From Okeania sp. (GTDB lineage: Bacteria; Cyanobacteriota; Cyanobacteriia; Cyanobacteriales; Microcoleaceae): a stretch of 32,000 nt of DNA. The stretch covers positions 37,960 through 69,959 of the forward strand of contig NZ_JAYKGW010000168.1 in assembly GCF_035285525.1 (NCBI RefSeq). Reading direction: 5' to 3'. Under the pieces are notes generated by a model. The model did no database searches. It had not been told where the DNA came from and worked only from the letters and a program-made list of their open reading frames with translations. The translations under genes were made by a program, and so were the position numbers. This document shows positions 1 through 32,000 of the stretch, one piece after another (positions within the stretch are counted from its first letter, which is position 1; every line of letters begins with the position of its first letter).

Positions 1-773
1 ATGCCTATCCATTTTTTAGGAGTGGAAGAGTGGGTTGGATCGTTGGGATTTGTTGGAGTATTTGTCATTACAGTTACCAGCCTTTTCAGTTATCAGTTAT
101 CAGTTAGTTTCCTATCGGAGGAACCGCGCAATTCAGTTAGCCTCCTACGGAGGAGCTTCGCTTTTTATGTCGCGCAGCGAAACAGCTTTTTCAGTTCTTA
201 GTATATGTAATGGTACAATTATTTATTGGGAATTTGAAATAAAGTGTACCTTACAGCGATTTTTAGATTAAGGAAGGAAGAGGTGGCAGGCGGCTCCAGA
301 AACCCGGTTTCTTTGCGTCAGTCACGAGCAAGATGCACGGTTCTCGAAAAATCGCACTAATATTTTTATCCAAAAGAATGAATAGGCTTGACTTTTGCAG
401 TTTATTATGATAATACATAAGTCTAGTAGAGAATGGTACTAATATTTAACTATTAACATCTGTAGTTCTGTTAATTAAAAAACTGATAACTAACAACTGA
501 AAAAGCTGATAACTGATAAAGTGAAATGAGATTCAAGTTTTCTATTGTGAAACTAACTATTAGATTATAAATGGGAGGAACTATCAAACAACAAAAATCC
601 CTTTGCTATAATAGCAATTACACACCTGAAAACTAAAAGTCCGGTAGGGTGTGGAGCGCGAAGCGTAAGGCACCGTTTTTCATGGAAGTCTATTTCACAA
701 ATCAATTCTATAGATGGTTGTGGTGCGTTAGGCGCTAGCGCCTAACGCTACTGAATCTGAAATGACTTCTGAC

Positions 774-1448
774 TTATAATGACTCGTTGTTTTGCTGATT
801 CAGCAATTCTAGACCACGAGATGTACCCAGTCTAGTCGCACCAGCCAAAATTAGATTTGCTGCTTGCTCATAAGTTTTAATTCCTCCAGCAGCTTTAATC
901 CCAATATTAGCCTTAGTTATTTCTTTGAGCAGTTTGACATCCGTCACTGTTGCTCCACCATACCATCCTGTATTGGTGACAATAAAAGCTACACCCGCAT
1001 CCATCAAAACTTCTGTCACTAACCTTTTTTCCTCTTCAGTTAGGAATGCCATTTCCAGAATAGCTTTTACCGTCTTACCAGTTTCTTCACATATTTCTGC
1101 TATTTCTCGATGTAGTCGATCAGTTTCCCCCGTTTTAATATAAGTCAAATTAACCATCACATCTAATTCCGAAGCTCCATTTTCTACTGCTTCCAAAGCT
1201 GCATATAATTTCGTTTTACTTGTCGTTGTACCCGTAGGAAAATCAATGACTGTACAAACAGTCGGATTTTTACCATGAAGAAAATCTACTACTTGTTTCA
1301 CATAACAAGGGTATACGCAAACGGACGGAAACCGAAATTTGTCAGCTTCAGTACAAAATTTTGACACTTCCTCTGGAGTAGCGGTAATAGTTAATAAAGA
1401 GTGGTCAATAAAAGGGGCAATATCAACTTCCAGCTCCTCTAAAATCAT
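774..1448 (-). CDS. deoC: deoxyribose-phosphate aldolase
   Basis: 224-aa ORF with a DeoC-type pattern read by eye: IDHSLL near the N-terminus, VCVYP, a KAILE segment with the Schiff-base Lys context, and [10 protein letters not shown]...GATRLGTS at the C-terminus. The size is typical for DeoC. Confidence 0.85.
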
Positions 1449-1505
1449 TGTTTTTTTCTATCAAAATATAGGATTAAATTTACTAATTAATTTATTCCCC
1501 CTTAC

Positions 1506-1553
1506 CCCCCTTTGTCAGGGGGGAAGTCTTCAAAGTCCCCCTGACAAAGGGGG
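1506..1553. repeat. perfect 17-bp inverted repeat (CCCCCTTTGTCAGGGGG / CCCCCTGACAAAGGGGG) with a 14-nt loop, just upstream of deoC
   Basis: The arms at 1506-1522 and 1537-1553 are exact reverse complements. This looks like a member of a dispersed cyanobacterial palindromic repeat family. Confidence 0.6.
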
Positions 1554-1880
1554 ATTTAGGGGGATTGTAAATATATTTTTTAACTGTTAAGAATTGCTAT
1601 ACTAGCTAGTCATATCATGTCAGGATAATCAGCTATCAAAAAACTTTTTCTCTTTTTCGGGGTAAACGGTGAAAAAACGTAGTGCGGGCATCTTGCCCGC
1701 GAGGGTATACCTCATAACAACAGGAAGCACTGTATGTCGTTAAGCACAGCTTTTCTTTTTAGAAATAGACATCTCCAAAAGTCCAAAATAAAATCAATTG
1801 TTATCCAGAAATTATGAATTACTTCTCTATATTGCCTCCATACCTTTTTTCTGGAGATGTCTAATTGTTGAAATAATTAA

Positions 1881-2069
1881 TTAAAAATGGGAACGTCTCT
1901 TTCTTTGCTTCTGTAAGGCCATTGCTTTACGCTTCTTTTTTTCAATTGGCGTTTCAAAGTGACGATGTTTTTTCATATCTGGAAATATTCCTGCTTGAGA
2001 AACCTGACGTTTAAATCGACGTAATGCGGATTCAATTCCCTCATTTTCTCCTAAGATAACTTGCGTCAT
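1881..2069 (-). CDS. rpsU: 30S ribosomal protein S21
   Basis: 62-aa basic [32 protein letters not shown]...[10 protein letters not shown], the canonical S21 sequence pattern. Confidence 0.9.
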
Positions 2070-2560
2070 TTATCGATGATCCTCCATTCATTTAGATTTA
2101 CTATTTTTTCTAGAGCCAAATTAATTAGCCTCCGCCATTTTTATGAACTAAGACCAAATTATTTTGGCTGCTATTGCAAAAGTTTTGAAACTCTTATTTT
2201 GTTTGCTTTGTTATATTAGCACAGATTACCCACTTTTGATCATATAAATTCTAGCTTCGGAACTTCCCGTAGGGTGGGATCGCCAGGTTTCAAACTCTTG
2301 CGGAACTGCTCCGCTTTTCATGTCACACAACAAAAATCCATATTAATGAAATTTCGAGATAAAGAGGGAGTAGAGAGTAAGGAAGGCAAAAGGTAGAAGC
2401 CAGATGGTAGAAGGGAAAAAAAGTTCAAAGAAAAAAGGTTTTTTATCACTGATTATCCAGACATGATTTAATTGATAAAATACAGATTTTTTTTTCCTTT
2501 TAGTCCATCTTCTACCTTTTAAAAAGAGGTAATTATTAATTATTAATTGTTAATTATTAA

Positions 2561-3430
2561 TTATTCTTTTTCCATTTTAACAATACACTTTTGTAATTCT
2601 TGCTGCATAGTTTTTGAATCAGCATAATAACGTTGGCCGTGACCAGGTAATACCCACTCAAAATTATAGTTGATTAACTTACCCATAGAAATAACTTGTT
2701 CTGACCATGAATACCAACAATAACGACGAAAAGCATAAAGTTGATTTAAGTGATTAGACCATGCTAAATGATCTCCTGTAAATAAAAATTTTTGGTAAAG
2801 TAAAACCGTATGTCCCTTGGTGTGACCAGGTATAGGAATAATTAATAAATCTGGAGCTAGAGAAATAGGTTCTGTACCAGTTAATTTGATTTCTACATCT
2901 TCAGTATTTGGAGAAATATCGTCAATATGGAGGATGCGATTGCAATGAAAATATTCTCGAAATTTTTGATGATCTGCCACATCATCTTTATGAGTCAAAT
3001 ACATATATTTAATTCCTCCCATTGCTTCTAAACGCTTCACTAATGGAGGTAAAAATTGAGGAGAATCTACTAAAATATTTCCCTCTGGTCTAACAATAAA
3101 ATAACTAGCAGCACCGAAAGATTTTTCTGAATGATAACCACAATGATAAACATTATCTGCAACTAAAATTGGCAAAGTTTCTTGAACTTTTTTAATATCT
3201 TTGGGAGTTGCAACTGTACCAATAGAATTTGTCGGACAAGATAATAAAGCTTGCATTGCTGTTAGTCTTTCTGCTTCATTTATAGGTTGATGATAAACTG
3301 CTGATTTTTCTCCATTTCGATGAAAAATTTGTGGCGACATCCAGCGACAAGTATCACAGTCTATGCAGGTATTATCAACGTATATATCGCCATTAACATT
3401 TTCCGAGCGTCGTAATTTTAGATTAGCCAT
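2561..3430 (-). CDS. MBL-fold metallo-hydrolase with an N-terminal 4Fe-4S ferredoxin-type domain
   Basis: 289-aa ORF. The N-terminus has CIDCDTC...CPTNSIG (ferredoxin-like Cys cluster). The C-terminal part has metallo-beta-lactamase-like motifs (YLTHKDDVADH, IPGHTKGHT, TGDHL, LPGHG). Confidence 0.75.
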   Translation of the reverse strand: MANLKLRRSENVNGDIYVDNTCIDCDTCRWMSPQIFHRNGEKSAVYHQPINEAERLTAMQALLSCPTNSIGTVATPKDIKKVQETLPILVADNVYHCGYHSEKSFGAASYFIVRPEGNILVDSPQFLPPLVKRLEAMGGIKYMYLTHKDDVADHQKFREYFHCNRILHIDDISPNTEDVEIKLTGTEPISLAPDLLIIPIPGHTKGHTVLLYQKFLFTGDHLAWSNHLNQLYAFRRYCWYSWSEQVISMGKLINYNFEWVLPGHGQRYYADSKTMQQELQKCIVKMEKE

Positions 3431-3778
3431 TTTTACCTAGTAGTTGAAAAGAATAAATTATCTTTTTTAATTATAACATCCCTGTCCTCAAATATAAATT
3501 TTTGTAGCTTTATCATCAACTTCGAGAATGAAAAGATAAAATTAATTACCAGACAAAAATCATCAATTTTTCTAAATTTTAAAAAATAGTGCTATGCTTT
3601 AGTAAAACTAGGAATTTAGAAGAATATTCCGTTAATTTTTCACCTTAAATGTGAGCAAAAAATTATAACTTTTTCAAGCATTCGGAGGTAAAATCTGGCA
3701 CTTTTTTAATACCTTAAAAGGCCAAAACTTTCATATCCCAATGGTTTAAAATTTAATCAGCAAACCCTAATTATTCAT

Positions 3779-3880
3779 ACTAAATCCGGTTGAGAAAGGA
3801 GATTTACTGTGAAGGTAAGGCAGAAGAGAGAAGGATTAAAAATAAATTGGGAAAATCACCTTCTAATAACCGGATTTAGT
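3779..3880. repeat. MITE-like or hairpin element with perfect 13-bp terminal inverted repeats (ACTAAATCCGGTT / AACCGGATTTAGT)
   Basis: The arms at 3779-3791 and 3868-3880 are exact reverse complements and lie in an intergenic region. Confidence 0.5.
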
Positions 3881-3985
3881 ATTATATAGCAATCTTAAAT
3901 AAGTTGTGGCAAATCAAACAGTAAATCAAATATTTCTTCCTATTACCTATTGCCCATTCCCTCCATACCTCTTTTCTGGAGAAAT

Positions 3986-5965
3986 CTAATTCAAAGATTC
4001 TAAAAAAGTCTTGACTCCACCATCTCGACTCAAAACTAATCTGATTTTAACAGTTTTTCCACCCTCAATATTAGACACAAAAGCTTTTTCCTCTAAAGGC
4101 ATATTTGTATCACCATAAAACTCAACTGATGCTCGATTAATCGGTGTCACCTTATTAACCGTACCATCACCATTTAATAACAAAGTATATTGCAAATCCT
4201 CAGCTAAATCCGACGGTGGTTCCCAATTTTCCTCAAAATATTCTCTCACTTCTGCAACTTGAGGAATTTTATCAAGTAAAGTATATTTAGATTTCTTTTC
4301 TTCATTACTAGGTTCAACAGTAGTTGAGGTCTCACGGACAGCAACCTGGTCTACATCTTTCAATGGTGGTAAATCAATTGCTTTAGGAATATTGATCGGA
4401 ATACTACCCACATCAAAATAGGGTTTGACCTCTGTCTGATTCAGGTTTGGTTTAATATCCTGTAACGAAGTTTGATTTAGAGTAGGTTGAGTTTGCAGAC
4501 TTGGAGGTGTTTGTACAGCAACTCTAGGTTGTACTGGCGCTCCATAGTTAGGCACTGCTGCTGGAGGAAGCGGTGGTGGTGTCAATTGTGGAATTGGAGG
4601 AAGCGGTGGTGGTGTCAATTGTGGAATTGGAGGTATTGGTGGTGGTGTCACTGGTGCGAATGAAGGTATTGGTGCTGGTGTCACTGGTGCGAATGAAGGT
4701 ATTGGTGCTGGTCTCACTGGTGCGAATGAAGGTATTGGTGGTGGTGTCACTGGTGCGAAGGAAGGAATAGGTGCTGGTTTCACTGGTGCTAAGGAAGGAA
4801 TAGGTGGTGGTGTCACTGGTGCGAAGGAAGGAATAGATGGTGGTGTCACTGGTGCGAAGGAAGGAATAGGTGCTGGTCTCACTGGTGCTAAGGAAGGAAT
4901 AGCTGCTGGTCTCACTGGTGCTGCTGGAGGAACTTGTGGTAGTGTTTGTGAAGGTGCTGAGGGAACAACAAATGTAGTCGTACTACCCTGGTTTTGGGTA
5001 CTCGTAGTTCCCTGGTTTTCGATAGTGGAAGAAAAATCAGGTGCTGGTAAATTATTAGGAGGTGGTGCTGTAGGAGTTGGTTTGGGAAACAAAGGAGATG
5101 GTGTGGGAACAGGAGAAGGTTTAACTATTGTTGTTGTTGGTAAATTTGTTGGTGGAGTCGGTAATGAGGATGGAGATATTGTTGGAGTAGCTAATGGAAT
5201 AGGGGTTGGAGATGTCTGACTAGGAATTTCTTGATTATTATTGTTGGTCGCATCTGAGTTGGTCGCATCTGATGTAGCAATATTTTCTTCTTGTTTTTGC
5301 TGACTTATTGCATAACGGTTGTAGAGTTTAATTGCACCCACAGTCAAACCAGCAGTAATTAGAATGAGTATGGCAGTATGCAGCCATTCAGGAATAGATT
5401 TAACTTCATTATCAGATTGAAATTGGGGTAATGTCTGTAAATCAGTTTGAGATTCATCGAGAGCGATCGCTAAATCATATAACTGTAGCATACTCAAGGA
5501 AATAAATGTTCCTGATTCTTTGTTTCCTAGAGGCCCCAAAAATAAATCATGGGTTAATAAATCTCGTGGTTGCACATAAATATTTTGATTATCTATGGGG
5601 GGTTGGGAATCATAGTTGACAATTTTAGGATCAGAAGTTTTGATAGTATTTTCCTGAATTTTTGTCTCAGAATCTGGTGATGGTATATTGCTATCTTTTT
5701 CTAATCTCGTGTTTTCCATGTCCAAGGGTAAATTTGGAGAGTCATTTAAAAATTCTTGGACATAGGTAGTCACAACTTTGTGTAGAGTATCCAGTTCATA
5801 GCGATCTCCCTTAACTGTAATATGCTCTCCTTCTGATACCCTGGGATCGTCAAAACTTAGGGTAAAGCGTTGTTGTCTTTGTATACCAAACCATGTTAAC
5901 AACGCTAAACCTCTAGCTGTGACTTTTAATGTACAAGTTGGGGGAGTGTAAGTTCGTGAAAACAT
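3986..5965 (-). CDS. DUF4335-like cyanobacterial protein with a TM segment and a long proline-rich repeat region
   Basis: 659-aa ORF. The N-terminus (YTPPTCTLKV...FTLSFDDPR) resembles DUF4335 proteins. It has one hydrophobic segment (WLHTAILILITAGLTVGAI). There are about 10 tandem 12-aa PxPIPSFAPVTP units. The C-terminal domain is conserved-looking. Confidence 0.75.
   Translation of the reverse strand: MFSRTYTPPTCTLKVTARGLALLTWFGIQRQQRFTLSFDDPRVSEGEHITVKGDRYELDTLHKVVTTYVQEFLNDSPNLPLDMENTRLEKDSNIPSPDSETKIQENTIKTSDPKIVNYDSQPPIDNQNIYVQPRDLLTHDLFLGPLGNKESGTFISLSMLQLYDLAIALDESQTDLQTLPQFQSDNEVKSIPEWLHTAILILITAGLTVGAIKLYNRYAISQQKQEENIATSDATNSDATNNNNQEIPSQTSPTPIPLATPTISPSSLPTPPTNLPTTTIVKPSPVPTPSPLFPKPTPTAPPPNNLPAPDFSSTIENQGTTSTQNQGSTTTFVVPSAPSQTLPQVPPAAPVRPAAIPSLAPVRPAPIPSFAPVTPPSIPSFAPVTPPPIPSLAPVKPAPIPSFAPVTPPPIPSFAPVRPAPIPSFAPVTPAPIPSFAPVTPPPIPPIPQLTPPPLPPIPQLTPPPLPPAAVPNYGAPVQPRVAVQTPPSLQTQPTLNQTSLQDIKPNLNQTEVKPYFDVGSIPINIPKAIDLPPLKDVDQVAVRETSTTVEPSNEEKKSKYTLLDKIPQVAEVREYFEENWEPPSDLAEDLQYTLLLNGDGTVNKVTPINRASVEFYGDTNMPLEEKAFVSNIEGGKTVKIRLVLSRDGGVKTFLESLN
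4560..4925 (-). repeat. in-frame tandem coding repeats (33-nt x2, then 36-nt x about 8) encoding P(A/P)PIPS(F/L)APV(T/R/K)P units
   Basis: A periodic GGTGTCACTGGTGCGAA(T/G)GAAGG(T/A)AT(T/A)GGTG(C/G)TG is directly visible on the plus strand. Confidence 0.85.
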
Positions 5966-6279
5966 TTTAATTAAATATCAATTTAACATCATACCATCTA
6001 CACTTCTTAGCTATCACTATCTAGGGTTTGCTTATGGAAAGTCTTTTTGTTGAAGTAGGGAGTAGGTAGGGAAGTTCCATGCAACGTCCGTACAGAGTCA
6101 AAAAGAATAGGGAGTTATAGAGCAGGTACTCATAAAAATTATCCCTTGATTTTTCTGCCCAAATTTTACCCATAATACTAACTTTTTAAGGCTTTTTAGA
6201 CAAAAATCTGGTAATTTTGATTTTATATTGCTATAGATTAATTCTAATTAACTAATGATAGGATTAATAGTGTTTTTTT

Positions 6280-6870
6280 TTATAAAGATTCAAGACTTGA
6301 CAAAAGACGATTGCATCCTTGAGGAGCGCTATAAAATAACAAATCAACTAATAGTTTTTGAGCTAATTTTTCTGAGTTATCTAATGTTGTATTTTCACAA
6401 TTATAATAATAATTTTGATATGCTTTTTTAAAGTTACAAATATATTCTCTCAATAAAGTAACAGATTCAGGTTTACTACTTTGAGTCCCTATTTGTTCCA
6501 TTAATGCTACTGCACGACGAATTAATGCTTGATGTTGTTTCGCTAAGTGACAGATAACTAATATCAAACTTTGAGCTGTTTCTACCTTTAAAGGTTGATT
6601 TTGGAATACTAACTGTGTTTTTCCCTGGTGTTCTGTGATTACTAGAGCAAGTTCATCAACAATTTGGGGAGGTAAATTAAATTTACTGGCCAGTTGAACT
6701 ATGGACTCAGAATTAATACCTATTAAAACCTTGAGAGATAATAGTGTCATGTCCAATTTTGTTCTAATTTTGTTTAATGGAATTGTTTGGGCCAATGGAG
6801 GCTGAATAGAATCTTGTCTCTGAGGAAGTACGAAAAGTTTGGCATCACTGGGAGTTGCAGATACTACCAT
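6280..6870 (-). CDS. conserved cyanobacterial hypothetical protein (possibly DUF3038 family, which typically neighbours DUF4335 genes)
   Basis: 196-aa ORF, co-oriented with and upstream of the DUF4335-like gene. The family name comes from memory of this gene pairing and is not verified. Confidence 0.55.
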   Translation of the reverse strand: MVVSATPSDAKLFVLPQRQDSIQPPLAQTIPLNKIRTKLDMTLLSLKVLIGINSESIVQLASKFNLPPQIVDELALVITEHQGKTQLVFQNQPLKVETAQSLILVICHLAKQHQALIRRAVALMEQIGTQSSKPESVTLLREYICNFKKAYQNYYYNCENTTLDNSEKLAQKLLVDLLFYSAPQGCNRLLSSLESL

Positions 6871-7490
6871 ATTTTATACCTCTGAAAATTAAAAACTAAG
6901 CATGTCCATTGTAGTCTTAGTCAAGTAAATTGTGTCTAGTGTGGGAAAAAATTTTGTGGTTATTAGTCAAATGTAGGCCCTTGTAGAACGAAGTGAAACC
7001 CAACAAAACTTTACCGAAGAATTAATAATTAAATAATTCGCGCCTTGAAGCCTCTCCTTTAAAAGGGACAAAGCGGTCGTTTTTGCGCTTTGCTTTATAT
7101 GTCGCGCAGCGAAATGGCGCTTGAGCCGACATGAAACGCTGCGGGATATGAAAAGCGGAGCTTACCGTAGGGTGAGATGGATGGGTTCCCTAGCCATATC
7201 TAATCTCCCCTTGAGAAATAAATTTTTTCCTTTTATTCAATCCTCTTCCTTTTAGGGAGAAGTAATTATCAATTATCTATGATTGAACAGACTGATTTTT
7301 TTCTTACCTACAACATGAGAAACTTCAACAGTTAATGAACAAGTTTCACGAAAGTCAGAATAATCAACAATTATTATCTAGGGAAGAACAGCAATAATTA
7401 GAAAAATTAGCAGCAACAGAATTAGTCGCAGCAACGGAAAGAACTAGAGAGATATTGGCAAATTTGAAAAATCAGAAAATATAAATTTTA

Positions 7491-7812
7491 ATGAATCCTA
7501 GCTATCTATTTGTTGCTAAAAGAGCTAGACATCAGTGTGAATATTTTTATGCGCCAGAGGTGATTTTTAATTTAGCTTTTGAAGTTGAGCATATTATTCC
7601 TATTGCTTGGGAAAGAAATATTAAATGAGGTGCAAAACTTAGCATTAGCTTGTCGAATTTGTAATTTGAGAAAGTCAAATTTTATTCATGGAATTGATGA
7701 AGTTACTCAAGAACAAGTTCGCTACCATTTGTTTCGACTGTCAGTTTTATGTAATCAACCATTGTATCGTCTTGGATATGAAAATCTAAAAATCCCTCTT
7801 CATTCATTATGA
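7491..7812 (+). pseudogene. decayed HNH endonuclease
   Basis: Frame 3 reads MNPSYLFVAKRARHQCEYFYAPEVIFNLAFEVEHIIPIAW...stop. Frame 1 then continues ...NLALACRICNLRKSN. The two HNH halves (xxVxHIIP and NLALAC..CN..K) are split by a frameshift or stop, and the first zinc Cys pair is degraded (CEYF instead of CEYC). Confidence 0.7.
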
Positions 7813-8219
7813 ATAAAAGGTTGGAGTTATTACGAGTTGTTATACCAATTCCTAAAAGTAGTGCTAGACTGGGATCATACTTCAGTTATTAACTAATCAC
7901 CACAAACAGAATCACTTCTTTACTAATTTTAGTTAAGTTAATGTTAATTATTCTAAGGAAATGGTGCATAATGGGGCTACTTTGATACTTTTTTTCCTAT
8001 TATCTAACTTGCTCTCGTAACTCCTGACTCCTGACTCGTGTCTCCTAACCGTCACTTTTGCAAAGATACACTTAGGGGTTCTATAGAGTTAAAAAACTAT
8101 TCCGCATGAGGTTTTAAGCACTATATCTAGGGTAACAGGGTAAGTCCTGAGAATTATATCAGGAGCGAAAAATGCAGCATCAAAAAGATTTGGTAAAACT
8201 AGCAGCGTCCCTGCTGACT

Positions 8220-10028
8220 TCAGTTTTGCATGGGTAAAATTTTAGCGTTCAACCCATTATTCTGCAAAGTTCTTAATAGTTGATTAGCTTTATAACCACT
8301 CCGAAAAGCTCCTGCTTGCATTACAGATTTACCATTAATATTAGTTGAAAAAGCATCTGGAACCAGCGATCGCAACCTAGACTCCTGATCAATATTACTG
8401 ACATTGACAATTACCCTATAACGTAAACCTAAAGCTGCTGTAGGATTTTGAGAACTAGAATTTGAAGATAATCTAGACAAAGAACTAGGACTTTGATTTC
8501 TAGCAATAACTGGTGGCACATAACCTCCACTACCAAGGGGAATATTTGCCGTCGGAACAGGTAATAAATCAAGAGAAGCAACAGGTGCGTTACTCTCATT
8601 ACTTGGGGTATTTCTTGGAGGTAAATTTCGTAATCTTTCTGGTGTTTCAGTTTTTGGTCTATTCTGATAATCAGGATTAATTCGTATTATTCTTTGTGAA
8701 TTTCTGCGACGGCTTGTGGTATTATTAGAGTCTATTCTCGCTCCTCTCTGGTTTTGTGGAGGTGGAACAGGGATAGTAATCACTTCTGAGTTAGAATTTC
8801 CCCTCGCTCCTCTCTGGTTTTGTGGAGGTGGAACAGGGATAGTAATCACTTTTGAGGTTGAATTTTCTGGTCTTGGTTGGGAAATAACACCACTAGATTT
8901 GCTCCGCTCCTCTGATTTTTCTATTGTTTTTGCCTGACTTACATTTGAGGAAGAAGGAGCAACTCTCGGAGAAAGAGCAACTTTTCCATTCATGTCGATA
9001 CTGCCATAATTACGATCACCCCCTAAAGAATTTCCATAAGCAGGAATAGTTTTACCTTCAACTTCGGAATAAATATCATACTTAAAATTATGACGGATAG
9101 TATTACGCCCAGGTTCTTGAGAATTACCTAAATCCGGTAGTGATTGAGCGATCGCCTTGACTCCATTTTGTCTATTATTTTCTATATAATTACCGCGTAA
9201 AGTTGGCTTTGCATTTCCTTGAACGATAATCCCATTTTGATTTTCAATGAGACGATTTCCAATAATTTGGGGAGCAGAATCATCAGAAATATTAATTCCT
9301 ACGCCAGTATTTTGAAAGAAATTATTTCTAATTTCTGGCTGAGAATTATCATAAATTGTTATCCCACTTCTGACATTATCATAAAAACTATTTTCTTGAA
9401 TAATTGCCGTACTATTACCCACCACAGAAATTCCATTAAGACGATTACCAGTGAAAGTATTTTTACTAATAAAAGAGCCATGAGATTCTATCAATAAACC
9501 ATAACCTTGAGAATTAGGATTTGTGACAGTTACACCACTTAAAGTTGAGTCATTACCAGCAAAAATTGTAATATTTTGGCGATTTCTAGTCGGACTCTTA
9601 AAATTACCACCACCTTCAATTACAACATTTTTCCCACTATTAAAATAGTTACCTTTAATAGCAATTTTTGGCTGTAAAATCAAAGGAAAAACTTCACCTG
9701 TTTGTCTACTATAAGTTCCAGGAGCTAGTAAAATTGTGGTATTAGGTCGAGCAATTTTCAGAGCATAAGTAATAGTTTGTAAAGGAGCAGTTTTAGTGCC
9801 ATCTCCAAAATCTTTACCAATAGATGAACTAACATAAAGCACATTCGTTTGAGAATTAGTTTGAGTTTCTGGAGATTGGGCAACTTTTTGTACTAATGGT
9901 ACTGCCAAACTTGTAGAGGTAAATAACCCCAGTAAAGCTGTAGCTAAAAGAGGTGATAAATAGTTAATTTTACGCACTAAATTTGTTTGATTATTTTCTT
10001 GCCAAAAAAGGATAAATATTAGATTCAC
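8220..10028 (-). CDS. secreted DUF1565/right-handed parallel beta-helix repeat protein with a C-terminal SPOR-like domain
   Basis: 602-aa ORF with a GTG start at 10028; an alternative GTG at 9977 gives MRKINYLSPLLATALLGLFTSTSLA, a signal peptide. It has a DUF1565-type LYVSSSIGKDFGDGTKTAPLQTITYAL...ILLAPGTY motif and repeated N-x-G/I beta-helix rungs. The C-terminus (YRVIVNV...VMQAGAF...) looks SPOR-like. Confidence 0.75.
   Translation of the reverse strand: MNLIFILFWQENNQTNLVRKINYLSPLLATALLGLFTSTSLAVPLVQKVAQSPETQTNSQTNVLYVSSSIGKDFGDGTKTAPLQTITYALKIARPNTTILLAPGTYSRQTGEVFPLILQPKIAIKGNYFNSGKNVVIEGGGNFKSPTRNRQNITIFAGNDSTLSGVTVTNPNSQGYGLLIESHGSFISKNTFTGNRLNGISVVGNSTAIIQENSFYDNVRSGITIYDNSQPEIRNNFFQNTGVGINISDDSAPQIIGNRLIENQNGIIVQGNAKPTLRGNYIENNRQNGVKAIAQSLPDLGNSQEPGRNTIRHNFKYDIYSEVEGKTIPAYGNSLGGDRNYGSIDMNGKVALSPRVAPSSSNVSQAKTIEKSEERSKSSGVISQPRPENSTSKVITIPVPPPQNQRGARGNSNSEVITIPVPPPQNQRGARIDSNNTTSRRRNSQRIIRINPDYQNRPKTETPERLRNLPPRNTPSNESNAPVASLDLLPVPTANIPLGSGGYVPPVIARNQSPSSLSRLSSNSSSQNPTAALGLRYRVIVNVSNIDQESRLRSLVPDAFSTNINGKSVMQAGAFRSGYKANQLLRTLQNNGLNAKILPMQN
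8737..8868 (-). repeat. near-identical 66-nt in-frame tandem duplication (22 aa, ...EVITIPVPPPQNQRGAR...)
   Basis: CTCGCTCCTCTCTGGTTTTGTGGAGGTGGAACAGGGATAGTAATCACTT occurs at 8737 and again at 8803. Confidence 0.85.
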
Positions 10029-10439
10029 GGCTTTCGTCCTAGGACACTGTGACAGACTATTTAGAGTTTGCTGAAAAATTCTGATGGTTGAAGTAGGGAG
10101 TAGGTAGTAATTAAGAATCAGGAGGAACAGGGAGTTATAGAATAAGTCTTTATTATAGCCCCTTTATTTTTCTCTTTCATATTACCCCAAAATCCTAACT
10201 TTTTGATTTTTCGGGAACTGTGCTTTTTTTCACAGAAAAGCTGATACTTTTTCCATATCTAAAAAAGGCTAATATCATGTCCGAATAATCAATGATAAAA
10301 AACTTTTCCCTTTGAACCAATATTCCCTTCTACTTCCCCCCCTTTTTATGCCCTATGCTTTATAAACATCTTTCTTATAAAACTTGGGTATTATTGACAA
10401 CTTATGGGTTAGTCTTGGTTCGGCTTTTTCTGGGATTAC

Positions 10440-10528
10440 AGGACTTACCCAAAGGTACTATATGTAGAGTTAAAAAACTATGGCGCCATAGTTTTAAGCG
10501 CTATATCTAGGGTCGCTGCGTAAGCTCT
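10440..10528. mobile_element. MITE-like element, AGGACTTAC... family
   Basis: Terminal inverted repeats AGGACTTACCC...GCGTAAGCTCT with a conserved core TAAAAAACTATGGCGCCATAGTTTTAAG. It is the reverse complement of the copy at 11400-11489. Confidence 0.6.
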
Positions 10529-10599
10529 GATTATTTAAGTATTTTTACTTAGCTAGCATGATTGTTTCTCCCTTCTCCCCTGCTAAGAGCTCCCCCTTC

Positions 10600-10724
10600 C
10601 CCTCCTGGGAGGGGCTAGGGCTGAGTCCCACAAGGGTTTCAGGAGTTATGGGTAAGGGATATCCCTCCTGGGAGGGGCTAGGGCTGAGTCCCACAAGTTT
10701 TTCAGAAGTTATGGGTAAGGGATA
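10600..10724. repeat. 63-nt tandem duplication containing the palindrome CCCTCCTGGGAGGGG
   Basis: CCTCCTGGGAGGGGCTAGGGCTGAGTCCCACAAG...TTATGGGTAAGGGATA is seen twice in tandem. Confidence 0.8.
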
Positions 10725-11261
10725 GCTTTCACTTGTGGGGTAGGGGGGATTGTCTCTGTGTTCCTCTGAAGTGTAACTATTTAACCGATACTTTTTCTGT
10801 CAATACTTTTAGATTTAATCAGCAAGCCCTCTTCAATTATTATATATAGTTTGATAATAGGGGGTAGGGGTTTAAACCAAAGGGGGTAATAGTTCTACTC
10901 CATAAGCAGTAATTTTGTAAGCATTTCCTACAGAATGCTACGCAAACAGCCATCAGCTATTAGCTATCAGCTAGGAATATCTTTCTTGCGTTGAAAGACA
11001 ATAACCGGAATTTTGAAAGAGTAAATAAATATATTTTCTATCGGCTCCATCTCCCCACCTAATTTTATTCCGATATATAGAATTCGGTTATATAGAACCC
11101 CTAACTGTATCTTTAGTTTTTTTTGCCAAAGAAGTTAAGTCAGGAGTCAACCCACCCCTAACCCTGACCGTGGAGGGGAAATAAGGAAAAAGCTAGAATT
11201 AGAGCCTTATATTCACCATCTCCCCATCTCCCCATCTAATTTTAGAGACCCATTTAGGGGT

Positions 11262-11385
11262 TCTATACAGCAAATTTCCGGCATTAAGATGTACAGGGTA
11301 AATGGTGAAAACATTGCAGTGCGGTCCGGAAAGCCTGCGCAGGTGTACCTCATAAAAATGGAAAGCGCTGTAGTATGTGTTGATA
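11262..11385. repeat. dispersed structured repeat (GGTAAAxGGTGAAAAC...AGTGCGG-hairpin-GCG..GGTxTACCTCATAA..GGAAGCxCTGTA)
   Basis: A related copy lies at about 1655-1745. A partial inverted copy lies at about 13255-13310. The central hairpin sequence differs between copies. Confidence 0.5.
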
Positions 11386-11399
11386 ATTCTATAATTATG

Positions 11400-11489
11400 A
11401 GGACTTAGGTGGCAGCCATAGATATAGTGCTTAAAACTCTGGCGCCATAGTTTTTTAACTCTATATATAGTACCTCCCATGTAAGTCCT
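11400..11489. mobile_element. MITE-like element, AGGACTTAC family
   Basis: AGGACTTAGG...CATGTAAGTCCT termini and the same core as the 10440-10528 copy, in opposite orientation. Confidence 0.6.
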
Positions 11490-11512
11490 GATTATTTTAA
11501 TCTACCCTATCT

Positions 11513-11560
11513 CCCCTACTCCCCTACTCCCCTACTCCCCCACTCCCCTACTCTCTCACT
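11513..11560. repeat. STRR-like tandem octamer (CCCCTACT x about 6)
   Basis: Directly visible periodic sequence in an intergenic region. Confidence 0.8.
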
Positions 11561-11738
11561 CCTTAATAGGTGTACCACACTAAGATAAAATCCCCTGTAA
11601 ATGTTAAGAAGTGTCATAAAACAATTTATATTAGTAACAAAATTTGTCTTGGTTTGCCTCCCAAATATCTGAGTGACCAAGATTATAGTTATGGTTGATA
11701 AACACAAACTTAGGATTAAAACTTATAGGATAATTTTT

Positions 11739-12821
11739 ATGGGCGATCAATATAATGGGGATAAAAATGTGCAACCTGCCGTTCGGCGAATTTTAGATGC
11801 CAATTTAGATAGGGCGCGGGAAGGACTGAGAATTATTGAAGAATGGTGTCGCTTTGGCCTTAATAGTGTTAATTTGGCCAATGAATGTAAACTATTACGT
11901 CAAGAAATTGGGAGCTGGCATGGCACAGAATTAAGAATGTCCCGCAATACTCCTGGAGACCCTGGTACGGAATTAACTCATCCACAAGAGGAACACCGTT
12001 CAGATGTGCAACAACTACTACAAGTTAATTTCTGTCGTTTAGAAGAAGCGCTCAGAGTTCTAGAAGAATATGGAAAAATTTATAATTCTCAGATGGCTTC
12101 TGCTTGTAAACAAATACGTTATCGAGTTTATACTATCGAAAGTGGGATTCTTGCCTATCAGAGAAATCAACAACTCCAAAACTCTTACTTATATCTTGTC
12201 ACCTCACCCCAAGAAAAATTAACTGATATAGTAGAAGCTGCTCTTCAGGGAGGATTAACTCTTGTCCAATATCGGAATAAAACCGCAAATGATGTAAGAA
12301 AGTTAACAGAAGCTCAGGAACTTTGTCAAATGTGCCGTCGCTATGGCGCTCTATTTATTATTAATGACCGAGTAGACTTAGCGATCGCTGTTGATGCAGA
12401 TGGAGTTCATCTGGGACAAGAGGATATACCTGTTAATTTGGCTAGACAACTCCTTGGTCCCCAGAAACTGATTGGTCGTTCGACCACAAATCCAGAAGAA
12501 ATGAAGCGAGCAATCGAGGAAAAAGCCGATTATATTGGAGTCGGACCAGTATATGAAACTCCGACTAAAGCAGGTAAAGCAGCAGCAGGTTTAGAATATA
12601 TTAGTTATGCTGTGAAAAATTGTCCGATTCCTTGGTTTGCTATTGGTGGAATTGATATGCAAAACTGTGATGAAGTTCTATCTGGTGGTGCCGAGCGTGT
12701 CTCCGTAGTTAGGGCGATTATGGAGGCAGAGCAACCAACTTTGGTAACTCAATATTTTCTGTCTCAATTAAATCGTTATCAAACTCTACGCTCTCATAAT
12801 ATATTACCGGAAAAAATCTAG
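11739..12821 (+). CDS. thiE: thiamine-phosphate synthase with a cyanobacterial-type N-terminal extension domain
   Basis: The C-terminal roughly 210 aa match ThiE motifs (LYLVT..., VQYRNK, FIINDRVDLA...DGVHLGQEDIP, IGRSTT, ADYIGVGPVYETPTK, PWFAIGGI). The ATG at 11739 is preferred over the upstream start of the 382-aa track ORF at 11673. Confidence 0.85.
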   Translation: MGDQYNGDKNVQPAVRRILDANLDRAREGLRIIEEWCRFGLNSVNLANECKLLRQEIGSWHGTELRMSRNTPGDPGTELTHPQEEHRSDVQQLLQVNFCRLEEALRVLEEYGKIYNSQMASACKQIRYRVYTIESGILAYQRNQQLQNSYLYLVTSPQEKLTDIVEAALQGGLTLVQYRNKTANDVRKLTEAQELCQMCRRYGALFIINDRVDLAIAVDADGVHLGQEDIPVNLARQLLGPQKLIGRSTTNPEEMKRAIEEKADYIGVGPVYETPTKAGKAAAGLEYISYAVKNCPIPWFAIGGIDMQNCDEVLSGGAERVSVVRAIMEAEQPTLVTQYFLSQLNRYQTLRSHNILPEKI

Positions 12822-12832
12822 GTTACATAGGA

Positions 12833-13048
12833 ATGTCAAATAAAATAACACTTAAGGTTAATGGAGAAACTCGCACCTGTTTACCCCAGACTCTTCTACC
12901 AAATTTTCTGGAAGAGTTGGGGTTAAACCCGCGTTTGGTAGCTGTGGAATATAACGGTGAGATTCTCCATAGACAATTTTGGGATGAAACTGAAATGCAA
13001 TCGGGAGATAAATTGGAAATAGTTACTATTGTAGGAGGAGGTGTATAG
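12833..13048 (+). CDS. thiS: sulfur carrier protein ThiS
   Basis: 71-aa ORF 11 nt after thiE. It has a ubiquitin-like ThiS pattern (ITLKVNGE..., VAVEYNGEILHR..., GDKLEIVTIVGGG). Confidence 0.85.
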   Translation: MSNKITLKVNGETRTCLPQTLLPNFLEELGLNPRLVAVEYNGEILHRQFWDETEMQSGDKLEIVTIVGGGV

Positions 13049-13143
13049 GATTTGCGTCAGGAGCCAGAATCCAGAATCCAGAAGTCAGTAGGAATGGGAA
13101 TTATAGAAGAGTCATTTCAGTTATCAGTTATCAGTAGAGAGTG

Positions 13144-13167
13144 AACCTCCGACTAAAGTCGGAGGTT
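13144..13167 (+). terminator. strong stem-loop (AACCTCCGAC-TAAA-GTCGGAGGTT) about 100 nt downstream of thiS
   Basis: Perfect 10-bp stem with a 4-nt loop. No clear U-tract follows, so it may simply be a dispersed palindromic repeat. Confidence 0.35.
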
Positions 13168-13321
13168 TGAAATACTTACTTAAAAGCGGTGTTACTGAAT
13201 TAAGAGATGAATATAGCAGACTCCAAGCATAAGAAGTACAGATTTAACTATTAAATCCCACTACCATGTTTTCACCATTCACCCTGTACCTCATTTGTCT
13301 GAAATTTGCTGTATCAATTAC

Positions 13322-13416
13322 AGGACTTACGCAGCAACCCTAGATATGGTTCTTAAAACTATTGCACAATAGTTTTTTTACTATATATATATATATATTA
13401 CCTTTGCGTAAGTCCT
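13322..13416. mobile_element. MITE-like element, AGGACTTAC family
   Basis: AGGACTTACGCA...TGCGTAAGTCCT perfect termini, a conserved TAAAACTATTGCACAATAGTTTTT core and an (AT)n tract. Confidence 0.65.
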
Positions 13417-13436
13417 GAATTATTAATTATTAATTT

Positions 13437-13600
13437 AGGACTTACCCATGGACGCTATCTGTAGTAAGGTGCGTTTTGCGTTCCGCAAAGCTCCGCTTTA
13501 TATGTCGGCTCAAGCGCCGAAACGCTACGCGACATTAAAAGCGTATCTCGTAACTGAGCAAGACTCTATATATAGCACCTAGTACCTTTGCGTAAGTCCT
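13437..13600. mobile_element. MITE-like element, AGGACTTAC family, with a nested second repeat
   Basis: AGGACTTACCC...TTGCGTAAGTCCT termini. The interior resembles the 21644-21797 copy and the repeat at about 7075-7190. Confidence 0.6.
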
Positions 13601-13644
13601 GAATTTTAATTATTAATTATTAATTATTAATTATTAATTATCAA

Positions 13645-14967
13645 TTATCTCCTAAACCTTTCCTTTGCTGACTCAAATGCCTCCCGCATAACTCCCTGAA
13701 TTTTATCAGGATCTGGCTTTTTTCCTCCCATCAAATCTCCAAAATAAACACAAGCACTTTCACCCAACGCCCAAGTATAGGTAGCTGCCCAAGAAGCAGC
13801 GATCGCGCTCCCAAACCCAGGCACAAATTTAATCAACTCTCTTCCCACGGCTTGAGCAACAAAACCCCCACCGATAGCACTAACAATTCCACCTGCTTGA
13901 GAAGGCGAAATTGTTTGCCCATAGAAATTTCCCAATAAACCCACCATCGACACTTGCAACGCTGTCAATACTGGCATTGTGGCAAAAGGCAAAGGTACTG
14001 CTGCCACGGTAGCTGCCATAATAGTAAACGATAAAATGTAACGCCTCCCCACATCTCGGTAAATATTCCCTAGTTGTTTGCTTGCTTCCTCATCCAATAA
14101 TTGATGAATAGTTCGCGCTTCTGCTTCTGGCAACAATTCTGCTAAACTATCTCGAAAAGCTTCTAAACCATAAAATACTGGGTTATAGCCATCCTCTTCC
14201 AGAGTAAAGTCAAGCAAAACAGAACTATTATACAAGTCACGAAAATCTTCCTGAATAGCAGCAAAAGAGCGATTAACTTCCTCATATTCTGGAGGATATT
14301 CAGGATGATCGTCCGTAGAGTTAGGATAAACTTCGTGGAGACAAGTTACTGCTAATAAACAAGGAATATTAGGATATTCTTGTTGCAACTGTTGGGAAAT
14401 TTGTCGTAAAGTATCCGTGGCAAAATCATTAATTTTGACTGTCAAAATCAAAATTCTAGCACGGTTGCTTTCCTGTTGCAACTCTCCCAAAAGTTCCTCA
14501 ATAATAACCGGAGTTTCCTGTTTCACATCTCCCAACCCCACAGTATCGGTAAAAATTAACAACGGCAAATCCTCAGAAGGATAAGCATAACGTTCCGTGT
14601 GTTTAGTGTGGGGGCGAAAACCTTGGCCGATTATTTCTGGAGAAACCCCTGTTAAACCACGAACTATGGAACTTTTACCAGTTTGGGGTTTACCGATTAA
14701 AATAGCTTCAGTCGTAGGAAGTTCAGCGCGTACTTTTGCCAATATTTCAGCAACTTGAGCTTCATCGACGCTAAACCATTTCGTTACTGTTTGTGCTGCC
14801 CGATCTACAGGGAAAAGTTTGGTGAGACGGTTGCTGGTATCATAGAAAATTCCACCGATCCGATGTTGCCAAGAATCTTTTTTTGACTCTGTTTTGACAT
14901 CTTCAGTCGGGCGATCGGACTTTTCGGAATTAAGTTTTGGGGAGTTAGTATCGGGTTGTTCAGTCAT
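13645..14967 (-). CDS. GTP-binding protein with a C-terminal DUF697/YcjF-like membrane domain
   Basis: 440-aa ORF. It has a P-loop GKPQTGKSS, DTVGLGD (G3), and a hydrophobic Gly-rich C-terminal region typical of DUF697. Confidence 0.7.
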   Translation of the reverse strand: MTEQPDTNSPKLNSEKSDRPTEDVKTESKKDSWQHRIGGIFYDTSNRLTKLFPVDRAAQTVTKWFSVDEAQVAEILAKVRAELPTTEAILIGKPQTGKSSIVRGLTGVSPEIIGQGFRPHTKHTERYAYPSEDLPLLIFTDTVGLGDVKQETPVIIEELLGELQQESNRARILILTVKINDFATDTLRQISQQLQQEYPNIPCLLAVTCLHEVYPNSTDDHPEYPPEYEEVNRSFAAIQEDFRDLYNSSVLLDFTLEEDGYNPVFYGLEAFRDSLAELLPEAEARTIHQLLDEEASKQLGNIYRDVGRRYILSFTIMAATVAAVPLPFATMPVLTALQVSMVGLLGNFYGQTISPSQAGGIVSAIGGGFVAQAVGRELIKFVPGFGSAIAASWAATYTWALGESACVYFGDLMGGKKPDPDKIQGVMREAFESAKERFRR

Positions 14968-15131
14968 TGCAGTTCAGTTATTAATTCAGTAGTAAAATCA
15001 ATTATTATCCATAAATTATAAATTTTTTCCCTGCTAGGAGGGGTTAGGGGTGGGTTTCCTATTCCATTTTTCCTATTTCATCTTTCCTAGAGATGTCTAA
15101 AGATCGAGGCAATAAACCTGGTTTATTCTCA

Positions 15132-17264
15132 TTATTTAGTCTTTTGCCAATCTTCCAATGCTGCAATAACAAAACTACTTGCAGGATGATTTAGGAATTG
15201 TTCAAAGGCAGCAACTCCACCTGCTTTTATAGCATTGAATATTCTTTCTGCTTTAGTTGGATTATTATCTATTTGTGTAATTACTTCTTCAGCAATTTTC
15301 ACTTTGCCTGGCATTGTATCTGACGGGTAAGTTTCATCAAGTTGCTCTAATAATTCTTGAATATCTTTTGCTGCTTGTGCTAAATTTTGTTCTTGAGATT
15401 CGTAAATTGTACCAGCAATTTTTGAGTCTTTAATTTCTCCTTTATTACTACCCACACCATAACTTCCTCCTTTGTTGGCAACTGCTCCATCAATTTGATG
15501 AGCATGAATGTGGTCTCCACTACTTTCTGACATAATTAAATTTCCTTTATTACTATTATTTTCTATATTAACACTAGGGCGATGAACTGCTGCACTTAAC
15601 ACACCTTTATACCATTCAATATCTTTTTCTTTCTCTGCCAATACTGCTAGAAGTTGTTCTTCTGAAAGTGCTTTTAAGTTGTTGTAAGTATCGAAATATT
15701 CTTTATCTAATACTGAATGGTTAGCTTCAGGTTTAGTATCAGCTCTAATCAATAATTTGTCGTTATTTTCCCCGCGAACTTCCATAGAACGCATTTTTAT
15801 TTCTGCTTCTGGATGGTCTTTTTGTAGTTTCTCAAATGAATATGCAGCTATTCGGGGGTCTACTCCTTGATTATGATAAAGGTCTAAGATATTTACTAAA
15901 GGTTTGATAAATTCTGTAAACTCTCCTTCTTCAAAATTTTTATCTTCATCGGCAGGTTTTCGACGCACGCGCTCATCCAAACTTTCTTCTGGTGGAAGTT
16001 TGAGAAAGTCTGGTCGTTTATCTGGAGGCAGACGCATATAAACATAATCGCATTTGATACCATCTAGTTTAGTTGTGGTTGTTATCCCCCAGTCTTCAAG
16101 AAAAGCTCCGGTTAAGGTTGCTCCTGTGAGGTTAGCTTGGTCTAAAAATGTTCCTACTAATTTTGCACGAGAGAGGTTTGCATCTTGAAGGTTAGCTGAG
16201 TTGAGGTTCGCTTCTATGAAACTGGCGTTAGTTAGGTTTGCTCCCTCGATATCTATTCCTTGGAGGTCAAAGCGATCTAAATTGATGTTTTCACCTTGAC
16301 CTGTTTTTACTAACTCTCTGACTTTGGCATCTTTTAGATAAGTTTTTCCAGGTCGTATGTAGTCTAGTTTTATAGTGTTTTTCCAACAAGTACGGATTAT
16401 CTCAGTTCCTGTAAAATCTGTACCTTTGAGAGTAGCATTAGTAAAGTCAGCATCAGTTAAATTGGCATCTCTGAAAGATGTTCCACCTACAGCAGCAAAA
16501 GTAAGAGCTGCATTACGCAGAAAAACGTATCTTTCATCTCCTTTAATTGCTTGATAAGCAACATAAGCACTTAAAAGTGTTTGGAATAAGGTTATAACTC
16601 CAGCCATGGCTCCCAGGAAGGCGAAACTTATGACCAATACGAAGACAAATGCAACCGCTCCTGCTAAGGCTAATATCAAAGCTAATATAAAGCCGTACAT
16701 TCCAGAGACAGTTTCGGTGAAGGCAAAAGCTCCGGAAAAGACAAAAGCGACACCGACTGCTGCGGCTAATGAACTGAGGAAAGCGGGAATTCCGGCGCTG
16801 GCTATCTTCCAGAGGAATATTCCGGCCAATAGCACAGCCCCAGCGAATGTGGCAGCAACTGGTTCACTTGATTTTTCTATCCCTTCACAAATAAACGTTA
16901 TCCAAAATATAATAATTACAACTAAGGATACCCAAGCAGCAATTGGCTGCTCGACACTATTTTGAAAATTAAGTAATATAAAAGCTGAAACTAATACATT
17001 CAAAAAAACTGATACACTAAATAAAACAAAAACACCAACAAGCAAAACTACTATCTGGGATTTCTGTAACCCTGCCTTAGCTCCACAAAACTTAGCTCCC
17101 GTTAGCTTTGCCCCACTAAAATTAGTACCCCGAAGATCGGCAAAACTGAAATCTGCACCAGACAAATTTTCCTCCTGAAAAGACAGACCTCTAAGATTAG
17201 CTCCTTGGAAATTTAGCTCACCTTGTGAGTATAGTTGCAATATTTCACGTTGACGCCGATTCAT
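15132..17264 (-). CDS. membrane pentapeptide-repeat protein
   Basis: 710-aa ORF. It has N-terminal A(D/N)LxG pentapeptide runs, about 5 hydrophobic TM segments, a second pentapeptide block (ANLTDADFTNATLKGTDFTG..., ANLTNASFIEANLNSANLQDANLSRAKL) and a soluble C-terminal region of about 300 aa. Confidence 0.8.
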   Translation of the reverse strand: MNRRQREILQLYSQGELNFQGANLRGLSFQEENLSGADFSFADLRGTNFSGAKLTGAKFCGAKAGLQKSQIVVLLVGVFVLFSVSVFLNVLVSAFILLNFQNSVEQPIAAWVSLVVIIIFWITFICEGIEKSSEPVAATFAGAVLLAGIFLWKIASAGIPAFLSSLAAAVGVAFVFSGAFAFTETVSGMYGFILALILALAGAVAFVFVLVISFAFLGAMAGVITLFQTLLSAYVAYQAIKGDERYVFLRNAALTFAAVGGTSFRDANLTDADFTNATLKGTDFTGTEIIRTCWKNTIKLDYIRPGKTYLKDAKVRELVKTGQGENINLDRFDLQGIDIEGANLTNASFIEANLNSANLQDANLSRAKLVGTFLDQANLTGATLTGAFLEDWGITTTTKLDGIKCDYVYMRLPPDKRPDFLKLPPEESLDERVRRKPADEDKNFEEGEFTEFIKPLVNILDLYHNQGVDPRIAAYSFEKLQKDHPEAEIKMRSMEVRGENNDKLLIRADTKPEANHSVLDKEYFDTYNNLKALSEEQLLAVLAEKEKDIEWYKGVLSAAVHRPSVNIENNSNKGNLIMSESSGDHIHAHQIDGAVANKGGSYGVGSNKGEIKDSKIAGTIYESQEQNLAQAAKDIQELLEQLDETYPSDTMPGKVKIAEEVITQIDNNPTKAERIFNAIKAGGVAAFEQFLNHPASSFVIAALEDWQKTK

Positions 17265-17536
17265 ATTTTTTATTTATTAAAAAGGATGTACTAAAGGAAA
17301 ATTGGAAAGACGATTGCTGAGTTTCAAAACTCCTAAAAATTATGTAGGCTGGTTTGTTTGCGTTAGCATTGCGCAGCATGGAACGTAGCTTGCTTCTCCG
17401 TAGGAGTAACCCAACAACCATATCCCAGGTGTTGGGTTTCACTGCGTTCTACCCAACCTAAATTTTCAGCAAATTGATAACTCCCATTTATCTTCTACGG
17501 GCGAATACCATTCGCCCCTACCTCATAAACTCAACC

Positions 17537-17950
17537 CTAAATATTAATACTTTGGGGAATATTCTCTGGAAGCAGAAACTCATAAGGCATCAAACGATCC
17601 GAACTTTGATTCCTTTTATTAATAATAGTCGCTGCCACACTCAAATTTTCTTGGAATTTTGTCAACGCTGCTTGTAATTTCTTATTTTCTGGGAAATCAG
17701 AACTACGATACTTCCCTAATTTCGTATAGTGAACTGAACACAATAAATAAAGTGTATGAATCTGACTTTGAGCTTGATTTAAAGAAGGTAAACCATCCAT
17801 AAAACTTTCTCGATCTTCAATATTAGTCGGTGGCATCAGATAATGAGCCAAAGGAAATGCGGGAACATACATCATATAAGTTTTTTGGGCAAAATTAACT
17901 GCTGCGTGTTGCGCACTGCCAGTAAAAATAATCGTCGATACCGCTTTCAA
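17537..17950 (-). pseudogene. lipoxygenase C-terminal fragment (5'-truncated remnant)
   Basis: It contains the lipoxygenase signature IIFTGSAQHAAVNFAQ and ends in ...PQSINI; the C-terminal Ile is the iron ligand in LOX enzymes. Only about 137 codons are open (a TTG-initiated track ORF), with a stop about 100 nt upstream and acs immediately beyond. A full LOX is several hundred aa longer. Confidence 0.65.
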
Positions 17951-18052
17951 TAATATCCCACAATTTAGTAGGCGGTGCGTTAAATTTCATTAACGCACTC
18001 TACTCAACTGTCAAACTTTTGACTTTTGACTTTTAACTTGCCCGTAGCGCCA

Positions 18053-20020
18053 TTACTCACCACCCCGTAACTTATCCAACACACTCCGGTCTTGCAAAGT
18101 CGAAGTATCTCCAACAATTTCCTGACCTGATGCCAAAGAACGCAACAACCGTCGCATAATCTTCCCAGAACGAGTCTTCGGTAAATCATCCGTAAACCGA
18201 ATCTCATTAGGACGAGCGATCGCTCCAATTTCCTGAACAACGTGCTGCTTCAACTCCTTCTCCAAAGCCTCATTAGCTTGGCGCTCGCCTTCTAAAGTTA
18301 CAAAAGCCACAATAGCTTCACCCTTAACCTGATCAGGTTTACCAACAACCGCAGCTTCTGCCACAGCAGGGTGAGACACCAACGCCGATTCTACTTCCAT
18401 CGTTCCCAGACGATGACCTGCTATATTAATCACATCATCAACACGACCCATGACCCAAAAATAACCATCTTCATCTTTGCGCGCACCATCACCAGCAAAA
18501 TAAATATATTCCCCATTTTTCGGGCGTAGATATTCCCAATAAGTCCGACGGAAGCGATCGTCATCACCATAAACAGTCCGCATCATTCCCGGCCAAGGAT
18601 GCTTAATGACTAAGTATCCACCATCATTACCAGCAACAGCTTCTCCCTCCTGATCCACAATATCAGCAATAATACCAGGGAAAGGCTTGGTTGCGGAACC
18701 AGGTTTAGTAGGAGTAGCACCAGGCAAAGGAGTAATCATAAATCCACCTGTTTCGGTTTGCCACCAAGTATCAACTATTGGACACCGACTGCCACCAATT
18801 ACCCGATGATACCACATCCAAGCTTCTGGGTTAATGGGTTCTCCTACTGTTCCCAATAAACGTAAAGAACTTAAATTTCTAGAATAGGGATGGTGCTCTC
18901 CCATTTTCATTAATGCTCGGATCGCAGTAGGAGCGGTGTAGAAAATGGTAACACCATATTTTTCTACTACATCCCAGAGACAACCAGGATTAGACGCTCT
19001 GGGTGCCCCTTCATACATGAGGCTAGTAGCACCATTAGAAAGAGGACCGTAAACAATATAACTATGACCTGTAATCCAGCCTACATCAGCAGTACACCAA
19101 TATACATCTGTTTCTTGCAAATCAAATGCCCATTTATTGGTAACGTGGCTATAAAGGTTATACCCCCCTGTGGTGTGTACTACCCCTTTTGGTTTCCCTG
19201 TTGTACCACTTGTGTAGAGGATAAATAGCATATCTTCACTATCCATCGGTTCTGCTGGACATTCCCCAGAAACGCCTTGCTGCAAATCGTGCCACCAATG
19301 GTCGCGTCCTGGTTCCATCTGAATTTCTTGAGCAGTGCGTTTCACAACTAGGACATTTTCTACGGTGGGAACACCTGCTGCTAATGCTTTGTCTACTTGT
19401 TCTTTGAGCGGAACAATAGCATCTTTACGCCAACCACCATCGGCTGTGACGACTAATTTGGCCTCAGCATCAACCAGACGGTTTTTCAGAGCATCTGCAC
19501 TAAAGCCACCAAAAACTACTGTATGGGGTGCGCCTATTCTGGCACAGGCTAACATGGCGATCGCTGCTTCCGGAATCATGGGCATATAGATACCCACGCG
19601 ATCGCCTTTTTTTACTCCCAATTGTTTATATACATTTGCCATTTGGCAAACTTCTCGATGTAATTGGGCGTATGTGAGGGTACGAGAATCTCCTGGTTCT
19701 CCTTCCCAAATTAAAGCTGCTTTATTGCGTCGCCAGGTGGTCAAGTGACGGTCTAGACAATTATAAGAAATGTTAATTTTACCATTAACAAACCATTTGG
19801 CAAATGGTGGCTGCCAATCGAGAACTTGGTCCCATTTTTGGAACCAGTCTAATTCTGTTTCAGCTAGTTCTGCCCAAAATCCTTCTGGGTCAGCTTTGGC
19901 TTTTTCGTAGAGTTCTTGGTATTGGTCTATGGTTTTAACATGAGCTGTTTGGGAAAATTGTTCTGGTGGTGGAAAAAGACGTTCTTCTTGTAGGATTGAT
20001 TCGATAGTTGATTCAGACAT
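18053..20020 (-). CDS. acs: acetyl-CoA synthetase (acetate--CoA ligase)
   Basis: Very clear Acs sequence (FWAELA..., [62 protein letters not shown]). The ATG at 20020 ([20 protein letters not shown]) is preferred over the upstream TTG at 20062. Confidence 0.95.
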
Positions 20021-20190
20021 CTGTTTTTTGTATTTATATTTACGGTCAATAGTTATTGACAATTTATATAATGAACGTTAAGATATTTATTTTTCTTAAG
20101 CTACCTTTAATATTTCTCGAAGCTATCCCGACCCAATTTGCCTACCACTTAAGTGTAAATTAGTCAATAAATTTTGATTTCAAGTAATTA

Positions 20191-20218
20191 GGGAGTAGGG
20201 AGTAGGGAGTAGGGAGTA
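20191..20218. repeat. STRR-like tandem heptamer (GGGAGTA x4)
   Basis: Directly visible. Confidence 0.85.
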
Positions 20219-20330
20219 GTTAAAAGTCAATCCGTCTTCCCACACTTCACACTTTCCACACTCTGCTTTTTCAGCAAACCCTAATTAATTCCTAAAATTG
20301 AAAATTAAACGCTACAATATTAAACTATTC

Positions 20331-20410
20331 AGGACTTACCCAAAAACTAAGTTAATTGACTACATTTTTTTTAAACTACAATAAATATCTTGTTTAAGTG
20401 CGTAAGTCCT
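20331..20410. mobile_element. MITE-like element, AGGACTTAC family
   Basis: AGGACTTACCC...GTGCGTAAGTCCT termini. Confidence 0.55.
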
Positions 20411-20470
20411 GTTATTGTATAAAATGTTTTAAACATTTATTTTAAGATGGGTCTGATGCTAGGAGGATGA

Positions 20471-21166
20471 TTGCAAGCAAGAGAAATCGAGCCTAAGCTA
20501 AAACAACTTAGCCGTCTTGCCTGGTCAACTGAACCTGCGTTAGCCCAGAGGTTAGAAGAAGTTAGGCGCTGGATTAAGGACATTAGACCAGGCTTACTGA
20601 CAAACAAAGGTGTTTTAGTAGGATTTTTGTTAGAATTAATTAAGGATGGAGAATTTTGGTTAAAATTACAATCATTAACAAACGAAGAAAGAGAAATATT
20701 TTTACAACATCTACCGTCCCCAGTTATATATTGGTATGAAAATCTTTTTCCCAAATGGTTTAATGAAAATGATCATAAATTTTATATATGGAAACAGAAA
20801 TTAAGATCTGGAGAGTTTAGCCAAGAAGATGCTGAACTAATAGAATCTATTGCCCATCAGATTAAAAGTCGCAATGGTTGTGTTGTACATCGTTACATTG
20901 CAGATTTGTCTATGGCAACAGATGTGATTGTGAGTAGTAGCACAGGCAAGCCTCTCTGTGTTCAACTTACTACTATGTCCGGAGAACTTTCCGAAGATAA
21001 GTACAAAGAGTGGAAAGATACATTAAAGCAATGGGAGATTAGACGAGGTATTTTTGTTAGCTATAATCCCAGTCAGGAGCGTTCTGTTGCGAAATTAGTA
21101 AATCTGGTTCTGCATAATAGCAATCATTTAAAGGAGGCTAAATACATTAAATTTTGTTTTAGATAG
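20471..21166 (+). CDS. hypothetical protein (231 aa)
   Basis: Long ORF with a TTG start 4 nt after a GGAGG motif. I recognise no family. It is flanked by MITE-like elements. Confidence 0.5.
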   Translation: MQAREIEPKLKQLSRLAWSTEPALAQRLEEVRRWIKDIRPGLLTNKGVLVGFLLELIKDGEFWLKLQSLTNEEREIFLQHLPSPVIYWYENLFPKWFNENDHKFYIWKQKLRSGEFSQEDAELIESIAHQIKSRNGCVVHRYIADLSMATDVIVSSSTGKPLCVQLTTMSGELSEDKYKEWKDTLKQWEIRRGIFVSYNPSQERSVAKLVNLVLHNSNHLKEAKYIKFCFR

Positions 21167-21195
21167 GAATTTGATTGTCAACTTCCATAAAACCT

Positions 21196-21242
21196 AGGAC
21201 TTATGCACCTCAACCAAAAAATCGACTTTTGGCTTAAGTCCT
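21196..21242. mobile_element. short MITE-like element (AGGACTTATGCA...GGCTTAAGTCCT)
   Basis: Imperfect termini of the same family, lying between the 231-aa and 86-aa ORFs. Confidence 0.4.
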
Positions 21243-21293
21243 GAAATCTTGATTTTTGAACAAAATTATACATATTAACAGTAGGCATCATAT

Positions 21294-21554
21294 ATGATAA
21301 CAACTAGCACAGCTCTATCAAATAAAGAACGTTTAGAAAAAGCTTGGCAAGCTTTCCAAGCTGTCCAACAGTTACAAGAAGATCGATTAGCTTGGGGAAT
21401 TAATCATGTTAATTTATATGTAGAAAATGTTGATGGAGATTGGCTGGAAAATTGGGGTGAAGATGAGGAAGAAGAATTAGGTGAAAAGCTAATGATGATT
21501 AAGGAGTCGGGAAGTAGGGGAATAGAAAATCAGAAGAGCAACTGTGCCTCATAA
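21294..21554 (+). CDS. small acidic hypothetical protein (86 aa)
   Basis: ATG-initiated ORF with an acidic WGEDEEEELGEK stretch. No recognisable family. Confidence 0.4.
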   Translation: MITTSTALSNKERLEKAWQAFQAVQQLQEDRLAWGINHVNLYVENVDGDWLENWGEDEEEELGEKLMMIKESGSRGIENQKSNCAS

Positions 21555-21643
21555 TTGTCGGACAGAATTGCTATAGGAATCCTATTTGAGTTATGCCAAA
21601 AATTTAGTTGCTTTCTAGGAAACAGGTGGGAATTTCAGTTTTT

Positions 21644-21797
21644 AGGACTAAAGCCATGAACGCTATTGGTAGGGTGTGTTTTGCATTCCGGAAAGCTTCG
21701 CTAACTCTCTGCGACATGGAAAACGGAGCATGACCTTAGGAAAAAGCGGTAGCCTAACGCACCAATACTCTATATATAGTACCTTTGCGTAAGTCCT
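21644..21797. mobile_element. MITE-like element, AGGACTTAC family, with a nested repeat
   Basis: AGGACTAAAGCC...TTGCGTAAGTCCT termini. The interior is similar to the 13437-13600 copy. Confidence 0.55.
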
Positions 21798-22206
21798 GTT
21801 TTTTTATTTACTTTTTGATTTGTCATATCAAATCCGCTGGTTACGGTTCCCGATAAATTGGAGAATAAAGTGATACCATGTCCGGTTGAATAATTAGACT
21901 TTGGTGGAAGGAAGGCAGCTATGCTGAAGCTCTTATGCCATTTCCACCTTGATTTTATACACGCTCCCATGCTAGCGGACATGATATGATACCATCAGAA
22001 AAACGCGAAAACTCCTAGTTTTTAGAGGGTTTGAAGACCAAACCCCTACGGTCTTAAATTCTACCAATACTAGCGGACTTGATATTATAGTTTAATTTTT
22101 CAGTAAGAATTATTAAGCGCATTGTTACAGAGAAATGGTATCACAACCTATTTAGGATTGCTATATAAATCATAATAATTGTAAATAACACAGAATATAT
22201 TAACTA

Positions 22207-22749
22207 ATGAATCATCAATATTTGCAGCAAGTTTTGTGGAGTTTGACAATATTTTTGAGTAGCTTTAATTATCAAAAATTAATCCCAAATTTGCCAGAAA
22301 TTCCCACTCTTAAACTAACTTATCTTTCCCAATCAAATACAGTAGATTCACCATATAATGAGATGGAACAATCTGTATTTAATTATGTAAATCAACATCG
22401 AAATTCTCAAAATTTACCGACTCTTCAGTGGAATTATACTATTGCTGAACAAGCAAAAATTCATGCTCAACAAATGGCTAGTGGTCAAACAACTTTTAGC
22501 AATAATGGATTTAAAGAAAGAGTAGAAATAATCAGTGAAAAAATTCCTTATAAAAGTGCGGCGGAAAACATAGCTGAAGAAGAAAAGAATGGTTATAATG
22601 ATCCTGTAAGAAAAGCTGTTGTTGGTTGGATTAATAGTCCTGAGCATCGTCAAAATATGGAAGGTGACTATAATTTAACAGGTGTTGGTATTGCTCAAAG
22701 TTCTGATGGCACATATTACTTTAATCAAATGTTTATCAAAACGAGATAA
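22207..22749 (+). CDS. CAP/SCP (PR-1-like, YkwD-type) domain protein
   Basis: 180-aa ORF with the CAP pattern: VNQHRNSQNLPTLQWN..., AENIA..., GWINSPEHRQNM, GVGIA...YYFNQMF. Confidence 0.75.
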   Translation: MNHQYLQQVLWSLTIFLSSFNYQKLIPNLPEIPTLKLTYLSQSNTVDSPYNEMEQSVFNYVNQHRNSQNLPTLQWNYTIAEQAKIHAQQMASGQTTFSNNGFKERVEIISEKIPYKSAAENIAEEEKNGYNDPVRKAVVGWINSPEHRQNMEGDYNLTGVGIAQSSDGTYYFNQMFIKTR

Positions 22750-22836
22750 ATATAGCAATCTTATGTGATTCGCGTGCAGAATTTCATTACTTTTAGAGAA
22801 CAGGGAACGGGTGATAGTTTTTGATAACAGTAGAGT

Positions 22837-25215
22837 TTAGATATCTTCAAAGAGTGGCATATAAGCATTTAATGGAGATTCTAATTCCTCAAGTAATAAA
22901 GCTATTCCGAGTATTCCTTTGTAAAGACTAAAAGGATAATTATGAAGGAAGTCAATATTTTCTAATGCTTTAATAGCTAGTTCTTTACTTTTGATTAACC
23001 AGTATGTTTCTGAGCTATATTTATACAAGTTTAAAACTGAATAAGCAGCTCCAGATAAACCACAGCATAAATCAGAAATTATATAACTATTTCCTAAGAC
23101 ATTAATTGCTGCTTTTTCTGCTAGATTCAAATAGCGATTATTACGGAAATATTTGTCAGCTATTACCCATAAATGAATTAATCCAGCAGTACCATTACAC
23201 CACCAGGGAACATATTCCAAACTTTCCCTTTTTTTACTATTAATTTTCTGTTTCCACTGCATTCCATTCTGACAATTTTCACCCATTTCCGATAATTGTT
23301 CTAGTCTTAATTCTAGAGAATTTGGTAATTCTTGTTTTGTTACTTGACACCAATGTAAAGTTCCATAGAGTAAACCTGCCCATCCATGAGCTAAACCAAG
23401 GTAAGGAAAATTTAAACATTCTCTAATTGGTTTAAAAGTGTCAATTTCTTGCCATATTTCTGATAATATTTTGTTACCTAATTCTAAAATTGCTTGATTT
23501 TCAGGGATAATTTTCATTAGTAATGAGTAACCATTGAGAATCCCGGCTTTACCCATATTTAATTCAATAGAGTCACATTTTATTTGAGATGTAATAACAT
23601 AATTATTTACTGCCTCTTGTAAACAGGTTTCATCTCCCATAGTATGACTAATTATTGCCTGCATAAAATGAATACCTGGTTGATGATAATAAAAAGAAAT
23701 TGGTTTAACTATGTCTTGATTTAAAGACAAATTTTGATTAAAAAATCCCGACTCATTGTGACATTGACTTAAGGCTTGATTATTCCATAAATCTGCAATT
23801 GATAAAAGTTCTGGATTATCCCGAATACAAGATAATCTATAGAGAAAATAAGCTGTTCCTGCTGCACCAAAAACAATGTTTGCTGTGGGCGCTCTATGCA
23901 AATTTGTCAAAGTTTCAGTAGTAAGATTACTACTGATTTGATGAATAATATTGGCTAATTTTTGTCGATTAATATGAATACTAGGAGATAGATTTTTATT
24001 TTCGGAAATTTTTGGTTTTTCTGTGATTTTTTCTAAGTCTTGAACCATTTCTGACAAAGAGAAAAAACGCTCTTGAGGTTTTTTACTTAAAGACTTAAAT
24101 AATACCTTTTCCATTTCTATCCAAGATGATAAATCTTGTGATGAAAAAGATAGGGGAATTTCCTCTTGAATTTGCCGTAACATTTCCTGTTTATCTAAAG
24201 AAAAACGAAGATAATGTTTCCCTGCTAGAAGATAATATAACAAAGCACCAATACAATATTGTTCTGCTTTTTGAGTAGATTTTAGTAAAGGTTTTTTCTG
24301 ACTCCGAGCCAGAGCATATTCAGGCTCAAAATAATATGCCACACCACCAGTACGATAATTATTTTGAGTATCTTTTTCTAATCTGGCTAGACCATAATCA
24401 ATAATTTTAATTCTTCCCACCTCATCAACTAGAATATTCCGAGGATGAATATCAATATGTAGCACTCCTTGACTGTGTAAATGAACATAAGCTTTGACAA
24501 TTTTTATAGCTAAAGATAATAGCTGATTTTTACTTCCAATAATTCCTAATTTTCGAGCTTCTCTTGCCCGACTATTTACATCAATACCAGATACCCATTC
24601 ACTCACAAAATAGGTTTTACTATCAAATTCCCCTTGATGCTCAAGTCGAGGATTAATTTTGCCGTCTAAATGTTGTAAAATATTGATTTCGTGCAAGAGA
24701 GTTTGTTGGGCTTTTTTATCTGTTGAATTTCTGACAATTTTCAAAGCCATTAAATAATTATTAGTATTTCTAACTTGATAAACTTCTACATCTTCATCAG
24801 CTTGGATAATTTTAATAATTTGAAATTGCTGAATATATTCTCCTATTTGATAAGTAGGTTCAATATTTTCTACTGCATCTGAGTTCGCAGGAACTATTAA
24901 ACCTATTTTGATAAAATGATCGACTATGGGTATGGTTTCTTGTAAAAGTTGATAAGCATCTATGGTTTTATTTCTACTAACTTTAACAACTACATCGACA
25001 ATTTTTTGAGGGGATATAAATTCTGTCATTAAATTAGCTGTGGCATTATCAATTGTTTTGGAAGGGATTCTACTACCACGACGACTAATGACATATTCTC
25101 CTTCATTTGTTTCTAGTTGTTGTTGAATATTATTAGGTAATTCAGTAATAGGAGTAATAACTACATCTTTGGGTAAAATATAATTTTGATTGGGGTCAAC
25201 TTTAGATTTATTCAT
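22837..25215 (-). CDS. Ser/Thr protein kinase fused to a LanC-like lanthionine cyclase domain, with no full-length lyase domain (lanthipeptide-synthetase-like)
   Basis: Residue numbers refer to the 804-aa track ORF. Kinase motifs are LMALK (Lys171), HIDIHPRN (Asp267) and IIDYGLA (Asp285). LanC motifs are GLAHGWAG (His622, nt 23386-23388), WWCNGTAG (Cys685, nt 23197-23199) and DLCCGLSG (Cys729-Cys730-Gly, nt 23059-23067). Only about 130 aa precede the kinase domain. The ATG at 25215 (MNKSKVDP...) is preferred to the TTG at 25251. Confidence 0.85.
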   Translation of the reverse strand: MNKSKVDPNQNYILPKDVVITPITELPNNIQQQLETNEGEYVISRRGSRIPSKTIDNATANLMTEFISPQKIVDVVVKVSRNKTIDAYQLLQETIPIVDHFIKIGLIVPANSDAVENIEPTYQIGEYIQQFQIIKIIQADEDVEVYQVRNTNNYLMALKIVRNSTDKKAQQTLLHEINILQHLDGKINPRLEHQGEFDSKTYFVSEWVSGIDVNSRAREARKLGIIGSKNQLLSLAIKIVKAYVHLHSQGVLHIDIHPRNILVDEVGRIKIIDYGLARLEKDTQNNYRTGGVAYYFEPEYALARSQKKPLLKSTQKAEQYCIGALLYYLLAGKHYLRFSLDKQEMLRQIQEEIPLSFSSQDLSSWIEMEKVLFKSLSKKPQERFFSLSEMVQDLEKITEKPKISENKNLSPSIHINRQKLANIIHQISSNLTTETLTNLHRAPTANIVFGAAGTAYFLYRLSCIRDNPELLSIADLWNNQALSQCHNESGFFNQNLSLNQDIVKPISFYYHQPGIHFMQAIISHTMGDETCLQEAVNNYVITSQIKCDSIELNMGKAGILNGYSLLMKIIPENQAILELGNKILSEIWQEIDTFKPIRECLNFPYLGLAHGWAGLLYGTLHWCQVTKQELPNSLELRLEQLSEMGENCQNGMQWKQKINSKKRESLEYVPWWCNGTAGLIHLWVIADKYFRNNRYLNLAEKAAINVLGNSYIISDLCCGLSGAAYSVLNLYKYSSETYWLIKSKELAIKALENIDFLHNYPFSLYKGILGIALLLEELESPLNAYMPLFEDI

Positions 25216-25671
25216 AATTATTGGAAGTAGGAAGTAGAAGGAAATAACCAATTATTTCTGCTCGATAATTGATGGAATTTTTGATAATCATAAATATCTA
25301 TTTAAAAGTGATATTTAGTAATCATAAATAGGTTGTAAAATTTTATAGTAGGGGTTTGGTCTCCAAAGCCTTACACTTATTGTTCGCAAATCATTTAGGA
25401 CTTGCTATTGGTAAGCATTCTGCATCGTCAGCTAACAGCTATCAGCTCCTGAAAAACATCTATAATTTCCGACTATAAATTATATGGGTTAAAAGCTCAG
25501 ATATATAGTTGAAAAGTAGAAGTTGAAGTTGAAAAAGCGCTTGACTTACTTCATTCATTAAAAAAACTAAGAGCTGACTGCTGACTGCTGAATGCTATTA
25601 ATGGTAAGTAATCAGATTTTGAATGTAAATAAAAACACATTTGCTCTAAATATTTAACATATTCAAATTTG

Positions 25672-25810
25672 CTTTAACCATACTTAAAGATGGAAATTTG
25701 GAAGTAGGGAGTAGGAGGAAGTAATCAATTATTTACCCCCTTTCCTTTAACCATACTTAAAGATGGAAATTTGGAAGTAGGGAGTAGGGAGTAGAAGGAA
25801 ATAATCAATT
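25672..25810. repeat. tandem duplication of about 70 nt (CTTTAACCATACTTAAAGATGGAAATTTGGAAGTAGGGAGTAGG...AATCAATT), with a third partial copy at 25221-25255 abutting the kinase-LanC start codon
   Basis: Copies at 25672-25730 and 25745-25810. The motif TTGGAAGTAGGAAGTAGAAGGAAATAACCAATT recurs at 25221-25253. Confidence 0.75.
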
Positions 25811-25997
25811 CCTTTAATTGTATGGTTTGAAAAGTCAAAATATTCGTTATTTCTCTGCAAATTATGGGTTAAAAATGTGAAGTACAATCAACTATTTTTC
25901 CTTGACTTTTTTGAAATAATAGCTGAATATTCAGGAAGCTAAACATTTTAAATACTGTGATTTTACTTCATTTAATATGAAGTTAATTTCTGATAAA

Positions 25998-27161
25998 TTA
26001 CGGCTGAATATTTACTATTGAAGGAATCCAATTAGTTGTATCAATGCCTTCTAAACTTAATCGTTTGAGAGCAAATATTCTCGGTTCTAAATCAGTATTT
26101 TTATTACTTTTAGCTGCAATAATGGCAGATGCTAAACGATTAGTAATCCACAGTCGCCAACTTTCTTTTTCTTGCCAATTTGGTTGATATTTATCCTGGG
26201 GAGGATCTATACCCCAAGACAGTAAACCTCCAGAAGTAATTTCAGCAGTAAAAGGAACTCCTTGAGCAGGTATATTTGTTAAAGCAGATGCTAATTTTTC
26301 GGCTGTATTTTGTAGGTTTTCTAAGGTGTAAAAATAGGCAATAAAATTATCTGGTCGCAGTAAACCACTAATCTTTTTGGCAAATTTTAGAGAGCGAGTT
26401 TCAGTATCAGAAAGAATGGCAATAACTTCTCCCAATATTTCTTTTTGAAATTCTATATTGGTACTGACATAAAGTTTATATCGCCACTGTTTTTTGTCTG
26501 TAGGTGTCTGGTCGTGACGCGATCGCCACAATGACCAATAATCTCCATATTTATTGGTGACTTTTACTGGTTCCCAATGTTTTTCTAATAAATGGTAGTG
26601 TTTTCCATCGGGGTGAAGATGGAGATATTTTACTAGATATTCTGGAGTTGAGAATGCTTGATGTCGTTTAGGAGTCAGGGGAAGTCGGTTATAAAAATAT
26701 AGTCGTGCTGATAGTTTGGTGACATCGGTAATATTCAGTTTTTCGGCGTACTCTATTGCTTTCATGGATAGTTGCGCTAGTTTACTACCGTTATTAGGTG
26801 AATATTTTTCAGGTTCGAGAATACTGTAAGCTTCAGCACCGGAAACAAAACCATTTTCTGTCTGTAATTCTAAGATACTATCTAGCAGCAACTTTTCGAT
26901 TGTGGTGTTTGTATTTTCCCCAAGGGAGGATATAATTTCTTTAGGAATTTTTCCTGGATGATGGAGATTTTGGTAGAGTTTAGCAGTTTGATGACAAATA
27001 GCTTTGATGGTTAAACCTGAATTTTCATTGGGTAGTAAAACGCCAAAAAAATCTGGGTCTTCACGGAGTTGAGAAAGGTTGTTTTGCTCGTTGGGAGTTA
27101 GGTTTTCGTAGGGAACTAATTTGTATTTTTGGTTCGCTCGGAAAATTGTGGTTTGTATCAT
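25998..27161 (-). CDS. hypothetical protein (387 aa) between the peptide gene and the kinase-LanC gene; candidate stand-alone lyase or recognition partner
   Basis: Clean ATG-initiated ORF co-oriented with its neighbours. Conserved-looking blocks are YKLYVS, LLRPDNFIAYFY, GVPFTAEI, LLSWGIDPP and ESWRLWITNRLA. The family cannot be assigned by eye, so the function is inferred from context only. Confidence 0.6.
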   Translation of the reverse strand: MIQTTIFRANQKYKLVPYENLTPNEQNNLSQLREDPDFFGVLLPNENSGLTIKAICHQTAKLYQNLHHPGKIPKEIISSLGENTNTTIEKLLLDSILELQTENGFVSGAEAYSILEPEKYSPNNGSKLAQLSMKAIEYAEKLNITDVTKLSARLYFYNRLPLTPKRHQAFSTPEYLVKYLHLHPDGKHYHLLEKHWEPVKVTNKYGDYWSLWRSRHDQTPTDKKQWRYKLYVSTNIEFQKEILGEVIAILSDTETRSLKFAKKISGLLRPDNFIAYFYTLENLQNTAEKLASALTNIPAQGVPFTAEITSGGLLSWGIDPPQDKYQPNWQEKESWRLWITNRLASAIIAAKSNKNTDLEPRIFALKRLSLEGIDTTNWIPSIVNIQP

Positions 27162-27294
27162 GTTGAAGTTGGTTATACCAGGCGCGATAAATGTTTACAA
27201 ATGGTAGAAGCAGAGGCAGAGAAACCGGGTTTGTCTTAAATGCCCTGAAATAATAATATGACCTCCAACAAACCCGGTTTTTTTATAACACTTC

Positions 27295-27380
27295 GGACTT
27301 ACGAAAACATGAAAATATAGACCATTTGTAGGGGCGAATGGCATTCGCCCATACTATCTATAGCGGTACTGCGTAAGTCT
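27295..27380. mobile_element. MITE-like element (CGGACTTACG...CTGCGTAAGTCT) carrying the palindrome GGGCGAATGGCATTCGCCC
   Basis: Family termini plus an 8-bp-stem hairpin. It lies between the peptide gene stop (27432) and the 387-aa gene start (27161). Confidence 0.55.
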
Positions 27381-27431
27381 TGATAATATGCTAGGAGTTG
27401 GCAGACTAAACCCCTACAAAATAGCGATCGC

Positions 27432-27710
27432 TTATGCAGCTAATGCCATTTTTAGTTGTTCTTGTAATTTAGACATTAAGTCATCTTGAGAGGGATAGAG
27501 CAAACTGCCTAAAACTTCCTTGAGTTCATTCTCCATAGGTGCGCCAACAGTCACGCTACAAGTGCAGGCAGTACAAGATAGATAGTTAGCTTCTACACCA
27601 ACAGTAGCACTGCAAGTACAATCAGTACAAGATAGATAGTTAGCATCAACTCCAGATCGGTTTGCTGCTTGAGGCAGAATATTAACCATTAAGTCACGAA
27701 CTTTAAGCAT
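27432..27710 (-). CDS. candidate RiPP precursor peptide with two tandem Cys/Ser/Thr-rich modules
   Basis: 92-aa ORF with an AAGGA Shine-Dalgarno-like motif 8 nt upstream of the ATG. Residues 23-40 (ANYLSCTDCTCSATVGVE) and 41-58 (ANYLSCTACTCSVTVGAP) form an 18-aa tandem repeat (nt 27591-27644 and 27537-27590). The modules differ by four synonymous codon changes while every Cys, Ser and Thr is retained. It lies first in a co-oriented set with the kinase-LanC gene. Confidence 0.75.
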   Translation of the reverse strand: MLKVRDLMVNILPQAANRSGVDANYLSCTDCTCSATVGVEANYLSCTACTCSVTVGAPMENELKEVLGSLLYPSQDDLMSKLQEQLKMALAA

Positions 27711-27769
27711 TATTTTGTCCTTAATAATTGAATTATGTTGTTTCCTGAAACTGGTTAATTAAAATGTTT

Positions 27770-27869
27770 AGGACTGACGCAAAGAAACCCGGTTTCTAGG
27801 CTAAATCATTGTTTTGAACAAGAAACATCCACGAGAAACCCGGTTTCTGGGTTCTGCTGCGTAAATCCT
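27770..27869. mobile_element. MITE-like element (AGGACTGACGCA...CTGCGTAAATCCT) containing two AGAAACCCGGTTTCT dyads
   Basis: Family termini. The internal dyads are at 27783-27797 and 27834-27848. It lies 60 nt upstream of the peptide gene start. Confidence 0.55.
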
Positions 27870-27936
27870 GATGTTTTTTCTTGACTTCGTTTCATTACAA
27901 ATAATCATAGTTCGGCTTTTTGGAAATAGATAAAAT

Positions 27937-28108
27937 GTGAAGTAAACTTTCACCTTCAATTTTATCAGAAACCGGGTTTTTGGGAAACAAAAGTAAGTAT
28001 AGTAAGAGTTCTAAATACAAACCCGGTTTCTACCCTTGACAAATAATAATGTGACATTTCTTTTCACCCTCAGCATCAAACCAGAAAATAGGTGAAAATA
28101 TAATTCAC
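27937..28108. promoter_or_regulatory. three GTGA(A/C)-N7-TTCAC dyads in the divergent intergenic region
   Basis: GTGAAGTAAACTTTCAC at 27937-27953, GTGACATTTCTTTTCAC at 28051-28067 and GTGAAAATATAATTCAC at 28092-28108. All three have identical half-site spacing. A regulatory role is inferred only. Confidence 0.35.
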
Positions 28109-28296
28109 GTTTTGAATATTAATCTAAATATCTATACAATAATTATTGTAATTGTCTACTCCATCCCTTTTCTGTTTCTCTCTATTCTCTAAATATTAGG
28201 AATATATTAACAGGCAAGATTCTTGTGCCACTAAACTATTAATATAATCTCAGGAACAGGCAAGATGCCTCTGTTACATTTGGATATAAAAAAGTT

Positions 28297-29607
28297 ATGA
28301 AAAAAGAAGTATTTCAACATATTTTTCCCTCTAAATTAACAGAGGATGAATTACAAACACTAAAGTTGTTCTTAGATGGTCATAAAGATAAAGACATTGC
28401 TGATTCCATGAATTGGGATAGGTCAAATATTCCTAGAAAATTAAAAGCGATCGCTTTAAAATTTGACTATCCTAAAAACTCTGACTCTAGTTTTGTCAGA
28501 GAGTTTTTAGTAGAAATATTCAGCAAACATCAACCCCACTTAGTTTGTCAGAAATTGAAGGATAAATATCTTGCTAGTCCTAATAAAATTATAATTCCTG
28601 GTAGACCAGAGAAATTAGATTCTCCTTTTTATATAGAACGTAATCGAATTAGACGATGTTCTATTGAATCAGAATGTTATGAAAATATAGAAGTTCCTGA
28701 TTGTTTAATCAGAATCAAAGGACCGAAACAAATGGGTAAAACTTCTCTATGAACGCGGATAGAAGGTCATGCAATTAAAAACAAATATGAATCTATCTAT
28801 CTCAGATTTGATAAACTAATTGAACCAACAAATATTAAAAATATTAATGATTTTCTCAAAGCATTCAATAAAAATATTAAAAGTAGGTTTCCTGATGCTC
28901 CTAACTGGAATAGATGGGACGACCAAAATGCCAAAATATCTTGCACTGAAGAAATTGAAGCTCTCTTATATCATTTAGATAAAGTGGTAGTTTTAATCTT
29001 AGATGAAGTGGATGAAATTTTTAACTATCCAGAAATATCTAGAGACTTTTTTATCATGTTAAGAAGTTGGTATGAGGCTAGCAACCATAAAGAAATTTGG
29101 GAAAATTTACGAATGGTAATTGCTGATTCTACAGAATATCATGGCAAATTAGATATTCATCTTTCTCCTTTTAATGTTGGTTTACCTATAGAATTAAAAG
29201 AGTTTACACAAGAGCAAGTTACTCAGTTAGTATACTTACATCAATTACCAATAAAAGTAGTAAATAGTTTGATGTCTATAGTCGGAGGTCATCCTTATTT
29301 AATCAGATTAGGTTTATATAAAATGTCGGCAGATGAATTAACAATTGAAAAACTCTTAAAATATGCTGCGACTGAAAGTGGAATTTATCAACAACATTTA
29401 AGTAGACATTTAGAAACTTTGTCTAATCAAAAAAATATTAAAGCAGTTTTTAGCCAAATATTAAAAGCTAATTCACCTCTACGTTTACCCAATAAAAATA
29501 GAGAATTACATCAATTAGAAGCTATGGGATTAATTACAATTAAAGCTGATTTTGCTGAACCTTGTTGTAAATTATACCGAAAATATTTTCAGGAACGTCT
29601 ACTTTAA
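28297..29607 (+). pseudogene. LuxR/GerE-type HTH plus AAA-like (STAND-like) ATPase, interrupted by a single in-frame TGA at 28750-28752
   Basis: The N-terminus (LTEDELQTLKLFLDGHKDKDIADSMNWDRSNIPRKLKAIALKF) fits a LuxR-type HTH. Walker A GPKQMGKTSL is immediately followed by TGA. The same frame stays open through Walker B (VVVLILDEVDE) to 29607; track ORFs 28297-28752 and 28984-29607 are both in frame 1. The PDSPFYIER...IRIKGPKQMGKTS pattern resembles cyanobacterial AAA-like domain proteins. Confidence 0.65.
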
Positions 29608-29721
29608 AGTATTTAGCTATTAGCTAGCCTCCTGTGAAGGAACTGCTAGTTTATTCTGGTCAAAGTTTAGAGAAGGCAAAAACTTATCATCTTTAGCATA
29701 TAAGCACGGCTCAAAACTAAC

Positions 29722-29810
29722 AGGACTTACGCACATACCACATGTATAGCGTTTAAAACTATTGTACAATAGTTTTTTTCTCTACATATAGTATCTCCCG
29801 TGTAAGTCCT
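29722..29810. mobile_element. MITE-like element, AGGACTTAC family
   Basis: AGGACTTACGCA...CCGTGTAAGTCCT termini and a conserved TAAAACTATTGTACAATAGTTTTT core. Confidence 0.65.
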
Positions 29811-30022
29811 GACTAATAAAAAATTCCACCTTAAAAAATTCACTTTTACAGTTTTCTTGGCAGCAAAAAAACATCATATAGCGCTGTGCTGCCGTGCAAG
29901 AGGCAACAGGCAACAGGAAAAATAAATGCCCTATAATATAAGGCTTTTAGCTATTGGACACCTCCTGAAATTTGTAAATATTAAGTGCGCACATTGCTAT
30001 ATTATTTAGGAGGAAAACTCAA

Positions 30023-30610
30023 ATGAAAAATATTGCCAAACTCACAATTGGATTAATAACAGTTGGTCTCATTAGTTGTACTAAAGTAGTATTAGCCAAC
30101 CCCCAACGGCAAAACTCCACTACCTACGATACTACTAATATTTCTCAAGTTTCCACCCCAGAAGATAATACACTTCCTGATTTTGAAGCGGAGGTAGAGC
30201 GATCGCTACTAACACAGCGAAGCGGTTCCACTTTAGAAAAAGCATGGCTTTACAGTGATAACTTTGTGATATATGAATGGTTACGTTATAGTAATGGCGG
30301 AAAACTTCATTCTAGTGGCATATATATTGAACTAACGGGGAACAAATTGACTTTATACAACTCCCACCAGTTGGAGCCATTAGGACAAAATGCCAGATGT
30401 GGTGGTTTCGGATGCAATTTAGCTAAAGGTTCCCTGGTAGCAACCCTGATTTTTGAGCGTCAAGGAAATTTATTTCTTGTGCGTGAGGCTTCGGAAAGGG
30501 CAAGTTTCTTGCAAGGTGCTAAGTGTAGAGTCAAACCTAGTTACAATGACATACTAGAATGCTCGTCACAAAATTCTCCTGCTGTTTACAGGTTTGTTGT
30601 ACCAAGCTGA
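30023..30610 (+). CDS. secreted protein or putative lipoprotein, unknown function
   Basis: 195-aa ORF with GGAGG 8 nt upstream. It has a signal peptide with the lipobox-like LISC (MKNIAKLTIGLITVGLISC). No family recognised. Confidence 0.6.
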   Translation: MKNIAKLTIGLITVGLISCTKVVLANPQRQNSTTYDTTNISQVSTPEDNTLPDFEAEVERSLLTQRSGSTLEKAWLYSDNFVIYEWLRYSNGGKLHSSGIYIELTGNKLTLYNSHQLEPLGQNARCGGFGCNLAKGSLVATLIFERQGNLFLVREASERASFLQGAKCRVKPSYNDILECSSQNSPAVYRFVVPS

Positions 30611-30728
30611 TTAAATTAAACTCAGGCAAAGCGTTCGGACATCCATTTTTTGGTTCTTTACTGACATCGATCGCCCGAATGCTTTATCTCTACAAAAATT
30701 TAGGTCTTTAAAGAAAACGGTAGCATCT

Positions 30729-31244
30729 ATGAAAAAAATAACATCAATCTTGGCAATTTCTAGTTTATTATCTTTTGGCATTTCGTTCGTAGCGATCGCT
30801 TCCCCAGCAGTCACTACCATGCAGTTGAGTCTGAGAGTAAGTTGCCAAGATGCCATAGCATCCGTGAAACGAAAAATCCAGCAAAATCGAAATATTCTTG
30901 TTCGCTTTGAAGCTAGGGATATTGCCAATTATGGTTGGGAAACAGGGAAAATTCCAAGGGGTAAAAAAATCTTGGAGATTAATATGGGAGAAATGGGTAT
31001 GAAGGGCATGAAAGGAAACAGACAAGATATGTTAAATGTAATGAACTCCCCCAAATTGTTAAGTTCTCTGGCATCGGAAGTTATTAATGGTTGTAACGAT
31101 GTGAGTGGAATTAACATTGGAATTAGCCATACTGACTACGGACGAATGTATGGTTTAGTAGGCGATCGAGTGCAGCCATTCAAATGCCTTTCGGCAGATA
31201 GAAGCAGAAGAAATCTACCTTGGGGATATATGGTTTGTCTTTAA
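30729..31244 (+). CDS. secreted hypothetical protein
   Basis: 171-aa ORF with an N-terminal signal peptide MKKITSILAISSLLSFGISFVAIASPA. No family recognised. Confidence 0.55.
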   Translation: MKKITSILAISSLLSFGISFVAIASPAVTTMQLSLRVSCQDAIASVKRKIQQNRNILVRFEARDIANYGWETGKIPRGKKILEINMGEMGMKGMKGNRQDMLNVMNSPKLLSSLASEVINGCNDVSGINIGISHTDYGRMYGLVGDRVQPFKCLSADRSRRNLPWGYMVCL

Positions 31245-31264
31245 GTCTTGATGGAAAAAGTTCA

Positions 31265-31378
31265 GTAGGGTGCGTTACACTTTGCTAACGCACCGCATCT
31301 TCTATCAGGTTCGGTGGGTTACGACGGATTGCTAAATCTCTTTCATGATCTGAATTTATGCCGTCTAACGCACCCTAC
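31265..31378. mobile_element. MITE-like element with perfect 13-bp terminal inverted repeats GTAGGGTGCGTTA / TAACGCACCCTAC
   Basis: The arms at 31265-31277 and 31366-31378 are exact reverse complements. Related termini occur at about 633-750 and inside the 13437-13600 and 21644-21797 elements. Confidence 0.55.
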
Positions 31379-31416
31379 AAATTTGCTGATGTTTAGTAAA
31401 AAGGGAGTAGTCAAAA

Positions 31417-32000
31417 ATGAAAATATCTAAGTTCGGTACTTTAATAGCGATCGCTCCGGCAATTATTGCAAGTTGGGGAGTACCTTGGGTGCGTTCGCAA
31501 CCAATTCAACTTGCACAAAATTCTGACAACTTCTTTCAGGAATGTTTAAGAAATAGTAGAAATCAAAATCAAGCCGACATGAACTATTGTGCATATTTAG
31601 ACTATCAACAGGCAGATGACACCCTAAATCAACTCTATCAAAAATTGCGATCGCAACTCTCAAGCACTAACAAAGAATTATTAACGGATGCACAGTTAGC
31701 ATGGATTTCATTTAGAGATAAAGAGTGGGTATTGAGTGTATCCACAATGGGTAGAATAAGTCCTGGTGGCAGTATGTACCCTGGTATTAAATCAAACTTC
31801 TATGCAGATTTTACCAAAAAACGCAATGTCGAGCTAGAAGCTTATGTTCGCGGTAGAACTTTACAACCTAACAGGGCTTTGTTGCATGAATGTTGCGATC
31901 GCAACTTCTCTTCTGGGAAGAAGTTAATTGGTGAATTAGAATTCTACTTTGTAACTTTCTGGCTGACAATTCTGTATCATACGATTAAGTATGGCACATT
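31417..32000 (+). CDS. DUF1311/LprI-like (lysozyme inhibitor family) secreted protein; the ORF runs off the window end
   Basis: Not in the ORF track because no stop occurs before 32000. AAGGGAG lies 10 nt upstream of the ATG at 31417. It has a signal-like N-terminus. The DUF1311 pattern is C..........Q.DMNYCAYLDYQQADDTLNQLYQKL......LLTDAQLAWISFRDKE. The antisense track ORF 31463-31663 is discounted. Confidence 0.6.
   Translation, partial: MKISKFGTLIAIAPAIIASWGVPWVRSQPIQLAQNSDNFFQECLRNSRNQNQADMNYCAYLDYQQADDTLNQLYQKLRSQLSSTNKELLTDAQLAWISFRDKEWVLSVSTMGRISPGGSMYPGIKSNFYADFTKKRNVELEAYVRGRTLQPNRALLHECCDRNFSSGKKLIGELEFYFVTFWLTILYHTIKYGT

Follow-up and report, generated by a model that had tools for sequence, protein, structure and literature searches.

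A predicted two-protein lanthionine synthetase and its candidate precursor peptide in the cyanobacterium Okeania

Introduction

What is to be made of a cyanobacterial locus where a small peptide rich in Cys, Ser and Thr is followed on the same strand by a 387-aa protein and then by a kinase fused to a LanC-like cyclase? The locus is on the minus strand of a 32-kb stretch of Okeania DNA, the whole of which was analysed and is here called the window, and a first-pass annotation had proposed that a stand-alone lyase and a fused kinase-cyclase act on the peptide encoded upstream. The three open reading frames are present where it placed them (Table 1), and this central proposal is now supported by profile searches, fold matches and co-conservation; the placement among the Nostocales was wrong, Okeania being a member of the Oscillatoriales. 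Judged from sequence and structural models, the module of peptide, stand-alone lyase and kinase-LanC fusion very probably makes thioether-bridged (lanthionine) peptides. That the Okeania locus would encode a two-protein lanthionine synthetase together with its substrate is the reading preferred here, with a probability of roughly 0.7.

Table 1. Features of the locus, with positions in the window
Feature	Position	Strand	Basis or detail
RRE-Ser/Thr kinase-LanC(CCG) fusion enzyme, 792 aa	22837..25215	-	Pfam Pkinase and LANC_like
Predicted N-terminal RRE (PqqD-like winged helix), residues ~10-110	24886..25188	-	AF2 model, Foldseek
Hanks-type Ser/Thr kinase domain	24064..24786	-	Pfam; K159, H253xD255, N260, D273YG, E297PE
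LanC-like cyclase domain	22855..23868	-	Pfam; H610, W672-C673, C717-C718-G719, three-Cys zinc site
Repeat-laden insertion, ~785 nt	25216..25997	.	separates lyase and kinase-LanC genes; absent in Trichodesmium L006
Stand-alone phospho-Ser/Thr lyase (predicted), 387 aa	25998..27161	-	AF2 model and Foldseek; RRE-like N-domain plus HopA1/LanY-like catalytic domain
RRE-like N-terminal domain of lyase, residues ~9-76	26934..27137	-	hhalign and secondary-structure order
Precursor peptide gene, 92 aa	27432..27710	-	ORF; AAGGA ribosome-binding site 8 nt upstream
Predicted N-terminal recognition motif LKVRDLMVNILP, residues 2-13	27672..27707	-	family conservation
Hypervariable core, two tandem 54-nt units	27544..27651	-	units encode V(D/E)ANYLSCT(D/A)CTCS(A/V)TVG
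C-terminal amphipathic helix DDLMSKLQEQLKMALAA	27435..27485	-	conserved with Trichodesmium L006; family motif LxxL[KQ]xQL
Three GAAACC(C/G)GGTTT(C/T) palindromes upstream of peptide	27784..27980	.	GAAACCCGGTTTC exact at 27784 and 27835; variant GAAACCGGGTTTT at 27968
Divergent LuxR-type HTH plus AAA_35 P-loop ATPase gene	28297..29607	+	single frame, in-frame TGA at 28750-28752

The kinase-cyclase fusion

Profile searches with the 792-aa protein, whose length is counted from the ATG that Trichodesmium shares and that NCBI takes as the start, confirm both the kinase and the LanC assignment (Pkinase, E 1e-28; LANC_like, E 7.5e-31). The catalytic residues of the two domains are invariant in 43/43 homologues, and this extends to the zinc motif of the cyclase. 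Canonical LanC zinc ligands are Cys-Cys-His; here the motif is CCG, giving three Cys, as documented for ProcM-type enzymes, versus the CHG of classes I, II and IV. Is there room for a lyase in the same polypeptide? The ~130 aa ahead of the kinase had been thought too short for one, and rightly so. LanL is the best NCBIfam match, at 139 bits versus a cut-off of 650, and its model covers the protein at model positions 229-802 only; with an alignment that starts at 229, the protein is without a lyase domain. Instead, its first ~110 residues are predicted to fold as a RiPP recognition element (RRE): the best Foldseek matches of the AF2 model of this N-domain (pLDDT 88.9) are PqqD, TigE, TbiB1 with leader peptide, MibB, ThcOx, McbBCD, TbtB and TruD, at modest E-values of 4e-3 to 0.5, and the Pfam PqqD and ThcOx matches to the domain are non-significant. 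Both the RRE and the CCG motif had escaped the first-pass annotation.

The stand-alone lyase

The 387-aa protein had been considered an orphan of no nameable family. That was mistaken, as it has >1,000 homologues, and its family comprises 1,581 representative clusters at 50% identity. The accompanying suggestion, that it sits in the place of a trans-acting lyase, fared better: Foldseek searches with its AF2 model (pLDDT 89.4) matched only pSer/pThr lyases (E 1e-6 to 1e-3), the best being HopA1, LxmY, the lyase domains of ThurKC, SalKC, PneKC and CuvL, and OspF/SpvC. Similarity of fold thus points to a phospho-Ser/Thr lyase. There is no profile-level match between the protein and the solved lyases, and within the family weak Pfam matches to HopA1 and to RamC_N were obtained for 5 of 51 members each. 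K229, Y231, K259, R269 and Y276 are invariant in the family, and the spacing of K229...K259...R269...Y276 corresponds to that of the catalytic R187/K219/R229/Y236 of CaoY; from spacing, rather than from residue-level superposition, the two sets of residues may be equivalent.

The lyase has an additional domain at its N-terminus. By hhalign it aligns with the N-domain of the kinase-LanC fusion over 63 columns (probability 90%, E 1.6e-6; a control against the C-terminal part of the lyase gave E 0.33), and the order of secondary-structure elements is identical in the two. On this comparison the N-domains of the two enzymes are homologous. The RRE-like domain of the lyase is another feature that had been missed.

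The precursor peptide and the proposed chemistry

Is the 92-aa peptide a plausible substrate? It is the sole ORF in the window that matches an HMM of the family's N-terminal motif (E 3.6e-7), and the repeats that had been seen in this Cys/Ser/Thr-rich peptide are confirmed as a 54-nt tandem direct duplication, 81% identical, giving two 18-aa core repeats. Family precursors share a plan, namely an N-terminal FKV(R/K)DLM motif, a hypervariable core with Cys plus Ser/Thr, and a C-terminal amphipathic helix; the N-terminal motif and the helix were not remarked on earlier. The former, as FK[VI][KR][DE]LM[IV]..LP, is common to cyanobacteria, Streptomyces, Chloroflexota, Acidobacteriota, Bacillus and others, and is strand-like in appearance. 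The C-terminal motif was found with a strict regex in 34 of 53 precursors, and in most non-cyanobacterial loci the helix is lengthened to a helical domain of ~60 aa. Many family precursors have 150-280 aa and a long coiled-coil-like tail, in which they differ from typical lanthipeptides. The Cys count does not exceed the Ser+Thr count in any of the 53. Relative to Trichodesmium L006, the core (27482-27613) has no nucleotide match, whereas its flanks are 84-90% identical.

With the 92-aa peptide as precursor, its strand-like motif LKVRDLMVNILP would be bound by the RRE domains with which the two enzymes begin; PqqD-like winged-helix domains bind a leader as an added beta-strand. The Hanks-type kinase of the 792-aa enzyme would phosphorylate Ser/Thr of the core, the 387-aa HopA1/LanY-like lyase would remove the phosphate by beta-elimination to leave dehydroalanine or dehydrobutyrine, and LanC, through a three-Cys zinc site like that of the promiscuous ProcM enzymes, would join core cysteines to these residues in (methyl)lanthionine rings. 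These three steps are suggested by what the domains are and by the invariance of their catalytic residues; the residues modified, the ring topology, the pairing of RREs with recognition elements, the fate of leader and follower and the expression of the Okeania copy are likewise matters of prediction. More speculatively, the C-terminal helix could be a second recognition or assembly element, a follower sequence.

Conservation of the module and state of the Okeania copy

Of 61 evaluable loci, drawn from many phyla, 58 have the lyase gene next to the kinase-LanC gene; the gap between the two has a median of 6 nt. A precursor ORF is just upstream of the lyase gene in 60 of 69 loci, the peptide-to-lyase-start distance having a median of 41 nt in family loci. 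The trio is conserved together, as the first-pass annotation had wished to see checked, in Acidobacteriota, Chloroflexota, Planctomycetota, Actinomycetota, Bacillota, Cyanobacteriota and others. Some Acidobacteriota have additional large kinases next to the module, a lineage-restricted feature. The reported absence of a nearby protease or ABC exporter gene holds for the entire 32-kb window, and neither is conserved around the module across family loci.

In Trichodesmium L006 the two enzyme genes overlap by 8 nt. The ~785 nt that separate them in Okeania contain internal 48-nt repeats, 98% identical, and copies of the kinase-LanC 5′ junction; two other family loci have gaps of 1-1.6 kb between these genes. 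None of the three Okeania ORFs is broken or truncated or has lost a catalytic residue, and their protein identity of 81-82% to the Trichodesmium orthologues is consistent with purifying selection. The degenerate palindrome pattern RAAACCSGGTTTY occurs 4 times in the window, with 0 occurrences expected, and is a short dispersed repeat, possibly related to MITEs. A description of the region as riddled with MITEs is only partly right: what it has are the three palindromes upstream of the peptide and the repeat-laden insertion. Its GC is indeed low (0.29-0.31), though other parts of the window have comparable GC, and while the 2.4-kb kinase-LanC gene does lack HIP1, the 16 sites in 32 kb lead one to expect only ~1.2 there, so that the absence is not significant. 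The divergent HTH-ATPase gene is present, but as one 436-codon frame interrupted by a single TGA, with its Pfam AAA_35 match split over two ORFs. A weak but collinear similarity links it to the GerE-NB-ARC gene, likewise divergent, of locus L001; it may be a regulator and is possibly a pseudogene.

Alternative readings

Could this be an ordinary class IV (LanL) or class III (LanKC) cluster with the 387-aa gene an unrelated neighbour? Rules of the antiSMASH/RODEO type, given Pkinase plus LANC_like, would bin it so, and LanL heads the NCBIfam matches; but the score far below cut-off, the alignment from position 229 only, an N-terminus that is predicted to be RRE rather than lyase, a cyclase with zinc ligands, unlike class III, and these CCG rather than CHG, and the close linkage of the lyase-fold gene make it extremely improbable. 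There is also only a slight chance that the targets of both enzymes are cellular proteins, for signalling or for phospho-site repair or removal, and that the upstream ORF is not a substrate. Such a role would suit a kinase domain nearest in sequence to generic Hanks kinases, e.g., StkP and PknB, a lyase type (OspF/HopA1) whose targets are protein kinases, and the additional kinases in some Acidobacteriota; yet the latter are confined to particular lineages, each of the two enzymes has an RRE-like domain, and the peptide gene, closely linked to theirs, encodes a hypervariable core between conserved flanks.

Eukaryotic LanC-like proteins add glutathione to dehydroamino acids. Might Ser/Thr here be dehydrated with a product other than an intramolecular lanthionine, either through addition of an external thiol or as a metal-binding Cys-rich protein with regulatory phosphorylation and elimination? 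The large precursors with their long helical tails and many CxxC-like spacings, and the lack of a conserved exporter or protease, would accord with that, but it is unlikely, as the hypervariable core always pairs Cys with Ser/Thr, RRE domains and a leader-like motif are hallmarks of RiPP pathways, and a CCG zinc site is known in the lanthionine-forming ProcM enzymes. Also unlikely, though less so, is that the family is functional elsewhere and the Okeania copy a decaying, non-functional remnant. The insertion disrupts a near-universal coupling of the enzyme genes and the adjacent regulator candidate has a stop, so this copy may be in decay or expressed only poorly, and the region is low in GC and repeat-rich; against this, the ORFs and their catalytic residues are intact, identity to Trichodesmium is 81-82% and gaps of 1-1.6 kb are tolerated at two other loci.

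Relation to known lanthipeptide systems

If a two-protein synthetase is the preferred reading, where does it belong? Like class IV LanL enzymes (VenL, SgbL, CuvL) it has a Ser/Thr kinase followed by a zinc-type LanC cyclase, and the predicted phosphorylation, beta-elimination and thiol addition are theirs too. However, LanL has an OspF-like lyase fused N-terminally, recognises its leader without an RRE and has CHG rather than CCG, and a conserved C-terminal element sets the module's precursors apart. With class V and thioamitide LanK plus LanY (LxmKY, CaoKY, TvaCD) it shares a stand-alone HopA1-like pSer/pThr lyase beside a separate kinase-containing protein, LxmY being among the best structural matches and the catalytic Lys/Arg/Tyr spacing similar. 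Yet class V has a kinase of the APH type (PF01636), not of the Hanks type, and its cyclase LanX is not LanC-like whereas the Okeania kinase is fused to a true LanC, and LanY has Arg at the first catalytic position where the Okeania lyase has Lys, as in OspF/LanL; moreover, the Okeania-family lyase has the additional RRE-like domain and is barely detectable as HopA1 in sequence.

The Cys-Cys-Gly motif with its three Cys ligands, and the hypervariable cores, recall the ProcM-type class II enzymes (CCG group) and their highly variable substrates, but ProcM, a LanM, has a dehydratase domain of lipid-kinase-like type and is without Hanks kinase, separate lyase or RRE. Class VI (LanKCb), reported only in Streptococcus and with very short substrates, also has a kinase-centred enzyme that departs from the standard lyase-kinase-cyclase layout; there, however, truncated lyase and cyclase domains are in a single polypeptide, unlike the separate full-size lyase and full-length cyclase, zinc ligands included, of Okeania. 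The PqqD-like winged helix is shared with RRE-dependent RiPP enzymes (PqqD, lasso-peptide B1, LanB/MibB, cyanobactin heterocyclases), and no report of an RRE fusion with either a Hanks kinase-LanC or a pSer/pThr lyase was found in the open-access literature; nor was a curated family or open-access paper found that describes the layout of separate lyase and RRE-kinase-LanC. With the lyase separate and the kinase-LanC protein lacking one, the earlier view of an arrangement between described classes is upheld, and the predicted enzyme layout is outside all six lanthipeptide classes described.

Gene content of the locus

Three minus-strand open reading frames, proposed in the first-pass annotation as encoding a small peptide, a 387-aa protein and a fusion of kinase and LanC cyclase, are all present where it placed them (table). 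The initiation codon of the fusion is that of the NCBI record for a 100%-identical Okeania sp. contig and is also conserved in Trichodesmium, while the two repeats spotted in the peptide are a tandem duplication. The source, earlier taken to be one of the Nostocales, is Okeania, a member of the Oscillatoriales.

Features of the trio and its surroundings, in window coordinates
Feature	Position	Strand	Remarks
231-aa protein	20471-21166	plus	no Pfam match
CAP/SCP-domain (cysteine-rich secretory protein family) protein	22207-22749	plus	directly downstream of kinase-LanC, opposite strand
Kinase-LanC, 792 aa	start ATG 25215, end 22837	minus	ORF
Insertion parting the two enzyme genes	25216-25997		~785 nt, repeat-laden
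Direct repeats in the insertion	25668-25715 and 25741-25788		48 nt, 98% identical
Lyase-family protein, 387 aa	27161-25998	minus	ORF
Precursor peptide, 92 aa	27710-27432	minus	ORF; AAGGA ribosome-binding site 8 nt upstream
Tandem duplication in the peptide gene	27544-27651		54 nt, 81% identical
Palindrome GAAACCCGGTTTC	299-311, 27784-27796, 27835-27847		
Close palindrome variant GAAACCGGGTTTT	27968-27980		
LuxR-HTH + AAA_35 ATPase gene, divergent	28297-29607	plus	single 436-codon frame, one in-frame TGA
In-frame TGA of the HTH-ATPase gene	28750-28752	plus	immediately after Walker A motif (GKTSL-stop)
195-aa protein	30023-30610	plus	no Pfam match

Is the fusion protein really a kinase and cyclase bereft of a lyase, as had been claimed? 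Pfam Pkinase matches at E 1e-28 and LANC_like at E 7.5e-31, the latter over profile positions 10-346 of 350, i.e., a full-length LanC domain, and the NCBIfam model for LanL, the class IV synthetase, aligns over positions 229-802 only, at 139 bits where its cut-off is 650. From these matches and the partial nature of the LanL alignment, the protein does have a kinase and a cyclase and is devoid of the lyase domain usually found at the N-terminus. A match of the kinase domain to APH is short (30 residues, E 5e-5, compared with the Pkinase value). The homologues, of 770-840 aa, form a discrete family, with scores of ≥235 bits followed by generic kinases at ≤76 bits. Invariant in all 43 aligned members are the kinase residues K159 (the beta3 Lys), H253xD255, N260, D273(F/Y)G and E297PE, and, in the cyclase, H610 (in GxAHG), C673 (in WCxG) and the stretch C717-C718-G719. 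Cyclases of classes I, II and IV canonically ligate zinc through Cys-Cys-His; a Cys-Cys-Gly (CCG) motif yields three Cys ligands and is a documented hallmark of promiscuous ProcM-type enzymes.

A putative stand-alone lyase detected by its fold

Searches of Pfam, NCBIfam and PDB sequences with the 387-aa protein, both as a single sequence and as a family profile, gave no match, and its lyase fold is seen only via structure prediction and Foldseek. The AlphaFold2 model, built from an alignment of 51 family members, is confident (pLDDT 89.4, pTM 0.88), and its significant PDB matches are exclusively phospho-Ser/Thr lyases: HopA1 (E 9e-7), LxmY (9DK1; E 9e-6), the lyase component of LxmKY, a class V dehydratase of lexapeptide biosynthesis, and OspF and SpvC (the latter 2Z8P; E about 1e-3 for both), with further matches to the lyase domains of ThurKC, SalKC, PneKC and CuvL. 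Independent, weak support at the sequence level comes from Pfam HopA1 (best E 4e-4) and Pfam RamC_N, a model of the N-terminal domain in RamC, a class III enzyme; each weakly matches 5 of the 51 family members, the window's protein not being among those matched by HopA1.

What defines the OspF/SpvC/HopA1 superfamily is the lyase fold together with a catalytic Lys base and a Lys/Arg enolate stabiliser, plus an Arg and a Tyr. The invariant residues in the C-terminal half of the present family are K229, Y231, K259, R269, D271 and Y276, and the spacing of K229-K259-R269-Y276 mirrors that of R187, K219, R229 and Y236 in the class V lyase CaoY, experimentally defined residues that equate with K104, K136, R148 and Y158 of SpvC. 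Going by this spacing, the four probably correspond to the CaoY/SpvC catalytic set.

Far from being the orphan it was called, the 387-aa protein has >1,000 homologues, of about 400 aa, in a database of 5.8 billion proteins. Its family profile retrieved 1,581 clusters at 50% identity from 1.84 billion representatives, 1,098 of them at E≤1e-30, and the best 150 clusters are all stand-alone proteins of 320-510 aa. Existing annotation of its members does not go beyond ‘hypothetical protein’ or ‘LanC family protein’.

Predicted recognition domains on both enzymes

The region ahead of the kinase had been judged too short for a lyase; its ~110 residues instead have a confidently predicted fold (pLDDT 88.9) whose closest structural counterparts are, with few exceptions, RiPP recognition elements (RREs), namely PqqD, TigE, TbiB1 with leader, MibB, ThcOx, McbBCD, TbtB and TruD, at target-normalised TM of 0.66-0.76 and E from 4e-3 to 0.5. 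An RRE is recognised by a winged-helix fold of a three-stranded sheet and three helices, and by leader-peptide binding. Pfam PqqD and ThcOx gave only non-significant sequence-level matches to this N-domain, so the RRE call is a fold-level assignment. Residues 1 to ~76 of the lyase are homologous to it (hhalign probability 90%, E 1.6e-6 over 63 columns; the control comparison, with the C-terminal part of the lyase, gave E 0.33), the value depending on alignment size, as E was 0.013 with small alignments and reached 1.6e-6 with larger ones. Given that homology, each of the two enzymes appears to carry its own predicted RRE-like domain. Leader recognition by class III and IV enzymes is reported to be RRE-independent.

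Predicted substrates with constant ends and a variable middle

Of 69 evaluable loci, 60 carry an ORF of 45-281 aa (median length 144 aa) directly upstream of the lyase, the median distance between the two being 41 nt. The predicted products have three parts. At the N-terminus is the motif FK[VI][KR][DE]LM[IV]..LP, with lineage variants such as AFDVKELMIDITK and AFKAEELTxKIFP, the predicted leader of the precursor being LKVRDLMVNILP. A hypervariable core follows, rich in Cys and Ser/Thr and often internally repeated, e.g., (CSG)n, (CGPC[ST]x5)n, (CPxxT)n or (C[ST]xx)n. Last is a C-terminal amphipathic helix, LxxL[KQ]xQL, which in most non-cyanobacterial lineages is lengthened into a ~60-aa helical domain. 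In all 53 precursors counted, Cys do not outnumber Ser plus Thr. These peptides fall outside every Pfam and NCBIfam model. All three parts are present in the window's peptide, which has no relative but itself in the 5.8-billion-protein database, probably as gene callers seldom report small ORFs. The flanks of the peptide gene are 84-90% identical in nucleotide sequence between Okeania and Trichodesmium, and its core is without detectable match. Constant recognition flanks on either side of a quickly changing core are the classic RiPP pattern.

Some of the predicted substrates are elaborate. An Armatimonadota MAG (L016:2366-4061) has two tandem precursor genes, of 270 and 282 aa with 26-28 Cys each, ~100 nt upstream of its lyase gene, an example of multiple, very large substrates. 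In two loci from MAGs labelled Nitrososphaerales (L064 and L066), a single 245-aa precursor ORF has two leader motifs and two C-terminal domains, its first unit being without Cys. In a Trichodesmium MAG (L006:5301-5589), the region upstream of the peptide gene is present a second time together with the ~13 initial codons (MMLKVQDLMVNIL), which here continue in frame into an unrelated membrane protein of ~400 aa that extends to 6700 and has a desaturase-like HRYHH motif; this suggests that promoter and leader segment were duplicated as a cassette.

Linkage across phyla

A gene for a ~400-aa protein followed by one for a ~800-aa Pkinase plus LANC_like protein was seen in a cyanobacterium, Streptomyces afghaniensis and a Chloroflexota MAG. 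Cultured carriers include S. afghaniensis (L003), Bacillus pfraonensis 70b (L069, with a small core) and Crocosphaera sp. XPORK-15E (L042). With one genome per species scanned, at least 290 genomes have a relative of the lyase, and 80 loci were fetched from them. The hosts are in the majority Acidobacteriota, with Chloroflexota, Planctomycetota, Gemmatimonadota, Armatimonadota, Eremiobacterota, Nitrospirota, Proteobacteria, Bacillus, cyanobacteria and also the Nitrososphaerales-labelled MAGs, and carriers are of soil, marine and other origins. Where enough downstream sequence was available (61 loci), a complete kinase and LanC ORF lies directly 3' of the lyase on the same strand in 58, the gap having a median of 6 nt. 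Among the three exceptions are two kinase-LanC copies with frameshifts, still detected by tblastn. The trio is also on contigs assigned to archaea (L064:1862-2599 and L066:5214-5951), a taxonomy that is that of MAG binning only.

As judged from greedy gene maps of the loci, no neighbour besides the trio is conserved across phyla, protease and exporter included. The 32-kb window has neither of these (the first-pass annotation had seen none nearby), the flanking genes being housekeeping, and its 231-aa, 195-aa and CAP/SCP neighbours are not conserved beside the trio in other genomes. Only in loci of Thermoanaerobaculia/Holophagales (L030, L054, L062, L084 and others) is the trio bordered, on one side or on both, by large Ser/Thr kinase proteins of 1150-1230 aa with ‘WSPDG’ beta-propeller-like repeats at the C-terminus (~2000-5700 and ~9500-13100).

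State of the Okeania copy

All three ORFs of the window's trio are intact and every catalytic residue is kept. The two enzyme genes, which overlap in Trichodesmium, are here parted by an insertion with direct repeats, CCCTACT-type heptamer runs and copies of the sequence directly 5' of the kinase-LanC start codon. The in-frame TGA of the divergent HTH-ATPase gene could mark a pseudogene or a site of read-through, or be an error of sequencing. An HTH-STAND ATPase of weak similarity has the same position in another cyanobacterial locus, from which a regulatory link to the trio is possible but weak. Four palindromes, against 0 expected, are present in the window, and three of this GAAACC(C/G)GGTTT(C/T) type cluster upstream of the peptide gene; the palindrome is perhaps the core of a MITE or else a short dispersed repeat. 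Together, the insertion, the interrupted ATPase gene and the upstream palindromes raise doubt about the state of this copy. A scan for promoters and terminators gave no usable signal, promoter-like sites being less numerous than in shuffled sequence, and an Rfam search found nothing. As arguments for horizontal origin, neither the absence of HIP1 from the kinase-LanC gene nor AT-richness proved significant, low GC not being unique within the window.

Where does the system belong?

Enzyme architecture is the basis on which lanthipeptide synthetases are classed, and six classes are recognised in reviews up to August 2026. With its central Ser/Thr kinase, catalytic residues present, the fusion at first sight suits an ordinary LanL cluster. 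However, class IV enzymes have a fused N-terminal OspF-like lyase where here the first 110 aa are predicted to fold as an RRE. Of their Cys-Cys-His zinc ligands, the GxAHG His and WCxG Cys are present, and the third-ligand position is CCG rather than CHG in all 43 members. An ordinary LanL cluster is the less well supported reading. Class III (LanKC) enzymes have a fused lyase and a cyclase without zinc ligands, in contrast to the invariant zinc-ligand Cys and missing lyase domain here, and the NCBIfam LanKC model gives 79 bits with a cut-off of 575. The stand-alone HopA1-like lyase of class V (LanY) is matched at fold level only, and its partner LanK is a stand-alone APH-type kinase (PF01636) without a LanC-type cyclase, whereas the present kinase is Hanks-type and fused to a true LanC. 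Class VI (LanKCb), set apart by its description, is a single polypeptide of Streptococcus only, with kinase and truncated lyase and cyclase, unlike the full-length LanC and separate lyase found here. The CCG motif is shared with ProcM, as a motif only, kinase-LanC not being a LanM. The system would work like class IV/V lanthipeptide biosynthesis yet fits none of classes III-VI.

The locus is most economically read as encoding a lanthionine synthetase of two proteins. Docking on the N-terminal leader through the RREs would be followed by phosphorylation of Ser/Thr by the Hanks kinase domain, elimination of phosphate in trans by the stand-alone lyase, and addition of Cys by LanC with its Cys3 zinc site. 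The identity of the domains, the invariance of catalytic residues and the linkage of the genes are observed; the order of steps, the residues modified, ring topology and the fate of the product are put forward conditionally, as is a role for the C-terminal helix, which may be a second recognition (‘follower’) element or one for oligomerisation. Could the LanC domain have a LanCL-like part, acting with an external thiol or in metal binding, or could the enzymes be engaged in protein-level signalling? Both proposals are less well supported than the two-protein synthetase. A defence-system reading was rejected, as PADLOC matched nothing but the generic kinase domain.

No description of an RRE-kinase-LanC with a stand-alone lyase was found in the full-text literature open without subscription, and neither NCBIfam (June 2026) nor Pfam (2025) includes a model of lyase or precursor. 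By the field's convention this is plausibly a new class of lanthipeptide synthetase. Joining all strands, we give somewhat less than even odds (about 0.45) to the trio being the first recognised cyanobacterial member of a seventh class of lanthionine synthetase, a widespread pair of RRE-lyase and RRE-kinase-LanC (Cys3 zinc) that dock independently on a shared leader and act on substrates of 70-280 aa with a leader and a C-terminal follower or coiled-coil. As such substrates are large and bear leader and tail, the products may be protein-sized, perhaps multiply thioether-bridged and kept on an oligomerising tail rather than being small secreted antibiotics.

Implications

Here the known chemistry of kinase, lyase and LanC comes in a layout matching no described class: the lyase stands apart, both enzymes bear a predicted RRE, and a Hanks kinase is joined to a zinc site of three Cys like that of ProcM. 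The module is not confined to one genome (about 1,580 lyase clusters, at least 290 species-level genomes), and because it is widespread, unannotated and mechanistically distinct, specialist interest is high. Genome-mining rules of Pkinase plus LANC_like would bin the loci as class III/IV, and the tools probably miss both the lyase and the atypical precursors. If confirmed, the conserved leader motif and the lyase family would be a new handle for RiPP discovery, split versus fused synthetases would offer a natural experiment on substrate hand-over, and the module would also bring in a collection of Cys/Ser/Thr cores that are hypervariable and rich in repeats.

Follow-up and report, generated by a model that had tools for sequence, protein, structure and literature searches.

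The window analyzed here is a 32,000-nucleotide stretch of an Okeania contig in which three genes form a cassette in the order precursor, lyase candidate, and RRE-kinase-cyclase fusion. The cassette and all of the features described below lie on the minus strand. The first gene (27432..27710) is an open reading frame encoding a Cys/Ser/Thr-rich peptide of 92 aa, and other loci have homologous small open reading frames in the equivalent place. The peptide begins with the N-terminal motif MLKVRDLMVNIL (as a peptide, MLKVRDLMVNILPQ; family consensus, M-[A/P]-F-[K/D]-[V/I]-[K/R]-[D/E]-L-M-I), continues with a Cys/Ser/Thr-rich core, and ends in a C-terminal helix, DDLMSKLQEQLKMALAA. In translation, the core contains two tandem 18-aa repeats, V[DE]ANYLSCT[DA]CTCS[AV]TVG (27543..27650), each with three Cys and five Ser/Thr residues. 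The precursor has no Pfam or NCBIfam family. In 52 of 87 loci, a small open reading frame sharing this N-terminal motif is found upstream of the lyase gene, and members of this precursor family have a hypervariable Cys-rich core (2 to 29 Cys) and a conserved C-terminal helix. The same pattern is seen when the Okeania peptide is compared with its orthologues in Trichodesmium and Crocosphaera: the sequence is preserved at both ends, and the core is hypervariable. Such an arrangement, with recognition sequences conserved at the ends and hypervariability confined to the core, is typical of RiPP precursors.

The fusion gene lies in an open reading frame at 22837..25251, where open reading starts at a TTG codon. 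The ATG at 25215 is the start favored by the alignment of homologues, giving a gene at 22837..25215 that encodes 792 aa plus the stop codon, and the reading frame and the homologue-supported start thus agree with the length and extent proposed in an earlier note on this DNA. The protein is 100% identical to the NCBI entry "lanthionine synthetase LanC family protein [Okeania sp.]" and contains the Pfam domains Pkinase and LANC_like. Its full-length relatives comprise about 45 database homologues and 67 distinct genome-derived homologues, among which the N-terminal domain is conserved. The best-scoring NCBIfam model is that of the class IV synthetase LanL, at 139.3 bits against an equivalog cut-off of 650. 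This model is matched only at positions 229 to 802 of 851, and the lyase part is therefore absent from the fusion.

The kinase domain (24016..24840) is of the Hanks Ser/Thr type, with a Pfam Pkinase match at E 1e-28 (aa 144 to 384) compared to 4.5e-5 for APH, and it aligns to the PDB structures of StkP, PknB, and PKA. NCBIfam scored this domain at 97 bits with PknB-type models versus 77 bits with the LanL kinase. The translation contains the motifs HIDIHPRN (24436-24459) and DYG (24391-24399), as well as LMALK, in which the Lys is K159. Residues K159, H253, D255, N260, and D273 are invariant across 43 database and 67 genome-derived homologues. The kinase had previously been described as having intact catalytic residues in these three motifs and as resembling the class III/IV type, and both descriptions hold.

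The remainder of the protein is a full-length LanC-like cyclase domain (22855..23868), matched by Pfam LANC_like at aa 450 to 787 (E 7e-31; profile positions 10 to 346 of 350) and aligned to LANCL1, LANCL2, and GCR2. The motifs GLAHG (23383-23397) and WCNG (23191-23202), reported earlier as retained, are present in translation, and a phmmer search against the PDB placed them on GAAHG and WCHG, respectively. The third motif is the triplet C717-C718-G719 (23059-23067), noted earlier as standing in place of the usual CHG. A failure of this CCG to align with the CHG zinc-ligand position had been named beforehand as a ground for rejecting the observation. In the phmmer alignments, however, the segment LCCGLSG falls on LCHGSAG of LANCL1, ICHGTAG of LANCL2, and ICHGISG of GCR2, and the CCG therefore occupies the position of the Cys-His zinc-ligand pair, with C718 replacing the His ligand. 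Together with C673, the triplet would make up a predicted Zn(Cys)3 site. C673, C717, C718, G719, and H610 are invariant in the same 43 database and 67 genome-derived homologues, an invariance which, at the level of sequence, rules out a chance substitution. By per-domain NCBIfam scores the cyclase is equally far from the LanM and LanL models, at 56 bits each.

Residues 1 to approximately 125 (24841..25215) gave nothing significant in Pfam, NCBIfam, or PDB profile searches, and this region was therefore identified by fold comparison alone; weak Pfam ThcOx and PqqD matches are found in the N-terminal region of family members. The AF2 model (pLDDT 85.9) has four beta strands and, after them, three helices, in agreement with the winged-helix fold of PqqD-like RiPP recognition elements (RREs), in which a three-stranded sheet precedes three helices. 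Ten of the 12 top Foldseek matches were RRE-bearing RiPP enzymes. The top matches were RREs, those of TigE, PqqD (5sxy), TbiB1 bound to its leader, MibB, ThcOx, TglHI, McbBCD, TruD, and NisB. The E values were modest (3e-3 to 0.1), with probabilities of 0.97 to 1.0 and target-normalized TM scores of 0.74 for PqqD and 0.74 to 0.76 for TbiB1. On the basis of this model, the N-terminal domain is a PqqD-like RRE and a predicted leader-binding module. Lyases were absent from the Foldseek matches of this region. The second ground for rejection named beforehand, a compact but complete OspF-like lyase at the N terminus, is thus not borne out, the region folding in the model as an RRE, and the earlier claim that the polypeptide lacks a lyase domain stands.

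Between the precursor and the fusion, a gene at 25998..27161 encodes a 387-aa protein that is annotated as "hypothetical" and has no Pfam domain. A PDB profile search was fruitless for this family, so that a fold search was needed; a GGDEF match at E 0.037 in the profile search was judged spurious. With the AF2 model (pLDDT 87.7) as a query, Foldseek matched HopA1 (3e-7), the class V lyase LxmY (7e-6), the lyase domains of the class III/IV enzymes SalKC, ThurKC, CuvL, and PneKC, and OspF/SpvC; all 24 of the matches with an E value of <0.01 were phospho-Ser/Thr lyases or their homologues. The protein is therefore treated here as a stand-alone HopA1/LanY-like phosphoSer/phosphoThr lyase candidate. 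It is a relative of HopA1 and LxmY at the level of the predicted fold, and membership in PF17914 is not demonstrable: among 36 relatives, Pfam HopA1 was matched by 3 (sub-threshold to weak; best E, 3.7e-4) and RamC_N by 3. The candidate catalytic residues K229 (26475-26477) and K259 (26385-26387), along with Y231, R269, and Y276, are invariant in 82 of 82 relatives. An hhalign comparison placed K229/Y231/K259 on K104/H106/K136 of SpvC but was weak (E 0.035; probability, 1.5%), and the assignments therefore rest on register and conservation. The spacing of K259, R269, and Y276 (10 and 7 residues) is identical to that of K219, R229, and Y236 in CaoY, residues which were identified by mutagenesis or alignment (PMC9486802). 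The candidate for the lyase missing from the fusion is, judging from the modeled fold, the product of this adjacent gene, acting in trans.

Gene order is conserved well beyond this genome, with the lyase followed directly by the RRE-kinase-LanC gene in 73 of the 75 loci that had enough sequence. The gap between the two genes is 33 nt or less in 63 of 70 other loci (median, 6 nt), their stop and start codons often overlap, and the genes themselves overlap at a Trichodesmium locus (L005). Here the two are separated by an unusually long, AT-rich spacer of 782 nt (25216..25997) with short direct repeats (25668-25732, 25741-25805, and 25191-25255), further copies of which were not found elsewhere in the window. 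This separation is unlike that of almost all loci, and coexpression in this genome is therefore not assured. In a scan of positions 22500 to 28300, promoter-like sites were less numerous than in shuffled controls and terminator-like sites were as frequent as expected by chance, and an Rfam scan of positions 20000 to 32000 gave zero matches. The lyase family was found at 391 loci in species-representative genomes, comprises 1,579 clusters at 50% identity, and ranges over many bacterial phyla and the Nitrososphaerales archaea. A search of a plasmid collection for LanL, LanM, and LanKC sequences yielded only more members of the present family, from Paenibacillus, Bacillus, and Cupriavidus, and two partial Rhizobium matches. 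The interpretation in the earlier note is supported, but it had missed the context that explains the anomaly, namely, the gene for a candidate lyase in trans, the substrate gene, and the conserved and widespread cassette to which they belong.

The fusion is likely to be one component of a lanthipeptide cassette of three genes, encoding the precursor, lyase, and RRE-kinase-cyclase, and we infer the following sequence of events. The N-terminal RRE of the 792-aa protein would bind the MLKVRDLMVNIL motif of the precursor, after which the Hanks-type kinase would phosphorylate Ser and Thr residues of the core. The 387-aa lyase would then remove the phosphate to leave dehydroalanine or dehydrobutyrine, with K259 as the putative base, K229 stabilizing the enolate, and R269 and Y276 assisting. 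The lyase probably acts in a complex with the kinase, as the tight coupling of the lyase and fusion genes suggests by analogy with the class V pair CaoK-CaoY. Finally, the LanC domain, with zinc on C673, C717, and C718, would join core Cys residues to the dehydro residues to form lanthionine or methyllanthionine rings.

On an alternative reading, the same three proteins would turn the Cys-rich precursor not into a small secreted lanthipeptide but into a heavily cross-linked protein that keeps its coiled coil and has a structural, metal-binding, or signaling role, or the LanC domain may add a thiol that does not belong to the substrate; LanCL proteins add glutathione, and the best PDB sequence matches of this LanC domain are LANCL1 and LANCL2. 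Non-cyanobacterial precursors are mostly long (100 to ~280 aa), with up to 29 Cys residues in tandem repeats and a conserved C-terminal coiled-coil tail of 50 to 70 aa, and such long precursors with a coiled coil are atypical for lanthipeptides. There is also no protease or exporter next to the cassette in the window or at the loci L001 and L003. However, on a plasmid of Bacillus paramycoides the cassette is bordered by S8 peptidases, the cyanobacterial precursors are only 78 to 92 aa long, the hypervariable core between conserved ends is RiPP-like, and the proportions of Ser/Thr and Cys in the core suit lanthionine. We regard this alternative as unlikely, though it is the best placed of those considered.

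A second possibility is that the 387-aa protein is a scaffold, a chaperone, or a second substrate-binding subunit, with elimination occurring elsewhere or never, in which case the product would be a phosphopeptide. The general acid of OspF/SpvC (His106 in SpvC) is replaced by Tyr (Y231), the window protein itself has no direct Pfam HopA1 match, and its N-terminal ~100 aa may form another RRE-like domain, to judge from a weak but in-register hhalign comparison of the N-terminal domain of the fusion with the N terminus of the lyase (E 0.0024; probability, 12%). The Foldseek matches to phospho-Ser/Thr lyases and the invariance of the candidate base Lys and its partners nevertheless argue against such a role; the same His is also missing from LanY enzymes, which are nonetheless active as lyases (PMC9486802). 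Furthermore, if the neighbor were not a lyase, there would be no electrophile for a zinc-dependent LanC domain to use, and we think this second explanation very improbable.

The other two alternatives are scarcely credible. A decayed, nonfunctional class IV LanL that has lost most of its lyase domain would account for LanL being the best NCBIfam match and for the atypical repeat-bearing spacer to the upstream partner in this genome, but this is effectively refuted by conservation, as the reading frame is intact, the catalytic residues are invariant in more than 100 homologues from many phyla, the N-terminal region is conserved and folds confidently as an RRE, and the kinase scores higher with PknB-type models than with LanL. 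That the N-terminal ~125 aa might be a miniaturized OspF-like lyase, making the fusion self-sufficient, is suggested by its occupying the position of the lyase domain in LanL and LanKC and by the truncated lyase domains attributed to "class VI" enzymes in a secondary account (PMC10676316), but it can be given hardly any weight when its sheet and three helices match PqqD, TbiB1, and other RREs rather than any lyase, its only invariant residues are R49 and F66, the conserved Lys pair is missing, and a complete candidate lyase is encoded by the neighboring gene.

Returning to the three-gene lanthipeptide cassette, we read the system, from its sequences and modeled folds, as a new variant of the kinase/lyase/cyclase lanthionine synthetases that probably lies outside the described classes. 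Lanthipeptide classes are defined by synthetase architecture. A full-text literature search, with most subscription-journal papers outside its reach, found no published description of an RRE-kinase-LanC plus lyase architecture, and a fusion of an RRE with a protein kinase and LanC was not met in the searchable literature. A 2024 computational survey tabulates "lyase/kinase-type dehydratase + CCC cyclase" ("L-CCC") for eight predicted peptides, some of them cyanobacterial (PMC11251773), so a three-Cys site in a kinase-type system had already been noted in silico, though without the architecture resolved here. Leptolyngbya and Oscillatoria acuminata are among the sources of the L-CCC clusters in that survey.

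A bolder reading, to which we give slightly less than an even chance, is that this is an undescribed lanthionine-synthetase class recognized here for the first time, built from a HopA1-fold lyase and an RRE/Hanks-kinase/Zn(Cys)3-LanC protein and represented by more than 1,000 clusters. Its precursors would be recognized at both ends, the N-terminal beta-strand motif by the RRE and the C-terminal helix or coiled coil by a second site, which may be the lyase's RRE-like N-terminal domain. It would make peptides or small proteins that are built of repeats and densely cross-linked. If this is true, the class spans Acidobacteriota, Chloroflexota, Planctomycetota, Bacillota, Cyanobacteria, and ammonia-oxidizing archaea, with all members annotated as hypothetical. 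The lyase family carries only "hypothetical" annotations and has no Pfam model, and the precursors have no model either. Tools for genome mining probably overlook these clusters or show just a lone LanC-family protein. The family covers soil Acidobacteriota, marine bloom-forming cyanobacteria (Okeania and Trichodesmium), and Nitrososphaerales archaea, in which, to our knowledge, lanthipeptide biosynthesis is essentially unexplored.

The earlier judgment that the combination could not be placed in the described classes is upheld by comparison with the defining features of classes II to VI. Class IV LanL enzymes (VenL, SgbL, and CuvL) come close, as they share a Hanks-type kinase fused N-terminally to a zinc-type LanC domain, the catalytic residues of that kinase, and, as predicted for the window system, dehydration in which Ser/Thr phosphorylation precedes elimination by a lyase of the OspF/HopA1 fold. 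However, their lyase is in the same polypeptide, where the window system has an RRE and a separate lyase protein, and their zinc ligands are Cys-Cys-His (C769/C814/H815 in SgbL; PMC8341899), whereas those predicted for the fusion are Cys-Cys-Cys; the fusion also falls far short of the LanL cut-off. Class III LanKC enzymes have a cyclase without the zinc ligands and catalytic His, whereas H610, C673, C717, and C718 are all present here, and with the NCBIfam LanKC model the protein reaches 79 bits, where the cut-off is 575.

With class V (LanK and LanY plus either LanX or, for subgroup Vb, a separate LanC protein such as SmoC), the system shares a separately encoded kinase and a stand-alone lyase candidate, related to HopA1 at the level of the predicted fold, and the lyase model matches LxmY and has the Lys-Arg-Tyr spacing of CaoY. 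It differs in that the class V kinase is a stand-alone APH-type protein (PF01636), whereas the window kinase is of the Hanks type (PF00069) and is fused to LanC and an RRE. The enolate stabilizer is Arg in CaoY but would be Lys here, as in OspF and LanL, and the window lyase, at ~390 aa, carries an additional N-terminal domain. Reports of class V have so far come from Actinobacteria only (PMC12328550). The "class VI" enzymes LanKCt and LanKCb of streptococci are also kinase-centered and lack a full-size lyase domain; as described secondhand, they have truncated lyase and cyclase domains and make miniature four-residue rings (He et al. 2023, via PMC10676316 and PMC12328550). Judged against that description, the fusion differs in its full-length cyclase, its N-terminal RRE, and its separate full lyase.

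The predicted three-Cys zinc site at the CHG position is shared with ProcM-type class II enzymes (CCG LanM, "type IIa D-CCC"), as are hypervariable substrates and an occurrence in marine cyanobacteria. Those enzymes, however, use a DUF4135 dehydratase, which Pfam did not detect in the fusion, rather than a kinase and a trans-acting lyase, and they serve many dispersed precursors rather than a single adjacent one. The match to the LanM model is confined to the cyclase domain (52 to 56 bits; cut-off, 304), which is no nearer to LanM than to LanL. Zinc held by three thiolates has been linked to cyclases of high or promiscuous reactivity, and a predicted Zn(Cys)3 site that is invariant in another, evolutionarily separate lineage with hypervariable, Cys-dense substrates would allow this proposal to be tested independently.

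Finally, the N-terminal domain shares its predicted winged-helix fold with the RREs of other RiPP enzymes (PqqD, lasso peptide TbiB1, class I NisB and MibB, and cyanobactin LynD/TruD/ThcOx), and the substrate, like theirs, starts with a short conserved motif that would suit recognition by strand addition. It differs from them in being fused to a protein kinase-LanC. No RRE is identifiable in the enzymes of classes II to V (PMC10604976), and the kinase-fused RRE may therefore provide a tractable way to study how kinase-type synthetases recognize their substrates. The system would thus join modules known only from separate classes: the RRE of class I, the Hanks-type kinase and zinc LanC of class IV, the stand-alone HopA1-fold lyase of class V, and the three-Cys zinc site of ProcM-type class II.

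The open frame encoding the fusion protein runs on the minus strand over positions 22837 to 25251, and homologs such as the 82%-identical Trichodesmium-type P0002 (N terminus MNKSTIDPNK) start at the ATG at 25215, so that the product is 792 aa long, the length adopted in the earlier note. Pfam placed a protein kinase domain at aa 144 to 384 (E 1e-28) and a complete LanC-like domain at aa 450 to 787 (profile positions 10 to 346 of 350, E 7e-31); the same scan had no match in the first ~125 aa. The NCBI Okeania sp. entry is an identical protein whose sole annotation is "lanthionine synthetase LanC family protein." Searched alone against NCBIfam, the cyclase domain was equidistant from LanM and LanL (56 bits each), and the kinase domain scored higher with a PknB-type model (97 bits) than with LanL (77 bits), and so the fusion is not obviously a derived LanL.

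Translation recovered every motif quoted in the earlier note, all on the minus strand: LMALK (K159), HIDIHPRN (24436 to 24459), and DYG (24391 to 24399) in the kinase and GLAHG (23383 to 23397), WCNG (23191 to 23202), and CCG (23059 to 23067) in the cyclase. When the cyclase part was aligned by phmmer against PDB, LCCGLSG fell on LCHGSAG of LANCL1, ICHGTAG of LANCL2, and ICHGISG of GCR2, with WCNG on WCHG and GLAHG on GAAHG. The zinc ligands of NisC are C284, C330, and H331 (PMC8341899); with CCG aligned on CHG, its second Cys sits at the histidine ligand position, as had been proposed, and the site is predicted to bind zinc. C673, C717, C718, G719, and H610 were invariant in 43 database homologs and 67 distinct genome-derived homologs, which makes CCG a family trait rather than a local mutation. 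Kinase residues K159, H253, D255, N260, and D273 were likewise invariant across both sets, in agreement with the claim of an intact catalytic apparatus. The catalytic loop (aa 253 to 260) reads H-I-D-I-H-P-R-N, in which H257, kept by ≥90% of family members, replaces the Lys of canonical HRDLKxxN. An HxDxHPxN loop is typical of APH-type phosphotransferases, and the loop of the fusion kinase resembles it, yet the whole domain scores as Pkinase.

The NCBIfam class IV LanL model matched the fusion protein (139 bits; cutoff, 650) from model position 229 onward only, so that the lyase part is absent and the reported lack of a full lyase domain stands. Conservation throughout the family nevertheless extends to the first ~125 aa, which the earlier note had considered as a possible compact OspF-like lyase. 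A confident AlphaFold2 model from 29 homologs (pLDDT 85.9) has four short strands and then three helices, and its best structural matches were almost all RiPP recognition elements (RREs): TigE, PqqD, TbiB1, MibB, ThcOx, TglHI, McbBCD, TruD, and NisB. The TM score was 0.74 for PqqD (normalized to target) and 0.74 to 0.76 for the lasso-peptide RRE TbiB1 with bound leader; no lyase was among the structural matches of this model, which argues against the compact lyase. Sequence methods gave subthreshold matches to ThcOx and PqqD for a few members only. On the basis of the model, we conclude that the region is a PqqD-like RRE, which is unusual since none of the class II to V core enzymes was found to have an identifiable RRE in the ThurKC paper (PMC10604976).

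The next gene upstream of the fusion gene (25998 to 27161, minus strand) encodes a 387-aa protein that had no match in Pfam and NCBIfam scans. More than 1,000 homologs are present in the indexed database, all named hypothetical, and an exhaustive search yielded 1,579 cluster representatives. A model from 36 homologs (pLDDT 87.7, pTM 0.86) matched the HopA1 effector (E 3e-7) and LxmY (E 7e-6), chain B of the LxmKY complex that acts as lexapeptide dehydratase. It also matched OspF, SpvC, and the lyase domains of SalKC, ThurKC, CuvL, and PneKC; all 24 structural matches with E < 0.01 belong to one fold family. Pfam HopA1 was matched by 3 of 36 family members (best E 3.7e-4) and RamC_N by 3. Residues K229, Y231, S233, K259, R269, D271, Y276, and R336 were invariant in 82/82 distinct members, and the spacing of K259-R269-Y276 (10 and 7 residues) equals that of K219-R229-Y236 in CaoY, where K219 serves as the indispensable base and R229 helps the leaving group depart (PMC9486802). 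The family profile aligned weakly with the SpvC sequence from plasmid pSLT (E 0.035), with K229 on K104, Y231 on H106, and K259 on K136. Taken together, the fold matches, invariant residues, CaoY spacing, and SpvC register make this protein look like an active phospho-Ser/Thr lyase. It carries a Lys, as do OspF and LanL, at the position of an Arg in LanY; the His general acid is missing, as it is in LanY.

In the same model, aa 1 to ~105 of the lyase have a strand-strand-helix-helix-strand-strand-helix topology. This part gave an in-register but weak hhalign match to the RRE of the fusion protein (E 0.0024, probability 12%), and TigE, which ranked first among the RRE matches of the fusion protein, was among the weak fold matches of the lyase (rank 31). 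The first ~100 aa of the lyase may form another RRE-like domain, one that would read the C-terminal helix of the precursor.

Upstream of the lyase gene, a 92-aa precursor ORF (27432 to 27710, minus strand) has the sequence MLKVRDLMVNILPQAANRSG-VDANYLSCTDCTCSATVG-VEANYLSCTACTCSVTVG-APMENELKEVLGSLLYPSQDDLMSKLQEQLKMALAA, with two tandem 18-aa repeats of 3 Cys and 5 Ser/Thr apiece. Precursor-like ORFs were present in 52/87 loci; those at the equivalent position elsewhere have in common the N-terminal motif M-[A/P]-F-[K/D]-[V/I]-[K/R]-[D/E]-L-M-I, a middle part rich in Cys, Ser, and Thr that is hypervariable and often repetitive (2 to 29 Cys; core repeats such as CTGTT, ACTH, and GCYASGG), and a conserved C-terminal helix (L..LK.QL..AL) that continues as a 50- to 70-aa coiled coil outside cyanobacteria. 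Between the Okeania, Trichodesmium, and Crocosphaera precursors both ends are kept and the core has diverged, as would be expected for a RiPP precursor; in Pfam and NCBIfam, no model matched these peptides. In Nitrososphaerales archaea the corresponding ORF (L065, 1862 to 2599; L067, 5214 to 5951) has 245 aa, only 3 Cys, a long poly-proline run, and two copies of the N-terminal motif (MSFKIRDLMITL... and ...KAFRIRDLMITIL), each followed by a helix, suggestive of a fusion of two precursors. Some loci have two tandem precursor genes (L015, 2366 to 3178 and 3213 to 4061, with 26 to 28 Cys each; L032, 4797 to 5147 and 5443 to 5832), alike in leader and follower and different in core.

A lyase profile scan of species-representative genomes found 391 loci. 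Among loci with at least 2.6 kb of downstream sequence, drawn from 80 retrieved loci and others in hand, the RRE-kinase-LanC gene directly follows the lyase gene in 73/75; the exceptions are an ORF-calling artifact and Crocosphaera, which has a gene fragment elsewhere on the contig. By estimate, a median of 6 nt separates the two genes and 63/70 loci have a gap of ≤33 nt, often with overlapping stop and start codons; such spacing suggests translational coupling. CaoK and CaoY form a heterodimer (PMC9486802), and the tight spacing would fit a complex of that type. Hosts are mostly Acidobacteriota (Thermoanaerobaculia, Acidobacteriaceae, and Bryobacterales) and also include Chloroflexota, Planctomycetota, Gemmatimonadota, Armatimonadota, Eremiobacterota, Nitrospiraceae, Rhodocyclaceae, Bacillus, cyanobacteria, and Nitrososphaerales archaea. 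In Paenibacillus peoriae and Bacillus paramycoides the cassette is plasmid borne, with the lyase named "hypothetical protein" in RefSeq.

On conjugative plasmid p1 of B. paramycoides (L086), S8 family serine peptidases (268 to 3903 and 11331 to 13148) flank the cassette; LanP-type leader proteases usually belong to this family, and so these could be the precursor-processing enzymes in that host. No protease or exporter was found near the cassette in the window. In many Thermoanaerobaculia loci, the cassette is adjoined by one or two proteins of ~1,170 aa that combine two protein kinase domains with PD40/WD40 beta-propeller repeats (L029, 2101 to 5607; L063, 9586 to 13095; similar positions in L034, L044, L045, L052, and L059), which are absent from the window.

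Whereas the lyase and fusion genes abut or overlap in nearly all other loci, an AT-rich spacer of 782 nt (25216 to 25997) separates them in the window. It holds two tandem ~65- to 73-nt direct repeats (25668 to 25732 and 25741 to 25805), and a partial third copy (25191 to 25255) overlaps the beginning of the fusion gene; repeat expansion or insertion is a possible origin. Two adjacent plus-strand ORFs at 28297 to 28752 and 28984 to 29607 match AAA_35 profile positions 4 to 47 and 129 to 331 (Pfam), respectively, and look like two parts of a single gene, possibly a pseudogene, broken up by a ~230-nt interruption or by frameshifts. A 137-aa minus-strand ORF (17537 to 17950) beside acetyl-CoA synthetase, covering only the C-terminal part of a lipoxygenase domain (529 to 656 of 673), looks like a gene fragment, and the fusion gene has a convergently oriented neighbor at its 3' end, a gene of the CAP family (cysteine-rich secretory proteins; 22207 to 22749, plus strand).

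The best-supported reading of the cassette is a split lanthionine synthetase. In this scheme, the RRE would dock the N-terminal motif of the precursor, the kinase domain would phosphorylate core Ser/Thr, the trans-encoded lyase would eliminate the phosphate, and the Zn(Cys)3 LanC domain would close the thioether rings. The domain identities, the folds, the invariance of catalytic residues, the alignment of CCG on CHG, and the gene linkage are direct observations, from which the chemistry, the RRE-leader pairing, zinc binding, and the role of the C-terminal helix are inferred. A lyase encoded in trans, with an RRE at the usual place of the lyase, explains how a kinase-cyclase can lack a lyase domain. 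Because precursors outside cyanobacteria are long, the cassette may yield a small cross-linked protein and not a classical lantibiotic.

The interpretation in the earlier note is supported overall, including the view that this combination lies outside the described classes. A full-text search, largely confined to literature outside subscription journals, found no description of the cassette architecture. A 2024 survey lists an "L-CCC" combination with eight predicted peptides, some cyanobacterial, so that the pairing of a three-Cys cyclase and a dehydratase of the kinase/lyase type had already been noticed computationally (PMC11251773). The CCG site is the only feature common to the fusion protein and ProcM-type class II enzymes, and the presence of zinc ligands excludes class III. 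"Class VI" (streptococcal LanKCt/b) is described with truncated lyase and cyclase domains (PMC10676316); by that description, the fusion protein differs in its complete cyclase and its N-terminal RRE. Class IV (LanL) shares the Hanks kinase-LanC fusion and, as predicted from sequence, the use of zinc, but the fusion protein lacks the lyase domain and the CCH triad and falls below the model cutoff. Class V shares the stand-alone HopA1-fold lyase, but its kinase is APH type, whereas that of the cassette is not and is joined to LanC; the nearest split analogue is class Vb, whose LanC stands alone (PMC12328550). We classify the cassette as a new arrangement of the modules for lanthionine synthesis by phosphorylation, elimination, and a zinc cyclase, representing a large uncharacterized family, and by the convention of the field it would probably be called a new class, should the biochemistry agree.

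Follow-up and report, generated by a model that had tools for sequence, protein, structure and literature searches.

The gene under study lies in the window, the whole 32,000-nucleotide stretch of Okeania sp. DNA that was analysed, and encodes a protein of 387 residues, here called LY. The gene is confirmed as an ATG-started open reading frame within a co-oriented set that also holds a frame for a 92-residue, Cys/Ser/Thr-rich protein and a frame with Pkinase and LANC_like domains, here called KC (Table 1). The KC frame was listed as 22837..25251, and the start conserved in its family is the ATG at 25215. LY and KC are separated by a repeat-rich insertion that is absent from the orthologous locus of Trichodesmium, where the gap between the two genes is 9 nt. 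Because this insertion splits the operon, co-expression of LY and KC is not assured here. Scans for promoters and terminators at the locus gave nothing above the shuffled expectation. The divergent LuxR-type gene, in which positions 4–47 and 129–331 of the AAA_35 model are spread over two frames, may be a disrupted regulator, and its tie to the cassette is uncertain. A gene with GerE and NB-ARC/AAA_16 domains occupies the same position in another locus of the family (L004). The remainder of the window consists of housekeeping genes.

Table 1. Features of the LY–KC locus, in positions of the window
Feature	Position	Strand	Basis or content
Gene for LY, 387 aa	25998..27161	(-)	ATG-started open reading frame; RRE-like N-terminal domain and predicted HopA1-fold phospho-Ser/Thr lyase body
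LY residues 1–95, independently folding domain	26877..27161	(-)	beta-beta-alpha-alpha-beta-beta-alpha-alpha; weak RRE resemblance
LY residues 96–387, HopA1-like lyase body (predicted)	26001..26876	(-)	Invariance; hhalign to SpvC and the SpvC family
YKLYVS block, LY residues 228–233	26463..26480	(-)	Predicted equivalent of SpvC DKFHIS (K104-x-H106)
LKFAK...LRPDNFIAYFY, LY residues 258–278	26328..26390	(-)	Contains K259, R269 and Y276
Gene for KC (kinase-LanC), 792 aa from ATG at 25215	22837..25215	(-)	Pfam, NCBIfam, family alignment
Repeat-rich insertion between LY and KC, ~790 bp	25222..26016	.	Direct repeats; blastn of locus L006 against the window
Probable precursor, 92 aa	27432..27710	(-)	Leader motif MLKVRDLMVNILP; C-terminal helical element ...LYPSQDDLMSKLQEQLKMAL
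Core repeats ANYLSCT(D/A)CTCS(A/V)TVG of the precursor	27597-27644, 27543-27590	(-)	Two copies
LuxR-type HTH + AAA_35 (STAND-like) gene, two frames (28297-28752, 28984-29607)	28297..29607	(+), divergent	Pfam AAA_35

LY was at first called an orphan. The term holds for annotation: neither Pfam nor NCBIfam returns a match for LY at E ≤ 1, no cluster of its family carries an assignment from either, and the identical protein on deposit is a hypothetical protein of Okeania sp. It does not hold for homologues, of which a search among 90%-identity clusters returned 1,061. At 50% identity, the family comprises 1,581, 1,439 and 1,099 clusters at E ≤ 1e-3, 1e-10 and 1e-30, respectively. LY is thus not peculiar to this locus; its family is large and spans many phyla. 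The five blocks that had been picked out as conserved-looking are all present and fall on the stretches where conservation across the family is highest. Besides YKLYVS, they are RPDNFIAYFY (residues 269–278), GVPFTAE (301–307), LLSWGIDPP (313–321) and ESWRLWITNRLA (333–344).

The AlphaFold (AF2) model of LY has a pLDDT of 89.7 and a pTM of 0.88, and in a Foldseek search its matches at ranks 1 to 24 are all proteins of the phospho-Ser/Thr lyase fold (probability 0.99–1.00, E 2e-6 to 9e-3), be they HopA1, LanY, the lyase domains of LanKC and LanL enzymes, or proteins of the OspF/SpvC type. They include the PDB entries of HopA1 (4rsw/4rsx; E 2e-6, TMt 0.62), LxmY in the LxmKY structure (9dk1; also 9dk3), which is among the best, the lyase-bearing class III/IV synthetases ThurKC, SalKC, PneKC and CuvL, and SpvC, VirA and OspF. 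The modelled LY body thus shares the alpha/beta fold of these lyases.

Sequence profiles give a fainter signal. LY does not reach the gathering score of Pfam HopA1 (PF17914), and neither HopA1, RamC_N nor VRP3 matches it even at E ≤ 10. Because no Pfam HopA1 match appears at this threshold, LY is assigned to a sister family rather than to the HopA1 family itself. Among its homologues, HopA1 and RamC_N are the only Pfam models that recur as weak matches, found in 4 and 4 of 46 members (best E 3.7e-4) and, in a larger set, in 10 and 8 of 119 (best E 1.8e-4 and 8.4e-4). No PDB sequence was matched by LY in phmmer, and profile searches of PDB sequences with two alignments (A1 and A2) found no lyase. 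The sole matches of these profiles were a GGDEF protein (3ezu, E 0.03–0.06) and 1woz (E 0.19), both treated as chance, the former because no GGDEF structure is among the Foldseek matches of LY. The resemblance to HopA1 proposed in the first-pass annotation is therefore borne out by the structural matches and by the recurrent weak matches of homologues, but does not extend to Pfam membership; judging from the model, the relationship holds at the level of the fold.

The N-terminal quarter of LY is modelled as a separate domain (pLDDT 93 when modelled on its own) and weakly resembles a RiPP recognition element (RRE), a winged-helix-like domain that binds a leader peptide as a beta-strand. For residues 1–100, the best Foldseek matches are the RRE-bearing enzymes TigE, TglHI, LynD, ThcOx, McbBCD and MccB together with PqqD, at weak scores (E 0.07–1.5, TMq 0.45–0.58), and the domain has no Pfam PqqD match. 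A related domain stands at the N-terminus of KC. The two are homologous by profile comparison, with hhalign aligning the KC N-terminus to residues 6–78 of LY at a probability of 72.6% (E 3.2e-5).

Conservation within the lyase-like body was assessed in 150 LY representatives with no more than 50% identity to each other. Lys229, Tyr231, Lys259, Arg269, Asp271, Pro303, Ser334 and Arg336 are invariant, and Tyr276 is at least 90% conserved; the predicted active site consists of Lys229, Tyr231, Lys259, Arg269, Tyr276, Asp319 and Arg336. Alignment by hhalign of LY with SpvC, and with a profile of 43 SpvC/OspF members (E 0.0017), gave the same pairing, YK229LY231VS with DK104FH106IS and FK259 with WK136. 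The probabilities of these alignments are low (1.9% and 15.6%, respectively), and the mapping of LY residues therefore rests on weak alignments together with the fold and the order of the motifs. On this mapping, the invariant Lys259, paired in both hhalign runs (probability 2–16%), is the probable general base, equivalent to Lys136 of SpvC, Lys219 of CaoY and Lys94 of ThurKC. Lys229 is predicted, from the weak hhalign pairing, to occupy the position of SpvC Lys104. Arg269 is the predicted phosphate-binding counterpart of SpvC Arg148 and CaoY Arg229, the equivalence with Arg148 being drawn only from spacing and secondary structure, and Tyr276 that of SpvC Tyr158 and CaoY Tyr236. The spacing of Lys259, Arg269 and Tyr276 (10 and 7 residues) is that of Lys219, Arg229 and Tyr236 in CaoY, in which the K219A substitution abolishes elimination (PMC9486802). 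Position 272, where at least 90% of family members have Lys, is Asn in LY and its cyanobacterial relatives; this substitution counts against a lyase reading of LY.

LY departs from SpvC at the general acid. Where SpvC has His106 and ThurKC His67, LY has the invariant Tyr231. It could be argued from this replacement that LY is a non-catalytic adaptor or scaffold, in which a degenerate lyase fold is joined to an RRE-like domain and which serves to offer the precursor to KC. Phosphate would then be eliminated at another site, perhaps that of the kinase, as happens in the LanM enzymes of class II. The recognition-like N-terminal domain would suit such a role, and the lyases of class V systems also stabilise their kinase partners (PMC9486802; PMC12141560). 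We consider this explanation unlikely. The predicted base Lys259, Lys229 and the two Arg residues are invariant over ~150 clusters at no more than 50% identity, which is not expected of a pseudoenzyme. The kinase domain of KC, moreover, is an ordinary Pkinase, and we know of no phosphate elimination by kinases of this type. Nor is the His indispensable, as the LanY enzymes also lack an SpvC-type His and yet are functional (PMC9486802).

KC is built of three parts. The homologue of the LY N-terminal domain (residues ~1–130) is followed by a Pkinase domain (~144–392; PF00069, E 1e-28) with Lys159, Asp255, Asn260 and Asp273, and by a LanC domain (~450–792; LANC_like, E 7.5e-31) with His610, Cys673, Cys717 and Cys718. 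The latter is full length (Pfam positions 10–346 of 350). Among 71 aligned family members, the catalytic motifs of both the kinase and the LanC domain are conserved, WCNG and LCCGL of LanC included. In keeping its zinc ligands KC is like class IV rather than class III enzymes, with a third ligand that is Cys, not His, in the ProcM-like form 'CCG'. APH (PF01636) matches only residues 260–290, inside the kinase core (E 4.7e-5; 23.7 bits against a cut-off of 23.2). The best NCBIfam match of KC is LanL (NF038150; E 1.6e-40), but it scores 139 bits where the cut-off is 650, and the model aligns only from its position 229 of 851; RamC_N and HopA1 have no match in KC. The premise that this kinase-cyclase lacks a lyase domain of its own is thereby upheld. 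The same composition is typical of the related loci, where KC proteins of roughly 800 aa carry Pkinase and LanC without a lyase domain, and a tblastn search of a plasmid collection with KC for canonical LanKC or LanL enzymes yielded only three more lyase-less members and generic kinases. KC is thus not the single polypeptide of lyase, kinase and zinc-type LanC that defines LanL, the predicted lyase here being a separate gene, and with its Pkinase and LANC_like domains it also departs from class V, with its APH-type kinase and no LanC. What the locus has in common with class V, by gene linkage and by the structural match to LxmY, is a stand-alone, predicted HopA1-like lyase partnered with a kinase.

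The co-occurrence of LY with a kinase-LanC gene, proposed earlier as a check, proved close to absolute. Of 80 loci, drawn from many phyla, 79 have the KC gene directly downstream of LY on the same strand. It lies within 400 nt in 77 of the 79, and the median gap is 24 nt; in the 80th locus it is 5.7 kb away. Upstream of LY, at least 56 of 81 loci have a gene of precursor-like architecture, with the N-terminal motif FKVKDLMIxVLP, a core rich in Cys, Ser and Thr, and a conserved C-terminal element, L..LK.QL...LA.VE......PQT.E.V..LE.KL..AL.EL. The 92-residue protein of the window is a probable precursor peptide, and with its relatives would form a new precursor family. When the flanking frames of 83 loci were clustered in search of a further conserved gene, such as a protease, transporter or regulator, only generic Ser/Thr kinases and shadow frames emerged.

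These linkage data bear on two further explanations. LY could be an enzyme of the lyase fold with another target, irreversibly dephosphorylating the kinase itself or some other phosphoprotein in the manner of OspF and HopAI1 on MAP kinases, or could carry out a different tailoring reaction on the precursor. HopA1 is its closest solved fold, and to our knowledge the biochemical activity of the HopA1 effector itself has not been established. Sequence similarity that is weak and below threshold would permit an altered chemistry, and enzymes of the OspF type do act on kinases (PMC9486802). We give this explanation little credence, given the strict operon linkage of LY with a LanC cyclase that requires dehydro-amino acids and with a Ser/Thr/Cys-rich precursor; among the conserved flanking genes, moreover, there is no other lyase candidate. 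The second explanation is that the cassette is a module for protein modification, signalling or defence, in which the Cys-rich coiled-coil protein is no substrate but a partner with a structural or regulatory role. The precursors are indeed long (median 156 aa) and have a helical domain conserved at the C-terminus, the neighbourhood holds no conserved protease or transporter, and the kinase domain resembles defence-associated kinases, if only generically. Yet these proteins have conserved termini that enclose hypervariable cores of Cys/Ser/Thr repeats, the hallmark of RiPP substrates, the LanC catalytic motifs of KC are intact, and PADLOC holds no model for LY or the precursor. We judge such a module highly improbable.

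Taken together, the modelled fold, the conservation of LY, its linkage to KC, the lack of a lyase domain in KC and the presence of a precursor make it likely that LY acts in trans as the lyase of a lanthionine synthetase that is split between two proteins and combines features of classes IV and V. The hybrid logic suggested in the first-pass annotation fits a Pkinase and zinc-type LanC fusion accompanied by a stand-alone protein of HopA1 fold. In the pathway that we infer, the Pkinase domain of KC would phosphorylate Ser and Thr residues in the core repeats of the precursor, and LY would then eliminate phosphate by beta-elimination to give dehydroalanine and dehydrobutyrine. Lys259 would take the alpha-proton, Lys229 and Arg269/Arg336 may hold the carbonyl and phosphate groups, and Tyr231 would be found at the site of the acid His106 of SpvC and its LanKC counterpart. 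The zinc-type LanC domain, with Cys673, Cys717 and Cys718 as predicted ligands (the last two in the 'CCG' motif) and His610 as the predicted acid, would close the (methyl)lanthionine rings by addition of the cysteine thiols. LY and KC may form a complex, and their homologous, weakly RRE-like N-terminal domains probably dock to the FKVKDLMIxVLP motif or to the C-terminal helix-Pro-helix of the precursor.

A bolder proposal, which we put forward tentatively and regard as doubtful, is that the loci represent a seventh, undescribed lanthionine-synthetase architecture, in which a stand-alone lyase and a kinase-LanC each bear an RRE. It would act on entire small proteins of ~90–280 aa and not on short secreted peptides, each substrate having a multi-ring Cys/Thr repeat domain before a conserved C-terminal helix-Pro-helix element for oligomerisation or recognition. 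With no dedicated protease or exporter, the products would be a widespread class of lanthionine-cross-linked intracellular or cell-associated proteins, found in Acidobacteriota, Chloroflexota, Cyanobacteria, Bacillus and possibly ammonia-oxidising archaea.

The joint occurrence of LY, KC and precursor suggests a lanthipeptide pathway of wide distribution, with an architecture for which the literature searched gave no description. If this reading is true, more than 1,000 sequence clusters now called hypothetical protein would acquire a function, and many biosynthetic loci would surface in phyla poorly mined for RiPPs, including cyanobacteria and possibly archaea. A 2020 RODEO survey reportedly found only LanM enzymes in cyanobacteria, and RODEO is said to lump Pkinase-LanC proteins into class III/IV and to discard precursors longer than 120 aa. 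Existing tools would thus misfile or miss such loci. LY and KC would also offer a natural split system for studying how kinase, lyase and cyclase are coordinated, and would inform how a lyase domain was gained or lost in the evolution of lanthipeptide synthetases. Six classes of these synthetases are currently distinguished (PMC13509491, August 2026), and in none of the six is a Pkinase-LanC fusion accompanied by a lyase of HopA1 fold encoded on its own.

With HopA1 and with OspF, SpvC and HopAI1 (VRP3, PF03536), LY shares the modelled fold, and the motifs K-x-[H/Y]-[I/V]-S and [W/F]-K align. The OspF/SpvC/HopAI1 enzymes, however, are secreted virulence effectors that act on host MAP kinases, whereas LY belongs to a RiPP-like operon of free-living bacteria, bears no significant sequence similarity to them and has Tyr in place of His106. 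With the PqqD-like RREs of LynD, MccB, McbB, TglI and ThcOx, which are its best, though weak, structural matches, the N-terminal domain of LY has in common its site at the N-terminus of a putative RiPP tailoring enzyme, but the order of its secondary structure differs from the three strands followed by three helices of a canonical RRE. No identifiable RRE has been reported for lanthipeptide enzymes of classes II–V (PMC10604976).

Among lanthipeptide synthetases, the class VI LanKCb enzymes of streptococci are described as single polypeptides of a kinase and a truncated lyase and cyclase that act on miniature peptides (PMC10676316); the present system, with its full-length LanC, separate lyase and long precursors, is not of this class. 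ProcM of the class II prochlorosin system has in common with KC the 'CCG' motif, linked in the ProcM cyclase domain to substrate promiscuity (PMC13509491), and acts likewise on hypervariable multi-cysteine cores. It differs in having a LanM-type dehydratase and leaders of the Nif11/NHLP type, neither of which is part of the cassette in the window.

Parallels also extend to classes V and IV. Like the LanY proteins of class V lanthipeptide and thioamitide pathways (CaoY, LxmY, ThoD/TvaD; PF17914), LY is a stand-alone protein of predicted HopA1 fold encoded beside a kinase gene, and would likewise supply phosphate elimination in trans. LxmY is among its best structural matches, the base Lys, Arg and Tyr lie at the same distances from one another, and the SpvC-type His is absent from both. 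LY differs in lacking a PF17914 match (~8% of its homologues match weakly), in keeping Lys at the Lys104 position where LanY has Arg, in the invariant Tyr at the His position and in its extra, weakly RRE-like N-terminal domain. LY is paired with a Pkinase-LanC fusion where LanY has an APH-type LanK, and cyclisation would fall to LanC. KC, for its part, is like the LanL enzymes VenL and CuvL (NF038150) a Pkinase fused to a LanC that retains its zinc ligands, and the same order of phosphorylation, elimination and cyclisation would apply. Unlike in LanL, the predicted lyase is encoded separately, a different, RRE-like module forms the N-terminus, CCG replaces CHG as the zinc motif, and the LanL model scores KC far under its cut-off.

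The 387-residue protein LY, which the first-pass annotation tentatively suggested to be a HopA1-like trans-acting lyase or scaffold of a class IV/V hybrid, is encoded by a real gene rather than a chance reading frame, because the five sequence blocks quoted in that annotation are all found in LY and coincide with the stretches best conserved among LY homologues, and because an Okeania sp. hypothetical protein identical in sequence is on deposit. The observation itself is confirmed, and its interpretation is supported with the refinements described here. The reading frames of LY and of KC, the kinase-LanC protein encoded beside it, are both intact in the window.

Features of the LY/KC locus, in window positions
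Feature	Position	Strand	Description
KC ORF	22837..25251	-	same orientation as LY; 792 aa when read from the conserved ATG at 25215
KC LanC domain	22840-23868	-	
KC N-terminal region	24826-25215	-	N-terminal ~70-130 residues
Repeat-rich insertion	25222-26016		~790 bp, between the LY and KC genes
LY gene	25998..27161	-	ATG-started ORF, 387 aa
Marginal match to 3ezu	~26187-26393		LY ~257-325
LY N-domain	26877-27161	-	
Probable precursor ORF	27432..27710	-	92 aa, same orientation as LY
Split LuxR/AAA_35 gene	28297-28752, 28984-29607	+	two ORFs
GAAACCGGGTTT matches	299-311 and 27221-28030		palindromic 12-mer
GAAACCGGGTTT spaced inverted pairs	27221/27270, 27968/28019		
GAAACCGGGTTT near-palindromic sites	27784-27796, 27835-27847		both strands matching

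The AlphaFold2 model of LY (46 homologues; pLDDT 89.7, pTM 0.88) has the phospho-Ser/Thr lyase fold, to which all of its best 24 Foldseek matches in the PDB belong. These matches are HopA1 (4rsw/4rsx; E 2e-6, TM 0.62 on target), LxmY as seen in structures 9dk1/9dk3 of the lexapeptide dehydratase LxmKY, four class III/IV synthetases that bear a lyase domain (ThurKC, SalKC, PneKC, and CuvL), and SpvC, VirA, and OspF. The proposed resemblance to HopA1 thus holds for the fold but not for Pfam membership, as LY itself matches neither the HopA1 nor the RamC_N model of Pfam. Class III enzymes carry RamC_N as their lyase domain. In sets of 46 and 119 family members, each scanned singly against Pfam at a lax threshold, the sole recurrent families were HopA1, with 4 and 10 matches (best E 1.8e-4), and RamC_N, with 4 and 8 (best E 8.4e-4), a sequence signal weaker than the structural one that points in the same direction. 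Because LY lacks a match to these models and profile searches with LY and its family found no lyase among PDB sequences, we regard LY as a sister family inside the lyase fold and outside Pfam HopA1. A recurrent, marginal family-profile match to the GGDEF-domain protein 3ezu (E 0.03-0.06), in which LLRPDKxVAYF…HGVPFTA aligns on the GGDEF strand-helix-strand, has no Foldseek support and is probably due to chance.

Alignments of the LY family by hhalign with SpvC alone (from plasmid pSLT; probability 1.9%, E 0.027) and with a 43-member SpvC/OspF profile (probability 15.6%, E 0.0017) are weak; both place DK104-F-H106-IS under YK229-L-Y231-VS and W-K136 under F-K259. Among 150 representatives, no variation occurs at K229, Y231, K259, R269, D271, and R336, and Y276 is present in at least 90%. 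CaoY, a class V lyase, has K219 (the base), R229, and Y236 at the positions of SpvC K136, R148, and Y158; a K219A substitution abolishes elimination, His106 is missing, and K104 is replaced by Arg (PMC9486802). The spacing of K259, R269, and Y276, 10 and 7 residues, is that of the CaoY K-R-Y series. Taken together, these data suggest that the LY family retains the base Lys, the K104-type Lys found in OspF, LanKC, and LanL, one Arg, and the Tyr, with an invariant Tyr in place of the acid His; such a pattern would lie between that of LanKC/LanL and that of LanY. D319 and R336 are provisionally assigned to SpvC D201 and R213 from motif order only. Position 272 is Lys in at least 90% of the family and Asn in LY and in the cyanobacterial relative P0003. 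That LY is an adaptor or a pseudo-lyase is disfavored by the invariance of its catalytic-type residues, and we favor an active lyase.

In KC, Pfam recognizes a Pkinase domain (E 1e-28) and a LANC_like domain (E 7.5e-31). Its alignment to the NCBIfam model LanL starts only at model position 229 of 851, with 139 bits against a cut-off of 650, and no match to HopA1, RamC_N, or VRP3 was found in KC; KC is therefore without the lyase domain that class III/IV enzymes carry. Across 71 aligned family members, the kinase motifs ALK, HxDxHPxN, IDFG, and EPEY and the LanC motifs AHGWAG, WCNG(S/T)AG, and LCCGL are kept, so that the zinc ligands are present, unlike in class III. LCCGL occupies residues 716-720, where canonical LanC/LanL proteins have CHG, and we predict that the third zinc ligand is a Cys, giving a Cys3 site like that of ProcM-type 'CCG' cyclases. 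The ProcM-like 'CCG' motif has been associated with promiscuous cyclases (PMC13509491).

The co-occurrence with kinase-LanC genes that the first-pass annotation had proposed as a check is nearly universal. A Pkinase+LANC_like gene of ~800 aa lies just downstream in all three contexts that were checked by hand, those of Streptomyces afghaniensis, a Chloroflexi MAG, and a closer relative, and among 80 loci retrieved with 600 bp or more beyond the LY-like gene, 79 have a kinase-LanC gene downstream on the same strand, at most 400 nt away in 77 of the 79 (median gap 24 nt). The exception is a Crocosphaera locus, with the kinase-LanC gene 5.7 kb off on the opposite strand. No other conserved flanking gene was found around the fetched loci. 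Operon logic argues against two further readings, that LY is a lyase with another target and that the cassette is a non-RiPP module, and we disfavor both relative to a lyase that serves a RiPP pathway with KC.

A candidate substrate is encoded directly upstream of the LY-like gene (median gap 93 nt) in at least 56 of 81 loci, a lower bound, with variant motifs also seen by eye. These ORFs start with the motif M-x-F-[KR]-[VI]-[KR]-[DE]-L-M-[IV]-x-[VI]-[LT]-P (FKVKDLMIxVLP), continue with hypervariable Cys/Ser/Thr-rich repeats (e.g. CTGCT, CTGTT, and CGPCS), and in many cases close, after the Cys-rich core, with a helix-Pro-helix element (L..LK.QL...LA.VE......PQT.E.V..LE.KL..AL.EL). Typical lengths are 90-280 aa, with a median of 156 aa and 9 Cys. 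The probable precursor in the window consists of MLKVRDLMVNILP..., two repeats ANYLSCT(D/A)CTCS(A/V)TVG, and a helical tail, and a shortened helix-Pro-helix element is recognizable (...LYPSQDDLMSKLQEQLKMAL). The precursor proteins match no family in Pfam or NCBIfam. To judge by sequence, a hypervariable Cys/Ser/Thr core between conserved termini has the look of a lanthipeptide substrate; what is unusual for one is how long these proteins are, how short their N-terminal leader is, and that they have a conserved C-terminal element. In the Trichodesmium locus (L006 5552-5740), a second ORF downstream of the kinase-LanC gene has the leader motif MMLKVQDLMVNIL at its start and no Cys-rich core, and may be a decayed precursor copy.

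Fold, residue conservation, gene linkage, the lack of a lyase in cis, and the substrate architecture are results of the analysis; catalysis, complex formation, and docking specificity we infer along the following lines. The kinase domain of KC would phosphorylate Ser/Thr of the precursor core, LY would eliminate the phosphate with K259 as base, and the zinc LanC domain of KC would close the thioether rings, with LY and KC each docking on the precursor via its own N-domain. By hhalign, KC residues 11-78 (70 sequences) align on LY-family residues 6-78 (probability 72.6%, E 3.2e-5), and the two N-terminal regions are homologous. LY residues 1-100 modeled alone reach pLDDT 93. Foldseek gave this model no match at E≤1e-3; its best matches, which are weak (E 0.07-1.5, TMq 0.45-0.58), are mostly the RRE-bearing RiPP enzymes TigE, TglHI, LynD, ThcOx, McbBCD, and MccB, plus PqqD, and TigE is the first non-lyase match of full-length LY. 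With low confidence, we suggest that the N-domain is RRE-like. An identifiable RRE has been reported absent from class II-V lanthipeptide enzymes (PMC10604976).

The LY family is large. Among 90%-identity clusters, 1,061 relatives turned up in a word-indexed search. They are full-length proteins of about 390-410 aa, with 40-44% identity, whose sources are Chloroflexota, Acidobacteriota, Armatimonadota, Streptomyces, and Methylomirabilis; every one is labeled 'hypothetical' and lacks a Pfam domain. When 1.84 billion representatives were searched exhaustively with a profile, 1,581 50%-identity clusters matched at E≤1e-3, 1,439 at 1e-10, and 1,099 at 1e-30, the best 150 all being stand-alone proteins of 325-507 aa, and 267 stretches with an LY relative were found in 185,579 species at one genome per species. 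No model in Pfam or NCBIfam (June 2026) matches LY, and RefSeq labels a plasmid-borne copy 'hypothetical protein'; the lyase role predicted here would give this unannotated family a function. Hosts are mostly Acidobacteriota, with Chloroflexota, Planctomycetota, Gemmatimonadota, Armatimonadota, Eremiobacterota, Nitrospiraceae, Rhodocyclaceae, Bacillus, Cyanobacteria, and two MAGs labeled Nitrososphaerales, and cassette copies occur on plasmids too. In the latter MAGs (L061 1862-2599, L063 7214-7951; archaeal by MAG label only), the LY-like and kinase-LanC genes overlap, and each has one 245-aa ORF with two leader motifs and two C-terminal elements, as if two precursor units had been joined in tandem. 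On the conjugative Bacillus paramycoides plasmid p1 (NZ_CP152428; L087 1-12400), the cassette is flanked by two S8 family peptidase genes and a 595-aa hypothetical protein; in that lineage, leader removal could be the task of these peptidases. The window has no equivalent of them, and no protease or exporter gene was found within its 32 kb.

The insertion between the LY and KC genes was recognized against a Trichodesmium MAG (84-88% nucleotide identity); the gap is 9 nt in the Trichodesmium orthologue and 24 nt in the family median. The insertion holds three copies of TTGGAAGTAGG(A/G)AGTAG…AGGAA.TAA and a 65-nt unit repeated twice. Adjoining the cassette, a LuxR-type HTH + AAA_35 (STAND-like) gene lacks ~80 profile positions across the 232-bp gap between its two ORFs and may encode a regulator disrupted by a frameshift; in another locus (L004), a GerE + NB-ARC/AAA_16 gene occupies the corresponding divergent position. 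The 12-mer GAAACCGGGTTT has 10 matches versus 0.15 expected, eight of them flanking the precursor gene, and its sites look like small MITE-like or iterated-palindrome elements.

Overall, the LY/KC system falls outside both Pfam HopA1 and LanL (NF038150) by their membership criteria. It does not fit class III, which is without the zinc ligands that KC has, nor class V, which has an APH kinase and no LanC whereas Pkinase and LanC occur here, nor class VI of streptococci, which is described as a single polypeptide with truncated domains (PMC10676316). A description of a split Pkinase-LanC + lyase architecture was not found in the open full-text literature to mid-2026, and the number of lanthipeptide classes is still given as six in a review-type paper from August 2026 (PMC13509491). 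RODEO-type mining assigns any Pkinase+LanC protein to class III/IV and discards precursors >120 aa (PMC7268733), rules that would hide the LY/KC family. The sequence-level statistics are weak, and the cassette suggests an undescribed lanthionine-synthetase architecture. By analogy, LY and KC would work like a class IV synthetase whose lyase has become a separate protein; an equivalent picture is a class V dehydratase in which a Pkinase-LanC fusion replaces the APH-type kinase and the LanC-free cyclase.
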